From Bacillota bacterium (GTDB lineage Bacteria; Bacillota; Clostridia; Christensenellales; SZUA-584): DNA of 64,000 nt. Below are positions 1-64,000 of the stretch, piece after piece. Position 1 is the first letter of the stretch, and every line of letters begins with the position of its first letter. The notes below the pieces were generated by a model, which had not been told where the DNA came from, did not search any database, and saw only the letters and a list, made by a program, of their open reading frames with translations. The DNA lies in contig JAEWTW010000057.1 of the NCBI GenBank assembly GCA_023397655.1, positions 50,842 to 114,841 of the forward strand, read 5' to 3'. The position numbers were made by a program, and so were the translations under genes.

Positions 1-1921
1 GCCAGGCTTTGTTCTGGGAGCAAGCTGTGCGCAGCACCCATGCGCCGATGGACAGTATCAGACCGGTCTGCTCAGCAATAGAGATAAACTCGCCGGGCAG
101 AACCATTCCCATCTCGGGGTGATGCCAGCGGATAAGCGCCTCCGCGCCCACGATCATGTTGGTGCTGCAATTGATCTGAGGCTGGTAATAGACCTCAAAC
201 TCCTCGCGTTCCAGTGCACGGAAAAGGTGGTTGGATACTCTCATGGTCTCAAGCACCTTGTTCTTTATGCTCTCGTTGCATATCACGTATTGGTTTTTAC
301 CTTTTTCTTTGGCGCGGTACATGGCGATGTCGGCATTCTTGATCAGTGTCTCGCTGTCTTCGCCGTCAGGCGGACAAACAGCCACGCCAATGGATGTGCT
401 GATAAAACACTCCTGATTGTTCAGAATAAAAGGTGTGCGGAAGCTGTCCAGAATTTTATCAGCGATTGCCCGGATGGCATCAAGATTGCTGACGTTTTCC
501 ACCATGACGATAAACTCGTCCCCGCCCAGTCTGGCAATCGTATCGCTTTGCCGCAGCGTTGCCTTCAGTCGTTTTGATACTTCAACCAGCAGCATGTCGC
601 CGGCCATATGGCCAATTGTATCGTTGATCATCTTAAAGCCGTCGAGATCAAGGAACAGTATGGCCAACAGCTTTCCCATGCGCTTTGTCAGCTGGATGCC
701 GTGGTTCAGATGCTCAGAGAAGTGAATGCGGTTGGGCAATCCGGTCAGATGGTCATGATACGCGAGGTATGTGATCTCTTCCTGTGCCTTTCTGCGCTCT
801 GTGACCTCCTGCCGCAGCTCATCGGCAGCTATAATCAGTTCGCTTTCCCGCGCTAAGGTTTGCTGGCGTGAGTCCAGAAGCTTGCCCAGCATGGCGTTTA
901 TTTCGCCCGTCATACCGGAAAGCTCGTCGCGATAACCGTCCGCCTTCAGCCGCTCCGATGGATCGTCATGATCGCCAATGCTCTTAACCGCTTTGCTCAT
1001 AGACAGCACTCTGGCCAAAATCACTCTGTTCATATAAATGAGAATAAGCAGTGTGAATATTAAGCTGGACACAACCAGTGCGATCATGACAGATCGTATG
1101 CCTGAACCGGCGATCATGCTCATGTCCCGGCTCATGTTGAGGCTGACCGTTACTGCCGGGTTCCCGTTAATATCATATAACGTTGCCAGACCTTGAAGGG
1201 TTTCCCGCGAAAGCGTTCTCACGGAGATACCGGCTGATATATAAGTATCTTTCAGTAAAATCTCCGGTGAGTCCTGTATTATACTTTCTTCCACAACAAT
1301 TCGGTTGCCGATTATCTCTGATAAATAGTCAATTTCCTTATCGTTGAGATAGCGATAAATGACAAGGTTGCCGTGAACCGGCCCATCCCCGTTGCTCGTG
1401 AGTATCGGGTTGGTAGCAAACAGCATGGCGCCGCCCGGAACTTTCAATACGCCCTTGAGTCTCTTGGTGGCGTCAAGATTGTCGCCGATAAGCTGCTTGA
1501 GCTGTTCTCTGATTGCGTCGGGTACCGGCTCAAGCTCGGAAGCTTCCGCGTTTATTTGTTCCGCATATACAATTTCACCTGATTGGTTCATATAAACCAT
1601 GGCGTCCAGCCGAAGGTTTTCAAAAAAGTATGCACCAAGGTTTTCGTCGATAAACTCCTGATTTCCGTCTTCTACAAACTGATAGGGATCATTCCATTCG
1701 GCCCAATCGACAGCGGTTTTTTGTAAGTCATTGAGCTCAAAACCAATGCCGATGCTGATTTGGTTCATCCGCTCCGATATATATTTATGTTCCAGTTGCT
1801 TGATGCTGCTCAGCAATAGCGTGTTCATGATCACAATGACCATGACCAGCATAAAAACAAACATGACAACCATAGTGAGGACTGTTCTTGTACGCAATGA
1901 AGGAAACAGCCGTTTACCCAT
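1..1921 (-). CDS. Membrane sensor c-di-GMP turnover protein (CHASE4-like sensor, GGDEF, EAL); C-terminus runs off the window
   Basis: Minus-strand frame is open from ATG at 1921 to the window edge, so it has no stop and is absent from the ORF track. My translation gives MGKRLFPSLRTRTVLTMVVMFVFMLVMVIVIM (TM), a DWAEWNDPYQF sensor motif, a second TM, RLGGDEFIVMVEN (~505-540) and the EAL-type ALIRWHHPEMGMVLPGEFISIAEQTGLI (~60-190). Confidence 0.85.
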   Translation of the reverse strand, partial: MGKRLFPSLRTRTVLTMVVMFVFMLVMVIVIMNTLLLSSIKQLEHKYISERMNQISIGIGFELNDLQKTAVDWAEWNDPYQFVEDGNQEFIDENLGAYFFENLRLDAMVYMNQSGEIVYAEQINAEASELEPVPDAIREQLKQLIGDNLDATKRLKGVLKVPGGAMLFATNPILTSNGDGPVHGNLVIYRYLNDKEIDYLSEIIGNRIVVEESIIQDSPEILLKDTYISAGISVRTLSRETLQGLATLYDINGNPAVTVSLNMSRDMSMIAGSGIRSVMIALVVSSLIFTLLILIYMNRVILARVLSMSKAVKSIGDHDDPSERLKADGYRDELSGMTGEINAMLGKLLDSRQQTLARESELIIAADELRQEVTERRKAQEEITYLAYHDHLTGLPNRIHFSEHLNHGIQLTKRMGKLLAILFLDLDGFKMINDTIGHMAGDMLLVEVSKRLKATLRQSDTIARLGGDEFIVMVENVSNLDAIRAIADKILDSFRTPFILNNQECFISTSIGVAVCPPDGEDSETLIKNADIAMYRAKEKGKNQYVICNESIKNKVLETMRVSNHLFRALEREEFEVYYQPQINCSTNMIVGAEALIRWHHPEMGMVLPGEFISIAEQTGLILSIGAWVLRTACSQNKAW

Positions 1922-2360
1922 AAAAACCCCCGTAAACAAATGAGTGGGACAGCAGCCTCCTTGGCTGCAATACATATATAACGAAAAATATACAATAATA
2001 AACAGATTAGGAGAAATTCCAATAAATTTAATTTGGGCGAGTCGGACAGTTAGCTCGACGGGGGCAATCAGTGCCCTGCAACACACGCCATATGAATTTT
2101 TGTGATTGTTAAATGCTGAGGAATATCATAAAACGACATTCCTTTATACTTTTCACCGTTTTAACGCTGCCACCGACCTTTTTCTACTTTTATTTCTATT
2201 AATGTTATTGTATAATATATTGAATGACCGCGGTCATTTAATATGTTCGGCACTCAAATACAAGCGGAAGCAGTGCATCATTTCCATTAATACTGAAAGG
2301 CCTGCGCTGATCTTATATTGCTTACAGGATTTATATGAGCGGTCAGGCAGAGGATGTTAT

Positions 2361-5300
2361 ATGCGTTTAATATTTGACACAAGAAGAAACGACAACAGAA
2401 GAAAGCTCCTGCCAGTGCTGTTGTGCGCAGCGCTGCTGCTGATGTTATTGCCGCAGACTGTTCGTGCGGCAGACGACTATACCTATATTGATGGAAACGG
2501 CGATGCGAAAACAACAACGGGGTTAACCGTTACACCCGTTACGGCTGATTCCGCCGCGCTGGCTGAAGGCTGGTATGTTGTGGACAGCGATGTCACCCGA
2601 AACGGCACCATCACCGTGAGCGGCAACGTTCATTTAATTATCATGGACGGATTTACGCTGTCAGTGACAGGCAGCTCCGATAACGCAGGGATCAGGGTAT
2701 CGACAGGTAACAGTCTGAGCGTTTACGGACAAGCGGCAGGAACAGGCACGATAAATGCCCAAGGAGGCCTCAATGGCGCAGGCATCGGCGGCGGAAAAAA
2801 CAGTTCGTCAGGTAGCATAACCATCAACAGCGGTTCTGTGACGGCAATCGGGGGTAACTACGGTGCTGGAATCGGCGGAGGGTATTATGGTAACGGCGGT
2901 ACGATCAATATAGCGGGCGGAACAGTTAACGCCACAGGCGGCAATGCCGGACTTGTCGTCGAAGGAACATCTCTTTACACCGGTGCAGGCATTGGCGGCG
3001 GGTACAATGGTGCAGGTGGAACAATAACAATATCAGGAGGCACAGTGAACGCGGCAAGCGGGCCGGCTGATACTGCCACAGGGGCAGGTATCGGCGGCGG
3101 CAGCGGAAAAGACGGCGGCAGGATTACAATATCGGGCGGAAATGTGACAGCCAACAGTGCTAAAGATGGTGCAGGATTGGGCGGAGGGGCCTATGGAGCC
3201 GGTGGTATAATCCTGATTTCCGGTGGAGATGTGACAGCAAGAAGTACTTATCGCGGCGCGGGCATCGGTGGTGGGTTGATTTATGCCGACGGTGGGAGTA
3301 TTACAATATCCGGAGGTACAGTCAAAGCATACGGCGGGGATCAAGGTGGATCGGGCATCGGCGGCGCGTCGTACAGCGCGGGCGGCACCGTTAAGATTCA
3401 AGGTGGTAGTGTAGAGGCAACGGGCGGGCTATGGGGTGCGGGCATCGGCGGGGGGTATGGCGGCAACGGTGGTGCTATTACCATATCAAGCGGAACCATC
3501 AAGGCTTATGCGGGAAGCTATGGCGCTGGCATTGGCGCCGGAGGAACAAACACAGCCGGTTCACATAATGGCGGAACAATTAAAATACTCGGGGGTAAGG
3601 TGACTGCCAAAGGCGGCGCCTCGGGAATGGACGCCGGGCTTGATATCGGGCGGGGCAGAAATGGCGTTAACGGCACACTGCTGATAGACGATACAGCGCA
3701 AGTCATTCTGACTGCCAATGGCATAGACTCTTCGGCGACAACGCTCGGTGCATGCATTCTTCAAGGACCTGCAGCCGGGTCGCTTTTGGGCGCGTATGAA
3801 GACGGCACCAAGATAACCGGTACATTAATTGATATGGGCAGTCAGACGCTATCCAGCGGCACCGGCTACACGGTCAGCGGTGATACCGTGGCCCTTTCCG
3901 GCAGCGGAAACTCGTATGTCCTTTTTGGCAGCACAAGCAGCCGAAACGTCGTCGTAGCATCGGGCAGCAGTGCGAATGTAGCTCTGTTTGCGACGGATAT
4001 AAGACCTACATCCGGATGTGCGTTCAACATGACGGGCGCAACCGTTAATATGAGGCTTGTGAGATCTAATACGCTTGTCAGCACCAGTGGTTTCGCTGGT
4101 CTTCAGGCTCCGTCAGGTTCAGTTCTGACCATTGACGGCAGTGCCACAGCCACGCTGACCACGCAGGGCGGACAATATGGCGCGGGTATCGGAGGTTCGA
4201 GCGCTGCGGGCGGTAACATCACTATCAACGGGGGTACGGTTAAGTCTTGGGGCGGCAGCAGCAGCGCTGGCATCGGTGGCGGCGAACGGAGTGCGGGAGG
4301 CAGCATCACAATAAATGGTGGTACGGTTGAGGCCCACGGCGGCGATTGGACGGGAGGTCTCCCCGGTGGGGCAGGCATCGGTGGCGGTGGCTACGGGGGT
4401 GGCGGCGTTATCACCATCAGCAACGGCAACGTCAAGAGCTGGGGCGGCGGAGACGGGGCGGGCATCGGCGGCGGCAGCGCCTATTCGGGCGGCAACATCA
4501 CCATCAGCGGCGGCAACGTCACCGCTTACGGCGGACAATATGGTGCGGGCATAGGAGGCGGTTGGTCCGGCAACGCCGGTAACATTATCATCAGCGGCGG
4601 AACAGTTATGGCGCAGGGTGGTAGTAATGGGTCGGGTATCGGCTGCGGTGGACGCGGCGCCTCAGGCGGCTCGGTTGCCATCAGCGGCGGAACGATAACG
4701 GCATATGGCGGCAGTGCGGGCTCTAGCGGCGGCGGCGGTGCGGGTGTCGGCGGCGGAGGAGGCACCGGCAGTATCGGTAATGGCGGTGCGAGCGGTGAGG
4801 TCACCATCAGCGGCAGCGCAACAGTGACTGCGCGTGGCAGTGATGGCGGCGCGGGTATCGGCGGCGGCGGCACGGGTGGCGGTGTTGGCGGCGCAGGCGG
4901 CACCTTGTCGGCAGACGGCGCTAACGTGACCGTATCGGCAACTGGCAGCGGCAGCGGATACGACATCGGTTCCGGCAACAACAATACATCCGGCGGCAGC
5001 CTGTCCATGACCAACAATGCCGCTGTTATGATGTACCTTAACGGCACAAACGCAAACACCAGCTTCATCACAGGCACTGTCGGAGGCGACGGGGCAGGGC
5101 TTAAGGCGGGAACATATCTGAATGCTCAAAAGCTGATGTCGTTCAGCGCTTTCAATGTTTCTCCAAGCTCGGGCGCTGATGCTTTTGATACCGTTACTTT
5201 TCATGCTGTTGTAGATGGTATATCAGATACTCTCCCCGAAGGACTCATCTTGTTTAAGGCTAACGGCGGAGTGATTGGGCAATGCTCTGTGACGCGCACA

Positions 5301-8180
5301 GAAGAAGGAAGCAGTCAGGGCACAGCCGATTTTGAATGGATTACGATTGGCGGAACCTATACCTTTACGGCGCAATATGTGCAGAATGAGACTTCTGACA
5401 GTTATTATACGACAGGCAATAGACAAATAACAGGATACACCATCTCAAAAATCGACCAGGCGACGCTTTCGATCAACAACCCGGGGACAGTAACCTACGG
5501 AGACGCGCCTTTCGATCTGATCGTCAGCGGCGGCAGCGGTACCGGAGCGCTCAGCTACGCGGTAACGGCGGGTAACGCCGTCAGTGTGGATGCAAACGGG
5601 CGGGTGACAGTGGCAAAAGCGGGCACGGCAACCGTTACGGTGACCAAGGCTGCGGACATCAATTATGAAGTGGCGCAGGCGACTGTTGATATCACGGTCG
5701 GCAAGGCAACGCCCGCGGCTGTGATTTTCCCAACATCAAGCGGCGTCACATACGGTGCAAAACTGTCGTCCTCGGTATTATCCGGCGGCAGCGGCGACGG
5801 CAGCTTCGCATGGGAGAACCCGGACACTGTACCGACTGTCAACAACAGCGGCTATCAAGTGATATTCACACCGCGGGATGCCGACAACTACGATTATACA
5901 GGCGTTACGCTGGAGAGCACGGTCGATATATCGGTGAGCAAAGCAGTGCCCACGGTGACATTTCCGGCTGCGGAAACGATCACATACGGCGCAAAACTCT
6001 CCGCCTCAGATTTGACGGGCGGCAGCGGTGACGGCAGCTTTGCATGGGAGAATCCGGATATTGTACCGCCTGTGATAAACAGCGGCTACAGCGTGATATT
6101 TACACCGGACGACACAGACAACTATCTCACGGTTGAGCAAAATGTGAGCATCATCGTGAACAAAGCGGAGCAGGCTGCGCTGTCGGTCGGCGGCATACCG
6201 GAGGTTATCCGATACGGCGACGCGGACTTCACGGTCATTGTGGGCGGCGGCAGCGGAACCGGTGCACTCAGCTACCAAATAACATCGGGTGATGCCGTTG
6301 CTGTAGATGCGGCTGGGAAAGTGAGCGTTCTTAAGCCCGGCACGGCGGTGCTGACGGTGACCAAGGCGGCCGACAGCAATTATTTCAGCCAGCAGCAGAC
6401 TGCCCAAATCATTGTGGACAAAGGCATTCAAACCTCTTTGTCGCTGTCCGGAATACCAAGCACCATCCTTTACGGTGACGCACCTTTTGATCTGATCGTC
6501 AGCGGCGGCAGCGGTACCGGAGTGCTCAGCTTTGTGGTGACTGCAGGTGACGCTGTCAGCGTGAACTCAGGGGGGCAAGTCACGATAGAGAAGGCGGGCA
6601 CGGCGACTGTCACCGTGACCAAAGCAGCGGACAGCAATTATGAAGTGGCGCAGGCGACTGTTGAAATCACGGTGGGTAAGGCAACGCCCGCGGCTGTGAT
6701 TTTCCCGACATCAGGCGGCGTCACATACGGTGCAAAACTGTCAGCCTCAGTATTATCCGGCGGCAGCGGCGACGGCAGCTTTGCCTGGGAGAACCCGGAC
6801 GCTGTACCGACTGTCAATAACAGCGGCTATCAAGTGATATTCACGCCGAGAGATGCCGACAACTATGATTACACAGGCGTTACGCTGGAAAGCACGGTCG
6901 ATATTTCGGTGAACAAGGCAGTGCCCACGGTGACATTTCCGGCTGCGGAAACGATCACATACGGCGCGAAACTCTCCGCCTCAGATTTGACGGGAGGCAG
7001 CGGTGACGGCAGCTTTGCATGGGAGAATCCGGATATCGTACCGCCTGTGATAAACAGCGGCTATAGTGTGATATTTACACCGGACGACACGGATAACTAT
7101 CTCACGGTTGAGCAAAATGTGAGCATCATCGTGAATAAAGCGGAGCAAGCTGCGCTGTCGGTCAGCGGCATACCGGAAATTATCCGATACGGCGATGCGG
7201 ATTTCACTGTCATTGTGAGCGGCGGTAACGGAACCGGTACAATCAGCTACCAAATAACATCAGGTGATGCCGTTGCTGTGGATGCAGCCGGTAAAGTGAG
7301 CGTCCTTAAGCCCGGCACGGCGGTGATGACAGTGACCAAGGAGGCCGACAGCAATTATATTTTACGACAGGACAGTGTTGAAATCGTTGTCAACAAAGCG
7401 GATCAAAAGCCTTTGTCCCTGACCGGAATTCCGGACAGCATACGATATGGCGATGCGGATTTCACAGTTCGGGTCAGCGGCGGCAGCGGAACAGGAACGC
7501 TTAGTTTTGAGGTGACGGGTAGCGCTGTCAATGTCAGCGATGCGGGCAAAGTTCAGATTAAAAGAGCGGGGAAATCAACACTAACCGTTACAAAGTCAGG
7601 GGACGGATTCTATAATGAAGTATCGGTGTCTGTTGAGTTGGCAGTGAAGAAAAAAGAGGTATCGGATGAACCGGCAGTCAACTCAGAAGCGGTGACAACG
7701 CCAACACCGTCACCGTCCGCAAGCGCATCACCCGCCCCATCGCCGACGCCGGACACATCGGCTGTGCCGGCAATGGAGCCGGCTCAAGCATCGGCCGCAT
7801 TGGTGCCCGTACGTGTGGACGAAGATTCAGCGACAGGAATGCTTGTGATAGAAATAAGCATTGCGGATTTACCCGAGAACACGACTACGATTAAGCTCGC
7901 AAACGGTGAGGTAATTGATGTTGACCGCACGCAGGAGACGTTGCGGCTGGAAATCAGCCGTGATGATTTGAATGCCAGCGGAGAGCTCGAAATTACTGTG
8001 ATGAATGAGGGTATCCCGCTTACAACGTTAAAGGTTGCGGTTGCTGGAGAGACACCGCCGCAGAATACTGTAGCTGGCATACTCTCGGTATTGATCTGGA
8101 TTGCCGTCGGTTTAGGGGTGCTCGGCTTAGCGGCGTTTATCGCAGTCATAGCAATAAAGAAGCATGGGCGGCGCTTTTAA
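2361..8180 (+). CDS. Giant cell-surface protein: signal peptide, >20 Gly-rich beta-helix-type repeats, Ig-like repeat modules, PST-rich stalk, C-terminal TM anchor
   Basis: ORF 2106-8180. The likely start is ATG 2361 (MRLIFDTRRNDNRRKLLPVLLCAALLLMLLPQTVRA), preceded by AGAGGA. It has repeated GG.V.A.GG.GAGIGGG units, repeated ITYGAKLSASDLTGGSGDGSFAWENPD modules, and the tail IAVGLGVLGLAAFIAVIAIKKHGRRF. No LPXTG motif was seen. Confidence 0.8.
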   Translation: MRLIFDTRRNDNRRKLLPVLLCAALLLMLLPQTVRAADDYTYIDGNGDAKTTTGLTVTPVTADSAALAEGWYVVDSDVTRNGTITVSGNVHLIIMDGFTLSVTGSSDNAGIRVSTGNSLSVYGQAAGTGTINAQGGLNGAGIGGGKNSSSGSITINSGSVTAIGGNYGAGIGGGYYGNGGTINIAGGTVNATGGNAGLVVEGTSLYTGAGIGGGYNGAGGTITISGGTVNAASGPADTATGAGIGGGSGKDGGRITISGGNVTANSAKDGAGLGGGAYGAGGIILISGGDVTARSTYRGAGIGGGLIYADGGSITISGGTVKAYGGDQGGSGIGGASYSAGGTVKIQGGSVEATGGLWGAGIGGGYGGNGGAITISSGTIKAYAGSYGAGIGAGGTNTAGSHNGGTIKILGGKVTAKGGASGMDAGLDIGRGRNGVNGTLLIDDTAQVILTANGIDSSATTLGACILQGPAAGSLLGAYEDGTKITGTLIDMGSQTLSSGTGYTVSGDTVALSGSGNSYVLFGSTSSRNVVVASGSSANVALFATDIRPTSGCAFNMTGATVNMRLVRSNTLVSTSGFAGLQAPSGSVLTIDGSATATLTTQGGQYGAGIGGSSAAGGNITINGGTVKSWGGSSSAGIGGGERSAGGSITINGGTVEAHGGDWTGGLPGGAGIGGGGYGGGGVITISNGNVKSWGGGDGAGIGGGSAYSGGNITISGGNVTAYGGQYGAGIGGGWSGNAGNIIISGGTVMAQGGSNGSGIGCGGRGASGGSVAISGGTITAYGGSAGSSGGGGAGVGGGGGTGSIGNGGASGEVTISGSATVTARGSDGGAGIGGGGTGGGVGGAGGTLSADGANVTVSATGSGSGYDIGSGNNNTSGGSLSMTNNAAVMMYLNGTNANTSFITGTVGGDGAGLKAGTYLNAQKLMSFSAFNVSPSSGADAFDTVTFHAVVDGISDTLPEGLILFKANGGVIGQCSVTRTEEGSSQGTADFEWITIGGTYTFTAQYVQNETSDSYYTTGNRQITGYTISKIDQATLSINNPGTVTYGDAPFDLIVSGGSGTGALSYAVTAGNAVSVDANGRVTVAKAGTATVTVTKAADINYEVAQATVDITVGKATPAAVIFPTSSGVTYGAKLSSSVLSGGSGDGSFAWENPDTVPTVNNSGYQVIFTPRDADNYDYTGVTLESTVDISVSKAVPTVTFPAAETITYGAKLSASDLTGGSGDGSFAWENPDIVPPVINSGYSVIFTPDDTDNYLTVEQNVSIIVNKAEQAALSVGGIPEVIRYGDADFTVIVGGGSGTGALSYQITSGDAVAVDAAGKVSVLKPGTAVLTVTKAADSNYFSQQQTAQIIVDKGIQTSLSLSGIPSTILYGDAPFDLIVSGGSGTGVLSFVVTAGDAVSVNSGGQVTIEKAGTATVTVTKAADSNYEVAQATVEITVGKATPAAVIFPTSGGVTYGAKLSASVLSGGSGDGSFAWENPDAVPTVNNSGYQVIFTPRDADNYDYTGVTLESTVDISVNKAVPTVTFPAAETITYGAKLSASDLTGGSGDGSFAWENPDIVPPVINSGYSVIFTPDDTDNYLTVEQNVSIIVNKAEQAALSVSGIPEIIRYGDADFTVIVSGGNGTGTISYQITSGDAVAVDAAGKVSVLKPGTAVMTVTKEADSNYILRQDSVEIVVNKADQKPLSLTGIPDSIRYGDADFTVRVSGGSGTGTLSFEVTGSAVNVSDAGKVQIKRAGKSTLTVTKSGDGFYNEVSVSVELAVKKKEVSDEPAVNSEAVTTPTPSPSASASPAPSPTPDTSAVPAMEPAQASAALVPVRVDEDSATGMLVIEISIADLPENTTTIKLANGEVIDVDRTQETLRLEISRDDLNASGELEITVMNEGIPLTTLKVAVAGETPPQNTVAGILSVLIWIAVGLGVLGLAAFIAVIAIKKHGRRF
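5445..7395 (+). repeat. In-frame tandem duplication (2 x 975 bp, 325 aa) inside the surface-protein gene
   Basis: GATCTGATCGTCAGCGGCGGCAGCGGTACCGG occurs at 5514 and 6489, a period of 975. Protein blocks from GDAPFDLIVSGGSGTG to KAADSNY repeat nearly identically. Confidence 0.85.
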
Positions 8181-8276
8181 TACGGCACAGTCTGTGAATA
8201 CAAGCAGCAGGACAGCCGATGAATTGACCGGCTCATCATGCAATCAGATAAGGGTGATAAAAATGATGCGGCAGTG

Positions 8277-9425
8277 TTATTCCTCGTTGATTTTCGGATT
8301 TCGCCGCAGGTTGCGCACCGACATCCTGATCAGCGTGCCCACCACCTGCGACAATATTTTGCGCGTTTCCGGATCAAGGCTGCGGTAAGTGCCGATCATT
8401 TTGATGGCGGACTTGCCCCACGATTCTGTCAGCTCCGCGACGGACTTCGCATTGGTCGTCTCGATGAGCCGGAACAGCACCTCCACCAACAGGCGGCGTT
8501 GGTCGTCCGGCAGCACCTCCAGCCACTCGCTGAGCGTTCTGTGCATGTACAGCGAACTGTCCGCCAGCTTCCCTACATAGACGAAATCCCCGTCCTTCAC
8601 CACCCATGTGAACGCATCGTGCTGCATCACCCCGAAGCCGGTGCTTTCCACCACGCGGTAGTTCTGCGTGTCGGCCAACAGCATGCCCACAAACGCCGAT
8701 TCAGGCAGTATCTTGTGCACCCGGCTCTCGACGGCGCGGTATTCCGGCGTTTCCAGCACGCTTGAGCGGAAGCCGGGGCCGTCGTGGTTGTACACCTCGA
8801 TGATGCGGCGCTGCACGGAGGGGCTGCATTTCATCGCGGCGTACACCGCAAGGTTGCCGCCCTTGGAGTGCCCACCCACACGCAGCCTCATCCGGAAGGA
8901 CAGGCGTTTGCCCACCGCGTCCAGATAACCCGCCGCGGCCTGCTGGGACGGCACGGGGGAGAGGTAGGCCATGTTAAGGTCCTCCTTCCAGCCCACGATG
9001 GACATGTCTGTGCCGCGGAACGCGATGAAGGCGGTGCCGTCCTCCAGCTGGAACGTGACAGCGGAGAACTGCTGCTCCTGTTCGGTGTCGAAGGCGTCCT
9101 CAAAGAAGCGCACGCGGATTTCGCGGAAGCGCGGACTGGCCGCCGCCGCAAAAAGCAACGCATGCCGGTTGCTGGTGCCGTAGATCACGTGGTCCTTGGG
9201 CAGCGCGCCCACGGAAGGGTGCGTCGGGCGGAACATGTCGCTGAACAGCTCCGCGCGGTACAGCTGGCTCAAAGGGATGGATTTGGCGAACAGGCGCATA
9301 CCGGACACCGCGCTCCCGAAGTTAACGTAAGCCAGCTCGGACAGCACAAGGCTGTCCACCGCGCAGAAGGGTCTGTCGGCCATCCGGCGCTGTTCGGTTT
9401 GCACATAGGTGATAATGTTTCCCAT
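8277..9425 (-). CDS. DUF2974/Mbeg1-like alpha/beta hydrolase (lipase-like)
   Basis: This is the lower part of ORF 8277-9746. The start is set at ATG 9425 (MGNIITYVQ) because the upstream extension overlaps the ABC ATPase gene. GHSKGG nucleophile elbow; FRGTD motif. Confidence 0.7.
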   Translation of the reverse strand: MGNIITYVQTEQRRMADRPFCAVDSLVLSELAYVNFGSAVSGMRLFAKSIPLSQLYRAELFSDMFRPTHPSVGALPKDHVIYGTSNRHALLFAAAASPRFREIRVRFFEDAFDTEQEQQFSAVTFQLEDGTAFIAFRGTDMSIVGWKEDLNMAYLSPVPSQQAAAGYLDAVGKRLSFRMRLRVGGHSKGGNLAVYAAMKCSPSVQRRIIEVYNHDGPGFRSSVLETPEYRAVESRVHKILPESAFVGMLLADTQNYRVVESTGFGVMQHDAFTWVVKDGDFVYVGKLADSSLYMHRTLSEWLEVLPDDQRRLLVEVLFRLIETTNAKSVAELTESWGKSAIKMIGTYRSLDPETRKILSQVVGTLIRMSVRNLRRNPKINEE

Positions 9426-9475
9426 GATAAACGCTCCCAATATAAAGAAGCGCCGAAGCGCCTCTTGAGATATCG

Positions 9476-10228
9476 TTATAACACCTTGGCCAGAAAGCTT
9501 TTCAGCCGGTCGGACTGCGGGCTGTCGAACAGCGCCCCCGGCGCATTCTCTTCCACGATGCGGCCCTCGTCCATGAACAGCACGCGCGTGCCCACCTCGC
9601 GGGCGAAGCCCATCTCGTGCGTGACCACCACCATCGTCATGCCGCCCTGAGCGAGCGACTTCATTACGTCCAGCACCTCGCCGACCATTTCGGGGTCGAG
9701 CGCGGAGGTCGGCTCGTCGAACAGCATCACATCCGGGTTCATGCACAGCGCGCGCACGATGGCGATGCGCTGCTTTTGCCCGCCCGACAGCTGGGAGGGG
9801 TAGGCGTTTGCACGGTCCGAGAGGCCCACACGCTGCAGCAGCGCCATGGCGTCCGCTTCCGCTTCCTGCTGCGATTTTCGCAGCAGCTTGATGGGCGCGA
9901 TCGTCATGTTTTTGAGCACGCTCATGTGCGGGAACAGGTTGAACTGCTGAAACACCATGCCCATCTTCTGACGGTGGATGTTGATGTCCACCTTGGGGTC
10001 GGTGATGTCCGTGCCTTCGAAGAATATGTGACCGCCCGTAGGCGTTTCCAGCAGGTTCAGGCAGCGCAGGTAGGTGGATTTGCCGGAGCCGGAAGGCCCG
10101 ATGACCACTGCCACATCGCCCTTCTTGATCTCAGAGTCGATGCCGTCCAGCGCTTTGATGATGCCGTAATGTTTTTCGAGGCCCTGCGTGCGGATGAGCA
10201 CGTCGCCCTTGATAAAGTTATCGCTCAC
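9476..10228 (-). CDS. Polar amino-acid ABC transporter ATP-binding protein
   Basis: Walker [10 protein letters not shown], signature LSGGQKQR, Walker [16 protein letters not shown] start at 10228 follows GAGGAGG and overlaps the permease stop. Confidence 0.9.
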
Positions 10229-10922
10229 TGCGTTGCAGCCTCCTCTCAAGCAATGTGACCCCGCGCGACAGCAGCATGACCAGTGCGAGATAAATGACAG
10301 CAGCGGCCAACAGCGGCAGTGTATAGCTGTAAATGGTACCGCCGATGCTGAACGCTCCACGCGTCAGATCCTCAACTGCAATATACCCGGCGACCGATGT
10401 CTCCTTCAGCAGCACGATGAATTCATTGGCCAGCGGCGGTATGGCGTTTTTAAAGGCCTGCGGCATAATAATATGCACCATCGTCTGTGTATAGTTAAAA
10501 CCAAGGCTGCGGCCCGCTTCAAACTGCCCGCCGTCTATCGCATTGATGCCGCCGCGAAAGATTTCCGCCACATAAGCGCCTGAGTTGATGCCGAATGCGA
10601 GTATCGCGAGCGGTATCTTATAGGTGGTGGGAGCGGAAGCAAAAATCACAAAGTAGATGATCATGATCTGTATCATCACCGGGGTGCCGCGGATGACAGT
10701 GAGGTAGACCTTACATATGGCGTTGGCTATTTTCAGCCGGCCTGTTTTATCGTGAGTGGTGCGGATAATAGAAACGACAAAGCCGATAGCAATGCCGATA
10801 ATAACAGCGCAAAGAGTAATGAGAAGCGTATTGCCCAGTCCATTTGTTATAAATCTCCAACGATTGTGATCGATGAAGGCAAGCGTAAATTTGCTGACAA
10901 ATTCTTGCCACCACTCAGCCAT
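10218..10922 (-). CDS. Polar amino-acid ABC transporter permease
   Basis: ORF 10218-10952 trimmed to ATG 10922 (MAEWWQEF), preceded by AAAGGAGG. Multi-TM with an EAA-like loop ([15 protein letters not shown]). Confidence 0.9.
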
Positions 10923-11045
10923 AAGCCATCCTCCTTTATTCACAAATATCATAAGAAAAAGGCTGCCTGTAAGCAGGCAGCCTTGCAGTTTGTCATTTCA
11001 CTCTGCCCTATAAAGGGTAACAGCGTATACGCGCTTTGTCAAGCG

Positions 11046-11894
11046 TTAATCGGCCTTGATGTACTTGTCGAGAATCGCCTGAACTTCGCCTGATGCAATG
11101 AGTTCCTGCAGCGCAGCATCCACTTTTTCAAGCAGTTCGGTGTTGTCCTTGCCGATGCAGATGGCGTACTCTTCAGTGATATATTCGGTTTCAAGAATCT
11201 TCAGACCGGCGTTCTGCTCAACGAAAACCTTGGCAGGCTCGCTGTCGATAACAACCGCGTTGATCTTGCCCTGCACCAGCGCCTGCACCGCGTCAGCACC
11301 CTTGTTGTAACGCTCGATCTGAGCTTTGCCGGTATCAACAAGATCCCAAGTGATATAGAGGTCGCCTGTGGTGGAGAGCTGGACACCGATGGTCTTGCCT
11401 TCCAGATTATCAGCCGAGGCGATGTCCGAATCCTCGGGAACGATGATGACCTGTTTGCCGGTTGCATAAGATGTGGTGAAGTTCACGGCCTGTTTGCGCT
11501 CGTCTGTCACCGTCATGCCGGCCATACCCATGTCCACCTTGCCGCTCTGAACAGCGGAGATGATCGAATCGAATTCCATGTCTTCGATTTTCAGCGTCAT
11601 GCCCAGCTTCTCAGCGATCAGTCCTGCGACCTCAGCGTCAATACCGATTATGTTCTCACCTTCGTAGAACTCGTACGGCGGGAACTGCGCGTTGGTGGCC
11701 ATAACAAGCTCTTCTGCTGCCGGTTCTTCAACAACGGGCTCTTCAGCAACGGGAGCTTCCGTTGCCGCCGGTTCTTCGGTAGCTGGGGCTTCTGTCACAG
11801 CGGATTCCTCCGGAGCCTTTTGTCCGCAAGCACCAAATGCAAAGACCACGCCCAAAACGAGCACGAGGGCGATGATGATTCTCAGTGTTTTCAT
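11046..11894 (-). CDS. Amino-acid ABC transporter substrate-binding lipoprotein
   Basis: Lipobox VFAFGAC, a Pro/Glu/Ala-rich linker, then an SBP type-3-like body (PPYEFY, GMAGMTVT). Confidence 0.9.
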   Translation of the reverse strand: MKTLRIIIALVLVLGVVFAFGACGQKAPEESAVTEAPATEEPAATEAPVAEEPVVEEPAAEELVMATNAQFPPYEFYEGENIIGIDAEVAGLIAEKLGMTLKIEDMEFDSIISAVQSGKVDMGMAGMTVTDERKQAVNFTTSYATGKQVIIVPEDSDIASADNLEGKTIGVQLSTTGDLYITWDLVDTGKAQIERYNKGADAVQALVQGKINAVVIDSEPAKVFVEQNAGLKILETEYITEEYAICIGKDNTELLEKVDAALQELIASGEVQAILDKYIKAD

Positions 11895-12012
11895 TCTTCA
11901 TATTCCTCCATAAGATTTTCTTGCCCTATTATAATATACGATGAATAAATATGCAATATCTATTCATTAAAAGTTATTAGTATGCATTAATGTTTTTGTA
12001 TTGCCGGTTTTA

Positions 12013-12414
12013 TCACGGATTAAGCTGTTCAAAAAGCGCCCGCGTGGCGTCCTCGGACTCCGCAGACAGGTAGTAGACCTCGCCGCCGCGGCTGAAACGG
12101 ATGAACACCGGCGCTTCCAGATCGACATATAGGCGCGCTTTCGTGCCGCCCGCCAGCGTGTACTGCCCCTTTTGCATGGAGCCGATACCCGCACCGTTAT
12201 CCTTGTTTTCAATCTGCGGCACGTCCGTCGTCAGCTCAAGGTTCTCGATTTCACTGAGCGGTACGGTGACGCCGAACGAACAGGAGATGACGAGCGCATC
12301 GTCCTCCACGGCAAACTGCGCGTCCTTGCTGTCCGTTGTCATCATCAGCGCCACCACCACGGCAACTACCGCCACGATGATGCCTGCTGCAATGTAAGCC
12401 CACTTGTTCTTCAT
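12013..12414 (-). CDS. Small membrane-anchored protein, possibly with a bacterial PH-like domain
   Basis: ATG 12414 (MKNKWAYIAAGIIVAVVAVVVALMM) follows CAGGAGGG. It has a single N-terminal TM. The function is tentative. Confidence 0.5.
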   Translation of the reverse strand: MKNKWAYIAAGIIVAVVAVVVALMMTTDSKDAQFAVEDDALVISCSFGVTVPLSEIENLELTTDVPQIENKDNGAGIGSMQKGQYTLAGGTKARLYVDLEAPVFIRFSRGGEVYYLSAESEDATRALFEQLNP

Positions 12415-12473
12415 ATTGCCCTCCTGAAAGTAAATCGTATTTATAATCTCAATTTGCGGTTGTTTGCTGAAAC

Positions 12474-13064
12474 TTATAGCTTTGTCTGCTGCTTGGTTCT
12501 GAGCAGTTTCTCCTTGTTCGGGCGGGTGTCGTCCAGCAAGAAATCCGCCCACTCAAGCTCCATCCTATCGGTGTTGTCCTGCCAGTACAGCAGGCGCTCA
12601 CGGTATTGGGCGATACGCTCGCTGACCGGGGCAGCGAAGTGATCCTTCCCATGGCTCAGCACCATGGCCGTCAGCTCATAGAACGGCAGCCCCAGCGCGT
12701 GCGTTTCCACATGCACGGTTGCCCCGGCGTGACCGATGGCGTGGCATAAGGCGCCGTAAACGCTGTCCCCGATGCTTTTGGCGGCGGCGTGCGCATCCAG
12801 TATGGCCCGTTTCGCTGCGGGCATTTTGATGTGCCCCCGCGCCCATGCTTCGGACATCTTCAGGCAGGTGGCAGGGCGTCGCTCGTCGGGGTATTTCGTT
12901 TCAAGCTGCCGCAGAGGATTCTTCGCGCAGTCCAGCGCCCACATCACGAGCGTACGGTGGTTTTGCATCTGAATCAAGTCGGCCAGCTGCTGCAGACACC
13001 GGCTGTCGCGGGAAAACAGAATACGGTTCTTCCTGTTCAGTTTCATTTCCACATCCTCAAACAT
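12474..13064 (-). CDS. Imm5-like putative immunity protein (helical repeat), orphan
   Basis: The pattern LVMWALDCAKNPL...RP...AWARGHIKMPAAKRAILDAHAAAKSIGDSVYGALCHAIGHAGATVHVETHA resembles the Imm5-like family from memory. No toxin gene is adjacent. Confidence 0.45.
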   Translation of the reverse strand: MFEDVEMKLNRKNRILFSRDSRCLQQLADLIQMQNHRTLVMWALDCAKNPLRQLETKYPDERRPATCLKMSEAWARGHIKMPAAKRAILDAHAAAKSIGDSVYGALCHAIGHAGATVHVETHALGLPFYELTAMVLSHGKDHFAAPVSERIAQYRERLLYWQDNTDRMELEWADFLLDDTRPNKEKLLRTKQQTKL

Positions 13065-13281
13065 CAGCGCACCTCTGCCGAAATTATACCTTTTCTTGCC
13101 CGCTGCCGCAACAATTCCCAGGCGTTATGACTCATATATATGTTCAGGTATGGAACAAAACACCCGCAAAAGGAGTCAGGAGAAGTGGCAGAGAATGTAT
13201 ACAGAACGGACTGAAATGTGCCGATAAACTCTATTGACGGAAGCGCGGCTTCCGGCGACACACGCATCAGGAGACGGCTTT

Positions 13282-14571
13282 ATGGATGAAAAGGTGAACA
13301 CGTTATATCAGTTGGGCGTAAGCCTGTATGAGGCGCAGGAATATGAGCCCGCGGCTTTGTGTTTTAAAGAAGCGGCGGAGCTGTTCCATCCCGCGGCGCA
13401 ATACTGGTACGCGCGCTGCCTCGAGTGGGGGCTGGGCGTGACGGCAGATGCAGACGACGCGTTTGCATGGTATGAGCGGGCGGCGCAGCTGGGTAACCCG
13501 CAGGCGCAGTGCCGTTTGGGCGACGCCAGCCGGGACGGCGAGCGCGGCGAGCCGGACGTGAAAGCGGCATTCGGCTGGTATCTGCAGGCGGCGGAGCAGG
13601 GGTATGCCCCGGCAATGGAATACGCGGGGACCGGCCTGTTTTTCGGCATCGGCACAGACAAGGATATGGCGCAGGCGGTAAGGTGGTACGAAAAAGCGGC
13701 TGAAGCGGGCGACGCTCGGGCGCAGTACAATCTCGCGCTATGCTTCAAATACGGAGACGGCACGGACAAGGACGACAAAGCTGCGTTCGCGTGGGCCAGG
13801 AAGGCATCAGAGCAGGCGTATCCGGACGCGCTCAACGAGCTGGGGTTGATGTATTATTATGGAGCCGGCACGGACCAGGACATAACCGAAGCGGCGGAGT
13901 TCTTCCGGCTGTCGGCGATGGGCGGCCATGCGGCAGGCCAGAACAACTACGGCCAGCGTCTGTATTTCGGGCAGGGCGTGAAGCAGGATATGGAAGCGGC
14001 GGCGGACTGGCTGGAGAAGTCCGCTCTGCAGGGGTATGCGGATGCGCAGGTAAACCTCGGCATGTGCTATTACCACGGTAATGGGCGTGCGCAGGACGGC
14101 GCGAAGGCGCTTTACTGGATTGAGTTGGCGGTGGATCAGGGCAGTCCGGCAGGCATCAACGCGCTGGCGCTGCTTTACTTTAACGGCGTCGGTGTACAGC
14201 AGGACTACGGACAGGCCGCCTCGCTGTCTCAGCTGGCCGCGCACAAGGGCAACCCAGAAGCGATGCACCGCCTCGGCGTCTGCTACGCCAACGGACTGGG
14301 CGTGGAGGCGGATCAGGTGGCGGCATACAGATGGTTTGAAGCTGCCGCCGCAAAAGGGCACGCACTGTCAATGACGGTAGCGGGCAGCATGCTGCTGGAC
14401 GGCACCGGCACAGACAAGGACGAAGAGGCGGGCGCGGCGTGGCTGAAGCAAGCCGCGGACAGCGGCGAAAAAGGCGGCATGGCGCGGCTGGCGGACTGCT
14501 TGGAGCAGGGCATCGGCGTCGAAAAGGATGCGGAAGCGGCAGCGGTGTGGCGCGCGAAGGCGTCGGAATAA
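13282..14571 (+). CDS. Sel1-repeat (TPR-like) protein, about 11 repeats, no signal peptide
   Basis: ATG 13282 (MDEKVNTLYQLG) follows CAGGAGA. There are many A..WY.KAAEQG...AQ..LG.CY..G.GV..D units. Confidence 0.85.
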   Translation: MDEKVNTLYQLGVSLYEAQEYEPAALCFKEAAELFHPAAQYWYARCLEWGLGVTADADDAFAWYERAAQLGNPQAQCRLGDASRDGERGEPDVKAAFGWYLQAAEQGYAPAMEYAGTGLFFGIGTDKDMAQAVRWYEKAAEAGDARAQYNLALCFKYGDGTDKDDKAAFAWARKASEQAYPDALNELGLMYYYGAGTDQDITEAAEFFRLSAMGGHAAGQNNYGQRLYFGQGVKQDMEAAADWLEKSALQGYADAQVNLGMCYYHGNGRAQDGAKALYWIELAVDQGSPAGINALALLYFNGVGVQQDYGQAASLSQLAAHKGNPEAMHRLGVCYANGLGVEADQVAAYRWFEAAAAKGHALSMTVAGSMLLDGTGTDKDEEAGAAWLKQAADSGEKGGMARLADCLEQGIGVEKDAEAAAVWRAKASE

Positions 14572-14704
14572 GGATATAGGCAGTTTAACCGTTCCGGATG
14601 GGGCGGTTTTTAATGGAAGACAAGGGAATACAGATAATGATGCAGAAATATTAAACATAAACATCAGCGGAGTCCATGCGCAACTTATGCAACATGGAGG
14701 ACTT

Positions 14705-15124
14705 ATGATCAAACATGAGTATGATAAAAAATCCGTCTGGAATATGGGCGAAATCAGACGGCGTGGCCGAAATGGCGCTCTGATTTTCATTAAAAGAATG
14801 ATTCTTGGACTGATACGTAAAAAGAGTTATGTGTTGACTTGTGATAAAGAAGTTATCTATCACCAGCATAGATTGTCTCTTTTAAAGCATAATTCCCCCA
14901 GTTTTGCGGTCTATTATATCCGAATTTTACAGTCGCTGGACCAACGGATGGATAACGGGTATGTCATTCACGGGGAAATTGATACAGAGTTTTTATATGA
15001 CGATCATGAGTCTATTTATGGAAGGAATATTGTCAATCGCATTGTGATCCCGCCTTGCTTTGTCGATATGAATGGAATAGGTCAGGCGCTAAAAAGCTTG
15101 TGCATAAATAGTAGTAAAACTTGA
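14705..15124 (+). CDS. Hypothetical protein in an AT-rich islet
   Basis: ATG 14705 follows GGAGGA, in frame with ORF 14528-15124. No motif recognised. The composition differs sharply from both neighbours. Confidence 0.4.
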   Translation: MIKHEYDKKSVWNMGEIRRRGRNGALIFIKRMILGLIRKKSYVLTCDKEVIYHQHRLSLLKHNSPSFAVYYIRILQSLDQRMDNGYVIHGEIDTEFLYDDHESIYGRNIVNRIVIPPCFVDMNGIGQALKSLCINSSKT

Positions 15125-15147
15125 ACAGGCCATAAAGGAGATCAAAA

Positions 15148-16323
15148 ATGGATCAAAGGGAGTACCGCGAGCGGATGGAGCGCCTGCAAAGCGCGGTGAA
15201 GCAGAGCGGCGCGGACGTGTATGTGGTGACGGGGCAGGAGAGCATCTACTACCTGACGGGCGCGTCGTACAAGCCGATGGAGCGGCCGTTCTTCATACTG
15301 GTGTGGCCGGAGCGTGCGGCGCTGCTTGTGCCCAAGCTGGAGCAGGCGCACATGAGCAAGGCCAAGGGCTTCGAGGAGGTGGAGGCGTACTGGGAATATC
15401 CGTCCCGCAAGGGCGAGGGATACATGGATAAGCTGACTGCGCTGCTGGCGGACGCGAGGACGGTGGGCGTCGAGCCGTCGTGCCGCGCCGAGATCGCGGA
15501 GCACCTTGCGGTCAAAACGGTGCGCGTGCTGCCGCTGGTGGAAACGCTGCGGATGGTCAAGTCTCCCTCAGAGGTAGCAGCGGTAAGAGAGGCAGCAAAG
15601 CTGGCCGATGAGGGCATCGGCATGATGCGTGCCGCAGCCTACACCGGCGTCACGCCGCTGGAGGAGTTTTCCGTCGCGCGCAAGCTGCAGACCAAGGTCA
15701 TCATGACGGGCGAATACGAGCCGCTGGAGAGCGAATTTCTCACGGCGTTCTGGCCTGCGCCTCACAGCGCGCAGCCGCACGGCATACCGCCGCTGGGTGC
15801 GCGCCTTTCCAAGGGTCCCGCGCAGATGATGTGCTTCCTGCGCGTGAACGGCTATGCGGCGGAGTGCGAGCGTACGGTGTTCGCCTGCTCGCCGACCAAG
15901 GACGAGACGGAGCTGTTTGCGCACATGCTGGCGGCACGGGAGGCGGCGTTTGCCGCGGTGCGCCCCGGCGCTCGCGCGGAGGACGCGGACTTGGCGGCGC
16001 GGGAATACTTCGCGAAGCATGGGCTGGAACAGTACATGCTGCACCGTGCGGGGCACGGCATCGGCATGGGCAACCACGAGGGGCCGTGGCTCAGCGAAGG
16101 GTCTGAACACGTCCTGGCTGAAAACATGATCGTGAGCATCGAGCCGGGGCTGTACGTGCCGGATGTCGGCGGCTTCCGTCATTCGGACACCGTGCTGGTG
16201 ACGAAGGACGGTTACGAGCGGTTGACCACACATCCTACAGCGCTGGCGGACGTGATGATACGCGGCACTAAGATCGGCAAGCGGCTCAAGGGTGCGCTGG
16301 TGAAGCGGATGGCGAGGGTATAG
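15148..16323 (+). CDS. M24 family Xaa-Pro aminopeptidase/dipeptidase
   Basis: HRAGHGIGMGNHEGPWL, SIEPGLY, and a creatinase-like N-domain. RBS AAAGGAG. Confidence 0.9.
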   Translation: MDQREYRERMERLQSAVKQSGADVYVVTGQESIYYLTGASYKPMERPFFILVWPERAALLVPKLEQAHMSKAKGFEEVEAYWEYPSRKGEGYMDKLTALLADARTVGVEPSCRAEIAEHLAVKTVRVLPLVETLRMVKSPSEVAAVREAAKLADEGIGMMRAAAYTGVTPLEEFSVARKLQTKVIMTGEYEPLESEFLTAFWPAPHSAQPHGIPPLGARLSKGPAQMMCFLRVNGYAAECERTVFACSPTKDETELFAHMLAAREAAFAAVRPGARAEDADLAAREYFAKHGLEQYMLHRAGHGIGMGNHEGPWLSEGSEHVLAENMIVSIEPGLYVPDVGGFRHSDTVLVTKDGYERLTTHPTALADVMIRGTKIGKRLKGALVKRMARV

Positions 16324-16442
16324 AAGCTGTTACGCAAGACGCAATGGAAGTTACCTGTGCGTCCTGGTATTCTATTCCTCAGATGTTTGTGGTATGTTAT
16401 ATATAAGGCATATACATTTTGTAAGATAAAGGGAGGGTATTC

Positions 16443-17162
16443 ATGCGAGACCGGGCACAGATCAAGGAGCTGGCTAAATTCCAGTTCAGACAGCGGTATG
16501 GAATGTCGGTCGGGGCGGCTTTTCTATTTGGGCTTTTAGCAGAAAGTGTGGGGTATTATAATAACTCTGGGTTTCGATACAACATTGAATTTGAACCATG
16601 GATGATAACCCTGATAGGTATTCTATTGGTTTTTATTTCGATAATGTTTGTTGTGTATATTTTGGTCGGCGCGCCATTACAGGTGGGGTATGCGCACTTC
16701 TGCCGCTGTATTTACAACAACTGGTCAACGAGTGTCGGCGATATGTTCAAACGCACTTTCGCGGATTATGGACGGCATCTGGGCGGTATGCTCTGGAGGG
16801 ATCTGTTCATCTGGCTGTGGTCGCTGCTGTTCATTATTCCCGGCATCGTTAAGTCGTACGCGTATTTTGCCGCCCCTTATATACTGGCGGAGTTCCCCGT
16901 GGTCCGCGCCACAGATGCCATCAAGATATCCATGCGCATGACGAACGGCTACAAGGGGGAACTTTTCGTCCTCGATCTCAGCTTTATCGGATGGAACCTT
17001 TTATCCGCGCTGACATTGGGGCTGCTGGGCCTGCTCTATGTCAATCCATACTATCATACCAGCCGGGCGGGCTTTTACGAGGAACTCAAGATGAACGCGC
17101 TCAATACCGGCGCGGTGAGCTATTATGAGCTGGTGGGATATCCGCAGCAGGCAAGCGGCTGA
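16443..17162 (+). CDS. DUF975 family integral membrane protein
   Basis: N-terminal IKELAKFQFRQRYG followed by multiple TM helices, typical of DUF975. RBS AGGGAGGG. Confidence 0.7.
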   Translation: MRDRAQIKELAKFQFRQRYGMSVGAAFLFGLLAESVGYYNNSGFRYNIEFEPWMITLIGILLVFISIMFVVYILVGAPLQVGYAHFCRCIYNNWSTSVGDMFKRTFADYGRHLGGMLWRDLFIWLWSLLFIIPGIVKSYAYFAAPYILAEFPVVRATDAIKISMRMTNGYKGELFVLDLSFIGWNLLSALTLGLLGLLYVNPYYHTSRAGFYEELKMNALNTGAVSYYELVGYPQQASG

Positions 17163-17354
17163 AGGGTGCGCTGGTGAAGCGGATGGCGCGGGTGTGATGG
17201 GTGAGGAATACCATCACACAGTATACGCCGGATAGATCAATAGCTGCCTTGTTGACATTATCTTCTTGCCCGGCTTTGGCAAGAATAATTTACTGGTGAT
17301 TCTAACCACCCATCCCTGTATAGTTAAGCGAACTATCAGTGAAAGGATTTTATA

Positions 17355-18461
17355 ATGGCGAACAGGAATGGAACAAGAATAAAGAAGATGGTCCATTTGG
17401 GCCTACTGGCTTTGCTATTGATCTCAATATTTATCCCCACGAACGTCTTTGCGGGGGATGAGCTGAAAAATACCGACCCGGAAAAATACTACATCGTGTT
17501 AGATCTCAATAACCAATATATCACTGTATATGAGAAGGATCAGAACGGAGAGTATGAAAAGATTGTCCGGCGGTTTCTTTGCTCCAGCGGACAATCCGGT
17601 ACGGGCAAAGTCGATCCAGTGACAGGTGAAAAGGATATTGGTATGCCGACTCCGACCGGAATTTGGCGGATGGGCGGGCGCGAAAGGTTTGGAAAGTTTG
17701 CTGATTTTGGCGGTGTGTATGGCCGCTACTGGACGCAGATTGTTGGAGATAATTACTTCCATTCCATTATGTTTGGTAAGCGTGACGTCAATACAATGGA
17801 AAGAACCGCGTTTAACAATATGGGATCGAAACAGTCACACGGTTGTGTGCGCCTGTATGTCGAGGATGCGAAATGGCTGTATTATTATGCCTGCCCCGGC
17901 ACGTTAATTGAAGTCACGAACAGGGTTAAAGTGACCAGTGAAACAAAGGCCATCAACAGAACGCTCAAAATATCAGGGTTCAAAGAATATAACGCATTTC
18001 AGAAAAACATATTTGATATGCCTGAATTACCCAATAAGAAGGCATGGGTTGTTGTTGATAAAGCGGCTGTCAAAAGAGGCTCGGCTTCCAAATTCGGTAC
18101 TGTAACAACCTTAAAAAAAGATGATGAAGTCGAAGTGCTGATCGAAAGCGACCCCTGGGTGAAGGTCAAGGCGAAAGGTAAGGAAGGGTATATCAAGCTT
18201 GCGCATATTACATACGAACAGGGCGTCATCCACTCCAAAGAGGATGCCGATATAGTATCGCCAGAAACAAAATGGCTGCTTGATAAAGCGCTTGAAAAAG
18301 GTGATAAAGAAGTTGACCATCGGATTTTAAAAGTGCCTTTTGACTCATCGGTTAAGGTGCTTGAGGTATCCGGTGAGTGGACAAAAATTGATTATTTCGG
18401 CCATGAGGGTTGGCTCAGGAGCAAATCCCTCAAGAAGGGCTGGGGAACGATCAGAGAATAA
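17355..18461 (+). CDS. L,D-transpeptidase (YkuD domain) with two C-terminal SH3b-like domains
   Basis: Catalytic SHGCVRL motif, a signal/TM segment LGLLALLLISIFIPTNVFA, and SH3b-like WVKVKAKGKEGYI and WTKIDYFGHEGWL. Confidence 0.9.
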   Translation: MANRNGTRIKKMVHLGLLALLLISIFIPTNVFAGDELKNTDPEKYYIVLDLNNQYITVYEKDQNGEYEKIVRRFLCSSGQSGTGKVDPVTGEKDIGMPTPTGIWRMGGRERFGKFADFGGVYGRYWTQIVGDNYFHSIMFGKRDVNTMERTAFNNMGSKQSHGCVRLYVEDAKWLYYYACPGTLIEVTNRVKVTSETKAINRTLKISGFKEYNAFQKNIFDMPELPNKKAWVVVDKAAVKRGSASKFGTVTTLKKDDEVEVLIESDPWVKVKAKGKEGYIKLAHITYEQGVIHSKEDADIVSPETKWLLDKALEKGDKEVDHRILKVPFDSSVKVLEVSGEWTKIDYFGHEGWLRSKSLKKGWGTIRE

Positions 18462-18563
18462 ATATGCCAAGCGGTGCCTGGTATATGTGCTGGGCAACAG
18501 ATGAAGCTGAGAATTAAAAGCGCTGGAAAGAATCGAAAAGCTTGCATATGCAGGCTCTTTTGA

Positions 18564-19718
18564 TTATATGGGAATGGAACGGAAAACAGTGGTCCTGACG
18601 GATTCCGAAGTGCTGACGAAACGCTGTTTCCCACTGTTTTTGGCTATATAAAGGAATTCGTCCGTCTGGCGGACCAATTCGTTCAGGGATTCGCCGCAAT
18701 ACTGGCTGACGCCGCCGCTCACTGTCACGCGGGGCTTGGAGATGGCGCCGGATAACGCGGTCTGTATGCTCTCGGCCAGCGTGAGAGCCTCGTCCAGCCC
18801 GGTGCCGGGCAGTATGATGAGGAACTCCTCGCCGCCATAGCGCCCGACAAACCCTTTGTCTTTCACCATGCTTTTGAACACGGCAGCCACGAGCGAGATC
18901 ACATCGTCTCCGAACTGGTGGCCATAGGTGTCGTTGATGGATTTAAAGTCGTCAATGTCCGTCATGATGAGGCTAAGGGAATGACCTTCAGCCTGTGCCC
19001 GGCTGATTTCCTGCTTCAGCAAATGAAGAGACGCGGCATGATGATAAAGCCCGGTCATTGCGTCACGCTGCGTCAAGTCTTCCAGCATACGGTTTTGCTC
19101 ACGAAGCCTTTTGCGGTTGAGAAATACGGAAGCTCTCGACTTGAGTGCAAGCTGGCTGAATATCCAGGCGAAGAGATTGAAGATGGCCGTGTTGACGCGC
19201 ATTGAAGACAGCATTTCCGGTTTTGCCTCCGCAACCGGCAGCAGCAGCGCAAACGCCGCATAGACCGCGCCGTATAACAGCACCAGTGGTACGGGCCTAA
19301 TATAGAGGAACAGCGACACGGCAAAAACGCCGATCAGGTACACAGGCGTCATGTCTATTTCAGAGAGCACACCCAGTGCCTGGGCGGCTCCGAAGCAAAG
19401 CGCTATCGAAACATATGCATAAAACACTATCTTTGTGAACACACGGTTCAGGCTGCAGAAATTATTCTTAATGTGGCGTATCAACGGTATGAACACAAGG
19501 CTGATCAGTAAAAACGCAACCATGAAGTATATGTGCATGAGGTGTTTTTCAAACAGCAGGAGAATAAGCTCAATGAAAAACAGCGCAGGCGAAACGATTG
19601 AAAGGCGCACGAAATTTTCTTCAAGCATATCCCGCTTAAAATCATTCATAAGGTCGTCGGGGACACTGTATAGAAATAATTTCTTAGTCTTTGCCGCAAG
19701 TAAATTTAATCGTGTCAT
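18564..19718 (-). CDS. Membrane-bound diguanylate cyclase (multi-TM N-terminus plus GGDEF)
   Basis: RYGGEEFLIILPG active-site motif and DIDDFKSINDTYGH. ATG 19718 follows AGAGGA. Confidence 0.85.
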   Translation of the reverse strand: MTRLNLLAAKTKKLFLYSVPDDLMNDFKRDMLEENFVRLSIVSPALFFIELILLLFEKHLMHIYFMVAFLLISLVFIPLIRHIKNNFCSLNRVFTKIVFYAYVSIALCFGAAQALGVLSEIDMTPVYLIGVFAVSLFLYIRPVPLVLLYGAVYAAFALLLPVAEAKPEMLSSMRVNTAIFNLFAWIFSQLALKSRASVFLNRKRLREQNRMLEDLTQRDAMTGLYHHAASLHLLKQEISRAQAEGHSLSLIMTDIDDFKSINDTYGHQFGDDVISLVAAVFKSMVKDKGFVGRYGGEEFLIILPGTGLDEALTLAESIQTALSGAISKPRVTVSGGVSQYCGESLNELVRQTDEFLYIAKNSGKQRFVSTSESVRTTVFRSIPI

Positions 19719-19990
19719 TTGGCGATCCTCTAGAAGCAGGACTATAGAAACAAAGCCTCTTATCAATATATCGGCGATTCGTTATCAACACTTTATTTTT
19801 AGCATTAAAATTTAAGGGAAATGGAAGGGAAAATAAGCGCTTGAAGATAAATAAGAAGACAGGTCTGGTATGACTTGAGGACTCATCGGCTTTGGGGCAG
19901 GTGTGAAAACGGGAACGAAAAACAACAGCAGCTATGCACCCGGGAATGGATATTATACCGGCATCGGTTGCAGGAATATATTATGAAACG

Positions 19991-20395
19991 CTATTCAGCA
20001 GAACTGCGCAGGCAGGGGTCGTGCGGCTGACCTTGGCCGTTGCAGGCGTCTTCGTAGCACTTGATCTTCTTGTCCAGCTTGCAGAGATTGTGCTGAAGAT
20101 CCTCCATCTGCTGTGTAATCTGGCGGCGGTGTTCCAGCAGCATGGCCCGGCGCTGTTCGATTGTATCGTCGCCCTCGGCATACCAGTCGATGAACTGCCG
20201 GATCTGCTTAACCGGCATGCCGGTGCTTTTCAGGCAGCAGATCAGCGATATCATCTCAAGGTCGTGCTCGGTGAACATACGGATGCCGGAATCACTGCGG
20301 CCCACAAACGGCAGAAGGCCTTCGCGGTCATAATAGCGCAGCGTATACGGCGTCAGCTTGGTCATCCGGGATACCTGGGATATGGAATATGTCAT
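19991..20395 (-). CDS. MerR-family transcriptional regulator (AdhR/NmlR-like)
   Basis: MTYSISQVSRMTKLTPYTLRYYDREGLL HTH motif, a conserved Cys in LICCLKSTGM, and a coiled-coil C-terminus. It is divergent from the Fe-ADH gene. Confidence 0.85.
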   Translation of the reverse strand: MTYSISQVSRMTKLTPYTLRYYDREGLLPFVGRSDSGIRMFTEHDLEMISLICCLKSTGMPVKQIRQFIDWYAEGDDTIEQRRAMLLEHRRQITQQMEDLQHNLCKLDKKIKCYEDACNGQGQPHDPCLRSSAE

Positions 20396-20429
20396 CAAGA
20401 ACACCTCACAAGGAATAAATATTTTGGGG

Positions 20430-20460
20430 TTGACTTACACTTAACTCGAAGTATTAGTAT
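20430..20460 (+). promoter_or_regulatory. Candidate MerR-type promoter for the ADH gene (19-bp spacer)
   Basis: TTGACT (20430-20435), a 19-nt spacer containing the ACTT-N6-AAGT dyad, then TAGTAT (20455-20460). It lies about 33 nt upstream of the TTG start. The long spacer is typical of MerR-activated promoters. Confidence 0.4.
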
Positions 20461-20492
20461 GATTATACTACGATATTAAGGAGAATGCGACA

Positions 20493-21656
20493 TTGAAATT
20501 TTCACACTTTATACCTACGAAAATACTGTTCGGCAGCGGAATGCTGTCGGCATTGCACCAGCAGGCGCTTCCGGGCAAAAAGGCGCTGATCGTGACGACG
20601 GCGGGACAGTCTGTCAAGAAGTTCGGGTATTTGAACAAGCTGACGGAGCAATTGGACATGAGCGGCGTCTCTTATGAGCTGTTCGACAAAATACTGCCCA
20701 ACCCCGTGATCGCACATGTGCATGAGGGCGCTCAGCTCGCCAAGGGCAGCGGCTGTGATTTCGTGATTGGCCTCGGGGGCGGCAGCGCCATCGATTCGTC
20801 CAAATCCATCGCGGTGATGGCGGCCAACCCGGGCAGCTACTGGGACTATGTGCACGGCGGCAGCGGCAAAGGGCAGCCCGTACCGAACGACCCGCTGCCG
20901 GTGGTGGCGATCACCACGACGGCAGGCACCGGCACCGAGGCAGACCCGTGGACGGTGGTCACCAACGGTGAGGAGAAAATCGGCTTCGGATATGATAAGA
21001 CGTTTCCGGTGCTGTCCATCGTGGACCCCGAGCTGATGCTGACGGTACCGGCGAAGCTGACGGCGTATCAGGGCTTCGACGCGCTGTTCCACAGCGCCGA
21101 AGGCTACGTCAACAAGGCGGCTGGCCCCATCAGCGACCTGTACGCGCTTAAAGCGATCGAACTGATCGGCAAAAGCCTCGCGGCGGCGGTGAAGGACGGC
21201 GGCAACGTGCAGGCGCGCGAGGATGTGGCGCTGGCCAACACGCTGGCGGGCATGGTGGAGTCCACATCGTCCTGCACATCCGAACACTCGCTGGCACACG
21301 CTTTGTCCGCGTTCCATCCGGAGATCGAGCACGGCGCGGCGCTGATCATGGTCAGCCTGGCTTACTTCACGTTCTTTGCGCAGTCCGGCACGTGCGATGC
21401 ACGCATGACCGAGATGGCGCGGGCGCTGGGCAAGACAGACGCCACAGGACCGATGGATTTTGTGACGGCGATGGCAGAGCTGCAGGCGGCGTGCGGCGTG
21501 GACGGGCTGAAGATGTCGGACCACGGCGTGAAGTATGAGGAGCTGGATAAGTATACGCGCAATGCCCGCGAGACGATGGGCGGCTTGTTTTGCGGTGACC
21601 CGGCGGACCTTGGAGACGCGGATGTGACGGCGATTTACCAGAAGTCGTACCGCTGA
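20493..21656 (+). CDS. Iron-containing (group III) alcohol dehydrogenase
   Basis: GLGGGSAIDSSK, TTAGTGTEADPW and conserved His residues (HSAEG, EHSLAHALS). The TTG start is preceded by AAGGAG. Confidence 0.9.
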   Translation: MKFSHFIPTKILFGSGMLSALHQQALPGKKALIVTTAGQSVKKFGYLNKLTEQLDMSGVSYELFDKILPNPVIAHVHEGAQLAKGSGCDFVIGLGGGSAIDSSKSIAVMAANPGSYWDYVHGGSGKGQPVPNDPLPVVAITTTAGTGTEADPWTVVTNGEEKIGFGYDKTFPVLSIVDPELMLTVPAKLTAYQGFDALFHSAEGYVNKAAGPISDLYALKAIELIGKSLAAAVKDGGNVQAREDVALANTLAGMVESTSSCTSEHSLAHALSAFHPEIEHGAALIMVSLAYFTFFAQSGTCDARMTEMARALGKTDATGPMDFVTAMAELQAACGVDGLKMSDHGVKYEELDKYTRNARETMGGLFCGDPADLGDADVTAIYQKSYR

Positions 21657-21686
21657 GCATACAAACGGACAGCATGGAGGAATGAC

Positions 21687-22166
21687 ATGAGCGAACTGGA
21701 TAACATCATTGCGCAAGTGCAGGAGCAGGAGAAGACGCTGCTGTTCGATTCGTTCGGCAGCGAGGCGGCGCTGGAGATCGGCATGCTACTGGTGGAACGC
21801 GCGAAGGCTGAAAAGCTGGCGATCACGGTGGATGTGACGAAGGGCGGGCAGGTGCTGTTCCGCCACGCGCTGGCTGGTACGTCGCCGGACAACGACCACT
21901 GGGTGCGCCGCAAGACCGCCACGGTATACCGATTCTACAGGAGCTCATACGGCTTTGGCCTGCGGCTTAAGAACGAGGGCATGACGCTGCAGCAGTTTGG
22001 TGCGAGCGAGATGGATTACTGCCTTTTCGGCGGCGCGTTTCCGGTGACGGTGCGCGGCGCCGGCATCGTGGGCACGGTGACGGTGTCCGGGCTGTCTGAG
22101 GAAGATGACCATGGCCTGGTCGTCTGGGCAATCCGAGAATATCTGGAAAGGCGAAAAAACGTTTGA
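21687..22166 (+). CDS. UPF0303/heme-degrading-domain (GlcG-like) protein
   Basis: 159 aa. GGAFPV..RGAGIVGTVTVSGL..EDDH is typical of the UPF0303 family. Confidence 0.7.
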   Translation: MSELDNIIAQVQEQEKTLLFDSFGSEAALEIGMLLVERAKAEKLAITVDVTKGGQVLFRHALAGTSPDNDHWVRRKTATVYRFYRSSYGFGLRLKNEGMTLQQFGASEMDYCLFGGAFPVTVRGAGIVGTVTVSGLSEEDDHGLVVWAIREYLERRKNV

Positions 22167-22239
22167 CAGCGTGCGGGCAATCCGGTTACAATTAAATCGG
22201 AGCCAACGCTATCATTTTTCTATTTCCTTCTCTATGCGC

Positions 22240-22270
22240 AGGCCGGATCTCGATGATCCGGCCTGTTTGC
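22240..22270 (+). terminator. Hairpin terminator candidate
   Basis: GGCCGGATC-TCGAT-GATCCGGCC followed by TGTTTG. Confidence 0.5.
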
Positions 22271-22303
22271 TATACCGGAACACCTTAATACTTTGTAAAA
22301 ATC

Positions 22304-22334
22304 GGCCGCCGCCGCAAGGCGGCTTTTTTGTTTT
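22304..22334 (+). terminator. Rho-independent terminator marking the left edge of the toxin island
   Basis: GCCGCC-GCCGCAA-GGCGGC followed by TTTTTTGTTTT. Confidence 0.75.
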
Positions 22335-22395
22335 ATCCGAAAAGTTGAAAGGTTGTGAAATAAAATCCGGTGTAGCATCAAGAAAAAAGGAGGAC

Positions 22396-22794
22396 ATGGA
22401 TATGCAGATTGATGTAACGCAGCTCATTATCGCGGCGGCGGGGCTGGTATTTTCCGCGGTGATCATACCGCTGGTGAAGGCGGCTTTCACCTGGCTGAAG
22501 GGTAAGACGGAGAACGAGGCGCTGCAGGCCGCACTCGGCGAGGCGCAGGCGCTGGCGGACACCGTGGTGGCGAGCCTGCAGCAGACGGTGGCGGAAGGGC
22601 TGAAAGAGAGGTCGACCGACGGCAAGCTGACCGCCGACGACGCGCGGGAGGTGGCTGACCTCGCGGTGGAGATGTTCCTTTCCGACCTGTCCGCAAAGTC
22701 GCTCGCGCTGCTGGAGGACAACGCCGGAGACATCATCGCGTATGTGAGCAACCTGCTGGAAGCGCGCCTGCTGCGCCTGAAGGAGGGGAAGTAA
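22396..22794 (+). CDS. LL-H-family holin-like protein (N-terminal TM plus helical tail)
   Basis: ATG 22396 follows AAAGGAGGA. LIIAAAGLVFSAVIIPLVKAAF is the TM, followed by an Ala/Glu/Leu-rich helical tail (QQTVAEGLKERSTDGKLTADDA...GDIIAYV...LEARL). The layout matches Phage_holin_6_1/LL-H holins from memory. Confidence 0.55.
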   Translation: MDMQIDVTQLIIAAAGLVFSAVIIPLVKAAFTWLKGKTENEALQAALGEAQALADTVVASLQQTVAEGLKERSTDGKLTADDAREVADLAVEMFLSDLSAKSLALLEDNAGDIIAYVSNLLEARLLRLKEGK

Positions 22795-23367
22795 TTGTCG
22801 GACTGGGATGAGCAAATCAAGAAGCAGCATGAAGCGCAGCTGAAGGCCCAGACCAAACAGCTGGAGTCCAGCTACGGACAGAACCGTCAGGACTACGGCA
22901 GGCAGATCGTTGAGGCGGGCGAGCAGTATCAGACGGTGCGCAATCAGGCGCACGCCGACAACGCGATGGCGGAGCAGGCGCGCCGGGAAAACATGGCCAA
23001 CATGGGAATGTCGGGCGCGGGCGGAACCTCGCAGACTCTGCAGCAACGCAATCAGACAGCACTGCTGGACACCATGGGCGACACGAACCGGCAGCAGCAG
23101 GACTATACCGACAACATCAAGCTGGCGCTGGGCAACCTCACGACGAAGTATGAAGCCGATATGTTTTCCGCGCAGCAGCAGACGACAGCGGAAGAGCTGG
23201 CAGCGAAGACGGCAGCCGACCAGTGGCAGCGCCAGTTCGGCCTCAGCCAGCAGCAGTTTGACCTGACCCAAAAGAACAGCGCGTTTGACCAGGCGTGGGC
23301 GTTGTATCAAAAGCGCCGCATCACCAAGAAACAGTTTGAACAGATGACCGGCTATAAGCTGAGGTAG
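22795..23367 (+). CDS. Gln-rich coiled-coil protein, a stand-alone paralog of the toxin N-terminal domain
   Basis: The TTG start abuts the holin stop and follows GGAGGGGAAG. It aligns along its length with residues ~80-180 of the 1504-aa toxin (GDT.RQ...DN...AL..L ... QQQ..L..KNS.FDQ...LY.KR....F..MTG.K). Confidence 0.6.
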   Translation: MSDWDEQIKKQHEAQLKAQTKQLESSYGQNRQDYGRQIVEAGEQYQTVRNQAHADNAMAEQARRENMANMGMSGAGGTSQTLQQRNQTALLDTMGDTNRQQQDYTDNIKLALGNLTTKYEADMFSAQQQTTAEELAAKTAADQWQRQFGLSQQQFDLTQKNSAFDQAWALYQKRRITKKQFEQMTGYKLR

Positions 23368-23376
23368 GAGGACGGG

Positions 23377-26300
23377 ATGGCGAAAAACGAACCATTACAC
23401 GACAATGAGCTGAGAATTCAGCGCGGCACGCTGGACGACAACCACAGCGCGGACACCCGTATGTACCGCGACATGCTGGCGGACAGCGACGCGGCGTATG
23501 AGGCGCTCAAAACGCAGGCGCGCATCGACAGGGCCCTCTCTGAGCTGGCGGGGGGCCCTGCCCGCTCCTCCGCAACGCTGAAAGCCCGCGAGATGAGCGC
23601 GCTGCGCAACGAGCTGGGCGACACCGAACGGCAGCACGAGCGCTTCGCCGACAACGTGGACTACGCGCTGGCGGGCCTTGCCCGCAAAAAGGACGCGGAC
23701 GAGGTGGTCGCCGAGAACATGAGCATTGCCCGTCAAGCCGCCGCGGAGATCAACCAGGGCAAATTCGACGCGGAGCTGAACCTGCAGCAGCAGTACCATG
23801 ACCTCAACAAGAAGAACAGCGTGTTCGACCAGATGTATAAGCTGTATACCAAGCGGCTGGTGGGCAAGGACGCGTTCAAGGCCATGACGGGCATAAAGGT
23901 GAAGGCGATGCCGAAGCCAAAGGTACATCATGCACCTAAGCCGACAATCATTTCAATGGGCAGCAAAGAGCCGGCAGCGCAGGCGGGGTACACCGTAAAG
24001 ACTGCCTATCATCCGATGACGGGGGCAAAAACATACTATTTGGTCAAAAACGAAACCGCAAAAGGCATGGACGAAAACGGCGTCAGCTTGCAGGACAAAA
24101 CTGGAAAGGTGAAGGCAGAACCTGAATTGTATTTGGAGGTGAACATTGACGGATATAAGGACGCGGACAGCGCTGAGCAGCTGGCAATCATTCAAGAGAA
24201 TAAAGATGATATTGTTGTACGCTACGGTGAAGATTTTTATAAGTTGCTGACGTCACATCTGACGACAATGGACATAGTTGAGCAGGTATATGATCCGGCA
24301 GATGTGTGGGCGATCGGCTCAGCGTTCAATCAGTTGCTTCTGGCATCAAACGACGATGAATGGCAAGCTGCTGCCGAGGGGTATAAAGCGGCGGTAGACA
24401 CTGGCGAAGAAAACCTGAGGAATACGTATAAAGGTGAGCCAAGCTGGAGTAAAACTATTCAGCTTATACCTGATATGGAGGAATTCCAATATGATGAGAG
24501 CAATTTAGACGACAAGAGAAGAAAGTATGCGGACAAGCCGCCGGCTGCGGTAACGAGCGAAGCGCTGGCAAGCAAATTCAAAGAACGCTTTGGGGTTCTG
24601 GACGGAGACCCGCTCAAGGATGCGTTTGATGAACCCGAATTGGCGGCGCTAAACATCGACTGGTCCCAACTTTCGGTTGATCAGCTGCTGGCTGTTGGCA
24701 CGTATTTGTCTGCGAACCAAACTAAAGGGGGAAGCACAACAGAAACTGATGAGAAGTTAGACCAGCTGATCCAGGAAGGAAAGAACATATTTGAGGTTGT
24801 TACATATCGGTATATGGACAGCGTCATACAAGTCAGGAATTCGATGGAGGACGACGAAACAAGGAAGAAGCGCCAGGAAGATGAAAACGAAAGGATAATG
24901 TGGGGCGATCTTTCGACTCAGGATAGATTTAACAACGCGGTGGCGGACATTAAACAATACCAGAAAGATTATCAAGAATATACCTTCTATGTGAATTACG
25001 ATGTTGATGCCGCGAAACAGGAATTGGATGATACGAATGAGCAACTGAATGATGCGGCATCGGATCTTTTAAACTTTATGGACAATGAAGGTTATGGTGA
25101 AACCAAGAGGGTGCTTGGTTTATCGGATGAAGCTTTTAATGAAATCAGAGGAAAAATGAATGCTAATAATGATTTTGAAGCGCTAAAGACTTTTAACAAT
25201 CTGATAGATGCGATGGATATGTATCAAGATCAGGCGAATCTAATTGAGACAGATATCATTATGGCGGAAGAATGGAAGAAGAGGGACAAAAAGTATAAGT
25301 ACGAAGATGGCATCCTCGGGATGGAAGATTTAACCGCGACATCCCTGCAAGGCGCACAGATAAAGAATCCAAAAGTCATTGATTTAATGTTTGGAACCGG
25401 CGAAGTAAAAAATGTGTATGTATTCGCAAGTTTTCTGAACAGCGACACGGTAATGGACGAGCTGATGAGCGCTGAGGTCGGCGAACGCGGAGGTGATACC
25501 GAAGACCTGTATGAATGGATAGAAACGCAACGCGTCATTTATGAGAAATATACATACATGACGGATACTGAAAAAACCGTTTACAACTACCTGCTAAAAA
25601 AAGAAGGTGATTCCAGCGCTAATGATTATCTGAAAATGATCGATGAATCGCTGAATATGAGGCAGGGCTTGGCTGAAGCTTCGGCGCTGGAAGGCAAGCC
25701 GGTGGCACAGGTATTGTACAGTTTTGGCGCAGGTCTTGACAGCTTTGGATCAGGCATCCGGCAGCTGTTTTCCAGCGACAGGCTATCCACAACTGCCACG
25801 CAATTTGCCTCAAATGCGATATATCAAGATCTGGCGGGCGACGACCCCGACAGCGTGAGTTTTGGACAGCTGCTTTATAATACAGGCAACATGGCCGGAT
25901 ATATGGCGCCCGTCATATTATTGAATGTCGCGACGGCTGGTACGACAATTCCGGCGACTGTTACTGCGCAGATTGGCTCTACAGTGATGGCATTGAGCGC
26001 CACGGGCAATGCCTATAATCAGGCGCTGGGGCAAGGCTATACGAAGGGAGAAGCACGGCTTGAGGCACTACTCACCGGGCTGTATACTTACGCGACCAGC
26101 CAGGCTATGTTCTCCGGGCTGCAGAAGGTGGTGGGATTAGCGTCGGGAATGACCGGAGCTACTTTTGGGCAGCAAATTGCAAAATTAGCTGTGTTGACTT
26201 TCGGTTCGATGGAAGTAGCATTTACAAGAGGGACGCAAATCACGCTTGTTAAGAACATTGCTGAGGCACTACTGATGGGAGACAAGTCTGGATTTGCGCA

Positions 26301-27891
26301 ATCCATTGCAATGTATCAGAATCGTGGGTTTAGCCAAAAAGAAGCGACAGGGCTGGCTTTCATCGACTGGTTTTTTACCAATCCGCTCGAAACCGGTGGT
26401 AAAATGGGCGCAATGGCGGGGCTCTCCGTTTTCCCGGCTGCCGCAAGAACGGCATACGGTGCGATGAACGCAGCTGGTGAACAGATATACGGGCAGCCTC
26501 TGCTGACAGCGGGTGGGCAGACAGCAGGTGCGGCACAGAACTCGGCTGCATCCACAGCCTCTGCTGCCTCTACAGCATACCCCGCGTCTGCCACTTCCAC
26601 CGCGCTGACGCCGGTCTATGGCGGAACGTCAATGCCCTTACAGCCGTTTACAGGAACGGCGCCTGAACTGACGGCAATCGGCGCAGGGGGATACGCGGGA
26701 CGCACGAGCATGCCTCAAACGAACGGCACATATGACAACACGCCGATGTTGCCCGCAGGTTTCAGGCAGATGGGACTGAGCGATGATGCCGCGGATTTCG
26801 CAGCTAAACTGGATGCTTATCTGATGAAGCTGCCAGCTCCGAAGAGCGACGGCAAAGCACCTGAAGAGCTTACACCCTACACAGGCGGGCTGACCCTGCC
26901 GCCAGCGGCCGCCGCCATAAAAGCGCCGTCCAACGTGGCCAGAGGCGTGGGCGACACAGCCGAAGAACTGCAGGCGCTGTCGGACAAAACATCGCTTGAC
27001 CTGTTTGACGAGAACGTGCGGAACAAATATTTCGGGTTCGCGCTGGACGGCACGCTGGGCAAAGCCAAATCGATGTATGACGCCTCCCTTCAAAGCCTGG
27101 AAAACGGCATAGCGCAAAGCGCGCCGCAGCCCGCGGCGGAGCTGATGCAGCAGGCGGATGTGGTGGAGAGGCGGCTGGGCGAGGTGTATGAGGCAGCGGG
27201 AGTAAGCAAAGGCTATTCTCCTGAAACGAACACATCACAACCACAGATTACATCGGACCCCCCCGCCACAGACGTCGGCACCCTGTTCAGCGACTATTTC
27301 GACGCCATCGGCGCGGACGAGATGCCGCCGTTTGCTGAGTTCGGGAAGATGTACCGCAAAGGTGGGGACGCGTGGAAGGAGCTGACGCTGAAGAAGGGCT
27401 GGAAGGATGCGCTGAAGAGCGGCGAAGTTGAGCCTTTTACGCGGTTTGAAGACTATAAGGCGACGGCGGGCGTGGACGGAAATGGAGGAATGGGATATAA
27501 TGAAGGGCAAGAGTTTTCCGAACGTATAGAGTTTAACCTTGTTGAAATTGTTGATTCTGATACAGGAAAGTTCATAATAAAGGATTGGAGTGAATATCCA
27601 GATGATTACGTTCCATTACCTGACAAATCTAAAGTATGGGTATTCGTAGAGGGAGAGGAATATGAACAATCAAGGAAACAAGCAAATGAGGTTAATAAAA
27701 ATTTGAGATTGGGAGATCGTTATTACAGCGATAATAGATTGGAAATTCACGAGATAGAACCTGTTAAATTTGGCGGTAGTCCAACAGATTTAGCTAATAA
27801 GGCTGCTATTCAAGGACAGGTTCATAGGAAATACGTTACTCCGTGGTGGAATAAAATACGAGATGAAATAAAGAGAGGATTGGATAAATAA
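23377..27891 (+). CDS. Polymorphic toxin, 1504 aa: novel N-terminal coiled-coil domain, AT-rich middle, Gly/Ala-rich hydrophobic region, pre-toxin region, HNH/EndoVII-type nuclease tip
   Basis: RBS GGAGGA. No signal peptide (MAKNEPLHDNELRIQRG). The tip motif is LEIHEIEPVKFGGSPTDLANKAAIQGQVHRKY. An immunity gene follows 4 nt downstream. Several internal segments are copied in the downstream cassettes. Confidence 0.85.
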   Translation: MAKNEPLHDNELRIQRGTLDDNHSADTRMYRDMLADSDAAYEALKTQARIDRALSELAGGPARSSATLKAREMSALRNELGDTERQHERFADNVDYALAGLARKKDADEVVAENMSIARQAAAEINQGKFDAELNLQQQYHDLNKKNSVFDQMYKLYTKRLVGKDAFKAMTGIKVKAMPKPKVHHAPKPTIISMGSKEPAAQAGYTVKTAYHPMTGAKTYYLVKNETAKGMDENGVSLQDKTGKVKAEPELYLEVNIDGYKDADSAEQLAIIQENKDDIVVRYGEDFYKLLTSHLTTMDIVEQVYDPADVWAIGSAFNQLLLASNDDEWQAAAEGYKAAVDTGEENLRNTYKGEPSWSKTIQLIPDMEEFQYDESNLDDKRRKYADKPPAAVTSEALASKFKERFGVLDGDPLKDAFDEPELAALNIDWSQLSVDQLLAVGTYLSANQTKGGSTTETDEKLDQLIQEGKNIFEVVTYRYMDSVIQVRNSMEDDETRKKRQEDENERIMWGDLSTQDRFNNAVADIKQYQKDYQEYTFYVNYDVDAAKQELDDTNEQLNDAASDLLNFMDNEGYGETKRVLGLSDEAFNEIRGKMNANNDFEALKTFNNLIDAMDMYQDQANLIETDIIMAEEWKKRDKKYKYEDGILGMEDLTATSLQGAQIKNPKVIDLMFGTGEVKNVYVFASFLNSDTVMDELMSAEVGERGGDTEDLYEWIETQRVIYEKYTYMTDTEKTVYNYLLKKEGDSSANDYLKMIDESLNMRQGLAEASALEGKPVAQVLYSFGAGLDSFGSGIRQLFSSDRLSTTATQFASNAIYQDLAGDDPDSVSFGQLLYNTGNMAGYMAPVILLNVATAGTTIPATVTAQIGSTVMALSATGNAYNQALGQGYTKGEARLEALLTGLYTYATSQAMFSGLQKVVGLASGMTGATFGQQIAKLAVLTFGSMEVAFTRGTQITLVKNIAEALLMGDKSGFAQSIAMYQNRGFSQKEATGLAFIDWFFTNPLETGGKMGAMAGLSVFPAAARTAYGAMNAAGEQIYGQPLLTAGGQTAGAAQNSAASTASAASTAYPASATSTALTPVYGGTSMPLQPFTGTAPELTAIGAGGYAGRTSMPQTNGTYDNTPMLPAGFRQMGLSDDAADFAAKLDAYLMKLPAPKSDGKAPEELTPYTGGLTLPPAAAAIKAPSNVARGVGDTAEELQALSDKTSLDLFDENVRNKYFGFALDGTLGKAKSMYDASLQSLENGIAQSAPQPAAELMQQADVVERRLGEVYEAAGVSKGYSPETNTSQPQITSDPPATDVGTLFSDYFDAIGADEMPPFAEFGKMYRKGGDAWKELTLKKGWKDALKSGEVEPFTRFEDYKATAGVDGNGGMGYNEGQEFSERIEFNLVEIVDSDTGKFIIKDWSEYPDDYVPLPDKSKVWVFVEGEEYEQSRKQANEVNKNLRLGDRYYSDNRLEIHEIEPVKFGGSPTDLANKAAIQGQVHRKYVTPWWNKIRDEIKRGLDK
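23798..23919 (+). repeat. Recombination anchor A (codes DLNKKNSVFDQMYKLYTKRLVGKDAFKAMTGIKVKAMPKP)
   Basis: Near-identical nucleotide copies lie at 40697-40819 (cassette 10) and 41948-42096 (terminal remnant). Confidence 0.85.
27058..27503 (+). repeat. Recombination anchor B (pre-toxin region ending in GVDGNGGMGYNE)
   Basis: Copies lie at 29527-29966 (cassette 3, full length), 28425-28548 (cassette 2, with an internal ~160-nt deletion) and 30886-30950 (cassette 4, 5' part only). Confidence 0.85.
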
Positions 27892-27895
27892 TACT

Positions 27896-28312
27896 ATGGA
27901 ATTTCTAAATGAAGATCTCTTTAAGAATTTCAATTTTCAAAGAGATGAAAAAAATACCGAAAGTCAAATAGGTAATGCCGAATTAGAGTTAGGAATTAAG
28001 TTTCCTGAAGGGCTTAGAGGTATTTTAAAACAATACAATGGAGGTAGCGGACAAATTGGGAAATCCTATTTAGATTTATGGAGTTTGGAAGATATTGTAG
28101 ACTTCTATCAAGAAAACATGGAAACTGATGCATATATTTTAGTACCGTTTGCCTCGGATGGTTGTGGTATGTCCTTTACTTTAGTTAAAGAAAATACAGA
28201 AATTAGAATTGTACCGATGGATTCTTTGGAATATGAGTATTCAAAAAAATGTAGTAATAATTTTGATGAATTTATTAATGAAGTGTATTCTGGCAACCTA
28301 GTAGAATACTAG
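27896..28312 (+). CDS. SUKH/SMI1-KNR4 family immunity protein (cognate of the HNH tip)
   Basis: 138 aa and AT-rich. LELGIKFPEGLRGILKQYNGG ... LVPFASDGCGMSF is typical of the SMI1_KNR4 fold. Confidence 0.8.
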   Translation: MEFLNEDLFKNFNFQRDEKNTESQIGNAELELGIKFPEGLRGILKQYNGGSGQIGKSYLDLWSLEDIVDFYQENMETDAYILVPFASDGCGMSFTLVKENTEIRIVPMDSLEYEYSKKCSNNFDEFINEVYSGNLVEY

Positions 28313-28362
28313 CGTTGAACAAAATAAAAACGTGTAAGTAAAAAAGATTAGCTAAATATTTA

Positions 28363-28391
28363 GGCCGGAAATTACTATTTCGGCTTTTTTT
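28363..28391 (+). terminator. Cassette-boundary hairpin terminator 1
   Basis: GCCGGAAAT-TACT-ATTTCGGC (one bulge) followed by TTTTTTT. Confidence 0.55.
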
Positions 28392-28511
28392 CTTTAAACG
28401 GAATTTGAAATCAAATGAAGATAAAACAAACACACCGGCTGAACCTTCCACCCCAAGCCCCCTGCCACAGACGTCGGCACCCTGTTCAGCGACTATTTCG
28501 ACGCCATCGGC

Positions 28512-28898
28512 GTGGACGGAAAGGGGGCAATGGGATATAATTCATTTGATAAGTCAAATCAAGGAATAGTAAGACCTCAACAAGTTAAGAAGTTAATAGA
28601 TTGGCTAGATAATGATAAAGAATTGTTAAATGAAGTTTCAGAGTGGTTTAAGGAAAAACCAGAATGGTGGGGAATTGATCCGGAGAATACTGATGTGTTT
28701 TATAGACCACCACAAGAAGTAAAAGAGATTAGATCAAAAGCAGGCGAAAGCGGAGGGCATCATCCACATGGATTGGCACTTGGAGGGCCAGAAGGACAGA
28801 GACTTACCCCGACAGGTGAAACAGCAATGATAAAGAATCCAACACATAGCCAAGTAACCGGTTTGCAAAGACGCGTACTTAATAGAATAAAAAAGTAG
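28512..28898 (+). CDS. Orphan toxin tip, cassette 2: GHH-type HNH/EndoVII nuclease
   Basis: GESGGHHPHGLALGGPEGQRLTP...NPTHS motif. It is preceded by an anchor-B copy from 28425. It has no RBS of its own, and the 'start' is an in-frame GTG inside the anchor. Confidence 0.7.
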   Translation: MDGKGAMGYNSFDKSNQGIVRPQQVKKLIDWLDNDKELLNEVSEWFKEKPEWWGIDPENTDVFYRPPQEVKEIRSKAGESGGHHPHGLALGGPEGQRLTPTGETAMIKNPTHSQVTGLQRRVLNRIKK

Positions 28899-28925
28899 AT
28901 TATAAAATAGGAGGAGACAAACAAG

Positions 28926-29411
28926 ATGTGTAATGATTTTATTTACTGGGCTAAAGATCATGGATGGGATATAGTTATTAAATCTGATGCTCTTCTTGAA
29001 TTAAACAATAACATTACTTCAAGATATGGAAGTATACCTCGTAGCTATATTAAGTTTTTAAAAAAGGTTAAGAGATGCATATCACCTGGTGAGAAAACAT
29101 GGTTTTTATGTGAAGACGAGTACAATAATAACTCGGATATAGCATTTAAATGGAACGAATTTGAGATATTAAGTCTTGAAGTAGCCAAGAATGATAATGA
29201 GTGGAAATATGAAATAGCCTCATGGTGGGATAGGTACTTACCAATAGTTTTGTCAGTTGATGATGGATATTCTTTCTTCGCTATTGATTTAGCGAATGAT
29301 ATAGGGACTATCGTACAAGGATTTGAACCTGAATTCGAAGAGGTGGAGAAAATAGCAAATAGCCTAGAAGATTTTTTCAGATTAATTATGAGTAATGCTA
29401 TTAAAATTTAA
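28926..29411 (+). CDS. SUKH/SMI1-KNR4-like immunity protein (cassette 2)
   Basis: RBS GGAGGAG. 161 aa and AT-rich. YGSIPRSYIKFLKK ... YLPIVLSVDDGYSFFAID pattern. Confidence 0.7.
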   Translation: MCNDFIYWAKDHGWDIVIKSDALLELNNNITSRYGSIPRSYIKFLKKVKRCISPGEKTWFLCEDEYNNNSDIAFKWNEFEILSLEVAKNDNEWKYEIASWWDRYLPIVLSVDDGYSFFAIDLANDIGTIVQGFEPEFEEVEKIANSLEDFFRLIMSNAIKI

Positions 29412-29488
29412 AAACAAAAAATCAATGCTTTAATAATGCGTGTGAAGCGGTAGATAAGGAGAACTATAACTAGTTAATATAATACTTC

Positions 29489-29517
29489 GCCGGGCGTTGC
29501 CCCGGCTTATTTTTTTG
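29489..29517 (+). terminator. Cassette-boundary hairpin terminator 2
   Basis: GCCGGG-CGTTG-CCCCGGC followed by TTATTTTTTT. Confidence 0.7.
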
Positions 29518-29537
29518 CCATCGGAAAGGCCAAATCG

Positions 29538-30331
29538 ATGTATGACGCCTCCCTTCAAAGCCTGGAAAGCGGCATTGTGCAAAGCGCGCCGCAGCCCGCG
29601 GCGGAGCTGATGCAGCAGGCGGACGTGGTGGAGAAACGGCTGGGCGAGGTGTACAAAGCGGCGGGAGTGGGAAAAGGCTATTCGCTGAAAACGAACACAT
29701 CACAACCACAACTTACATCGGAAGCCTCCGCCACAGACGTCGGTACCCTGTTCAGCGACTATTCGACGCCATCGGCGCAGACGAGATGCCGCCGTTTGCG
29801 AAGTTCGAGAAGATGTACCGCGAAGGCGGGGACGCATGGGAAGAGCTGTCGCTGAAAAAGGATTGGAAGGATGCGCTGAAGAGCGGTGAGGTTGAGCCTT
29901 TTACGCGGTTTGAAGACTATCAGGCGACGGCGGGCGTGGACGGAACGGGGGGAATGGGATATAATGAAACCGTCAATGTTGATACATTTGACTTTGGCAA
30001 ATACCTGAGGGGTAAGATTGGGGATCCGCCTGCTGATATGGCTGACCCGCACGCCCATCACATACTTTTCAAAAAAGGGCTTGGACCTGCGCAGCAAGCG
30101 TTGGTTCAAGAAGGACAGGCGATTTTGTGGCGAGTTGGAATTAATCCAACCTTCGGCTTAGAGAACCTAGTGTGGGCGCCGAACAGGGTAGTGGGGCAAC
30201 ACGATATTGAAGCGCTGAGAAATGTTTTGAAGCAGTTGAGAGAAGTGGAGAAATATGGTGGAGATTATGATGATATGAGTGAGGCACTGAAAAAACTGGG
30301 TGATCTTGCGGCCAAAAGGAGGAAAAGCTAA
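29538..30331 (+). pseudogene. Orphan toxin tip, cassette 3: AHH-type HNH/EndoVII nuclease, frameshifted within the anchor
   Basis: ORFs 29538-29855 and 29786-30331 are one reading unit split by a missing T (GACTATTCGAC at ~29757-29767, versus GACTATTTCGAC in the main gene). The tip motif is DPHAHHILFKKG. Confidence 0.7.
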
Positions 30332-30832
30332 ATGGATTTGTTACCAGTTGCAAAGGAAATAAGAACTGCAATAAAGCAAGGAGATGCTGAAAAGGTTAAG
30401 GAGTTAATTGCGGATAATAAAGACCTTTTAAATTTACTGACTCCGTTCGGCACTTGGGTGCATGTTGCTTCGTCCCGAGGAAAACTAGATATTGTGATAC
30501 TCCTTATAGATATGGGTATCGATATAAATATAAGCGCAGGTATGTTTGGAGGGACAGCAATTAATGAGGCGGCAAATGAAGGAAATCTCGAAATTGTAGA
30601 TTATCTGCTTTCTTGTGGTGCTAAATTGGACACATCTGAGCCAGAAAAGAATCCTCTATTTAGTGCAATATTGAGTGGGAATAAAGACATAGTCCAACTA
30701 CTGCTGAACAACGGGATTGACGCTTCCGTCAGGTATACAGGGGAATATATGAAAGATATGGATGCTTATGATTTTGCCATAGAGCGCGGGCAGAAAGAAA
30801 TTGCCGAAATGCTGAAACCATACAGGAAATAA
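30332..30832 (+). CDS. Ankyrin-repeat immunity protein (cassette 3)
   Basis: ATG abuts the toxin TAA, and the RBS AAAGGAGGAAAA lies inside the toxin 3' end. Ankyrin units: GTWVHVASSRGKLDIVILLIDMGIDIN, TAINEAANEGNLEIVDYLLSCGAKLD, NPLFSAILSGNKDIVQLLLNNGID. Confidence 0.8.
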   Translation: MDLLPVAKEIRTAIKQGDAEKVKELIADNKDLLNLLTPFGTWVHVASSRGKLDIVILLIDMGIDINISAGMFGGTAINEAANEGNLEIVDYLLSCGAKLDTSEPEKNPLFSAILSGNKDIVQLLLNNGIDASVRYTGEYMKDMDAYDFAIERGQKEIAEMLKPYRK

Positions 30833-30851
30833 GACCAGAGTATTTGAATTT

Positions 30852-30879
30852 GCCGGGCGTTGCTCCGGCTTATTTTTTT
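30852..30879 (+). terminator. Cassette-boundary hairpin terminator 3
   Basis: GCCGGG-CGTTG-CTCCGGC followed by TTATTTTTTT, nearly identical to terminator 2. Confidence 0.7.
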
Positions 30880-30974
30880 GCCATCGGCAAAGCCAAATCG
30901 ATGTATGACGTCTCCCTTCAAAGCCTGGAAAGCGGCATTGCGAAAAGCAGCTCACCGCCGAAACGATCGATGGA

Positions 30975-32528
30975 GTGATAGAATCGGGTACGCTCTCGCA
31001 GGAGGAAACCGACACTTTAAAGACGATCAAAGCCCAAATCAACGCTACCGGCATCAATCCCGATGTTGTCAATCCTGTCACAGATGTAAAGACCGGCGAC
31101 ATCACCGCCCCGTATATCGTCAACATCGACGCCTATGTGGAAAGCATGGCCGCGCTTAACGCTATCGCCGGCTTTGCGCCTGCCGCGATACGCGGCGGAG
31201 CGGACGCGGCGGCACAGGGTGGAGATGCGTGGGATATCATATCCGGTTCGCTGATAGACGGTACACTTGCTGCAATATCTTTCGGAGGAATCGCGGGCGC
31301 GGCGGAGAATGCCATGGGCTCGCTGCTCGCTAAGGCGCCGGGGCTCATCAGGGCGGCAGCGCCCGCCATTACGGCTGTGACTGGCGCTACCGTGGCGGCG
31401 GTTGCCAACACGGGGTTTAATATCATCACAGACGCGATGCGCGGGCGCGACATCGACTGGGAGCAGCAGGCCGCCAGCCTGGGCATAGACTTCCTGTTCG
31501 GGCTGTTTACACGAGGTAAAAACGGCAACACCTATACAGACCCGCAGACCGGCAAGCCCATCGACATCCCCGACGGCAAAATGCTGGCAGATGTGAACCC
31601 TGAAGCAGCCAGCTTTTACAAGGGGCTGGGTGACACCAAGGTCACCGGCGGACTGGACAACGCGATGGGGGATATCTATATGAATTATATGGATATACCG
31701 GAAAGCGTGGTGTCAAGAAGCGGCTTTGAGGATTTCCGGACGGCATATTATATCTATGACGGGAACCCAACGATAGCGAACGCTGCGGCTTTCCTAAAAG
31801 AAGCGTCAGAGATATATGACATGCCCGGTGTGACGAAATATACCTTTGACCCGCAGAGAAAGATCAACGCCGCCATGGAAGCAGATTTCAATGCCAAAGT
31901 GAGCGGAATGCTGGACGAGGCATATGCTGCAGGCGAGGTCGGAATGCCTGCGGGAGAGTTCGCGCAAGACAAAGGCGTTCCCGGCACATTGACAGATGCG
32001 GACGCGGCTGGCTTGACGATGAAGATGGACGGAGATGGGAACGGGGGGTATAATGGTGGAGATGGAAATGCTGAAGGTGCGAGTAAGATAATTAAAACTC
32101 TTCCCCAATATGCACCTGATCCAAATGCCGTTCCAATGGGGCAAAAAACAAAGATCAGCCCAAACTGTGATTCAGAAACTACCAGATCTTTGACGAGGGA
32201 AAATGAATCAGCGGACATCTTAGCTAAGAAAGGATATGCTATTAAACAAAATCCTAAAGTGGACGGTTCTAAAAAGCCCGATTATAAAATTGGCGAAGAA
32301 GTCTTCGATAACTATTCACCGAGCTCAAATAAAAGTCCAAGGGGAATTGCTAGTGAAGTAAAAAGTAAAATTGAAAAAGGACAGACAGAAAGAGTAGTGT
32401 TAAATTTGTCCGATTGGAAAGGGAACATTAATGATTTAGTCAAACAGATCAAAGACTGGCCAATAAAGGGGTTGAAAGAGTTGATAGCAATAGATAAAAA
32501 CGGAAACGTTTATCATCTGTTCCCATGA
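30975..32528 (+). CDS. Orphan long alternative C-terminal arm, cassette 4: Gly/Ala-rich hydrophobic segment, second pre-toxin region, PD-(D/E)xK-like nuclease tip (tentative)
   Basis: 517-aa ORF. The frame is actually open from ~30909, but it is +2/-1 relative to the anchor-B copy at 30886-30950. Tip: ENESADILAKKGYAIKQNPKVDGSKKPDYKIGEEVFDNYSP...GQTERVVLNLSD, resembling CdiA-CT/Tox-REase-type domains. Confidence 0.6.
   Translation: MIESGTLSQEETDTLKTIKAQINATGINPDVVNPVTDVKTGDITAPYIVNIDAYVESMAALNAIAGFAPAAIRGGADAAAQGGDAWDIISGSLIDGTLAAISFGGIAGAAENAMGSLLAKAPGLIRAAAPAITAVTGATVAAVANTGFNIITDAMRGRDIDWEQQAASLGIDFLFGLFTRGKNGNTYTDPQTGKPIDIPDGKMLADVNPEAASFYKGLGDTKVTGGLDNAMGDIYMNYMDIPESVVSRSGFEDFRTAYYIYDGNPTIANAAAFLKEASEIYDMPGVTKYTFDPQRKINAAMEADFNAKVSGMLDEAYAAGEVGMPAGEFAQDKGVPGTLTDADAAGLTMKMDGDGNGGYNGGDGNAEGASKIIKTLPQYAPDPNAVPMGQKTKISPNCDSETTRSLTRENESADILAKKGYAIKQNPKVDGSKKPDYKIGEEVFDNYSPSSNKSPRGIASEVKSKIEKGQTERVVLNLSDWKGNINDLVKQIKDWPIKGLKELIAIDKNGNVYHLFP
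31498..31700 (+). repeat. Recombination anchor C (codes FGLFTRGKNGNTYTDPQTGKPIDIPDGK.LADVNPEAASFYKGLGDTKV...)
   Basis: Nucleotide-level copies start at 33173 (cassette 5), 35700 (cassette 7), 37213 (cassette 8) and 38632 (cassette 9). Cassettes 5, 7, 8 and 9 stay similar to each other further downstream, up to NAAMEADAA. Confidence 0.8.
31835..32065 (+). repeat. Recombination anchor D (codes TKYTFDPQRKINAAMEADFN...DGDGNGGYNGG)
   Basis: A copy lies at 34592-34822, immediately upstream of the cassette 6 tip. Confidence 0.8.
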
Positions 32529-32543
32529 AAGGAGTAACATATT

Positions 32544-33044
32544 ATGGCTATAAATTATACATTATTGACTCAGAGTAAAGAATTAACTAGTGAAATGCTT
32601 ATGCATCAATTAAGAAATATTGGTATGATGTGTGATGAACCAATTATATTAGAAAAAGGTATAGAAATAAATCAATTTCAGAATACAATTGGGCTTACTA
32701 TTTATTTAATTGACTCGGGAAATCCACCATATGATGCTTATGATTTTGATTTATTAAGCAAGGAATTTAAATATTTGAAATCTTTAAGTTTCAGATTAAA
32801 CAAAGATTTTGAAGATTCAGAAATTCAATGGAAAGCAATGATCACTATTGTTTTTTCTTTGATGAACCAAGTAACAACAAATGCAATTTTTGCATTTGAG
32901 ACAGACATCCTCTACTGCTTGTTTACAGAAAAACATGAATTATTTATTAATTCTCAAACAGGCATCAAGGAAAAACCTTATTTTCAAGAATATTCAAATG
33001 GTTGGAAATGTAATGATATTACAAATAGTATTATTGATTTTTAG
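32544..33044 (+). CDS. Putative immunity protein (cassette 4), family unassigned
   Basis: RBS AAGGAG. 166 aa and strongly AT-rich. The assignment rests on its position directly after the toxin tip. Confidence 0.6.
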   Translation: MAINYTLLTQSKELTSEMLMHQLRNIGMMCDEPIILEKGIEINQFQNTIGLTIYLIDSGNPPYDAYDFDLLSKEFKYLKSLSFRLNKDFEDSEIQWKAMITIVFSLMNQVTTNAIFAFETDILYCLFTEKHELFINSQTGIKEKPYFQEYSNGWKCNDITNSIIDF

Positions 33045-33129
33045 AAATGTGGATATATTTCACTAAATAGGGAATTTGAATTTCATTCTTTAAAAATATT
33101 TAAATGTAAATTTATTTATACACCTGCGC

Positions 33130-33156
33130 GCCGGGCGCTGTCCGGCTTTTTCTTTT
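33130..33156 (+). terminator. Cassette-boundary hairpin terminator 4
   Basis: GCCGGG-CGCTGT-CCGGC followed by TTTTTCTTTTC. Confidence 0.65.
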
Positions 33157-33206
33157 CTTGACCCCAAAATCGCATCGACATCCCCGACGGCAAAACACTG
33201 GCGGAC

Positions 33207-34121
33207 GTGAACCCCGAAGCGGCCAGCTTTTACAAGGGGCTGGGCGACACAAAGGTCACCGGCGAGCTGCACAGCGCCATGGGGGACATCTACATGAATT
33301 ACATGGACATCCCCGAGAGCGTGGTGTCCAACGCGGAATTCGCACCGCTTGAGACAGCCTACCGCAACTACGAAGCGAACCCGACGGTAGCGAACGCGGC
33401 TGCTTTTATTGATGAAGCCGGAAAGGTGCAGCGCATCGCGAGCGGCAATGGGTATAACGTGGACAGCCCGAATGTAAAGGTTAATGCGGCGATGGAGGCG
33501 GATGCGGCAGGATTAGGGGCGCAGTCTGAGATTGGCGTTGAGGCCACTGACATAGGGGCAACAGCAAAAGATATCGGAGCCGGTGCTATGGACATCGGGA
33601 AGAATGCGGCGGATATTGGAGCAACTGCCAAGGCATATGTTGACAGCGAGAATGGCGTGGGGGATAATGGAAGTGGAAAAGTTACAGGAATTATTGATGG
33701 CATTAAGATCATAGACGGAAAAGTTGGCGGAAAGATTCCGTTAGATGAATTTAAGTCGATAAGGAAGCTATCAATTAAAAACCCTGATGCTGATTCTATG
33801 ACTTTAGGTAGATATACTCATGGAAAGGATTCTTACATTCAGAGAGCAGGAACCAACTCGTCCTACTTCGATTTGGGAAATGATTGGAAAGCACTAAAAA
33901 CAAATTACAACCTCACTGATCAAGAGTTGTTTGAGCTTTTTAATGTAGTTGCATTGGAAGAGGCATTAATAAAAGGAAAGACTCTCCGCTTTTCCCATAA
34001 TCCTTTGGATGACAGCAATAGAAAGACGTTCTTATTTCAAGAGTGGAAATATATTAAAAAACGACTATTCTTGAATGATAAAAATCTATTTTATGACGGA
34101 GGATTCTGGTATGTTGGATGA
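33207..34121 (+). CDS. Orphan toxin tip, cassette 5: unassigned toxin domain
   Basis: Anchor C copy, then four DIG repeats, then the AT-rich tip from ~33690 (TLGRYTHGKDSYIQRAGTNSSYFDLGNDW...LRFSHNP). The 'start' is an in-frame GTG within the anchor, with no RBS. Confidence 0.6.
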   Translation: MNPEAASFYKGLGDTKVTGELHSAMGDIYMNYMDIPESVVSNAEFAPLETAYRNYEANPTVANAAAFIDEAGKVQRIASGNGYNVDSPNVKVNAAMEADAAGLGAQSEIGVEATDIGATAKDIGAGAMDIGKNAADIGATAKAYVDSENGVGDNGSGKVTGIIDGIKIIDGKVGGKIPLDEFKSIRKLSIKNPDADSMTLGRYTHGKDSYIQRAGTNSSYFDLGNDWKALKTNYNLTDQELFELFNVVALEEALIKGKTLRFSHNPLDDSNRKTFLFQEWKYIKKRLFLNDKNLFYDGGFWYVG

Positions 34122-34452
34122 TGAAGCAAGGGAAAATATAAGAATAGTAAGAAAAATAGCAGAAAATATATGGGATGGAAAATGTAGCTTTGGTGATATA
34201 AAAGTTACCAATTCACCATACGCTGAATTTATAATGCCATTGATTCTTTATAATAGCGTTAACGTAATACTGACATATGATCGCTCTATATTAGGAATTG
34301 CAATTAAGCAGGAAGGAGGAGAAATATGGCTAGATGATTTAACTACTCAGTTAGTTTATGATGGTTTTGAGAGCTGCAAGCCAGAAAACATAGAACATAA
34401 TTTTAAAATATTGGATACGATAGCTCGGGAAATAATTAATAGAGAAATTTAA
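34111..34452 (+). CDS. Putative immunity protein (cassette 5)
   Basis: ATG 34111 follows GGAGGA and overlaps the toxin stop (34119-34121) by 11 nt. 113 aa and AT-rich. Confidence 0.6.
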   Translation: MLDDEARENIRIVRKIAENIWDGKCSFGDIKVTNSPYAEFIMPLILYNSVNVILTYDRSILGIAIKQEGGEIWLDDLTTQLVYDGFESCKPENIEHNFKILDTIAREIINREI

Positions 34453-34629
34453 ATAAATAAGTAAATAACATTTACAGCCTGAGTTATTTTATATTAACGC
34501 AGGCCTTTTTTATCTAAATTGGGAGCTAATCACCGTGAACGCAGGAACGAAATTTGTTTTAACGATATTAAGGGTCAGTAAGAGTGTGTAACATATACCT
34601 TTGACCCACAGAGGACAATCAGCGCCGCT

Positions 34630-35304
34630 ATGGAAGCGGATTTCAATGTCAGAATACGCGGTATGATGGACGAAGCATATGCGGCGGGCGAGGGCGGATT
34701 ATCTGCGGGAGAGTTTGCACAAGGCAAAGGCGTTCCCGGCACATTCACGGATGCGGACGCGGCTGGCATGACGATGAAGATGGACGGAGAGGGGGATGTT
34801 GGGTATAATGGAGGGCAAGGAAATAAAGATGTATTACCTGATGCTTTAATTCGCGGAGATGATATGCCTTATTCTGAAAAGAGGCCAAATGGTATATCAA
34901 AGTCTCATTTAACATCTGAGGGTGATCTTGCTCCTGCAAACATTAAAGGACAGTATAAAGGAAGAATGGTCACGGTTGCAGAACATATTCTCGGTGGCTA
35001 TAGGAAAGGGGCTAAGGGAAATAGCCCGTATACGAGTTTTACATATGAGGACGGGATTGTAACTAATTATGGGAACAATGTTATCCAAGTCAATTTAAAG
35101 GAGATCATTGATGATATTGTGAATGGGAAACTCAAAGGTGTTGAGGTGTTGACTCCAAGCCATGTACAAGCCGCAATTCTATCTGACGTCCAATTAAACG
35201 ATTACTGGAGAAATCTAGCTATAAAATGGACTAGGAGAGATAATGAGTGGCTAATAAAGGGCATGATACCCAGAAAATACTTAACAATAATGGAGGACGC
35301 ATAA
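34630..35304 (+). CDS. Orphan toxin tip, cassette 6: possible ART-fold (H-Y-E-like) toxin
   Basis: Frame is open from 34582. An anchor D copy is followed by a tip with AEHILGG, SPYTSFTYEDG and RRDNEWLIKGMIP. The ART assignment is tentative. Confidence 0.5.
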   Translation: MEADFNVRIRGMMDEAYAAGEGGLSAGEFAQGKGVPGTFTDADAAGMTMKMDGEGDVGYNGGQGNKDVLPDALIRGDDMPYSEKRPNGISKSHLTSEGDLAPANIKGQYKGRMVTVAEHILGGYRKGAKGNSPYTSFTYEDGIVTNYGNNVIQVNLKEIIDDIVNGKLKGVEVLTPSHVQAAILSDVQLNDYWRNLAIKWTRRDNEWLIKGMIPRKYLTIMEDA

Positions 35305-35579
35305 TGGAAATCTTATTTAAAAAAGAAACGATAGGCAAGATAGAGAATACATATAGAGAAGATTACTGGGTACACGGCAATTTCATCCCATATATTTCAT
35401 ATTTGAAGTATAAAGATTTTCTCGATGCGGTTGTTTGTGAAGATGGGATGGACGAAACTCAATTCGATAAAGCGTTACTGGACGAGAAAAATTGGTTTAT
35501 TGTAGATAGAGATGAACTCAAGGAGATATGGATACCAGCTATTTACGCTGACGGCGATATATCAATTAGGTATAGATAA
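35304..35579 (+). CDS. Putative immunity protein (cassette 6)
   Basis: TAATG overlap with the toxin stop. RBS GGAGGA. 91 aa. Confidence 0.6.
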   Translation: MEILFKKETIGKIENTYREDYWVHGNFIPYISYLKYKDFLDAVVCEDGMDETQFDKALLDEKNWFIVDRDELKEIWIPAIYADGDISIRYR

Positions 35580-35635
35580 AGCCGGTCTCTTCTTCAATAA
35601 TCAGTACAAAACCTAATAATATATAAATTTAATGA

Positions 35636-35666
35636 AGCTGGAAAAATTAAAACTCCAGCTTTTTCT
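35636..35666 (+). terminator. Cassette-boundary hairpin terminator (after cassette 6)
   Basis: AGCTGGA-N11-TCCAGCT followed by TTTT. Confidence 0.55.
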
Positions 35667-35828
35667 TATATCTTCGCTAACATGAACAGAACCTTTTAGT
35701 TCGGGCTGTTTACACGAGGTAAAAGCGGCAACACCTATACAGACCCGCAGACCGGCAAGCCCATCGACATTCCCGACGGCAAAACGCTGGCGGACATCGA
35801 CCCCGAAGCAGCCAGCTTTTACAAAGGC

Positions 35829-36674
35829 TTGGGCGAAACGCGAATGGATGGCGAACTGCACAATGCCATGGGAGACATATATTTGAGTTATATGGATATT
35901 CCCGAAAGTGTGGTGTCACGCTCGGAATTCGCACCGCTTGAAATAGCATACCGCAACTACGAAGCAAACCCGACGGTAGCGAACGCAGCAGCTTTTATCG
36001 ATGAAGCCGGGAAGGTGCAGCGTATAGCGGTTGGTAATGGGTATAGCGTGGACAGCCCGAATGTGAAGGTTAATGCGGCGATGGAGGCGGATGCGGCGAA
36101 GCGGTTGGGGACGGCTGGTGCATATTCTGAGCGCGTTGACAGTTTCGCAAATATAGAAGATAATAACAATAAAAATATTGGTGTGTTAAAGAAGAAAAAT
36201 GTTACCCAAGTTGCATATGGCGAGCAATATATTAAAGGAAAGAATGGACGAAAAGAACTAAAATCCAATGTAGCTTATACGACTGCTGATGGTTACAAAT
36301 ACTCGACGGATGAACTTGGGCGTATTGATGAAGCGGACGGAATGCTTGTCAGAGGCGATGGCAAAAGAAATGAGTATGCGCAAAGTATCATTGGTCGAGA
36401 AGATAGACTGCCAACGGATGATGGAGGGCATCTTATTGCCAGAATATTTAAAGGTTCTGGGGATATTGACAATCTGGTGCCAATGGATGCGACATTAAAC
36501 CGCGGTGATTGGAAGGCAATGGAGAATACATGGAAAAGGGCACTTGATGAAGGTGGCGAAGTGAGAGTAAAAATTAGACCTATTTATGAAGGCTCATCAA
36601 CAAGGCCAGTTTCTTTTGTGGCAAAGTATAGTATTGAAGGACAAAACATGAAGATTGTTGTATTTGATAATTAA
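35829..36674 (+). CDS. Orphan toxin tip, cassette 7: EsaD/YeeF-type DNA/RNA non-specific endonuclease (Endonuclease_NS_2)
   Basis: DDGGHLIARIFKGSGDIDNLVPMDATLNRGDWKAMENTWKRALDEGGEVRVKIRPIYEGSSTRP is a close match to the EsaD/YeeF-CT pattern. The anchor C copy starts at 35700. Confidence 0.8.
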   Translation: MGETRMDGELHNAMGDIYLSYMDIPESVVSRSEFAPLEIAYRNYEANPTVANAAAFIDEAGKVQRIAVGNGYSVDSPNVKVNAAMEADAAKRLGTAGAYSERVDSFANIEDNNNKNIGVLKKKNVTQVAYGEQYIKGKNGRKELKSNVAYTTADGYKYSTDELGRIDEADGMLVRGDGKRNEYAQSIIGREDRLPTDDGGHLIARIFKGSGDIDNLVPMDATLNRGDWKAMENTWKRALDEGGEVRVKIRPIYEGSSTRPVSFVAKYSIEGQNMKIVVFDN

Positions 36675-36684
36675 GGAGACAAAA

Positions 36685-37155
36685 ATGATTGATGAAAGAA
36701 ATCTAACAAAATACTATCAAAGTATTGCTGAGAAATTAGATGATATAGTTCCTTTCGAATGGGACGAGATAGTTATGTATGGTGAAGAATTTGGAGATGT
36801 CAGAACTGCTTGTTTGTACTATAAACAAAAAGGAAAAGAAAATTATAGATCAGGCGGGCTAATTCCAAGTGAAAATTCTGTAGATGCTGATATTTATGCA
36901 GGATTAGTATATGAATTGATTCAAATAAATAAAAGATTGTGGAAAGAATTTTTGGATGCAGAGATACCGTTATGGGTAACAATTACTTTTCATTTATCCT
37001 CCGATTATCATTTTAAAGTTAAATTTGGATATGAAGCAAATAGGGAATTAAGCAGTACAGAACGAGAAATACACTGGGCATATAATGAGCTTGGGATAAT
37101 ACCTGAAGATGGTTTTTCCAAAAAAATACTTGAAGAATACTTATCTGGAAATTAA
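36685..37155 (+). CDS. DUF600/YezG(EsaG)-family immunity protein (cassette 7)
   Basis: RBS AAGGAG. YYQSIAEKLDDIVPFEWDEIVMYGE...ACLYYKQ matches the DUF600 N-terminal pattern. This family is the known partner of EsaD/YeeF-type nucleases. Confidence 0.75.
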   Translation: MIDERNLTKYYQSIAEKLDDIVPFEWDEIVMYGEEFGDVRTACLYYKQKGKENYRSGGLIPSENSVDADIYAGLVYELIQINKRLWKEFLDAEIPLWVTITFHLSSDYHFKVKFGYEANRELSSTEREIHWAYNELGIIPEDGFSKKILEEYLSGN

Positions 37156-37176
37156 ATAAGGATACTAATGCTTGTA

Positions 37177-37210
37177 GGCCGGAGAGAAAAACTTTCCGGC
37201 TTTTTTATTT
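37177..37210 (+). terminator. Cassette-boundary hairpin terminator (after cassette 7)
   Basis: GCCGGA-GAGAAAAACTT-TCCGGC followed by TTTTTTATTT. Confidence 0.7.
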
Positions 37211-37267
37211 GCTGACCCGCAAACCGGCAAAGCCATAGACAGCCCCGACAGTAAAACGCTGGCGGAC

Positions 37268-38230
37268 GTGAACTCCGAAGCGGCCAGCTTTTACAAGGGG
37301 CTGGGCGACACAAAGGTCACCGGCGAACTGCACAGCGCCATGGGGGACATCTACATGAATTACTTGGATATCCCCGAAAGCGTGGTATCCAATACGGAAT
37401 TCGCGCCGATGGAGACAGCCTATCGCAACTACGAAGCGAACCCGACGATAGCCAATGCCGCAGCGTTCATCAATGAGGCGGGGAAGGTGCAGCGTATAGC
37501 GGTAGGCAATGCGGCGATGGAGGTGGATGCGGCAGGGCTGGGGACGCAGACTGAGATTGGCGTTGAGGCCACTGACATAGGAGTTAAGACAACTGATATT
37601 GGAGCCAGTGCAACGGATGTCGGGAAGAATGCAACGGACATCGGAGCGACAGCGAAGGCATATGTTGACAGTGGAAGTGGTGCGGGGGATAATGGGAGTA
37701 TACAGAAAGCTGTTGATCACCTTGAGAAATTTGCAGTTGATAATGGTGTAGGGAAATTTTCGTTAAGTACTGAACAGATACTGAAACTATCCGGTGGCAA
37801 TATAGATTTAGCTGAAAGATTGATGCTAGCGACGAAAGAGGTGTTACCAGGAAGGTCAGTCTCAGAATTAGCCCAGATGTACGATTTACCAAATAATCCT
37901 GATCCCGCTTCACTTACAACATATGAAGTACGTATCTGGTATTTATGGCAAGAGTCACAATTCAACAGCAGATTGGATTATAGCAAGCCACTTGAACAGG
38001 TTGCATATGATGCTTTTAATATGAGAAACGAGACAAGGACAAAAGCAAGGGATGTGATGATGGACAGGGCTTGGGCAGATCACTTAATGGAAGGTGAGAA
38101 AAATAAGACGTTTGAGCAAATTGTTAATTATTATAACAAGAAAAAATATACAGGGAATGAATTATGGAAAAAAATAATTGAAAGTGCAACAAGATCAAGG
38201 GATAGTGTGAATAAATTATTTGGCTTATAG
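37268..38230 (+). CDS. Orphan toxin tip, cassette 8: unassigned helical toxin domain
   Basis: Anchor C copy from 37213, then DIG repeats, then the AT-rich tip from ~37690 (TYEVRIWYLWQESQF...NMRNETRTKARDVMMDRAWADHL...SATRSRDSVNKLFGL). Confidence 0.6.
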   Translation: MNSEAASFYKGLGDTKVTGELHSAMGDIYMNYLDIPESVVSNTEFAPMETAYRNYEANPTIANAAAFINEAGKVQRIAVGNAAMEVDAAGLGTQTEIGVEATDIGVKTTDIGASATDVGKNATDIGATAKAYVDSGSGAGDNGSIQKAVDHLEKFAVDNGVGKFSLSTEQILKLSGGNIDLAERLMLATKEVLPGRSVSELAQMYDLPNNPDPASLTTYEVRIWYLWQESQFNSRLDYSKPLEQVAYDAFNMRNETRTKARDVMMDRAWADHLMEGEKNKTFEQIVNYYNKKKYTGNELWKKIIESATRSRDSVNKLFGL

Positions 38231-38240
38231 GAGGCTGTTT

Positions 38241-38549
38241 ATGGAAAAAAAATTGATTGAAGCTTTTGAACATGACTATGTAGAATACCATTTTGTTGAA
38301 TTTGATGATGGTATGGACTTTATCAGAATCACAGAGATCATAAAAGACAAAATTGGTCCGGATAAAATGGATTACCAAGGAATTGAAGATATGCATGGTT
38401 TTTTTGAGAAAGATAACCTCCATGTTGATTTAGAATACGATGGAATGATCGGTAATTGGATGGAGTTTAAAGGCGAACAATCGGAAAGAAATTTGGAAAA
38501 AGTAAGAGAATGGGCAAAAATAGTATTTGAAAACTTGATGGAAGTATAG
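38241..38549 (+). CDS. Putative immunity protein (cassette 8)
   Basis: ATG 38241 follows AGGAGG. 102 aa, acidic and AT-rich. Confidence 0.6.
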   Translation: MEKKLIEAFEHDYVEYHFVEFDDGMDFIRITEIIKDKIGPDKMDYQGIEDMHGFFEKDNLHVDLEYDGMIGNWMEFKGEQSERNLEKVREWAKIVFENLMEV

Positions 38550-38590
38550 AACTTAATTAGTTCCTTTCTGCCGTAAAATGGCTTTTATAT

Positions 38591-40257
38591 ATGTTGTTTT
38601 CGCCGGGTTTTTCCCCGGCTTTTCTTTTACCAGAAACGCCAACGACAATACCTATATTGATCCCGCAAACCGGCAAGCCCATTGACATCCCCAACGGTAA
38701 AACGCTGGCGGACATCGACCCCGAAGCAGCCAGCTTTTACAAAGGCTTGGGCGAAACGCAAATGGATGGCGAACTGCACAATGCCATGGGGGACATATAT
38801 TTGAGTTATATGAACATTCCCGAAAGAGTGGTGTCCAACACGGAATTCGCACCGATGGAGACAGCCTACCGCAACTACGAAGCGAACCCGACGGTATCGA
38901 ACGCGGCGGCGTTCATCAATGAGGCGGGGAAGGTGCAGCGTATAGCGGTAGGCAATGGGTATAGTGTAGACAGCCCGTATACGAGGGTAAACGCGGCGGT
39001 AGAGGCGGATGCGGCAGGACTGGGAGTGAAGACTGAGATTGGCGTTGGGGCCACTGACATAGGAGCAACAGCAACAGATATTGGAGCCAGTGCAACGGAT
39101 GTCGGGAAGAATGCAACGGACATCGGAGCGACAGCGAAGGCATACGGCGTATGCAATGGTTACAGGCTTCTTTACAAGTCTTATCATGGAGGCTGGACCC
39201 ACTGTCCGAAGCGAGATCAGCAATGCCAAGGCAGGCCGCGGCGTCATCGAGTCCGGAAAATATCAGGAGCTGATGGACAACGCACTGATGCTGGACCCGA
39301 AGACAGAGGCGTATCGGACAGCAAAAGGCATACAGGACGGCAGCATCCACGCAAACGATTACAACGTGGGCGCGCTGCTGCGGGCATACGTGGACGTCAC
39401 AGGAGAGGCGGCGTTCATGCGCGATATGTCACAGATCATGAAGACGCCTGTCAGCACGGCGGAGCGGTTTGTTGATATGTTATCCCGTCTGAACCAGAAC
39501 GCCAAGGCATCCCCCGCGGTAACCGATGCTATCAGCAACTATATCACAACGATGCAGGACCTGGGCGACGCCATACCGGCCAATGTGCAGGACGCCGTTA
39601 TGGAGGCATACCGCACATTCGAGGCCGACGGCACAAACAACAACGCGTTGACAGTGATTCAGACAGCGCTGCAAAGCATCGACAGCGCCATCATGCAGGG
39701 ATTACAATCCGGCACTGATGTGACGGGGCTGCTGACCCTGCGCAGCCAGATGGAAAGCGGTCTGAGCGGGAGCATACAAAAAGGCATCTTTGCTTCCAAG
39801 GCGGTCAACACCAAAGTCATGGCGGACGCGGTGACGACGCTGCTGAAGCTGCCCGCGGATGTGCAAGCAGCGATAGACATTGATGCGCTGTCACAGGCGT
39901 ACTACGACTACCTGACGGCGGGTAAGAAGGGCAAGACGGAGGCGGAGGCCAAAGCGGTGGATGCACTGTTCACCAAGAAAAGGTGAACCAGGCCAATTAT
40001 TGATAGATCCTGATGCTTCCTTTAGCGCTTTACAGCACGAATTAAGCCATTTTATTCAGGCTCAAAGACAGGGCTTTCCTTCGGCAGTTGAGAAATATGA
40101 GGATTGGAATGGTAGAATTGCTGATGAGTATAAGGCTTACAGTATAGAAATCTCAGAGGCTAAAGAATTGGGATTAGAAAATGTAGTAAAGCAATTACAA
40201 AAAAACTTTGAAGCCGAGAAACAATATATTATTGAACGTTATGGACCAATAAACTAA
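38591..40257 (+). pseudogene. Chimeric orphan, cassette 9: anchor C + DIG repeats | GC-rich fragment of another cargo | anchor E | HExxH metallopeptidase-like tip; three reading frames
   Basis: ORFs 38591-39475, 39081-39986 and 39961-40257 carry the meaningful sequence in successive frames. The breaks are at ~39146 (a sequence junction after TAKAY) and at the A4 run 39978-39981. The tip is GEPGQLLIDPDASFSALQHELSHFIQ. Confidence 0.6.
38602..38628 (+). terminator. Cassette-boundary hairpin terminator (after cassette 8)
   Basis: GCCGGG-TTTTT-CCCCGGC followed by TTTTCTTTT. Confidence 0.7.
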
Positions 40258-40278
40258 CAATAGAAAGGAGAGCTACCT

Positions 40279-40632
40279 ATGTCAATGTCTGAAATGTATC
40301 AAAAGCTTAAGAACAATACAATAAATAATGATGAGCTTATTACTTGTCTTAAATCCGAAAACTATAGAATAGTAGCAATATCGATATCAAGATTAATCGA
40401 AAGGAATATAAGTAATCAAGATGCAGTTAGTAGACTCGAGAAATTAAGCAATCTTCTATCAAACAGTAAATTTGTCGGGCCATGGCAAATGGGGCATTTT
40501 GCTATAGCTGCCTTACTGTTACTAAAAAACAATAACGTAGAAAATAGAGCAAAAGAATTATATGATAAACTTAGCGAAAAAGATAAGTTTTTAGTTGATA
40601 ATTTTATTAAGGCAGAAGCCTACAAACTCTAA
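40279..40632 (+). CDS. Putative immunity protein (cassette 9)
   Basis: RBS AAAGGAGAG. 117 aa, AT-rich and helical. Confidence 0.6.
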   Translation: MSMSEMYQKLKNNTINNDELITCLKSENYRIVAISISRLIERNISNQDAVSRLEKLSNLLSNSKFVGPWQMGHFAIAALLLLKNNNVENRAKELYDKLSEKDKFLVDNFIKAEAYKL

Positions 40633-40651
40633 CGTATTAACTATTTCTATG

Positions 40652-40680
40652 CCGGGCTTTGCCCCGGCTCTTTCTTTTCT
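40652..40680 (+). terminator. Cassette-boundary hairpin terminator (after cassette 9)
   Basis: GCCGGGC-TTT-GCCCCGGC followed by TCTTTCTTTTC. Confidence 0.7.
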
Positions 40681-40732
40681 GTCACGGAACTAATACCATG
40701 ATCTCAACAAGAAGAACAGCGTCTTCGACCAG

Positions 40733-41641
40733 ATGTATAAGCTGTATACTAAGCGGCTGGTGGGCAAGGACGCATTCAAGGCGATGACGGGCATTGAGGT
40801 AAAGGCTATGCCGAAGCCGCATAGGAATGTGCGTAAGCCAAATATGATTGCAGTCAGCAAGGATTGGAAAGGGACGCCTCCAAAAGGCTATAAGATGCGC
40901 GGCAGCTACGACAAGAACACCAAAGCGATGGCCGACGCCGTGACGACGCTGCTGAAACTGCCCGCGGATGTACAGGCGGCGATAGACATTGATGCGCTCT
41001 CACAATCGTACTACGACTTCCTGACGGCGGGCAAAAAGGGCAAGACGGCAGCGCAGGCCAAAGCGGTAGAGATGCTGTTCACAAGTGTGGAAGCGGCGAT
41101 AGCGTCGGGCAAGCTGGATGCGGCGTCGGTGCAGCAGTTACAAGGGTTGTTGGCGGAGATTGACAGCAAGAAGAGCGTGGGGGATAATGTAAGTGAATTT
41201 GAAGTGAGTGCTGCTAAGTACGCAGGTGGTCGTATAAGAATAGACACCAGAAAATTTACGACCGAAGAGTATTCAGAGTATGAAGAAATAGGGGATCAAA
41301 TGTATGACAATATCAGAGATACGCGAGATGATGTTGATAAAATAGCGAAAAACACCGGATGGGACAGAGTTAAAATTCAAGCAATCAAAAGTCATTTGTT
41401 TTTTGAAAAGCATTTGTTCGACGATGGAGAAATAAGGCTATTTGATTCGGACTATTGGCAAGCTGAAGCTTGGATAAGGATGACGGTAGGTAATATGACA
41501 GAGTTAGACGAAGTGCTCTTAAAACACGAATTCTTTGAATTGGAATATATTAGAGAGCATAAATGCACCTATGAAGAAGCCCATAAGAGGCAACAAAGCT
41601 ATATGACTGGTATGGACAAATGTTCATTGGGTAGGTCTTAG
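40733..41641 (+). CDS. Orphan short alternative toxin body, cassette 10: anchor A + anchor E + unassigned tip
   Basis: It starts inside an anchor A copy (40697-40819) and shares KAMADAVTTLLKLPADVQAAIDIDALSQ.YYD.LTAGKKGKT with cassette 9 (40919-41085 versus 39811-39975). The AT-rich tip begins at ~41200 (IKSHLFFEKHLFDDGEIRLFDSDYWQAEAWIRM...LLKHEFFELEYIREH). Confidence 0.6.
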   Translation: MYKLYTKRLVGKDAFKAMTGIEVKAMPKPHRNVRKPNMIAVSKDWKGTPPKGYKMRGSYDKNTKAMADAVTTLLKLPADVQAAIDIDALSQSYYDFLTAGKKGKTAAQAKAVEMLFTSVEAAIASGKLDAASVQQLQGLLAEIDSKKSVGDNVSEFEVSAAKYAGGRIRIDTRKFTTEEYSEYEEIGDQMYDNIRDTRDDVDKIAKNTGWDRVKIQAIKSHLFFEKHLFDDGEIRLFDSDYWQAEAWIRMTVGNMTELDEVLLKHEFFELEYIREHKCTYEEAHKRQQSYMTGMDKCSLGRS

Positions 41642-41654
41642 AAAGGAGTAAAAT

Positions 41655-41900
41655 ATGTCACTATATGTAATTATTGAAAAGGTATATGAGAATGAAAAGC
41701 AAGTTGTTTATAATTTTGGGCCTAGCCCGAACTCTTTTGAAAAGTTAGTGATCAACAAAGAGACTGGGGAGATAAATAGACTCGAAACATCAGTAAACAA
41801 TCCGAACTATTATTATCTTAAAGCAGTAGCCAAATTGAATAGGCACATAAAGAGTAATCCTTCAGACCAATATCCAGACAAATTAATATATGCATCATAA
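41655..41900 (+). CDS. Putative immunity protein (cassette 10)
   Basis: RBS AAAGGAG. 81 aa and AT-rich. Confidence 0.55.
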   Translation: MSLYVIIEKVYENEKQVVYNFGPSPNSFEKLVINKETGEINRLETSVNNPNYYYLKAVAKLNRHIKSNPSDQYPDKLIYAS

Positions 41901-41911
41901 TTTTTCGGTTC

Positions 41912-41938
41912 GCCGGGCTTGCCCGGCTTTTTCTTTTC
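41912..41938 (+). terminator. Cassette-boundary hairpin terminator (after cassette 10)
   Basis: GCCGGGC-TT-GCCCGGC followed by TTTTTCTTTTC. Confidence 0.7.
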
Positions 41939-41947
41939 TATCGCGGG

Positions 41948-42096
41948 GAACTGGGCCTCAAAAAGCAGTATCACGAGTTGAACAAAAAGAACAGCGTGTT
42001 CGACCAGATGTATAAGCTTTACACCAAGCGGCTGGTGGGCAAGGACGCGTTCAAGGCAATGACGGGCATCGAGGTGAAGGCGATGCCGAAGCCGCA
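41948..42096 (+). pseudogene. Terminal anchor-A remnant with no toxin tip (right edge of the island)
   Basis: It codes ELGLKKQYHELNKKNSVFDQMYKLYTKRLVGKDAFKAMTGIEVKAMPKPH, then runs into unrelated sequence just upstream of the GH3 gene. Confidence 0.7.
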
Positions 42097-42201
42097 TAAT
42101 AAGTGCGCTTTCCGTCTGGCACAGCTGTCTGTTCTGATGTATAATATGCCCATCCCATATACAACCGAAACCATACACCCATTCCCAAAGGAGCAAACCG
42201 C

Positions 42202-44613
42202 ATGAACAAGGCCAAAGATATCGTGAGCCGCATGACCAACGGGGAAAAAGCACTGCTGCTGTCCGGGCGTGACTTCTGGCATTTGGAGGGCGTGGAGCGC
42301 TTCGGCCTGCCGTCCGTGATGGTGTGCGACGGGCCGCACGGCCTGCGCAAGCAGACGGATAAGGGAAGCCATCTGGGGCAGGGCGGCAGCGTGCCCGCCG
42401 TGTGTTATCCCGCGGCGTGTGCCACGGCCTGCTCATTTGATGAATCGCTGCTGCGCGAGATGGGCGCGGCGCTGGGGGACGAGTGTCAGTCGGAGGACAT
42501 CGCGGTGCTGCTGGGACCGGGCACGAACCACAAGCGCAGCCCCTTGTGCGGGCGCAGCTTCGAATACTTCTCGGAGGACCCTTGTCTCTCTGGCGCAATG
42601 GCGGCGGCGTGGGTGGAGGGTATCCAGAGCCGGGGCGTGGGCGCAAGCCTCAAGCACTTTGCGGCCAACAGCCAGGAAACCGGAAGGCTGATCAACGACA
42701 GCGTCGCGGACGAACGCGCGCTGCGGGAGATATACCTCAAGGCCTTCGAAACAGCCATCAAAAAAAGCCAGCCGTGGACGGTGATGACGGCATACAACAT
42801 GATCAACGGCACATACTGCTCCGAAAACAGCTGGCTGCTGCAGGACATGGCGCGCGGCGAATGGGGCTTTCACGGTGTGTTCATGACAGACTGGGGCGCG
42901 CTGAACAATGTGGCGGAGTCGTACCGCAGCGGGCTGGATCTGGAGATGCCGGGCGTGTCCAAGGGCACCGATGCCATCGTGCTGGATGCGGTGGACAAGG
43001 GGCTCATCCCGCAGCAGACGCTGGACGCCTGCGCCGAGCGTCTGGTGTCGCTGATACTGAAGAGCACCGAGCAGAAGCGTCAGGCTCAGGTGGATACCGT
43101 GGCGCATCTCATTCTCGCGCAGCGCATTGCGGAGCAGTCTGCCGTGCTGCTGAAGAACGACGACTGCCTGTTGCCGTATGCAGGCGGCGGGCGTTTCGCC
43201 GTGGTGGGCAGCATGGCCAAACACCCGCGCTATCAGGGCGCGGGCAGCAGCAAGATCAACCCTGTGGCGCTGGACAACGCGCACGATGCGCTGCGGTCGC
43301 TGGGGCTGCGCTTCGACTTCGCGGATGGCTACGCCCCCGAAGCCGTTGAACCGGACGAGGCCATGATACACAAAGCGGTAACCGCGGCGGCGGGCAAGGA
43401 CGCCGTGTTCGTGTTCACGGGGCTGCCGGACAGCTATGAGTCCGAGGGCTTCGACCGCACCTCGCTGGATCTGCCGCCTGCTCACAACCGGCTGATCGAG
43501 GCGGTGGCGGACGTGAACGACAACGTAGTGGTGGTGCTGCACTGCGGCGGCGCGGTCACGATGCCGTGGCTGCCGCGCGTGAAGGCGGTGCTGCTGATGT
43601 ACCTCAGCGGCTGCCAGGGCGGCAAGGCGGCGGCGAACCTGCTGCTGGGCTGTGCGAACCCGTGCGGCAAGCTGGCCGAAACGTTTCCGCTGCGGTTGGC
43701 CGATACGCCATGTTACAACCACTATGCCAACGACAAATACACGACGCAGTACAGGGAGAGCATCTTCACCGGCTACCGATATTACGACGCCGCGGGCAGG
43801 GACGTGCTGTTCCCGTTCGGCCACGGCTTAAGCTACACCACGTTTGAGTACGCCACCATCGAGCTGAGCAGCGGCAGCATCCGTGAGGGCGAGCCGCTGA
43901 TCGTCACATTCACGGTGCGCAACACCGGTTTCGCGGCGGGCAAAGAGATCGCGCAGCTGTATGTGGCGCACCAGAACCCGTCCGTGTTCAAAGCGCCCAA
44001 GGAGCTGAAAAGCTTTGCCAAGGTAGCGCTGGAGCCGGGGGAGGAGAAAACAGTGACGCTCACGCTGGAACGCGATGCGTTCAGCTGGTACAACACCGCT
44101 GAAAAACGCTGGTGCGTGGATGCGGGGGAATACGAGATACTCGTCGGCGCGTCCAGCCGGGACATCCGTCTGAACGCTCCCCTACATATCGAAGCCGCGC
44201 CGTGCGCCGTGCCGGATTACCGCGAAACTGCGCCGTCCTACTACAGCCTGCCGCACATGGACGGAACGCTGGACATCCCCGAATCGGATTTTCTCGCGCT
44301 GCTGGGCACACCTGTCCGCCAGCCCCGCAAAGGCCGCCCGTTCCATCTCAACACGCCGGTGTTTGAGCTGCGTGAAACGCTGTTGGGGCGTGTGTTCGTA
44401 TTCTTCGCCAAACGCATGGCGATCAAGTCCATGCAGGCCAACGAAGGCGAAGACGTGGAACGCATGGTGAACGCCACGGTGATGGATATGCCGCTGCGTT
44501 CGCTGGGCATGTCGGGCGACTTCGACAAGCCCGCCATCGACGGCATGGCGGAGATATTCAACGGCCATTTGATACGGGGACTGAAGCGGATTTTGAAGAA
44601 GCGGCGGTATTGA
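42202..44613 (+). CDS. Glycoside hydrolase family 3 beta-glucosidase
   Basis: 803 aa. KHFAANSQE, FMTDWGA, and a C-terminal fibronectin-like domain. RBS AAAGGAG. Confidence 0.9.
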   Translation: MNKAKDIVSRMTNGEKALLLSGRDFWHLEGVERFGLPSVMVCDGPHGLRKQTDKGSHLGQGGSVPAVCYPAACATACSFDESLLREMGAALGDECQSEDIAVLLGPGTNHKRSPLCGRSFEYFSEDPCLSGAMAAAWVEGIQSRGVGASLKHFAANSQETGRLINDSVADERALREIYLKAFETAIKKSQPWTVMTAYNMINGTYCSENSWLLQDMARGEWGFHGVFMTDWGALNNVAESYRSGLDLEMPGVSKGTDAIVLDAVDKGLIPQQTLDACAERLVSLILKSTEQKRQAQVDTVAHLILAQRIAEQSAVLLKNDDCLLPYAGGGRFAVVGSMAKHPRYQGAGSSKINPVALDNAHDALRSLGLRFDFADGYAPEAVEPDEAMIHKAVTAAAGKDAVFVFTGLPDSYESEGFDRTSLDLPPAHNRLIEAVADVNDNVVVVLHCGGAVTMPWLPRVKAVLLMYLSGCQGGKAAANLLLGCANPCGKLAETFPLRLADTPCYNHYANDKYTTQYRESIFTGYRYYDAAGRDVLFPFGHGLSYTTFEYATIELSSGSIREGEPLIVTFTVRNTGFAAGKEIAQLYVAHQNPSVFKAPKELKSFAKVALEPGEEKTVTLTLERDAFSWYNTAEKRWCVDAGEYEILVGASSRDIRLNAPLHIEAAPCAVPDYRETAPSYYSLPHMDGTLDIPESDFLALLGTPVRQPRKGRPFHLNTPVFELRETLLGRVFVFFAKRMAIKSMQANEGEDVERMVNATVMDMPLRSLGMSGDFDKPAIDGMAEIFNGHLIRGLKRILKKRRY

Positions 44614-44642
44614 TTTATATCAGATGTTATTGAGGTAGCAAT

Positions 44643-44996
44643 ATGGAATTGGAATTCAATCGTGATAGTATTGAAGTGAATTGGATATATGATTATAAAC
44701 TAATAAAAGTGCAAAAATTCAATATTCTCGACGCTGTAGTTCAACAAGAATCAATCTTGGTGATATATGAAGATCAAGAATTCGGATATCCACACCTTGC
44801 TTGCTATAACCTAAATGGTAGTCTTAGATTTGAAATCCAATCTACAGATAGCTTTGGAATTTTACGCTTTACTTCTCAACATGGCATCGATATCCCTGTA
44901 GTGGGCTGGATAAAGGAAAATGGAGAGTACAATGATTATTACTTCTCTGTCAATATAAAGAGTGGTAGTTTAAAGAAATACGGAAGAGCATATTAA
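44643..44996 (+). CDS. Hypothetical protein, AT-rich islet
   Basis: 117-aa ORF with RBS GAGGT. No motif recognised. Confidence 0.45.
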   Translation: MELEFNRDSIEVNWIYDYKLIKVQKFNILDAVVQQESILVIYEDQEFGYPHLACYNLNGSLRFEIQSTDSFGILRFTSQHGIDIPVVGWIKENGEYNDYYFSVNIKSGSLKKYGRAY

Positions 44997-45037
44997 TTAG
45001 ACGCAAATAGCAAGTGAATTTTTAAAAGGGGTCTTTT

Positions 45038-45184
45038 ATGCGTAAATTTGAGTATAAGATTGTGCGTATCAGCGGTACAGGTGACAAGGCCATAAGTGTG
45101 CTGAATGATCTGGGTCGGCAGGGATGGGAGCTGGTTCAGGTCGTCTGGGGATCGTGGCATTATTTTAAGAGGCAGATGGATTAA
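45038..45184 (+). CDS. DUF4177-like small protein (48 aa)
   Basis: Not in the ORF track because it is under 60 aa. MRKFEYKIVRISGTGDKAISVLNDLGRQGWELVQVVWGSWHYFKRQMD matches the DUF4177 pattern (EYK.V...LN..G..GWELV). Confidence 0.5.
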   Translation: MRKFEYKIVRISGTGDKAISVLNDLGRQGWELVQVVWGSWHYFKRQMD

Positions 45185-45313
45185 GGTGTAAAAGAAAAGG
45201 CCGGCGCAACTGCACCGCACCGGCTGTGAGAATTGGGAGATGGTCCTGAGCATGGGGAAGCCGTTTGCGGCAGCCGCACTTGTTTACAGCCTTCCCAAAA
45301 CACTGGACAATAT

Positions 45314-46078
45314 TTAAAGCTCAAAATCCTTTTCATCGAGGTTGGGATACACGTCTTTAAGCGGCGTGTAGTCGGAGGCCGGATTGCCGGATAACTGCAC
45401 GGTCTTGAGCTGGGAGAGCCCGGACAGCGGTAACAGGTCGGTCACCTGATTATCCTCCATACAGAGATAGACCAGGTTTTTCATACCGGAGAGTGCGCTG
45501 ATGTCGGTGATCTGGTTGCCCTTTATCCATATGCTTTGCATCTGCGTCATGCCCTCGAGTGCGCTGATGTCCGAGATCTTGTTGCCCCATATCCAAAGGT
45601 CCTTCATATTGGTCATGCCGGACAGCGCGCTGATAACAGCGATATCGTCGCAGCAGACATATAGGCATTCCAGCTGTGTCAAAGCGGCCAGCGGGCTTAT
45701 GTCAAAGGCTTCGCCGTCATTGTACAGCGCCCAGTTGAGGTTTAGATTTGTCAGGTTGGGGAATTGCGCAAGGTCGCTGACGTCTGCAACTCTGGGGATC
45801 GGAATGCCGCCTTCCATCTGCAGGTCCAGCGCTGTAACGGCTTCCGCCTCGGCAAGCGTGATGTCGCCCTCCGGCTTGTTCATGGCCTTACGTACCAGCT
45901 CTTCCAGCACAACGTCGGTGAACACGACGGCTGGCTCAGGCGTCGGTTCTGCCTTGGGCTGGGGCGTCGTCGCTTCGGTAGAGGCGGGTAACGGTTCCGG
46001 CGGAGCGGCAGGCGCACCGCACGCGGCCAGACCCAGCATCAGCAGCAATGCAAACATCAGATGTGAAGCTCTTTTCAT
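45314..46078 (-). CDS. Leucine-rich-repeat lipoprotein (internalin-like LRR)
   Basis: Lipobox LGLAACG, a Pro/Ala/Glu-rich linker, the shared VVFTD..LE..VRKAMNKPEGDITLAEAEAVT module, then ~22-aa LRR units (ISALSGMTNMKDLWIWGNKISDISALEGMT...). Confidence 0.8.
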   Translation of the reverse strand: MKRASHLMFALLLMLGLAACGAPAAPPEPLPASTEATTPQPKAEPTPEPAVVFTDVVLEELVRKAMNKPEGDITLAEAEAVTALDLQMEGGIPIPRVADVSDLAQFPNLTNLNLNWALYNDGEAFDISPLAALTQLECLYVCCDDIAVISALSGMTNMKDLWIWGNKISDISALEGMTQMQSIWIKGNQITDISALSGMKNLVYLCMEDNQVTDLLPLSGLSQLKTVQLSGNPASDYTPLKDVYPNLDEKDFEL

Positions 46079-46107
46079 CGTTTATCTCCTTATGAAAATG
46101 ATTGTGG

Positions 46108-46947
46108 TCACATCTCAAAGTCTTTGTTCTCAAGATTTGGGTAGATGTCCGCCAGCGGTGAATAATCGGTGACCGGACAGTCCTCCAAGTACAAACTTTT
46201 CAGATTGACGAGGTCTTTCAGCGGCGATACGTCACTGACATCGGAGCCGCGCAGGCTGACTTCAACAAGGCTCGTCAGTCCGGCGGCGGGGCTTAGGTCG
46301 GTGACGCCGGAAAACTCTATATTCAGCCTTTGTAGGTTTTTAAAGTTGGTGACAATGCTGATATCGGTAAGCTCCTTTCCGCCCTGTATCCAGAGCATCT
46401 CCATCTTTGTCATGCCCACCAGCCGTTGCATATCAGCGTTTGTAAAGCTGTCGCTGGAAATTATTAAATCCATCATCCCAGTCAATTCGGACAGTGCCGA
46501 GAAATCCTTAACGCTCCGCGCGTCGAAATAATATAACGCAAACAGGTTTTTCATTCCGGCCAGCGGGGCTAAATCCTCGATCTGATGATAAGACAGGTCA
46601 AGGCTCTGCAGGTTTTTGAAATATTGAAGTGCGCTTATGTCCTTGATTCTTGGGGTTGAGCTGCTGCTGGGGTCTTGAACTCTGAAATCGAAGCGTTCCA
46701 CCGCTTCCGCTTCCGCGACGGTGATGTCGCCCTCCGGTTTTCCCATCGCTTCGCGCACCATATCCTCCAGCGCGTCGTCGGTGAACTCAACGACAGGCTC
46801 CGCCAAAGGCTCTGGTGTGGGGTCTGCCGTTGGGGCTACCGTGGGGGCTGCTGTGGGAACGGGCGTTTCCACAGCTAAGGGGGTACCACAGGCGGCAAGG
46901 CTCAGCGCCAGCGCCCCAGCCAGAATCATCCGTACAACTCTCTTCAT
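46108..46947 (-). CDS. Leucine-rich-repeat lipoprotein, paralog
   Basis: Lipobox LSLAACG, and the same linker, EFTDDALEDMVREAMGKPEGDITVAEAEAV module and LRR layout. Confidence 0.8.
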   Translation of the reverse strand: MKRVVRMILAGALALSLAACGTPLAVETPVPTAAPTVAPTADPTPEPLAEPVVEFTDDALEDMVREAMGKPEGDITVAEAEAVERFDFRVQDPSSSSTPRIKDISALQYFKNLQSLDLSYHQIEDLAPLAGMKNLFALYYFDARSVKDFSALSELTGMMDLIISSDSFTNADMQRLVGMTKMEMLWIQGGKELTDISIVTNFKNLQRLNIEFSGVTDLSPAAGLTSLVEVSLRGSDVSDVSPLKDLVNLKSLYLEDCPVTDYSPLADIYPNLENKDFEM

Positions 46948-47113
46948 CGGGGTATCCCTCCTGTAATCAGATACACATCCGGGTGTTTGCTAATCTCCAA
47001 AGAAAAACCGGCAACCGCCGGGGGTGCTTCAATCTTTGCTGAAAGCCTGGAACTCACCGAAATTATTATACTGAATATAAAGCCTTTGCGGGTATGCACG
47101 AAGCACACATCGG

Positions 47114-48709
47114 TCACTCATAGACGATATCAAAACGGGCTCCCGCAAGCTGCGCCTCCGCCATCGGCCGCAGTTCCTCGCTCAGCTTTACGGTGCCAAG
47201 GTACGGCAGCTCCAGCAGCGGTGTCAGGTCTTCGATGGGGTTCTGCTTCAGGTCAGCGTAGGTGAGGTGTTTCAGCTGTTTAAGTGGAGAAATATCGCGG
47301 ATACGGCAGTTGAGCAGCACCAGCCGCTCCAGATTGTGGAAACGGACGACGATGCTGATATCGTGCAGCTGTGTGCTCTCCACCCAGAAGGAAACAAGCG
47401 AGGTCATACCGTCGCAGGCTTGTACATTGACGTCGGTGATCGGGCAGCCCACCAGCATGATATCCTTCATGCCCGTCAGACCTTTGAGCGGGGAGAAATC
47501 CTGAATATCTCCGTTGCCGTTCAGGTGCAGCGTTTCCAGCTGCGTGAGGCCGGACAACGATGAGATGTCGTCCACACTGTTCCAGTCCAGTTTCAGGCTG
47601 CGCAGGTTCGGGAACCGGGCGAGCGCACCGATCTGGGTGAGGCGCATGTCTGCCGGTGCGCCGGGGTTGTCATTGGAGAGATCCAGCTCGGTGACCGCTG
47701 CCGCCTGCTCAATGGTGATTGTGCCGGATTGGCGGTCCATCGCGACGCGCACACGCTGCTCCAGCAAAGCGTCGTCGAACACCACCGGCTGGTTGTCGAT
47801 GAACAGACCATCCACCACGGGCACACTGATATCCGTGAAGCGCCCCGCTGCGTAACCCACCACGATCAGCAGCACAGCCGCAAGAACTGCAGCGGCTGCC
47901 CCGATAGCGCGGCCTTTGATGCGGCTGCCATATGCGTTGATCGCTCGGTACAGCTGCAAGGCACTGTGGTAACGCTTCTTCGGATCGAACGCCGTGCACC
48001 GGACGATGATGCGCCTGAGCGCCGCGGAGCGTACCATCGGCAGAGCGGTGGAAAAATCGCTGCGTCCCGTCAGCATCCACGCCAGCACCACGCCCAGCGC
48101 GTAGATATCCGCGCGGCAGTCGGTCTGCGAAAAGCCGTACTGCTCGGGCGGAGAAAAGCCGTGCGTACCCATGAAGACGGTGTCGCTGCCTGCTCCTGCC
48201 GCATATTCACGCGCGATGCCGAAGTCTATCAGCGTCGCACGGCGCGTTTCGGGGTTAATAATGATGTTGGATGGCTTTATGTCGCGGTGAATCACCGGCG
48301 GTTTCTGACAGTGCAGATACGTGAGTATACTGCACAGCTGTTTTGCAATATCCAGCGCGTCATATTCAGGCAGCGGCCTTTGCGCATACTCATCCAGCGG
48401 CACGCCCGGTATGTATTCACGGACCAGAAAGACATGCCCGTCCATTTCGTATTTGCCAGAAAAACCCGCCAGACCGGGATGTGACAGGCGGGGGAGTATG
48501 TCTGCTTCGGGCAGACGGTTATCAGAGGCGCATCGGCGTGCTACCGCCATGCCGCCGTCCGATTTGGATTTGAGCAGGTAGGTTTCGCTCTGTTCGTTTT
48601 CCGACAGCAGCTCCAGCGGGACATACTTGTCCAGCAATGCGGCGGGAAATTGCTCCGTACCGAACTGCCGCGCAAAAGCGGTCGCGTGCGATTCCGGCGT
48701 GCTACTCAT
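47114..48709 (-). CDS. Ser/Thr protein kinase with TM helix and extracellular LRR domain
   Basis: ATG 48709 overlaps the upstream stop (ATGAGTAG). HRDIKPSNII, DFGIA, TM segment AIGAAAAVLAAVLLIVVGYAAG, then FDDALLEQRVRVAMDRQSGTITIEQAAAVT plus LRR units. Confidence 0.85.
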   Translation of the reverse strand: MSSTPESHATAFARQFGTEQFPAALLDKYVPLELLSENEQSETYLLKSKSDGGMAVARRCASDNRLPEADILPRLSHPGLAGFSGKYEMDGHVFLVREYIPGVPLDEYAQRPLPEYDALDIAKQLCSILTYLHCQKPPVIHRDIKPSNIIINPETRRATLIDFGIAREYAAGAGSDTVFMGTHGFSPPEQYGFSQTDCRADIYALGVVLAWMLTGRSDFSTALPMVRSAALRRIIVRCTAFDPKKRYHSALQLYRAINAYGSRIKGRAIGAAAAVLAAVLLIVVGYAAGRFTDISVPVVDGLFIDNQPVVFDDALLEQRVRVAMDRQSGTITIEQAAAVTELDLSNDNPGAPADMRLTQIGALARFPNLRSLKLDWNSVDDISSLSGLTQLETLHLNGNGDIQDFSPLKGLTGMKDIMLVGCPITDVNVQACDGMTSLVSFWVESTQLHDISIVVRFHNLERLVLLNCRIRDISPLKQLKHLTYADLKQNPIEDLTPLLELPYLGTVKLSEELRPMAEAQLAGARFDIVYE

Positions 48710-49163
48710 AGCGCCCCTCCCGTCCGATGAGCGGCAGAGCAAGCTCCTGCAGCGTGGCCTGAGCGTCGAAAAAGCCGATGCCGTTGTTGAGGCAGTACAT
48801 GATAACGGCGTCCCGCTTGATCTTGGGATACAGCGGGCTTTTGCAGGCGATCTTGAGCAGCTCCTGCGCTTCATCCACGTTCATCGAGAAGCCAAACGCG
48901 AGCTGGATCACCTTGTCCCGCGAGGGCTGGCGAAGGCCGCTGAACAGCTGGTGGCCGTACGTGCGGTCGATGCCGCCGTTTTTGATCACGCGCTCACAGA
49001 CGAGGTCCTTCTCAGCACAGATACGCTGTATGTATTCGCGGAACGTCGTCTTGAGGAAGGCGCTGTCGTAGGTGTTCATGAAAGCTTTGAGGCGGGCGGT
49101 TTTAAACAGCCGGTGCATCAGCGTGCTGGTGCTCACGGCGGCGCGAACGGGTTGCTTTTTCAT
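48702..49163 (-). CDS. Small HTH-like protein, translationally coupled to the kinase
   Basis: ATG 49163 (MKKQPVRAAV) follows AAGGA. RTYGHQLFSGLRQPSRDKVIQLAFGFSMNVDEAQELL resembles an XRE-type HTH. Function is tentative. Confidence 0.45.
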   Translation of the reverse strand: MKKQPVRAAVSTSTLMHRLFKTARLKAFMNTYDSAFLKTTFREYIQRICAEKDLVCERVIKNGGIDRTYGHQLFSGLRQPSRDKVIQLAFGFSMNVDEAQELLKIACKSPLYPKIKRDAVIMYCLNNGIGFFDAQATLQELALPLIGREGRYE

Positions 49164-49441
49164 GCTTCTTTGTCCTTTGCAGTACCAGGCTATTGGCAGG
49201 TTTGGCTGAAGTAAGGCCCATGAGGGGTTTGTATGAAGTGTGGCTTCACGAACCAAGTCCATTATACAGCCATAAATATACAAAATAAAGAACAATATGA
49301 CTATGTATGCAAAATGAGATTATGAAGACGACGGGCCTTCTGCAAATAAATCTTTCGTTTTTCGACAAAAAAGAGTATTCTGATGAAGATACATTTCTTA
49401 AGGTATGGATTCATACTATCATCATAAGATCGGGGAACGCT

Positions 49442-50701
49442 ATGGGGACAAAACTCACGCTGCAGCAGAAGCTGGAAAGAAAGCACATGGGCAAGCCGCC
49501 CGCACTTCTCTACTGGATTTTGATACGCATATGGATGTTGGCGCTGTGCAAGAAGCTTGGCATCACGTTCACATACAACGCGCGCCCCGGCAAGGATAAA
49601 AACCCCTACGTGCTGGTGGGCAACCACGCCTCGCGCGTGGACTACCTGTACAGCGCGCCCGCGGTGCTGCCGCACCGGCTGAACTACGTGGTGGGCTACA
49701 ACGAATTCTTCCGTTCCCACCTGTATCCCATATTCTCATTGATGCAGGTGATACCCAAGCGCAACTTCGCACCGGACGTACACGCAGTGTCCGAGATCAT
49801 GCGCGTGATCAAAAACGGCGGGCGCGTGTGCCTGTTCCCCGAGGGCATGAGCTCCATATCGGGCGGCGGGCAGCCATGCGCAGTGGGCACCGGGCGCCTG
49901 CTCAAAAAGCTGGGCGTCACGGTATATTACATCAAGATCGCCGGGGGCTACATGACCAATACCAAGCACTGTCTGGATACGCGTCCGGGCCGCGTGGAGG
50001 TGGTGGTGGACACGCTGTTCACGCCGGAACAGCTGCAAGCCCTGAGTGCCGACGAGATACAGGAAACGCTGAACCGCGAGCTCGCTCACGACGATTACCT
50101 GTGGAATAGGCAGGCGCGGGTAAAGTTCGACGGCAGGGGTGAGATGGCCAAAAGCCTGCACGATCTGTTGTATCTGTGCCCCAAATGCGGCGGCCTGCAT
50201 ACGATGCGCGGCGAGGGAGATGTGATCCGCTGCGCGGCGTGTTCCAACGGCGCGCGCATCAACGAATACTACGACCTCGTACCGCTGGATGAGAATTGCG
50301 TGATACCCGAAACGATATCGCATTGGTATGCGCTGCAGCGCGAAAAAGCGAAAGCAGAGGTTGGTGCGGAGGATTTCGCGCACAGCGGACGCGTGAAGCT
50401 GGGCGTGCTGCCGAAGCACAAGCGGTTGAACAAGAGCGAGACCTCCGTCATTGCGGGGGAAGGGACGCTGACGCTGTCCCGCGCGGGGCTTGCGTATGCG
50501 GGTACGAAGGACGGCGAGCCGTTCACGTTCACGCTGCCCACCGATGCTGTACCCACGTTCGGCATGTGCACCGACATATCCCGCTTCTACACGTTCCATC
50601 AGGGCGACTTCTACGAGTTCTATCCCGAAAACAATGACACGATGCGCTGGTTCCATCTGACGGAGGAACTGCACCGCGTGTGCGGCGGCAAATGGCGCTG
50701 A
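49442..50701 (+). CDS. PlsC-family lysophospholipid acyltransferase with a C-terminal Cys4 ribbon-containing domain
   Basis: HX4D motif (NHASRVD), FPEG, and CPKCGG...CAACSNG. The start is uncertain; ATG 49442 was chosen within ORF 49307-50701. Confidence 0.75.
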   Translation: MGTKLTLQQKLERKHMGKPPALLYWILIRIWMLALCKKLGITFTYNARPGKDKNPYVLVGNHASRVDYLYSAPAVLPHRLNYVVGYNEFFRSHLYPIFSLMQVIPKRNFAPDVHAVSEIMRVIKNGGRVCLFPEGMSSISGGGQPCAVGTGRLLKKLGVTVYYIKIAGGYMTNTKHCLDTRPGRVEVVVDTLFTPEQLQALSADEIQETLNRELAHDDYLWNRQARVKFDGRGEMAKSLHDLLYLCPKCGGLHTMRGEGDVIRCAACSNGARINEYYDLVPLDENCVIPETISHWYALQREKAKAEVGAEDFAHSGRVKLGVLPKHKRLNKSETSVIAGEGTLTLSRAGLAYAGTKDGEPFTFTLPTDAVPTFGMCTDISRFYTFHQGDFYEFYPENNDTMRWFHLTEELHRVCGGKWR

Positions 50702-51373
50702 TCAGATTATGCGCAGGAAGAAGCTTGCGGCGATGAGCGTCTGCGCCGCGATATAAGGCGCCATGATCTTCAAATGGCTGTGTTTGGTTTCGCCGCGGAA
50801 CACCTCGAAGACGAGGAATGTATCGGACAGTCCAAACAGCAGCGTGCCGCCCAGCAGCACAAATGAACCGAGGCTCAGTGTCGCAACGGCGTCCAGTGCG
50901 GCGGATGCGCACAGTGTGCCCAGCAGCAGAAAATAGAGTGGTCCCGTTACCAGTTGAAGCTTCGGCAGATAGTGCCGGAGCTTTCTGAATATCTGCCACA
51001 GAACGGATAAGAACACGACCGCTGCCACAGCGATGCACCATCCGGGCGGCGGCGTCATCACCAGGTACAGTTGTATGAGATACAGCACGTGTCCGATGGA
51101 AAAGAACGCGGGCCCGATGGTCAGCCCCACAGCGTTGTGTTGGTCCAGCAGCGCGATATCGCCCGCGCAGCCTGCAATCAGCCCGAGCATCACGCGCCAG
51201 GGCAGCAGCGCAGTGGTAGACACTGTCCAGAACAATACGAACGTCACCGCGAGCAGCGGCATCAGCAGCGCCTTGGTGATGCACCGAAGCACTTCCCAAC
51301 CGCGGGCAGCGGCAACGAAATGGATTGCGATATCGGCGGCAAAGAGCGCCGCAGCCGCGTAACCGAACACCAT
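50702..51373 (-). CDS. YhhN-family lysoplasmalogenase-like membrane protein
   Basis: ITKALLMPLL motif, multi-TM. ATG 51373 follows AGGAGGGG. Confidence 0.7.
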   Translation of the reverse strand: MVFGYAAAALFAADIAIHFVAAARGWEVLRCITKALLMPLLAVTFVLFWTVSTTALLPWRVMLGLIAGCAGDIALLDQHNAVGLTIGPAFFSIGHVLYLIQLYLVMTPPPGWCIAVAAVVFLSVLWQIFRKLRHYLPKLQLVTGPLYFLLLGTLCASAALDAVATLSLGSFVLLGGTLLFGLSDTFLVFEVFRGETKHSHLKIMAPYIAAQTLIAASFFLRII

Positions 51374-51528
51374 ACAGCCCCTCCTGTTATGCATGCAAAT
51401 TTAAGGTTGATTATACCATATATTGACGATTGATGAAAGAACCTGACTCCTTGCATAGAAAATTATTTGTTTCAAGGCTCCAAATTGCGCCGATATAATC
51501 AGTGAAACAACTCAAAGGAGGAAGAAAT

Positions 51529-51930
51529 ATGCCTTGGAACCCGAGCCTCGCAGTGGGCGTTGACATGATCGATGAGCAGCACAAAAAGTGGTTCGAGATG
51601 GCCGACCAGCTTTTTGAGGCGGGCCGGAACCGCAAAGCAGGAGAGTTTATCGTTCAGATGTTTTTGTTTCTTGAAGACTACACCAAAAAACACTTCAGCG
51701 ATGAAGAGAGGTATATGCAAAGCGTTAAATATCCGGAATACGAGGCGCAAAAAGCGATGCATGCCGATTTTATTAAGCGGCTGACCGCTCTCAAAGCCGA
51801 GTTTGATACGTCCGGCGGCAATATCGCCGTGATCATGGATGCCAACCAGATGGTACTGAACTGGCTCACCAATCATATCTCCAAGCAGGACAGGAAGATA
51901 GGGGACTACGTCAAAGCCGCAAGAGTATAG
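51529..51930 (+). CDS. Bacteriohemerythrin
   Basis: W.PSLAVGVDMIDEQHKKWF, HFSDEE and H.DF motifs. RBS AAAGGAGGAAG. Confidence 0.85.
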   Translation: MPWNPSLAVGVDMIDEQHKKWFEMADQLFEAGRNRKAGEFIVQMFLFLEDYTKKHFSDEERYMQSVKYPEYEAQKAMHADFIKRLTALKAEFDTSGGNIAVIMDANQMVLNWLTNHISKQDRKIGDYVKAARV

Positions 51931-51938
51931 TTAGTGCA

Positions 51939-51980
51939 AAACCCGTCAGATTTTCAGTCGAATAGCTGACGGGTTTTTTG
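51939..51980 (+). terminator. Rho-independent terminator
   Basis: AACCCGTCAG-N16-CTGACGGGTT followed by TTTTG. Confidence 0.8.
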
Positions 51981-52115
51981 CTGCGCTGATAAATATGTAC
52001 AATCGGTAAAATTTGATACGGGTATACATATATTATTTCAGCACTGACTGTTTGTGGTATAATATACATGTAAGGCGTAATAGATTCTTACATCAAAGCA
52101 AACGGGGGTATTGGC

Positions 52116-54125
52116 ATGGATACTTGGATTTTGGCACTGGCTATTGTCGTCGGCGTATTCCTGTTCTTTAAGGTCATTCTCGGCTTTCGCATCATCCCCA
52201 ACAACAAGACCGCCATCGTCGAAAAGTGGTGGTCTCCCAGAGGCTCGCTCAACGAGCAGATCATCGCGCTGAAAGGGGAAGCCGGTTACCAGCCGAAGAT
52301 ACTGCGCGGCGGCATCCATTTTTTAAGCCCGCTGATGTACAAGGTGCGCATCTGCCCGCTGGTCACGGTACCGCAGGGGCAGATCGCCTATGTGTTTGCG
52401 CGGGACGGACAACCGCTTGCACCCACACAGACGCTGGGCCGCGTGATCCCCGAAGGCAGCAACTTTCAGGATACGCGGGGGTTTCTGGAGAACGGCGGGC
52501 AAAAGGGCCCGCAGCGCGGTATCATCCGTGAAGGCACGTACGCGTTTAACCTTGCGCAGTTCATCATCATCACGCAGGACAAGATCTACTATCTGCCGAT
52601 GGGCAACCGATTTGAGGAAGCCACCATCGCCAGCATGTCCGAGCAGCTCAAAGAGCGCAACGGTTTTCGGCCCATCGTAATCAAGGGAACCGACGACAAG
52701 GTGGGCATCGTCACGGTGCACGACGGCCTGTCGCTCGCGAAGGACGACATCATCGCGCCTGCCGTGGGCACGGACCCGTCCTACCCGGAGACGTACCACA
52801 ACAACTTTCAGGACCCTGAGAAGTTCCTCAAGGCCGGCGGTTACCGGGGCCGGCAATATCAGGTGCTGGTGGAAGGCACATATTTCATCAACCGCTTCTT
52901 CGCCACGGTGGAGCTGATCGACAAATCGATCATCGACGTAGGCTTCGTGGGCGTGGTGGTATCGTACATCGGCCCCAAGGGCGTGGACTCCACGGGCGAG
53001 AGCTACAAGCACGGCGAGCTGGTGCAGATAGGCTCCCGCGGTGTGTGGCAGGAGCCGCTGATGCCCGGTAAATACGCGTTCAACCTGTATGCCGGAAAGA
53101 TCATCCGCGTTCCCACCACCAACATCATATTGAAGTGGATACGCAACCAGGCGGGCTCGCACAAGTACGACGAGAACCTGACGGAAGTCAGCCTCATCAC
53201 CAAGGACGCGTTCGAGCCGTCGCTGCCGCTGTCCGTCGTGATGCACATCGACTACAAGAAAGCGCCGCTGGTGATACAGCGCTTCGGCGACATCAAGATG
53301 CTGGTGGACCAGACGCTGGATCCGATGGTGTCCGCGTACTTCAAGAACATCGGCCAGACCAAGACGCTCATCCAGCTGATACAGGAGCGCAGCGAGATAC
53401 AGGACACCGCCTCACGTGAGATGAAGGCCAAGTTCGAGCACTACAATCTGGAGCTGGAGGAAGTGCTGATCGGCACGCCGTCTGCGTCCGAGCACGATGA
53501 TAAGATCGAAGTGATTTTGACGCAGCTGCGCGCGCGGCAGATTGCCATTGAGCAAATTGAGACTTATTCGCAGCAGGAACGTGCGGCGGGCAAGGAGAAG
53601 GAGCTGCGCGAAGCCGAATCACGGGCACAGCAGCAAACGTTCCTCACCGAGTCCGAGATCAACATACAGATCGAGAGCAACCAGGGCAAGGCGGAGTTTC
53701 AGCGTTCACTGCAGCAGGCCGCCAAGATCAAGGCCATCGCGGAAGCCGAGGCGGAGAAGGAAGCCCGCGTGGGTATCGGGCGCGCCATCGCCATCGAGGA
53801 GCAGGTGCGCGCTTACGGCGGCCCGCAGTATCAGGTGGTTCAGGATGTGATGAGCAAGTTCACCGCCGCCATACAGACCGCCGGTGTGGACATCGTGCCC
53901 AAGACGGTTATCAGCATGGGCGGCGAAGGCGGTGGCAGCAATGTCAACGCCTTTGAGATGCTGTTGACGCTGCTGATCAGCGAGCGACTGGGCGTGAAGA
54001 TGGGCGAAGCGAGTGAGGAAGAGGACGTGCGCATCAAGTCCATCAAGGACTCGATCATGAGTGCGCTCGCGAAGGGGACCGAGGCTGCCGCGGACGACAG
54101 CCAGACACCGGCACAGCCGCAGTAA
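52116..54125 (+). CDS. SPFH/band-7 flotillin-like protein
   Basis: 669 aa. N-terminal TM, an SPFH body, and a long Ala/Glu/Gln-rich coiled coil (REAESRAQQQ..., AEAEAEKEARV). Confidence 0.8.
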   Translation: MDTWILALAIVVGVFLFFKVILGFRIIPNNKTAIVEKWWSPRGSLNEQIIALKGEAGYQPKILRGGIHFLSPLMYKVRICPLVTVPQGQIAYVFARDGQPLAPTQTLGRVIPEGSNFQDTRGFLENGGQKGPQRGIIREGTYAFNLAQFIIITQDKIYYLPMGNRFEEATIASMSEQLKERNGFRPIVIKGTDDKVGIVTVHDGLSLAKDDIIAPAVGTDPSYPETYHNNFQDPEKFLKAGGYRGRQYQVLVEGTYFINRFFATVELIDKSIIDVGFVGVVVSYIGPKGVDSTGESYKHGELVQIGSRGVWQEPLMPGKYAFNLYAGKIIRVPTTNIILKWIRNQAGSHKYDENLTEVSLITKDAFEPSLPLSVVMHIDYKKAPLVIQRFGDIKMLVDQTLDPMVSAYFKNIGQTKTLIQLIQERSEIQDTASREMKAKFEHYNLELEEVLIGTPSASEHDDKIEVILTQLRARQIAIEQIETYSQQERAAGKEKELREAESRAQQQTFLTESEINIQIESNQGKAEFQRSLQQAAKIKAIAEAEAEKEARVGIGRAIAIEEQVRAYGGPQYQVVQDVMSKFTAAIQTAGVDIVPKTVISMGGEGGGSNVNAFEMLLTLLISERLGVKMGEASEEEDVRIKSIKDSIMSALAKGTEAAADDSQTPAQPQ

Positions 54126-54148
54126 GAACGACACAAATTAAACGAAAA

Positions 54149-54176
54149 GGCCCGCTGGCATCGGCGGGCCTTTGTG
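54149..54176. terminator. Bidirectional hairpin terminator between convergent genes
   Basis: GGCCCGC-TGGCATCG-GCGGGCC, flanked by AAAA and TTTGTG. Confidence 0.75.
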
Positions 54177-54203
54177 CTGTATAAGGGCAACTCTGATGGG
54201 CGG

Positions 54204-54962
54204 TCAGTCCGTCAGCCACCATGTGACGGATGCAAGATAAGGGCTGACATCCTCATGGAATGCCTTCACATACTGCTGCGCACGCTCCGCTGCCGCTGTT
54301 TCCGTGCCGAAGAAATCGTACGTCTCATGGTACGTCCATTCGTCGCTGCCCGCATAGCTGCCCGCGTCCGGCGCGGAAGCATAATCCGAAACGTGGATGG
54401 TATAATGACGCATCGCCTGCACCGCCTCCGCCAGCCGCTCGAAAATAGGCAGATGGATGCAGTATCGCGGGTCGTTGTCCCTGAGCGCTGCGAGCACTTG
54501 ATGCGCGTCCTGCCAGCACAGAGCGGATATCTCCTCCCGCTGAAACAGGAACGCCTCGGCGGGCCGGTCGTACACCAATGCATAGATTCGGCTAATCTCG
54601 TTGTTGACGAACCTGCTGCCATGAAACTGCGCTTCCCAATACACCCGGTGATCGAACAGAAACATCAGCGCGTCCGTTTCGGTGATGCCCAGCTCTTCAG
54701 CAAGCTCGCGCTCCGCGGCGGAACGAAACGTTTCGCCCACGTCCACATGCCCCGCGCTCGACGTATCCAGACAACCGGGGTACGAGTCCTTGTCGTCGCT
54801 GCGCCGCTGCAGCAGCACTTCAAAACGCCCGTCTTGCCGTACGTTGCGGATCAGCCAAACATGTGCGCTGCCGTGAAGGTCGCCGTCGCGGTGCACATCC
54901 GCACGCTTTTTGAACAGCCCGCTGCCGCTGCCGTCTTCGTTCAATATCTCGATAAGGTCCAT
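54204..54962 (-). CDS. NUDIX hydrolase (canonical Nudix box) with a C-terminal extension
   Basis: GHVDVGETFRSAAERELAEELGI is an intact GX5EX7REUXEEXGU box. ATG 54962 follows GGGAGG. Confidence 0.85.
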   Translation of the reverse strand: MDLIEILNEDGSGSGLFKKRADVHRDGDLHGSAHVWLIRNVRQDGRFEVLLQRRSDDKDSYPGCLDTSSAGHVDVGETFRSAAERELAEELGITETDALMFLFDHRVYWEAQFHGSRFVNNEISRIYALVYDRPAEAFLFQREEISALCWQDAHQVLAALRDNDPRYCIHLPIFERLAEAVQAMRHYTIHVSDYASAPDAGSYAGSDEWTYHETYDFFGTETAAAERAQQYVKAFHEDVSPYLASVTWWLTD

Positions 54963-54981
54963 CGCTAGCCTCCCTGCGGTA

Positions 54982-56346
54982 TCAGCCCAAATCTCTGAAC
55001 GCACCATCCGCCTCAAACGAAAACCATTTCATGTTTTCGCCGAAGCTGAAGAAAAAAATGCGTCCGCCGGGCCCCAGACAAACGGGTTCGGTGGCGCACT
55101 CCCGGCTGAAAAGCTGCTGTTTCGTTGCGAGATCGTACGCGGCCAGCCCGCCGGAGATGATGAAGCCGTCCTCCTCGTAAGTTTTGGTGAAGGCGACCAC
55201 CAGCCTGCCGTCTGCGGCGTTCAGCGTGGTGATGTCGTTTTCGGACGATAAGAAAGCCTCATCGCCTGTACCGTCCGTGCGAACGCGACGCACCGTGCGC
55301 GTGTCGCCGCCGTCCAAATAATATATCCAGCCACCCGTTACGGCATAGCACTGTATGAAACCTTTCGCGAGCTGCTGCGCGCTGCCGCCCTCCGCCGGGA
55401 CACGCCACAATCCGCCGTCCTCCGCTTTGGGGCAGTGATACACCCAGCCCTCCGCTACACAGGGGAGCATTGCCGTCATGTCTGATAGCTTCAGCTCACC
55501 GCCGCAGCCGAAGCTGTTGCGGTACAGGCAGCCATTGTCGCTGCCGTTGTCGTAGTACATGAAACCGCCCTCCACAGAGAGGAACGAACATATATCTTCA
55601 ACAAGACGCTCGGCCTTGCTGCCATCCGTTCGTGCACGCCAGGGCTTACTGTCTTCGGCGCTGATGTAATACAGCCAGTCGTCCATTATGTTGAGGCTGG
55701 AACCGCGGATATCACCCACGCGCACGCGTCCTGTTCCGTCCGCGCGCACCTTATAGACCGCGAAGCCCTCGCCGGGGTAAGACAGGTAAACCCAATTGCC
55801 CTGCCATGTCAGCAGTCCGCCGTGCCAGACGCCGCCGTATTTGCCGGCATTGGACAGGTTGCCCGTTGTGATGCCCGTCGTGTTAATTTCGCTGTCTGAG
55901 GCGTAGTCGGACGCGAAGGGGATATCGATTGCAAAGTCCGGCTGGTGGCGCTGTGCCCATTCGACCAATTGCTCAGAGTTCTGTGCATCCTCAAGACCCA
56001 AGGCCAGCAGGCGGTTGATCTCCATCATATTTTCTTCAGACATCAGATATAGGGCAGTGGAGGCATCCAAATATGCATCGGTAGCTGACGGGTCCAATTC
56101 GATCAGTTTCATGGCCGCCAGATATTTGGCTTTGTTATTGCCTTCATCGGTGAAACGCGAAATCAAACCGCGCAGGTCCTCTGCCGAAGATGCGGACTCC
56201 ACCAGTGCTTCATCGGTATCAGGAGCGGGGGAGAGAGCGGCAGTTGCAGCGGGTTCCGTATCCGGCGTTGGCAGCGCGGCCGGAGCACCGCATCCGGCAA
56301 TCATCAGCATCATTAGTAATATCAGAATGAACATCGTAGCTTTCAT
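54982..56346 (-). CDS. DUF5050-like beta-propeller lipoprotein
   Basis: MKATMFILILLMMLMIAGC lipobox. Repeated W.YY...D......R.DG blades (GNWVYLSY, DDWLYYIS, GGFMYYDN, EGWVYHCP, GGWIYYLD). Confidence 0.6.
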   Translation of the reverse strand: MKATMFILILLMMLMIAGCGAPAALPTPDTEPAATAALSPAPDTDEALVESASSAEDLRGLISRFTDEGNNKAKYLAAMKLIELDPSATDAYLDASTALYLMSEENMMEINRLLALGLEDAQNSEQLVEWAQRHQPDFAIDIPFASDYASDSEINTTGITTGNLSNAGKYGGVWHGGLLTWQGNWVYLSYPGEGFAVYKVRADGTGRVRVGDIRGSSLNIMDDWLYYISAEDSKPWRARTDGSKAERLVEDICSFLSVEGGFMYYDNGSDNGCLYRNSFGCGGELKLSDMTAMLPCVAEGWVYHCPKAEDGGLWRVPAEGGSAQQLAKGFIQCYAVTGGWIYYLDGGDTRTVRRVRTDGTGDEAFLSSENDITTLNAADGRLVVAFTKTYEEDGFIISGGLAAYDLATKQQLFSRECATEPVCLGPGGRIFFFSFGENMKWFSFEADGAFRDLG

Positions 56347-56372
56347 ATAAGCTTCTCCTTGCCGTTTCCATG

Positions 56373-57443
56373 TCATATCGTCAGCGGGCTTTGGCCGTCG
56401 TAATAATCGATAGCCGTCTGGAATATGCGCCGGTAATAGTCGTCCACGCGGGGCACAAAATCATCAGCGGTCACAGTCAGGCCGCTCACGCAGCGCTTGC
56501 CGTCCTCGTAAAGGCATGCGATAGCGGATACCTCGGAGACCCGGCCGCTGAACAGCTTCAGCCCGTCTCCGGCGGACAGCCGTATGATGCCGCTCACCTC
56601 TGCGGGCTGCAGATCATAATCCGTCAGCGCGTACGGCGTCTCAAACAGGTAGACGGAGTTGAACTCGCAATTGTGGAATGCGCCTTTTTTCTCCGCATAC
56701 TGCCGCACACCAAGGTAAATCACGTCTTCGAAACGGACGGTCACGCCCAGCTCCGTGACGATGCGCCCGATGCCTTCCCGGTCGGATTCGCCCGCGTTGA
56801 GGTGCCGCGACGCCGTGATGTCATACAGGCCGGGAAAGTCTGCCTTGGACATGCTGCGCCGCTGAAACCAAACGCTGGGCACACCATCTGCGCGGCTGAC
56901 GAACCAACAGTGGAACGTCTTGTGCCACAGACCCTTCTCGTGCGCTTCGGCACGCACCGCCGTACCCATCAGGCTCATCTCTTCGTCGTAAATATCCACG
57001 AGCATGCCGCCCATCGGGTCCGCCGCCTGCGGTTTGGGCACAGGCGTTTCCTGCACAGGGCGTATGGCCGCGAGCAACGGCGTAATGGCCTTATCCACTG
57101 CACCATCCGGCACATCCAGCCAGTGGCATATGGAGAGGAAGTACGCCATCTCGTCACTGGGGCGCGTACCGTCAATACGCACCGGCAGTATCGGCAGACG
57201 GTTATCGGCAGCCAGAGCCACCTCGCGCAACACCTGCAGGGATTCGTTCGAATTCCTGCTGAACAGCAGCACGACAAGCCGGGCGTTTCGCAGCGCCTGC
57301 GCGATGGATCCGGCCCAGTGGCTGCCCGTGGTCAGGTTGCGCGGGGCCATCCAGCACGGGACGCCACTGTCCTCCAGCAGCGCACACAACCGGACAGCGG
57401 CCTCGCTCTCCCGGGATGAATAGCTGATAAAAGCGTCGATCAT
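56373..57443 (-). CDS. TIR domain fused to a Nudix-fold domain with a degenerate Nudix box
   Basis: ATG 57443 follows GGGAGG. The TIR pattern is DAFISYSSRESEAAVRLCALLEDSGVPCWMAPRNL..G..W...I..AL...RLVVLLFS.NS..S..VLREV. The C-terminal half aligns with the neighbouring Nudix, but its box reads GESDREGIGRIVTELGV. Confidence 0.75.
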   Translation of the reverse strand: MIDAFISYSSRESEAAVRLCALLEDSGVPCWMAPRNLTTGSHWAGSIAQALRNARLVVLLFSRNSNESLQVLREVALAADNRLPILPVRIDGTRPSDEMAYFLSICHWLDVPDGAVDKAITPLLAAIRPVQETPVPKPQAADPMGGMLVDIYDEEMSLMGTAVRAEAHEKGLWHKTFHCWFVSRADGVPSVWFQRRSMSKADFPGLYDITASRHLNAGESDREGIGRIVTELGVTVRFEDVIYLGVRQYAEKKGAFHNCEFNSVYLFETPYALTDYDLQPAEVSGIIRLSAGDGLKLFSGRVSEVSAIACLYEDGKRCVSGLTVTADDFVPRVDDYYRRIFQTAIDYYDGQSPLTI

Positions 57444-57482
57444 GGCAAACCTCCCTGCCGCGTCACTCAAAACGCCGCCGCG

Positions 57483-58217
57483 TCAGAATACGAAGCGGCG
57501 CATTTCGCGCGCTGCCTTTGTGCGCCGGAATACCGCCTTCGCTTCGGCCAGATGCGGCGCGCAGCGGTAATGCGCCAGCCGGTGCGTGATGACCAGCTGT
57601 TTGACGTCATTGTCGCGGGCAAGCGCCGCCGCCTGCGCCGCGGACATGTGCGTGGACTCCGCCGTCCTGTCCGCTTCCAGAAATGAGGCGTCACAGAGCA
57701 GCAGGTCCGCATCGTGCGCCAGCGCACAGGCATTGCCGCACATCACCGTATCGCCGGTGTAAGCGAACACCTTGCCCTCTGCCCGTACGCGTAAGCCAAA
57801 TACCGGGTACGCATGCGACAGTTCGATGAATTCCAGTGCCACATCGCCCAGCTGCACGGCCATTCCGTGCGCCAGCGGCATGATGTCGAAGGGGTGCATC
57901 GCCCGCAGCATCTCGTATTCCGCCTCGGGTTCGGACGGAGCGAACACCGGGATATGGTCACGGTCACCCATGCCGAAGCGCTTGCGGTAGGGCAGCGCGT
58001 AGCGCAGCAGCGTCATATCCGTGATGTGATCCCCGTGCAGGTGGGACAGCACCACCGCATCCACGGCTTCCGGCGTTGTCACTCGCTGGAGCCGCGCCAG
58101 TACGCCGCTGCCGCAGTCGAGCAGCAACCGCCGGCCCGCTGCCTCCAGCAGATATCCCGATGTAGCGCGGCCCGCGGGCGCATAGGGTGCGTACATTCCA
58201 AGAACCGTCAGCTTCAT
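57483..58217 (-). CDS. MBL-fold metallo-hydrolase
   Basis: SHLHGDH motif. ATG 58217 (MKLTVLGMY) follows GGGGAGGA. Confidence 0.8.
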   Translation of the reverse strand: MKLTVLGMYAPYAPAGRATSGYLLEAAGRRLLLDCGSGVLARLQRVTTPEAVDAVVLSHLHGDHITDMTLLRYALPYRKRFGMGDRDHIPVFAPSEPEAEYEMLRAMHPFDIMPLAHGMAVQLGDVALEFIELSHAYPVFGLRVRAEGKVFAYTGDTVMCGNACALAHDADLLLCDASFLEADRTAESTHMSAAQAAALARDNDVKQLVITHRLAHYRCAPHLAEAKAVFRRTKAAREMRRFVF

Positions 58218-58285
58218 GGCATCCTCCCCGAATCTATCCGCATATAAGCATAGTGTCAGACTTTGATGTACCGGATAATCCCGCG

Positions 58286-59008
58286 TCACTCAAAACGCCG
58301 CCGCGTCATCAGAACTGCGTAGACGGTGGTCACCGCTGCCGCATAGCAAAGCATCCACAGAAAATACAGCCATACCACACCAAAATCCAACGTGCTTTCC
58401 GCGCTGTATTCCACCGTCAGATCGTGTACCGGCGGTAGTATCCAGAGTATATACGCAAGGAACGCCGCCTTTTTGACGAGCGCACCCTTCACAACAGCCA
58501 GCACGCAGAAGGCCGCGCTCAGCAGTATCGCCGTGCGCCGTCCGCGTATCAGCCGGGAGGAGGTGAACAGCCCCGATATGCTGCCGCAGTACGACGCCAG
58601 CCAGAACAGCGCAAGCCCGGACAGCGCATCCGCCGCCGTGACTGGCCGTTTGAACAGCGTTGCTCCGGTGGCAAAGTGTATCAGCAGCGGCCCCGCCACC
58701 GAGACCAGTGCGAACGCCGCCGCGAGCGCGGCCATCAGCAGTGCACGGGAAAGGAAGAACGGGCCTTTGCGCTTCAGTTTCACCAGCATGGCCTGTTCGA
58801 TCATCGGGCTGCTTAAGCCCGCGGACATCACGCCTGCGCTGAGCGACAGCACGAACACCACCAGTGCGCCAATGCTGAAGCTGGAGAGTATGTCCAGCGG
58901 GGCGATGGCGTACGCGATGCCGATGTACGCGACGAGCAGCAGCGCCGGCAGCACCAGCCGTCCGCTGTGCAGCAGTATATCCTTCTCATAAGCAAACAGC
59001 GCTTTCAT
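58286..59008 (-). CDS. ABC-2-type multi-TM permease-like protein
   Basis: 240 aa with about 6 hydrophobic helices. Its start overlaps the ATPase stop by 4 nt. Confidence 0.65.
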   Translation of the reverse strand: MKALFAYEKDILLHSGRLVLPALLLVAYIGIAYAIAPLDILSSFSIGALVVFVLSLSAGVMSAGLSSPMIEQAMLVKLKRKGPFFLSRALLMAALAAAFALVSVAGPLLIHFATGATLFKRPVTAADALSGLALFWLASYCGSISGLFTSSRLIRGRRTAILLSAAFCVLAVVKGALVKKAAFLAYILWILPPVHDLTVEYSAESTLDFGVVWLYFLWMLCYAAAVTTVYAVLMTRRRFE

Positions 59009-59868
59009 AATGTCTCCTCATATTTGACGATGCGGATGCCGTGCGCCAGCAGCATCGCCAGCAGTTCATGCCCGCAGGCCCGGTCTGCCTCAATACGCAG
59101 CATCTGTCCGCACGGGCTGATTTGCGCCGTCGCATCTGCGTTCCTCACCAGCGCGCCGATGTCCGTGCCGCCGGGCAGCGCTAGTATCACGCAGCGCGGG
59201 CTCACGCTCTGCATCATGTAACCGGTGCCATCTGCCAGTGCGCCGTTCGCAATCTGCAGCACGCGGTCTGCCAGCGCCTCGATCAGAAACGGCTCATGGC
59301 ACGCCATAACCACCGCCATACCGTCCCGTTTGCGGCGGCGTATATCGTCGGCGAAGCGCAGCTGAGAGATCGCGTCCTGACCGGACAGCGGCTCGTCCAT
59401 GAACAGCACGTCGCGCTCGGCCAGCAGCGCCTGTATCACCGCCACCTTTTGCAGCATGCCCTTGGACAGATATTTGAGCGGCGTATTCAAATATGCCGTC
59501 ATGGCAAACATATCACAGTAATGCGCGGTTGTTTTAGATTCCGCGTTCTCCATACCGCGCATGTGGTCGAGGAAGCGGGCGGCGGTCATGTTTATTTTCT
59601 CGAATCGGTCAGGGATGAGGGCGGCGCGCGTATCCGCTGCCGTTACGACATGTCCGTCGTCCGGCCGTGTCACGCCGCAGAGCAGGCGCAGCAGCGTGCT
59701 CTTGCCGCAGCCGTTTTCACCCACCAGCGCAACGGCCTCGCCGCGGCGCACATCAATACAGACGTCCTTCAGCACAGGCCGCCCGCCATAGGCTTTGCGG
59801 ATATGCAGCGCTGAGATAATCGTCGCGTCTGCCGCAGCGTCTTTGCTGTACACAGTTTCTGTGTTCAT
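59005..59868 (-). CDS. ABC transporter ATP-binding protein with an extra C-terminal domain
   Basis: GENGCGKSTLL, LSKGMLQKV, LFMDEPLSGQD. ATG 59868 follows AGGAGA. Confidence 0.85.
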   Translation of the reverse strand: MNTETVYSKDAAADATIISALHIRKAYGGRPVLKDVCIDVRRGEAVALVGENGCGKSTLLRLLCGVTRPDDGHVVTAADTRAALIPDRFEKINMTAARFLDHMRGMENAESKTTAHYCDMFAMTAYLNTPLKYLSKGMLQKVAVIQALLAERDVLFMDEPLSGQDAISQLRFADDIRRRKRDGMAVVMACHEPFLIEALADRVLQIANGALADGTGYMMQSVSPRCVILALPGGTDIGALVRNADATAQISPCGQMLRIEADRACGHELLAMLLAHGIRIVKYEETL

Positions 59869-59894
59869 CGTATCTCCTAATGTGCCGCCCGCCG

Positions 59895-61625
59895 TCATAA
59901 CCGGTAAGCTGCCATGCCGATGCGCGCCAGCAGGCGGGGGATGTTGCGCACCGGGTCGCGGTCCAGCTCCTTGATCTCCTCCGGCAGCTTGCCGTACGGT
60001 ACGAGATAAGGCGTGGTTTTTCTGTCAGCGTTCACGTCTGCACCCGTTGTCCAGCCAGTGGAGATGCGCTCGGCCATCCAGGCTCCGTGCTCCTCTTCAG
60101 CCAGAGCCTCCACATATTCCTCGGGTATCTCGCTGACGGTTTCCCCGGCGCTGCCGGCGGGGCGCATCTCATAGCCCATCTGCCATAGCTTGTCGGGTAT
60201 GCGCATGGCCTGCCGCAGGTTGGAGTACTTGAGCGTGTCGGGCAGCGCGTCAAAATCGGGGTATTTGAGCGGCCTGTCCGGATAGCGCTCCATCTGCTTC
60301 TCGTTGTAAAGCTCATGGATGGAACGCGCCAGACGCTCCAGGTCTTCCAGCTCAGGACGGGCATGCAAAGCGGGGGAGGATGCAGGAAGCACAGCCTTGT
60401 TCACAGTGCGGCTATGGATGGAGACGGCGTCAAACAGCGCGCCCAGGTCCAGCAGGCTGCCGAGCAGCTTCTTCTTATCACGCGCAAAATCCTTGGGCAG
60501 CGCGCCGCCTTCCGAGACATATGTGAGCGACAGCGTGCAGTCGCTGATGCCGACCGACGCGCGTGCCGCCTGTGTGCACTGCCTGTCCAATATGCCGTAA
60601 GCCTGCCGGTTCCACTCCTGCAGCTCGTCGCACAGTATCAGCAGGTAAGCGACGGGGTGCGCGGCGGGGCTGAGCGGCCCCATACTGAAAGGCTTTTTCT
60701 GCATCACGTTTCTATAGTAGTTGTGCAGCAGTATGGCGCTGGCGCTGTCCAGCACCGGCCAGTAGAAATATTCGGATTTGTACCGAGCGGACTGTATCAA
60801 AAAGCCGTACCACCGGAGCACGATGATGGCGCTGTAATAACCGTGGTCGATAAAGCCGCATCGCGCCATCACGTCCACAAAGCCGTCCAGCGCACTCTTC
60901 ACGGCATTGAGGTCCGCGCCTAGAGACGTATGCAGTTTGTGTGCCAGCAGATCGACCGGCCTTAGCGTGTCGATGTAACAAGCGCTGTCATACCGGCTGA
61001 GATAACTGCGTGTAAATTCGTGTTTGGGGACGATCTCGGAGATGCGGTTAAACTCGTCAAAGTTCTCGAAAGTGAGCTGAACGTTGATACTGTTGTCCGT
61101 TTCTGTAGTGCCCGCAGCGAAATCGACGAACTTGTTGAGCTGCCGCCCCACGATCTCCAACGGGTAGCCCACGTCGTGGAACAGAGAGGCGAGCCCCCAG
61201 CGGTAGAAAAACTCCTCGTGTTTGGTGTCGTAGGAGAACGGGTATTCCTGCTTGTCCATCACCGTCTCATCGAAGGCGCGGCGGTAGCGGGCGTTGGCGG
61301 CGTACACGGACAGCCCGAGCAGAAACACATTGACGGAGTGTATATAGTGGTCGCGCTGCCTGTCGATCAGCACGGCGGCGTTTTCCTCATAGCTTTTCAG
61401 CACGTCCAGCAGGTCGATGAAAGGATTGGTAGCACCCCTAAGCCGAATGCGGTAGCTGTCGAAGAAAGCCCGGTACACGGCGAATGCGTTGTCCTTGGTC
61501 TCGCGGGAGAGGAACTCAAGCGCAGCCTGCCGCATGAATATCTTGTAGCAGTGGCCCCGCTCAAGGTCTTCGAAAACCTCAAGCTTATCAAAAAAAACGG
61601 TGATATACTGCCGCAATTCACTCAT
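59895..61625 (-). CDS. HD-domain protein with a C-terminal RyR (ryanodine-receptor-type) domain
   Basis: DHYIHSVNVF...LASLFHDVGYP is the H...HD pattern. The C-terminus EEEHGAWMAERISTGWTTGADVNADRKTTPYLVPYGKLPEEIKELDRDPVRNIPRLL is the bacterial RyR pattern. Confidence 0.7.
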   Translation of the reverse strand: MSELRQYITVFFDKLEVFEDLERGHCYKIFMRQAALEFLSRETKDNAFAVYRAFFDSYRIRLRGATNPFIDLLDVLKSYEENAAVLIDRQRDHYIHSVNVFLLGLSVYAANARYRRAFDETVMDKQEYPFSYDTKHEEFFYRWGLASLFHDVGYPLEIVGRQLNKFVDFAAGTTETDNSINVQLTFENFDEFNRISEIVPKHEFTRSYLSRYDSACYIDTLRPVDLLAHKLHTSLGADLNAVKSALDGFVDVMARCGFIDHGYYSAIIVLRWYGFLIQSARYKSEYFYWPVLDSASAILLHNYYRNVMQKKPFSMGPLSPAAHPVAYLLILCDELQEWNRQAYGILDRQCTQAARASVGISDCTLSLTYVSEGGALPKDFARDKKKLLGSLLDLGALFDAVSIHSRTVNKAVLPASSPALHARPELEDLERLARSIHELYNEKQMERYPDRPLKYPDFDALPDTLKYSNLRQAMRIPDKLWQMGYEMRPAGSAGETVSEIPEEYVEALAEEEHGAWMAERISTGWTTGADVNADRKTTPYLVPYGKLPEEIKELDRDPVRNIPRLLARIGMAAYRL

Positions 61626-61732
61626 ATTTTCGCTGACCTCGCAATTTCATTTTTCAAGTGACCCGGCAAGGGGAGAGCCGGCGGTGCTGCCGGATTACCG
61701 AAGTTAATTTTATCCGATTATTTCCTTATAAG

Positions 61733-61778
61733 CAAGAGATGCTAGTCAATATAATCAAGAGATGCTATTCAATGTAAT
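61733..61778 (-). repeat. Tandem 23-bp direct repeat in the operon upstream region
   Basis: CAAGAGATGCTAGTCAATATAAT followed by CAAGAGATGCTATTCAATGTAAT (3 mismatches), about 110-150 nt upstream of the HD-RyR start. Confidence 0.8.
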
Positions 61779-61787
61779 TGTTTTCGG

Positions 61788-61817
61788 GCAAAACAAAAGG
61801 CGCTCTGCTGAGCGCCC
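61788..61817 (-). terminator. Rho-independent terminator of the upstream lipoprotein gene
   Basis: GGCGCTC-AGCA-GAGCGCC followed by TTTTGTTTTG on the minus strand. Confidence 0.75.
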
Positions 61818-61852
61818 TTTGCTGTTACGGACAGACCGATACATCTCCCAAT

Positions 61853-63136
61853 TTACCGTTTGCCCTTATCATCCTTGCCCGGCTTGTCGTTGTCCGGCTT
61901 GCCGCCATGACCGCCGCCGTCGCTGTCGTTATCATTGTCATTGTCATTGTCAGTGTCTGAATCATTCTTGCCTTTGTCAGGCTTGCCTTTATCTTCCGGG
62001 CCATCGCCGGCTTCTTCCGGCGCATCGCCCCAGCCGCCGCTCTCCCAATTGAAATCGAATTCCCACACCAGCAGATTTTCGATAAGCGCGGGATCAAGAC
62101 CCAGCGCCGCCACTGCGGCCATAAAGTCGCCCCGGGCTTTCGCTTTGGCGGCTTCAAACATGGCCTTTCCGTCTTCCTTGGCCTGCTGGAACGCCTGCTG
62201 TGCGGCAGTTTTGGCCTGCTTCCAGGCGTTTTTGTCCTTGTTGTCCTTAAAAGCCTGCTGCGCAGCTTCTTTGGCCGCTTTAAACGCGGCTATCGCGGCG
62301 GCTTTTGCTTCGCGGTGAGCCTGCGCAGCGGCATGCATTGCCTCCGCATAGGCTTCCTTTGCCGCTGTCAGTATGGCCTTCTGCTCATCGGTCAGGCCTT
62401 CAAGCAGGGGAGAAAGGTCCCCGTACATGCCGAGTGCGTCTCCGACGAGATGCGTCAGGTCACCCATGCGCATATCCTCGTACTTCGCAATTGCGTCTTC
62501 CATGCTGAGGCCCTCGCTGTCCGCCAGATAGCTGATCAGCAGGTAACGGCCGGGTGTGAGCCCATAGCTTTTGGCAACCTCCGCTATATCGTCCGATACG
62601 TCGGATGCGTATATGGGGCACTCCAGACCCAGAGCGGTCAGGGATTCCTGCGCCTGCGTCTCAATATCGGTGATCAGGTCGTCTTCCACGTCGCCGTACG
62701 CGGTGATCACGATGGACGGGTCCGTTTCCGCCGGAGCCAGATAACCGTCTGCCGCCAGCGTGCCGATCAGCTGATCCACTGCGTTTTCATAGGTCAAGCC
62801 AACGACATCACAGTTCAGAATTATCGACTCGCCGTCGTCGTTGTACGCCGTTATGCCCAGCACGATACCGCCCTTGATCGCCAGCTGAACGCTGGGGTTA
62901 ACATCCAGCGACACATAGCCAACGCCCTCTGTCTCAATGGGCTGAGCCGTGCCTGCTGGTGCTGCGGATGGCGCTGCGGATTCAACGTTCGTCGCTAGCG
63001 CCGCCGTCTGCATGGGTGCTGCTGTGACCGGTGCCGTATCCGGCCCGGCGGAGCAGCCCGTCAGTACTGTAGCTAACATGAAAATGAGTGTGATTGCGCC
63101 CGCCGTGATACGGCCGGCTTTGGTGCTTAGTTTCAT
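61853..63136 (-). CDS. Lipoprotein with an RsgI-type DxNPS domain, an Ala/Lys/Gln-rich helical region and an Asp/Lys/Gly-rich tail
   Basis: Lipobox LTGCS. YVSLDVNPSVQLAIKGGIVLGITAYNDDGESI. The tail is DSDTDNDNDNDNDSDGGGHGGKPDNDKPGKDDKGKR. Confidence 0.65.
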   Translation of the reverse strand: MKLSTKAGRITAGAITLIFMLATVLTGCSAGPDTAPVTAAPMQTAALATNVESAAPSAAPAGTAQPIETEGVGYVSLDVNPSVQLAIKGGIVLGITAYNDDGESIILNCDVVGLTYENAVDQLIGTLAADGYLAPAETDPSIVITAYGDVEDDLITDIETQAQESLTALGLECPIYASDVSDDIAEVAKSYGLTPGRYLLISYLADSEGLSMEDAIAKYEDMRMGDLTHLVGDALGMYGDLSPLLEGLTDEQKAILTAAKEAYAEAMHAAAQAHREAKAAAIAAFKAAKEAAQQAFKDNKDKNAWKQAKTAAQQAFQQAKEDGKAMFEAAKAKARGDFMAAVAALGLDPALIENLLVWEFDFNWESGGWGDAPEEAGDGPEDKGKPDKGKNDSDTDNDNDNDNDSDGGGHGGKPDNDKPGKDDKGKR

Positions 63137-63188
63137 GGTTTCCTCCTTGGTTTTTTATTTGTAAATTTAAATGGCAATTCCGGATGTG

Positions 63189-64000
63189 TCAGCGATTGCT
63201 TTTGCCGCCGTCTTCGCGGTTGTCTCCGCTCTTGCCGCCGCTGCTGTCTTTACCGCCGCTCTTGCCGCCGTTGTCTGAACCACTGTCTTTATCTTTATCC
63301 GGTTTTTCATTGCTGTTGGGCTTGTCCGGCTTTGCATTGTCGTCCTTTGCGTTATCCGGCTGCCCACTGCTTTTTTCCGGCTTCGCACTGGCTGTCGGCT
63401 TGGGCGTGGGGGAGGGCTTTCCGGCGGACACGCTGGTATCCGGTTTTTGGCTGCTCTGGCTGCCGCTGCCCTGCGGATGCTGCTTCTTGTCAACAGCGGT
63501 GATCATGTCGTCCATACCCATGCTGCTGTCAATGCCAAGGTTCGCCGCGTTTTTCCTGAGAAGCTCCAGACCCGCGCTTTTGTGCTGTTTTTCGGCGTTT
63601 TCGAAGCTTTCTTTGGTGCTCTGCAATACCAGCACATTCACGGTATCTCCCGCGGCGCTGCTGACGATCTCCAAAGTTTGCTGTTCGCTGATGCCCGGCG
63701 TATCGCCGAAATGCGCCACCAGCACATGGCCGTTTTCTTTGAGCCATCCGCCGTCTGCGGCAGCGTGGACAAGCGCGTCCAGCGCATTGGCAATGGGTAG
63801 CCCTTTCAGTTGCATGTTCTCAAGCAGCGCAGCGGCGTCCTCGTTGCCCGCTTCTGCCGAAAGCACGATGTCGTTTTCGTCAACGCTGAGCGTGACACTG
63901 GGGTTGATATCGATGGTGTAATAACCGGCAGCCTGTGCAGTTTGAGCGGGTGTGAACGTCAGCGCTGCAATCAGCATCAACGCGGCTGCAACAGCGCACA
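63189..64000 (-). CDS. Paralogous DxNPS-domain secreted protein with a Lys/Asp/Gly/Ser-rich tail; N-terminus off the window
   Basis: YYTIDINPSVTLSVDENDIVLSAEAGNEDAAALL. The frame stays open to position 64000 (CAVAAALMLIAALTF is the signal h-region), so the true start lies outside the window. Confidence 0.65.
   Translation of the reverse strand, partial: CAVAAALMLIAALTFTPAQTAQAAGYYTIDINPSVTLSVDENDIVLSAEAGNEDAAALLENMQLKGLPIANALDALVHAAADGGWLKENGHVLVAHFGDTPGISEQQTLEIVSSAAGDTVNVLVLQSTKESFENAEKQHKSAGLELLRKNAANLGIDSSMGMDDMITAVDKKQHPQGSGSQSSQKPDTSVSAGKPSPTPKPTASAKPEKSSGQPDNAKDDNAKPDKPNSNEKPDKDKDSGSDNGGKSGGKDSSGGKSGDNREDGGKSNR

Follow-up and report, generated by a model that had tools for sequence, protein, structure and literature searches.

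Thoeris systems of types I–XI combine a TIR protein, ThsB, with an effector that binds the ADP-ribose (ADPR)-derived signal made by the TIR. SLOG acts as the sensor of type I Thoeris and SLATT-type partners are putative effectors, and RyR/Repeat12 is not among the Thoeris effectors named in the available part of the same source (10.64898/2025.12.03.692087). RyR domains have entered this field from the side of the phage: according to two 2026 preprints, the anti-Thoeris proteins RyDEP (mycobacteriophage DyoEdafos gp78) and RyR Tad (Pectobacterium phage CB1 gp68) bind or hydrolyze 2'cADPR, 3'cADPR and cADPR, and His, Trp and Asp residues of the pocket are needed for binding or cleavage of 2'/3'cADPR (PMC13232231; 10.64898/2026.06.04.730250). 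A precedent for the Nudix fold as a sensor of ADPR is provided by NrtR (PMC9503650). A RyR-type receptor domain is not yet described in host systems. Here, we analyze an operon that encodes a TIR–Nudix protein, a RyR protein and a Nudix hydrolase, and no described system matches it.

Operon layout

The window, i.e., the whole stretch of 64,000 nucleotides that was analyzed, stems from an uncultured Clostridia bacterium. Among its open reading frames are seven genes, g1 to g7, all on the minus strand between positions 54204 and 61625 (Table 1). An earlier note, made from the sequence alone, had described them as an operon with gaps of 19–68 nt or 4-nt overlaps that is bounded by terminators on both sides and free of internal ones, and this description holds. 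All seven reading frames are present, and their starts agree with those called independently on further contigs from this species. From g1 to g7, the gaps measure 26, −4, 68, 39, 26 and 19 nt, and each of the seven genes has an ATG start preceded by GGAG or GGAGG as a good ribosome-binding site. Both bounding terminators fold better than shuffled sequence: the upstream hairpin, GGGCGCUC-AGCA-GAGCGCC followed by UUUUGUUUUG, reaches −25.2 kcal/mol (z −5.1), and the downstream one, with a 10-bp stem containing seven GC pairs and a U-run, −19.3 kcal/mol (z −4.0). The one internal candidate worth checking (55061–55084) was rejected, since shuffled sequence folds equally well (z +0.2). Across the region, terminator-like matches are not above chance (13 versus 8.6 ± 3.2 expected). 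The sequence fits one transcription unit. A repeat search of the 227-nt leader/promoter region returned a tandem direct repeat that may be a putative duplicated promoter or operator.

The genes around the operon are ordinary (Band_7, hemerythrin, YhhN, acyltransferase), and no recognized defense gene was found in the 10 kb flanking it on either side. Pkinase-LRR and LRR paralogues are also present in the window, 6–9 kb away from the operon.

Table 1. Coordinates of genes, protein domains and other sequence features in the window
Feature	Position	Strand	Description
g1	61625..59895	-	576 aa, HD-like N-domain and RyR (Repeat12-type) C-terminus
g1 N-domain, aa 1–420	60366..61625	-	all-helical, HD-like putative metal-dependent phosphohydrolase
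g1 RyR/Repeat12-like domain, aa ~421–576	59895..60365	-	first repeat degenerate, second canonical
g2	59868..59005	-	ABC ATPase
g3	59008..58286	-	240-aa membrane protein
g4	58217..57483	-	MBL-fold phosphodiesterase
g5	57443..56373	-	TIR and degenerate Nudix-fold domain
g5 TIR domain, aa 1–135	57039..57443	-	TIR_2 71 bits, catalytic-position Glu74
g5 C-terminal Nudix-fold domain, aa ~145–356	56373..57011	-	YfcD/IDI-like, degenerate box
g6	56346..54982	-	DUF5050 beta-propeller lipoprotein
g7	54962..54204	-	Nudix hydrolase
Upstream intrinsic terminator	61790..61821	-	ends RsgI-like gene; 5' boundary of the operon
Downstream intrinsic terminator	54146..54173	-	3' boundary, between convergent g7 and Band_7 gene
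Tandem 23-nt direct repeat	61727..61772	-	91% identical

Domain composition of the encoded proteins

Profile searches bore out the ABC, MBL, TIR, DUF5050 and Nudix assignments of the earlier note (ABC_tran for g2, 86 bits; Lactamase_B_2 for g4, 94 bits; TIR_2 for g5, 71 bits; DUF5050 for g6, 106 bits; NUDIX for g7, 60 bits). Its HD–RyR call for g1 stands for the RyR part (Pfam RyR, 57 bits), and the HD part is confirmed by no profile. Four products with nucleotide-processing folds, as counted in the note, are indeed encoded; there is no fifth, because the pseudo-Nudix sits on the TIR protein itself.

The TIR domain of g5 is the sole one in the window, and the operon does not encode a SLOG domain either. 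Glu74 does not vary among 18 homologues and, in an alignment with a solved TIR, falls on the glutamate of W-x-x-x-E; Foldseek matches the domain to the TIR domains of SPARTA, SARM1 and AbTir, and PADLOC returned a weak single-protein match to ThsB1 (E 1.8e-3). The AF2 model (pLDDT 87) contains the TIR plus a YfcD/IDI-like Nudix fold, for which the confidence is about 90 and the best folds are YfcD (2fkb) and IPP isomerase, the NrtR–ADPR structure 3gz8 also being among the matches. A canonical Nudix box is absent from all 36 TIR–Nudix fusion clusters. Its RE..EE element is replaced in 34 of 34 extracted fusion segments (from 34 of the 36 clusters) and kept in the nearest standalone homologues of the domain. 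From its sequence, g5 looks like a TIR of active appearance joined to a non-catalytic Nudix fold, and the latter is predicted to be a ligand-binding sensor.

In the N-terminal domain of g1, no variation is seen at R91-D92-H93, H96, D151, D260-H261, H301 or D333 among 26 diverse members of the family, and hardly any at H150. Sub-threshold Pfam HD matches cover the H..HD segment in three family members, and hhalign places the LFHDVGYP stretch on a genuine HD motif with 66% probability. A search of the PDB found no relatives of this domain, and the AF2 model is poor over it. The HD assignment rests on the conserved His/Asp motifs and the sub-threshold matches and is unconfirmed.

The C-terminal domain of g1 matches RyR repeats in the PDB by sequence (E 2.6e-21), residues 431–576 are modeled with pLDDT 81–92 (AF2), and Foldseek aligns the model over about 200 columns with Repeat12 of human RyR3. 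Its canonical second repeat carries H513-x-x-W516...D555. A gap-free alignment places these residues on H129, W132 and D171 of RyR Tad gp68, and their spacing is identical to that of H75, W78 and D117 in RyDEP; the alignment thus shows that part of the ligand pocket is kept. Three of the six ligand-contact positions of gp68 are changed in g1 (K147 to V, H154 to T, K170 to L) and the variant pocket is common to the whole g1 family, so that g1 may bind a ligand other than 2'/3'cADPR. Judging from PDB titles, plain ATP and ADP are further ligands of RyR Repeat12, which counts against the signaling module proposed below. The g1 family comprises more than 100 clusters at 59–78% identity, an unusually high conservation that resembles a housekeeping enzyme more than a fast-evolving effector. 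No relatives of g1 were found in IMG/VR or in plasmids.

A regular-expression match identified the canonical Nudix box of g7, GHVDVGETFRSAAERELAEELGI. The protein carries an uncharacterized C-terminal extension of about 80 aa, and this extended form (245–267 aa), with about 16 clusters, is a small family distinct from the common short form of 184–196 aa. Nudix domains of the g7 type are also found fused to YfbR-like HD nucleotidases, and g7 itself weakly matches the PADLOC candidate single-gene system PDC-S07 (E 7e-4). By its sequence, g7 is an active-looking Nudix protein that travels with g5. The HxHxDH motif is present in g4, which scores 147 bits against the NCBIfam cyclic-nucleotide-degrading phosphodiesterase (cutoff 400); its nearest solved structure is that of the uncharacterized Bacillus anthracis protein BA1088 (1zkp, E 6.5e-41), and its similarity to RNase Z is weaker than that to BA1088.

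All NCBIfam matches of g2 fall below their cutoffs, and DrrA is among them, which points to general ABC-ATPase similarity; g2 is probably an accessory gene or passenger. No Pfam match was obtained for g3, for which hydropathy indicates about five to six transmembrane (TM) segments. It overlaps g2 by 4 nt and is presumed to be its permease partner. A lipoprotein signal with lipobox (MMLMIAG-C) is present in g6, which is an accessory gene or passenger.

Conservation and genetic neighborhood

The earlier note had treated the seven genes as one candidate module and had itself tied this idea to a gene order conserved in relatives. The order is not conserved: the seven-gene set was not found as a conserved unit, and all seven genes occur together in this species only. 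The MBL gene g4 is absent from all other TIR–Nudix loci. The ABC pair recurs only in a syntenic locus (L169; 67% and 66% identity for g2 and g3), where the MBL and DUF5050 genes are missing and an LRR_5 gene takes the place of g1. A DUF5050 gene recurs in one other locus (L173), where it is 50% identical and occupies a different position, after the Nudix gene.

What does recur is the set of g5, g7 and g1. Homologues of g7 directly follow the TIR–Nudix gene in L087, L169 and L173 (61–69% identity), and this adjacency persists across rearranged contexts; in the window itself, g6 separates the two. A g1 homologue lies within 10 kb of the TIR–Nudix gene in five of 13 loci (the window, L087/88, L001, L089 and L182), in four different arrangements, and we estimate that a single-copy gene of a 3-Mb genome would come this close by chance in about 0.7% of loci. 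Fusions to TIR domains also occur in the g1 family (3 of the 120 closest clusters; 7 of 63 long representatives at 50% identity). In L177, a TIR gene stops 20 nt upstream of the g1 homologue, and in L174 a TIR-LRR gene comes after the fusion protein. No TIR was found within 8 kb in three of five unbiased contexts of g1 homologues. Since relatives do not keep the seven-gene order, the functional unit is probably g5 plus g7 plus g1, with the other genes as lineage-specific add-ons.

In a sister clade (L001, L002, L003, L089 and L182), the TIR–Nudix gene is immediately followed by a gene for a SLOG-like protein with four to five TM segments, and this Thoeris-like pairing argues that the TIR–Nudix protein is a signal maker. 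In the slot directly downstream of the TIR–Nudix gene, g7 and the SLOG-TM gene are mutually exclusive. In loci with a SLOG-TM candidate effector, g1 comes as a third component, a further point against the proposed signaling module. Overall, the nucleotide-signaling module of the earlier note survives as a TIR-centered idea and not as a seven-gene set. It is sharpened by three observations: g5 and g1 are repeatedly found as neighbors, members of the g1 family occur fused to TIR domains, and the RyR fold can bind TIR products. PADLOC returned no system-level match for the operon.

Proposed function and alternative explanations

The explanation that we favor, tentatively and with a probability of roughly 40%, is that the conserved core is a Thoeris-type TIR nucleotide-signaling module with a host RyR receptor/effector and a Nudix signal-clearing enzyme. 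The sequences show the domains, the layout of the operon, the repeated proximity of g5 to g1, the fusions of g1 relatives to TIR, the catalytic-position Glu and a partly kept RyR pocket; from these, we infer the following biochemical steps, ligands and role in defense. The box-less Nudix-fold domain of g5, the signal generator, would sense an NDP-X or ADP-ribose-like molecule and control the TIR, which would turn NAD+ into a signal derived from ADP-ribose, probably one of the cADPR isomers or a related molecule. The RyR/Repeat12-type domain of g1 would receive this signal and switch the HD-like phosphohydrolase domain joined to it, an effector that would then act on nucleotides or nucleic acids. 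As an active paralogue of the sensor domain of g5, g7 would hydrolyze a pyrophosphate bond, be it in the signal, in ADP-ribose or in the activating ligand, thereby setting the threshold and resetting the system. In this species only, the MBL phosphodiesterase g4 may add a second clearing activity, and the ABC exporter (g2/g3) and g6 would be co-transcribed lineage-specific passengers or accessories. Built on computation only, the module may represent an undescribed Thoeris-like signaling pathway.

The same domains would take on another meaning if g1 were not an effector but a host-encoded terminator within a module for signal clearing or catabolism of NAD products, which we regard as doubtful. 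Like phage RyDEP, its RyR domain would open or sequester the cADPR isomers made by the TIR, and ADPR and related nucleotides would then be degraded by g4 (MBL), g7 (Nudix) and the HD-like domain. The g5 TIR would either be simply an NADase effector or make a signal for an effector encoded elsewhere, such as the SLOG-TM protein of the sister clade. Equivalents of both catalytic-dyad residues of RyDEP (H75 and D117) are kept in g1, but non-catalytic sponge-type phage homologues keep the dyad too, so that its presence does not demonstrate a glycosidase (PMC13232231). The clustering of three hydrolases (HD-like, MBL and Nudix) agrees with clearing, the fusions of g7-type Nudix domains to YfbR-like HD nucleotidases suggest sequential nucleotide breakdown, and the well-conserved, often solo g1 homologues fit a housekeeping hydrolase. 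In L001, L182 and L089, a SLOG-TM candidate effector is already at hand and the HD–RyR protein is extra; the operon in the window, on the other hand, encodes no other candidate effector or signal-binding protein (no SLOG, no second TIR), and fusion of a TIR to the destroyer of its own signal is harder to rationalize than fusion to a receptor/effector.

It is unlikely that the operon is a mosaic without joint function, in which an exporter, a surface lipoprotein, housekeeping MBL and Nudix enzymes, a TIR protein and a RyR protein have come together in a variable chromosomal spot and the recurrence of TIR, RyR and Nudix genes reflects shared residence in variable islands. The species-restricted gene set, the differently composed L169, the resemblance of g4 to ordinary Firmicute MBL-fold enzymes such as BA1088, the abundance of short g7-like Nudix proteins, the ordinary neighbor genes and the absence of a PADLOC system would all be expected from such a mosaic, yet chance cannot give five g1/TIR–Nudix loci out of 13 at the rate expected per locus, and the repeated TIR fusions and the g5–g7 adjacency through rearranged contexts are likewise beyond it. 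Mutual exclusion with SLOG-TM right after the TIR–Nudix gene would also be explained if, in the clade of the window, g7 held the SLOG-TM slot as the effector and g1 were a modulator. The TIR signal would then be perceived by the extension of g7, upon which the Nudix domain of g7 would use up an essential NDP-X metabolite, such as NAD(H), ADPR, CoA or a nucleotide sugar. The distinct extended family and the PDC-S07 match are compatible with this role, which we nevertheless consider very unlikely: ligand sensing by the extension is purely putative, g6 is inserted between g5 and g7 in the window, and no Nudix effector is known from signaling defense systems, nor did a literature search return one.

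Comparison with known systems

As in Thoeris, the gene for a TIR with a catalytic Glu has a neighbor whose product joins a small-molecule-binding domain to a putative enzymatic output domain, and the sister clade pairs TIR–Nudix with a SLOG-like TM protein. Unlike in Thoeris, the candidate receptor domain is RyR/Repeat12, the TIR bears a degenerate Nudix fold, an active-looking Nudix hydrolase constantly accompanies the TIR gene, three genes lie between the TIR and RyR genes, and the role in defense is putative. Related loci also recall the TIR-LRR/STAND (NLR-like) conflict islands known from comparative genomics (PMC7159879), as they carry arrays of TIR-LRR genes and genes for DUF4062-NACHT STAND NTPases that adjoin TIR–Nudix and HD–RyR; the operon in the window, in contrast, has neither a STAND NTPase nor a TIR-LRR gene, and a text search of that article returned no RyR or Nudix-TIR architecture.

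With NrtR, g5 shares a Nudix fold without catalytic box that is joined to an output domain, and 3gz8 is among its fold matches. It differs in that the output is a TIR enzyme instead of a DNA-binding domain, that the nearest folds are YfcD and IPP isomerase and that the sensor ligand is only predicted. Phage Apyc1 is, like g4, an MBL phosphodiesterase, with weak similarity (19.6 bits, cutoff 50); g4 differs in being closest to BA1088 in structure and is not conserved in the module. As a Nudix hydrolase encoded together with a predicted signal-generating enzyme, g7 recalls the signal-degrading enzymes, of which it is a putative member. Type III CRISPR ring nucleases and plant NUDT6/7 are analogous signal degraders. 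Finally, g1 resembles RyDEP and RyR Tad in belonging to PF02026 and in keeping the H-x-x-W...D pocket core. It is, in contrast to these phage proteins, chromosomal and host-encoded, about three times longer through an added 400-aa HD-like domain, and built with two repeats in a single chain rather than as a homodimer; from RyR Tad it differs by V, T and L at the pocket positions K147, H154 and K170. If the signaling module exists as proposed, the RyR fold would be a host receptor for a TIR-made signal.

Organization of the operon and its surroundings

Seven consecutive ORFs, all on the minus strand, encode a protein with an HD-like N-domain and an RyR C-terminus (HD-RyR, g1), an ABC ATPase with a membrane protein (g2 and g3), a metallo-hydrolase of the MBL type (g4), a TIR-Nudix fusion (g5), a DUF5050 lipoprotein (g6) and a Nudix protein (g7). 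With starts taken from gene calls for the same species, the intergenic distances from g1 to g7 are 26, -4, 68, 39, 26 and 19 nt. All seven genes begin with ATG preceded by GGAG or GGAGG, and independent samples of this species yield the identical set of gene calls on at least nine contigs. Strong intrinsic terminators bound the group on either side. An internal candidate near the end of g6 was rejected because its folding was no better than that of shuffled sequence, and the count of terminator-like matches across the operon region was not above chance. The operon described in the earlier note is therefore borne out in its anatomy: strand, short gaps and bounding terminators with none in between confirm, from sequence, that g1 to g7 constitute a predicted single transcription unit. 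Between the upstream terminator and the start of g1, a 23-nt unit occurs twice in tandem (91% identity). Each copy contains TTGA(A/C)T and TTATA on the coding strand, and the pair may represent a duplicated promoter or an operator.

Upstream, two RsgI-like anti-sigma genes are separated from the operon by a strong terminator, and an ECF sigma factor is encoded just past the end of the window, as seen from gene calls on sibling contigs. Downstream, a flotillin-like Band_7 gene converges on g7, sharing a terminator with it, and is followed by hemerythrin, YhhN and acyltransferase genes. A Band_7_1 and zinc-ribbon gene also lies directly upstream of TIR-Nudix at locus L094 in another genome; this recurrence may be a coincidence. 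Farther away, a polymorphic-toxin-like locus contains, besides the genes in the table, several ORFs of about 300 aa without a Pfam match, and its ORFs may be orphan toxin/immunity cassettes. The three genes nearest the start of the window in the table appear unrelated to the operon.

Coordinates of features in the window and in homologous loci of other genomes
Sequence	Feature	Position	Strand	Remarks
Window	Beta_helix_3 repeat protein	2106-8180		2024 aa
Window	Mbeg1-like gene	8277-9746
Window	GGDEF diguanylate cyclase	18564-19766
Window	Polymorphic-toxin-like locus	23377-42000	plus	23-42 kb region; ~40% GC vs 55-60% elsewhere
Window	Protein without Pfam match	23377-27891	plus	1504 aa
Window	Protein with terminal CdiA_C toxin domain	30975-32528	plus
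Window	Endonuclea_NS_2 module	35829-36674	plus
Window	LRR_4 protein	45314-46078	minus	6-9 kb downstream of operon
Window	LRR_4 protein	46108-46947	minus	6-9 kb downstream of operon
Window	Pkinase-LRR protein	47114-48874	minus	6-9 kb downstream of operon
Window	Band_7 gene	52116-54125	plus	669 aa
Window	Downstream intrinsic terminator	54146-54173		-19.3 kcal/mol, z -4.0
Window	Operon g1-g7	54204-61625	minus
Window	Rejected internal terminator candidate	55061-55084
Window	23-nt tandem repeat	61727-61772
Window	Upstream intrinsic terminator	~61790-61821	minus	-25.2 kcal/mol, z -5.1; then UUUUGUUUUG
Window	Two RsgI_M-type anti-sigma-like genes	61853-63980	minus
L001	SLOG-like protein	11059-12804
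L002	SLOG-like protein	1815-3101
L003	SLOG-like protein	1137-2885
L087	SLOG-like protein	1731-2171
L089	SLOG-like protein	2226-2717
L182	SLOG-like protein	11218-12864
L094	Band_7_1 and zinc-ribbon gene	3828-5111
L170	Protein after DUF4062-NACHT gene	9333-10358		~350 aa
L180	Protein after DUF4062-NACHT gene	14441-15505		~350 aa
L182	Helicase-PLD gene and 941-aa TIR protein	1-1457 and 4175-7000		DEAD/ResIII/Helicase_C/PLDc_2 in the helicase-PLD gene

A degenerate and an intact Nudix domain

The g5 protein (356 aa, AF2 pLDDT 87) combines a TIR domain with a Nudix fold. The former scores 71 bits against TIR_2 and 21.2 bits against ThsB_TIR, the latter being at the cutoff, and contains an invariant Glu74 that aligns with the catalytic-position glutamate (W-x-x-x-E) of solved TIR domains. 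The C-terminal half is, by its predicted structure, closest to E. coli YfcD and type-1 IPP isomerase, and the ADPR-bound Nudix domain of NrtR is also among the matches. When tested against the Nudix box G-x5-E-x7-R-E-U-x-E-E-x-G-U, the corresponding segment of g5, RHLNAGESDREGIGRIVTELG, proved to have lost the leading glycine and two of three catalytic glutamates. None of the 36 TIR-Nudix fusion clusters has a canonical box; RE..EE is replaced in the 34 from which the segment was extracted, while the nearest standalone homologues keep it. This family-wide loss points to a non-catalytic, probably ligand-binding role of the Nudix-fold domain of g5. The box of g7, GHVDVGETFRSAAERELAEELGI, is perfect (NUDIX, 60 bits). 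g7 shares about 30% identity with the Nudix-like half of g5 and is prolonged at its C-terminus by an uncharacterised extension (~80 residues).

Some sources label g5 homologues as type 1 IPP isomerase. These labels were rejected because the NCBIfam scores, 46 bits for g5 and 70 bits for g7, fall far below the cutoff of 127 bits. At the presumed position of the catalytic cysteine of E. coli Idi, g5 reads ASRH. In viral contigs the TIR-Nudix query yielded a single weak match, confined to the TIR part, and the plasmid search gave standalone Nudix or TIR matches only. An independent link between Nudix and HD domains is seen in four proteins (P0382, P0383, P0389 and P0390) in which a g7-type Nudix domain is fused to a YfbR-like HD 5'-nucleotidase (Pfam PF12917/PF13023), an HD family that differs from the g1 N-domain.

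g1 joins an RyR domain to a putative HD-like domain

The g1 protein (576 aa) is a member of the RyR/Repeat12 family. Its C-terminal part reaches 57.3 bits against Pfam RyR, well above the gathering cutoff of 27.4, a PDB sequence search matched it to RyR repeats (E 2.6e-21), and the modelled C-terminal part resembles the complete Repeat12 of human RyR3 (Foldseek E 3.6e-7). That alignment extends over about 200 columns, so a single g1 chain holds two repeats, the first degenerate and the second canonical. The AF2 model was calculated from a shallow alignment of 28 sequences and is confident at residues ~420-576 only; with a pLDDT of 30-50 at residues 56-410, the Foldseek result is informative for the RyR part only.

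The N-terminal 420 residues have no match in Pfam (to E<=5) or NCBIfam; a PDB profile search with the N-domain was empty, and the PDB sequence search of g1 gave RyR matches only. His and Asp motifs are nevertheless arranged in HD order (R-D-H93...H96, F-H150-D151, D260-H261, H301, D333), and these residues are invariant in the family except for H150, which is nearly so. Pfam HD is matched below threshold by three divergent family members (E 0.017-0.15), and hhalign aligned the N-domain at 66% probability, with the alignment confined to the HD motif. We therefore refer to it as a putative, unconfirmed HD-like domain.

More than 1,191 clusters were matched by g1, the best 120 at 59-78% identity over the full length; in three of these, a TIR domain is present at the C-terminus. 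When the N-domain by itself served as query in an exhaustive search, 1,081 representatives at 50% identity were obtained, in three main architectures: the domain alone (~400 aa), with one RyR repeat (~575 aa) or with two (~750 aa). Among the 63 representatives of at least 600 aa, RyR occurs in 51 and TIR_2 in seven. Five genetic contexts of g1 homologues were inspected, chosen regardless of architecture. At one (L177) a TIR gene ends 20 nt upstream, at another (L180) a DUF4062-NACHT protein is encoded next, and in three of the five no TIR is found within 8 kb of the g1 homologue. One TIR-fused family member is followed by a TIR-LRR_5 gene. Viral contigs of IMG/VR and plasmids contained no HD-RyR relative, and the family is therefore a cellular one.

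The candidate ligand pocket

Phage RyR/Repeat12 proteins (PF02026) defeat Thoeris via TIR-made signals, as described in two preprints from 2026 (PMC13232231; 10.64898/2026.06.04.730250). The phage fold binds cADPR isomers; in RyDEP, gp78 of mycobacteriophage DyoEdafos, W78 stacks on the adenine, with H100 in contact with the phosphates, and further phage homologues act as sponges in the nanomolar range (PMC13232231). RyR Tad, gp68 of Pectobacterium phage CB1, has 3'cADPR, 2'cADPR and cADPR as ligands and employs H129/W132, K147/H154 and K170/D171 (10.64898/2026.06.04.730250). We aligned gp68 with g1 and its relatives. H513, W516 and D555 of g1 match the gp68 pocket, such that only three of the six contact residues are kept, and V, T and L stand at the positions of K147, H154 and K170. 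The complete pocket for cADPR isomers is hence absent from g1 (H, W, V, T, L, D). This variant is the norm in the family, TIR-fused members included, with H-W-(V/K/T)-(T/S)-(L/Y)-D as consensus, and the HD-RyR copies near TIR-Nudix at L182, L087 and L001 keep H-W-R-H-K-D. ATP and ADP are further ligands of Repeat12 domains, according to PDB titles among the Foldseek matches. Fold and aromatic/acid core argue for a ligand of the adenine-nucleotide or ADPR type, and the exact ligand of g1 may differ from 2'/3'cADPR.

Genetic neighbourhood of TIR-Nudix genes

TIR-Nudix fusions form a small family (about 36 clusters), for which 13 distinct loci with usable flanks were compared.

Gene arrangement at selected TIR-Nudix loci
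Locus	Identity to g5	Arrangement
L169	69%	LRR_5 - ABC - permease - TIR-Nudix - Nudix; without MBL, DUF5050
L173	65%	LRR proteins - TIR-Nudix - Nudix - DUF5050
L087/88	63%	HD-RyR - SLOG-like (146 aa) - TIR-LRR - 295 aa - TIR-LRR - 95 aa - DUF4062-NACHT-TPR - TIR-Nudix - Nudix
L170	59%	integrase, then TIR-Nudix, then two DUF4062-NACHT proteins
L001 (sister clade)	48%	HD-RyR at 7.5 kb, past TIR-LRR genes
L089 (sister clade)	48%	HD-RyR directly upstream, same strand
L182 (sister clade)	45%	adjacent HD-RyR, divergent

Only the window's species has the MBL gene, and the ABC pair and DUF5050 recur once each, so that the seven genes, whose order is not conserved in relatives, were rejected as one conserved system. 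Three partners of g5 recur: g7 at four loci, a SLOG-like membrane protein (SLOG-like-TM) at five, and HD-RyR within 10 kb at five of the 13, in four arrangements, a coupling less tight than in a fixed operon of two genes. By our own estimate, a gene present once in a genome of about 3 Mb has a chance of about 0.7% of lying within 10 kb on either side of a given gene, and the proximity of HD-RyR to TIR-Nudix is therefore far beyond chance. The object of interest is the linkage of TIR, dead Nudix, live Nudix and HD-like-RyR. The interpretation as a nucleotide-signalling, defence or stress module is supported in part, for this linkage and not for the seven-gene set.

In the sister clade (L001, L002, L003, L089 and L182) the gene right after TIR-Nudix encodes a protein of 548-582 aa, whose N-domain has sub-threshold matches to the SLOG families YpsA, YAcAr and DprA in Pfam and the motifs TGHRDL, EGADQLC, PLP and WDG..GT, followed by four to five TM segments. 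PDB profile and PADLOC searches for this assignment were empty, and its support lies in the sub-threshold Pfam matches only; the protein looks like a SLOG-SLATT-type effector. In the slot following g5, it and g7 are never both present, and at L087 the SLOG-like protein after HD-RyR is a standalone version of 146 aa.

L169 is syntenic with the window, sharing the hemerythrin/YhhN/acyltransferase flank. The LRR proteins 6-9 kb downstream of the operon are 36-44% identical to LRR proteins flanking TIR-Nudix at L173, L169 and L090, which suggests that this protein family travels with the module; they may be sensors of the same network. Some relatives adjoin STAND, TIR-LRR or helicase-PLD genes. 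At L182, a helicase-PLD gene and a TIR protein lie beside HD-RyR and TIR-Nudix, a context more defence-island-like than that of the window. NACHT genes adjoin TIR-Nudix at L170 and HD-RyR at L180, and the proteins encoded after them, without Pfam match, are 31% identical to each other.

Accessory genes

None of the seven genes has an equivalog-level match in NCBIfam. For g2, similarity is to ABC ATPases in general, with DrrA among the sub-cutoff NCBIfam matches; g3 is a membrane protein of 240 aa with about five to six TM segments and no Pfam match, and g6 is a DUF5050 beta-propeller lipoprotein. The predicted MBL phosphodiesterase fold of g4 contains an HxHxDH motif and has B. anthracis BA1088 as its closest structure (E 6.5e-41). 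Assignment to Apyc1 was rejected (Pfam Anti-Pycsar_Apyc1, 19.6 bits vs a cutoff of 50; PDB Apyc1, E 7.5e-6 over ~70 residues), as was membership in the NCBI cyclic-nucleotide phosphodiesterase family, where the score was under the cutoff.

Proposed mechanism and alternatives

Domains, layout, linkage, fusions and residue conservation are what is shown here; the biochemical steps that follow, and a role in defence, are inferred. The overall scheme, a TIR-made signal received by the RyR domain of g1, which regulates the HD-like domain, and reset by g7, has in our estimate a probability of about 40%. g5 would be a ThsB-like signal generator, in which the dead Nudix fold would act as sensor of an NDP-X or ADPR-like ligand and thus control the TIR domain. 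The latter would convert NAD+ into an ADPR-derived signal, and binding of this signal by the RyR domain of g1 would regulate the HD-like hydrolase domain. g7, a live paralogue of the g5 sensor, would act as a threshold or reset enzyme by hydrolyzing ADPR, the activating ligand or the signal itself; in this species g4 may contribute another clearing activity, and g2/g3 and g6 would be lineage-specific passengers.

It is rather unlikely, in our view, that g1, g7 and g4 instead form a signal-clearing or NAD-product catabolic set whose effector is encoded elsewhere. This would fit the RyDEP dyad, which is kept in g1, the separate SLOG-TM candidate effector of the sister clade, and the g1 homologues, which are highly conserved and often solo. 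A mosaic operon, in which genes without joint function have come to lie together, we hold to be unlikely; it would fit the accessory genes, which vary from locus to locus, but not the recurrence of HD-RyR near TIR-Nudix, which is beyond chance. That g7 itself is the effector seems very unlikely.

A broader idea can be put forward, tentatively and with more doubt than confidence: host RyR/Repeat12 domains in Clostridia would be receptors of TIR-made ADPR-derived signals, and TIR-Nudix-like, TIR-LRR and DUF4062-NACHT sensors would converge on one conserved HD-like-RyR hub. With such a hub, Thoeris-like systems would gain a new type, and bacteria would have a counterpart both of the plant logic of many TIR receptors and one hub and of animal signalling from cADPR to the ryanodine receptor. 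The link between RyR and TIR signalling dates from 2026 only and so far concerns phage counter-defence proteins alone. If bacterial RyR domains were receptors or terminators of TIR signals, they would provide a new receptor class for Thoeris-like immunity, the likely evolutionary source of phage anti-Thoeris RyR sponges and glycosidases, and a testable function for the HD-like-RyR proteins of Clostridia, a large family (over 1,000 sequence clusters) that so far carries no functional assignment. Bacteria would also become a tractable system in which to study how Repeat12 domains read adenine-nucleotide ligands, a question that likewise stands for animal ryanodine receptors and cADPR. A design of sensor plus threshold-setting hydrolase has a clean candidate in the TIR with its dead Nudix fold and the live Nudix paralogue paired with it. 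The finding comes entirely from comparative genomics; it would surprise a specialist and is timely after the RyR results of 2026.

Comparison with Thoeris

PADLOC, applied to all seven proteins, returned generic ABC and TIR similarities only, and the operon matches no described defence system at system level; it also has no known defence gene within 10 kb, in both respects differing from Thoeris. A survey of 29 putative Thoeris types (10.64898/2025.12.03.692087) contains, in its text and the tables covered, neither the terms RyR and Nudix nor a g5-like TIR peptide, an absence that is weak evidence because Table S1 was covered in part only. None of the papers searched describes TIR-Nudix fusions or host RyR-TIR systems. 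With no defence-island context and an incomplete pocket, the locus falls outside every described Thoeris type. Likeness lies in a TIR protein with the catalytic glutamate position and ThsB_TIR at cutoff, and in the coupling of TIR and partner genes, seen at the five loci, in the TIR fusions of the g1 family and in the adjacency at L177; a neighbour with a candidate signal-binding RyR/Repeat12 fold, which keeps half of the gp68 contacts, may be a further likeness. As judged from these comparisons, the locus is Thoeris-like in outline, a TIR protein with a protein of putative signal-binding fold.
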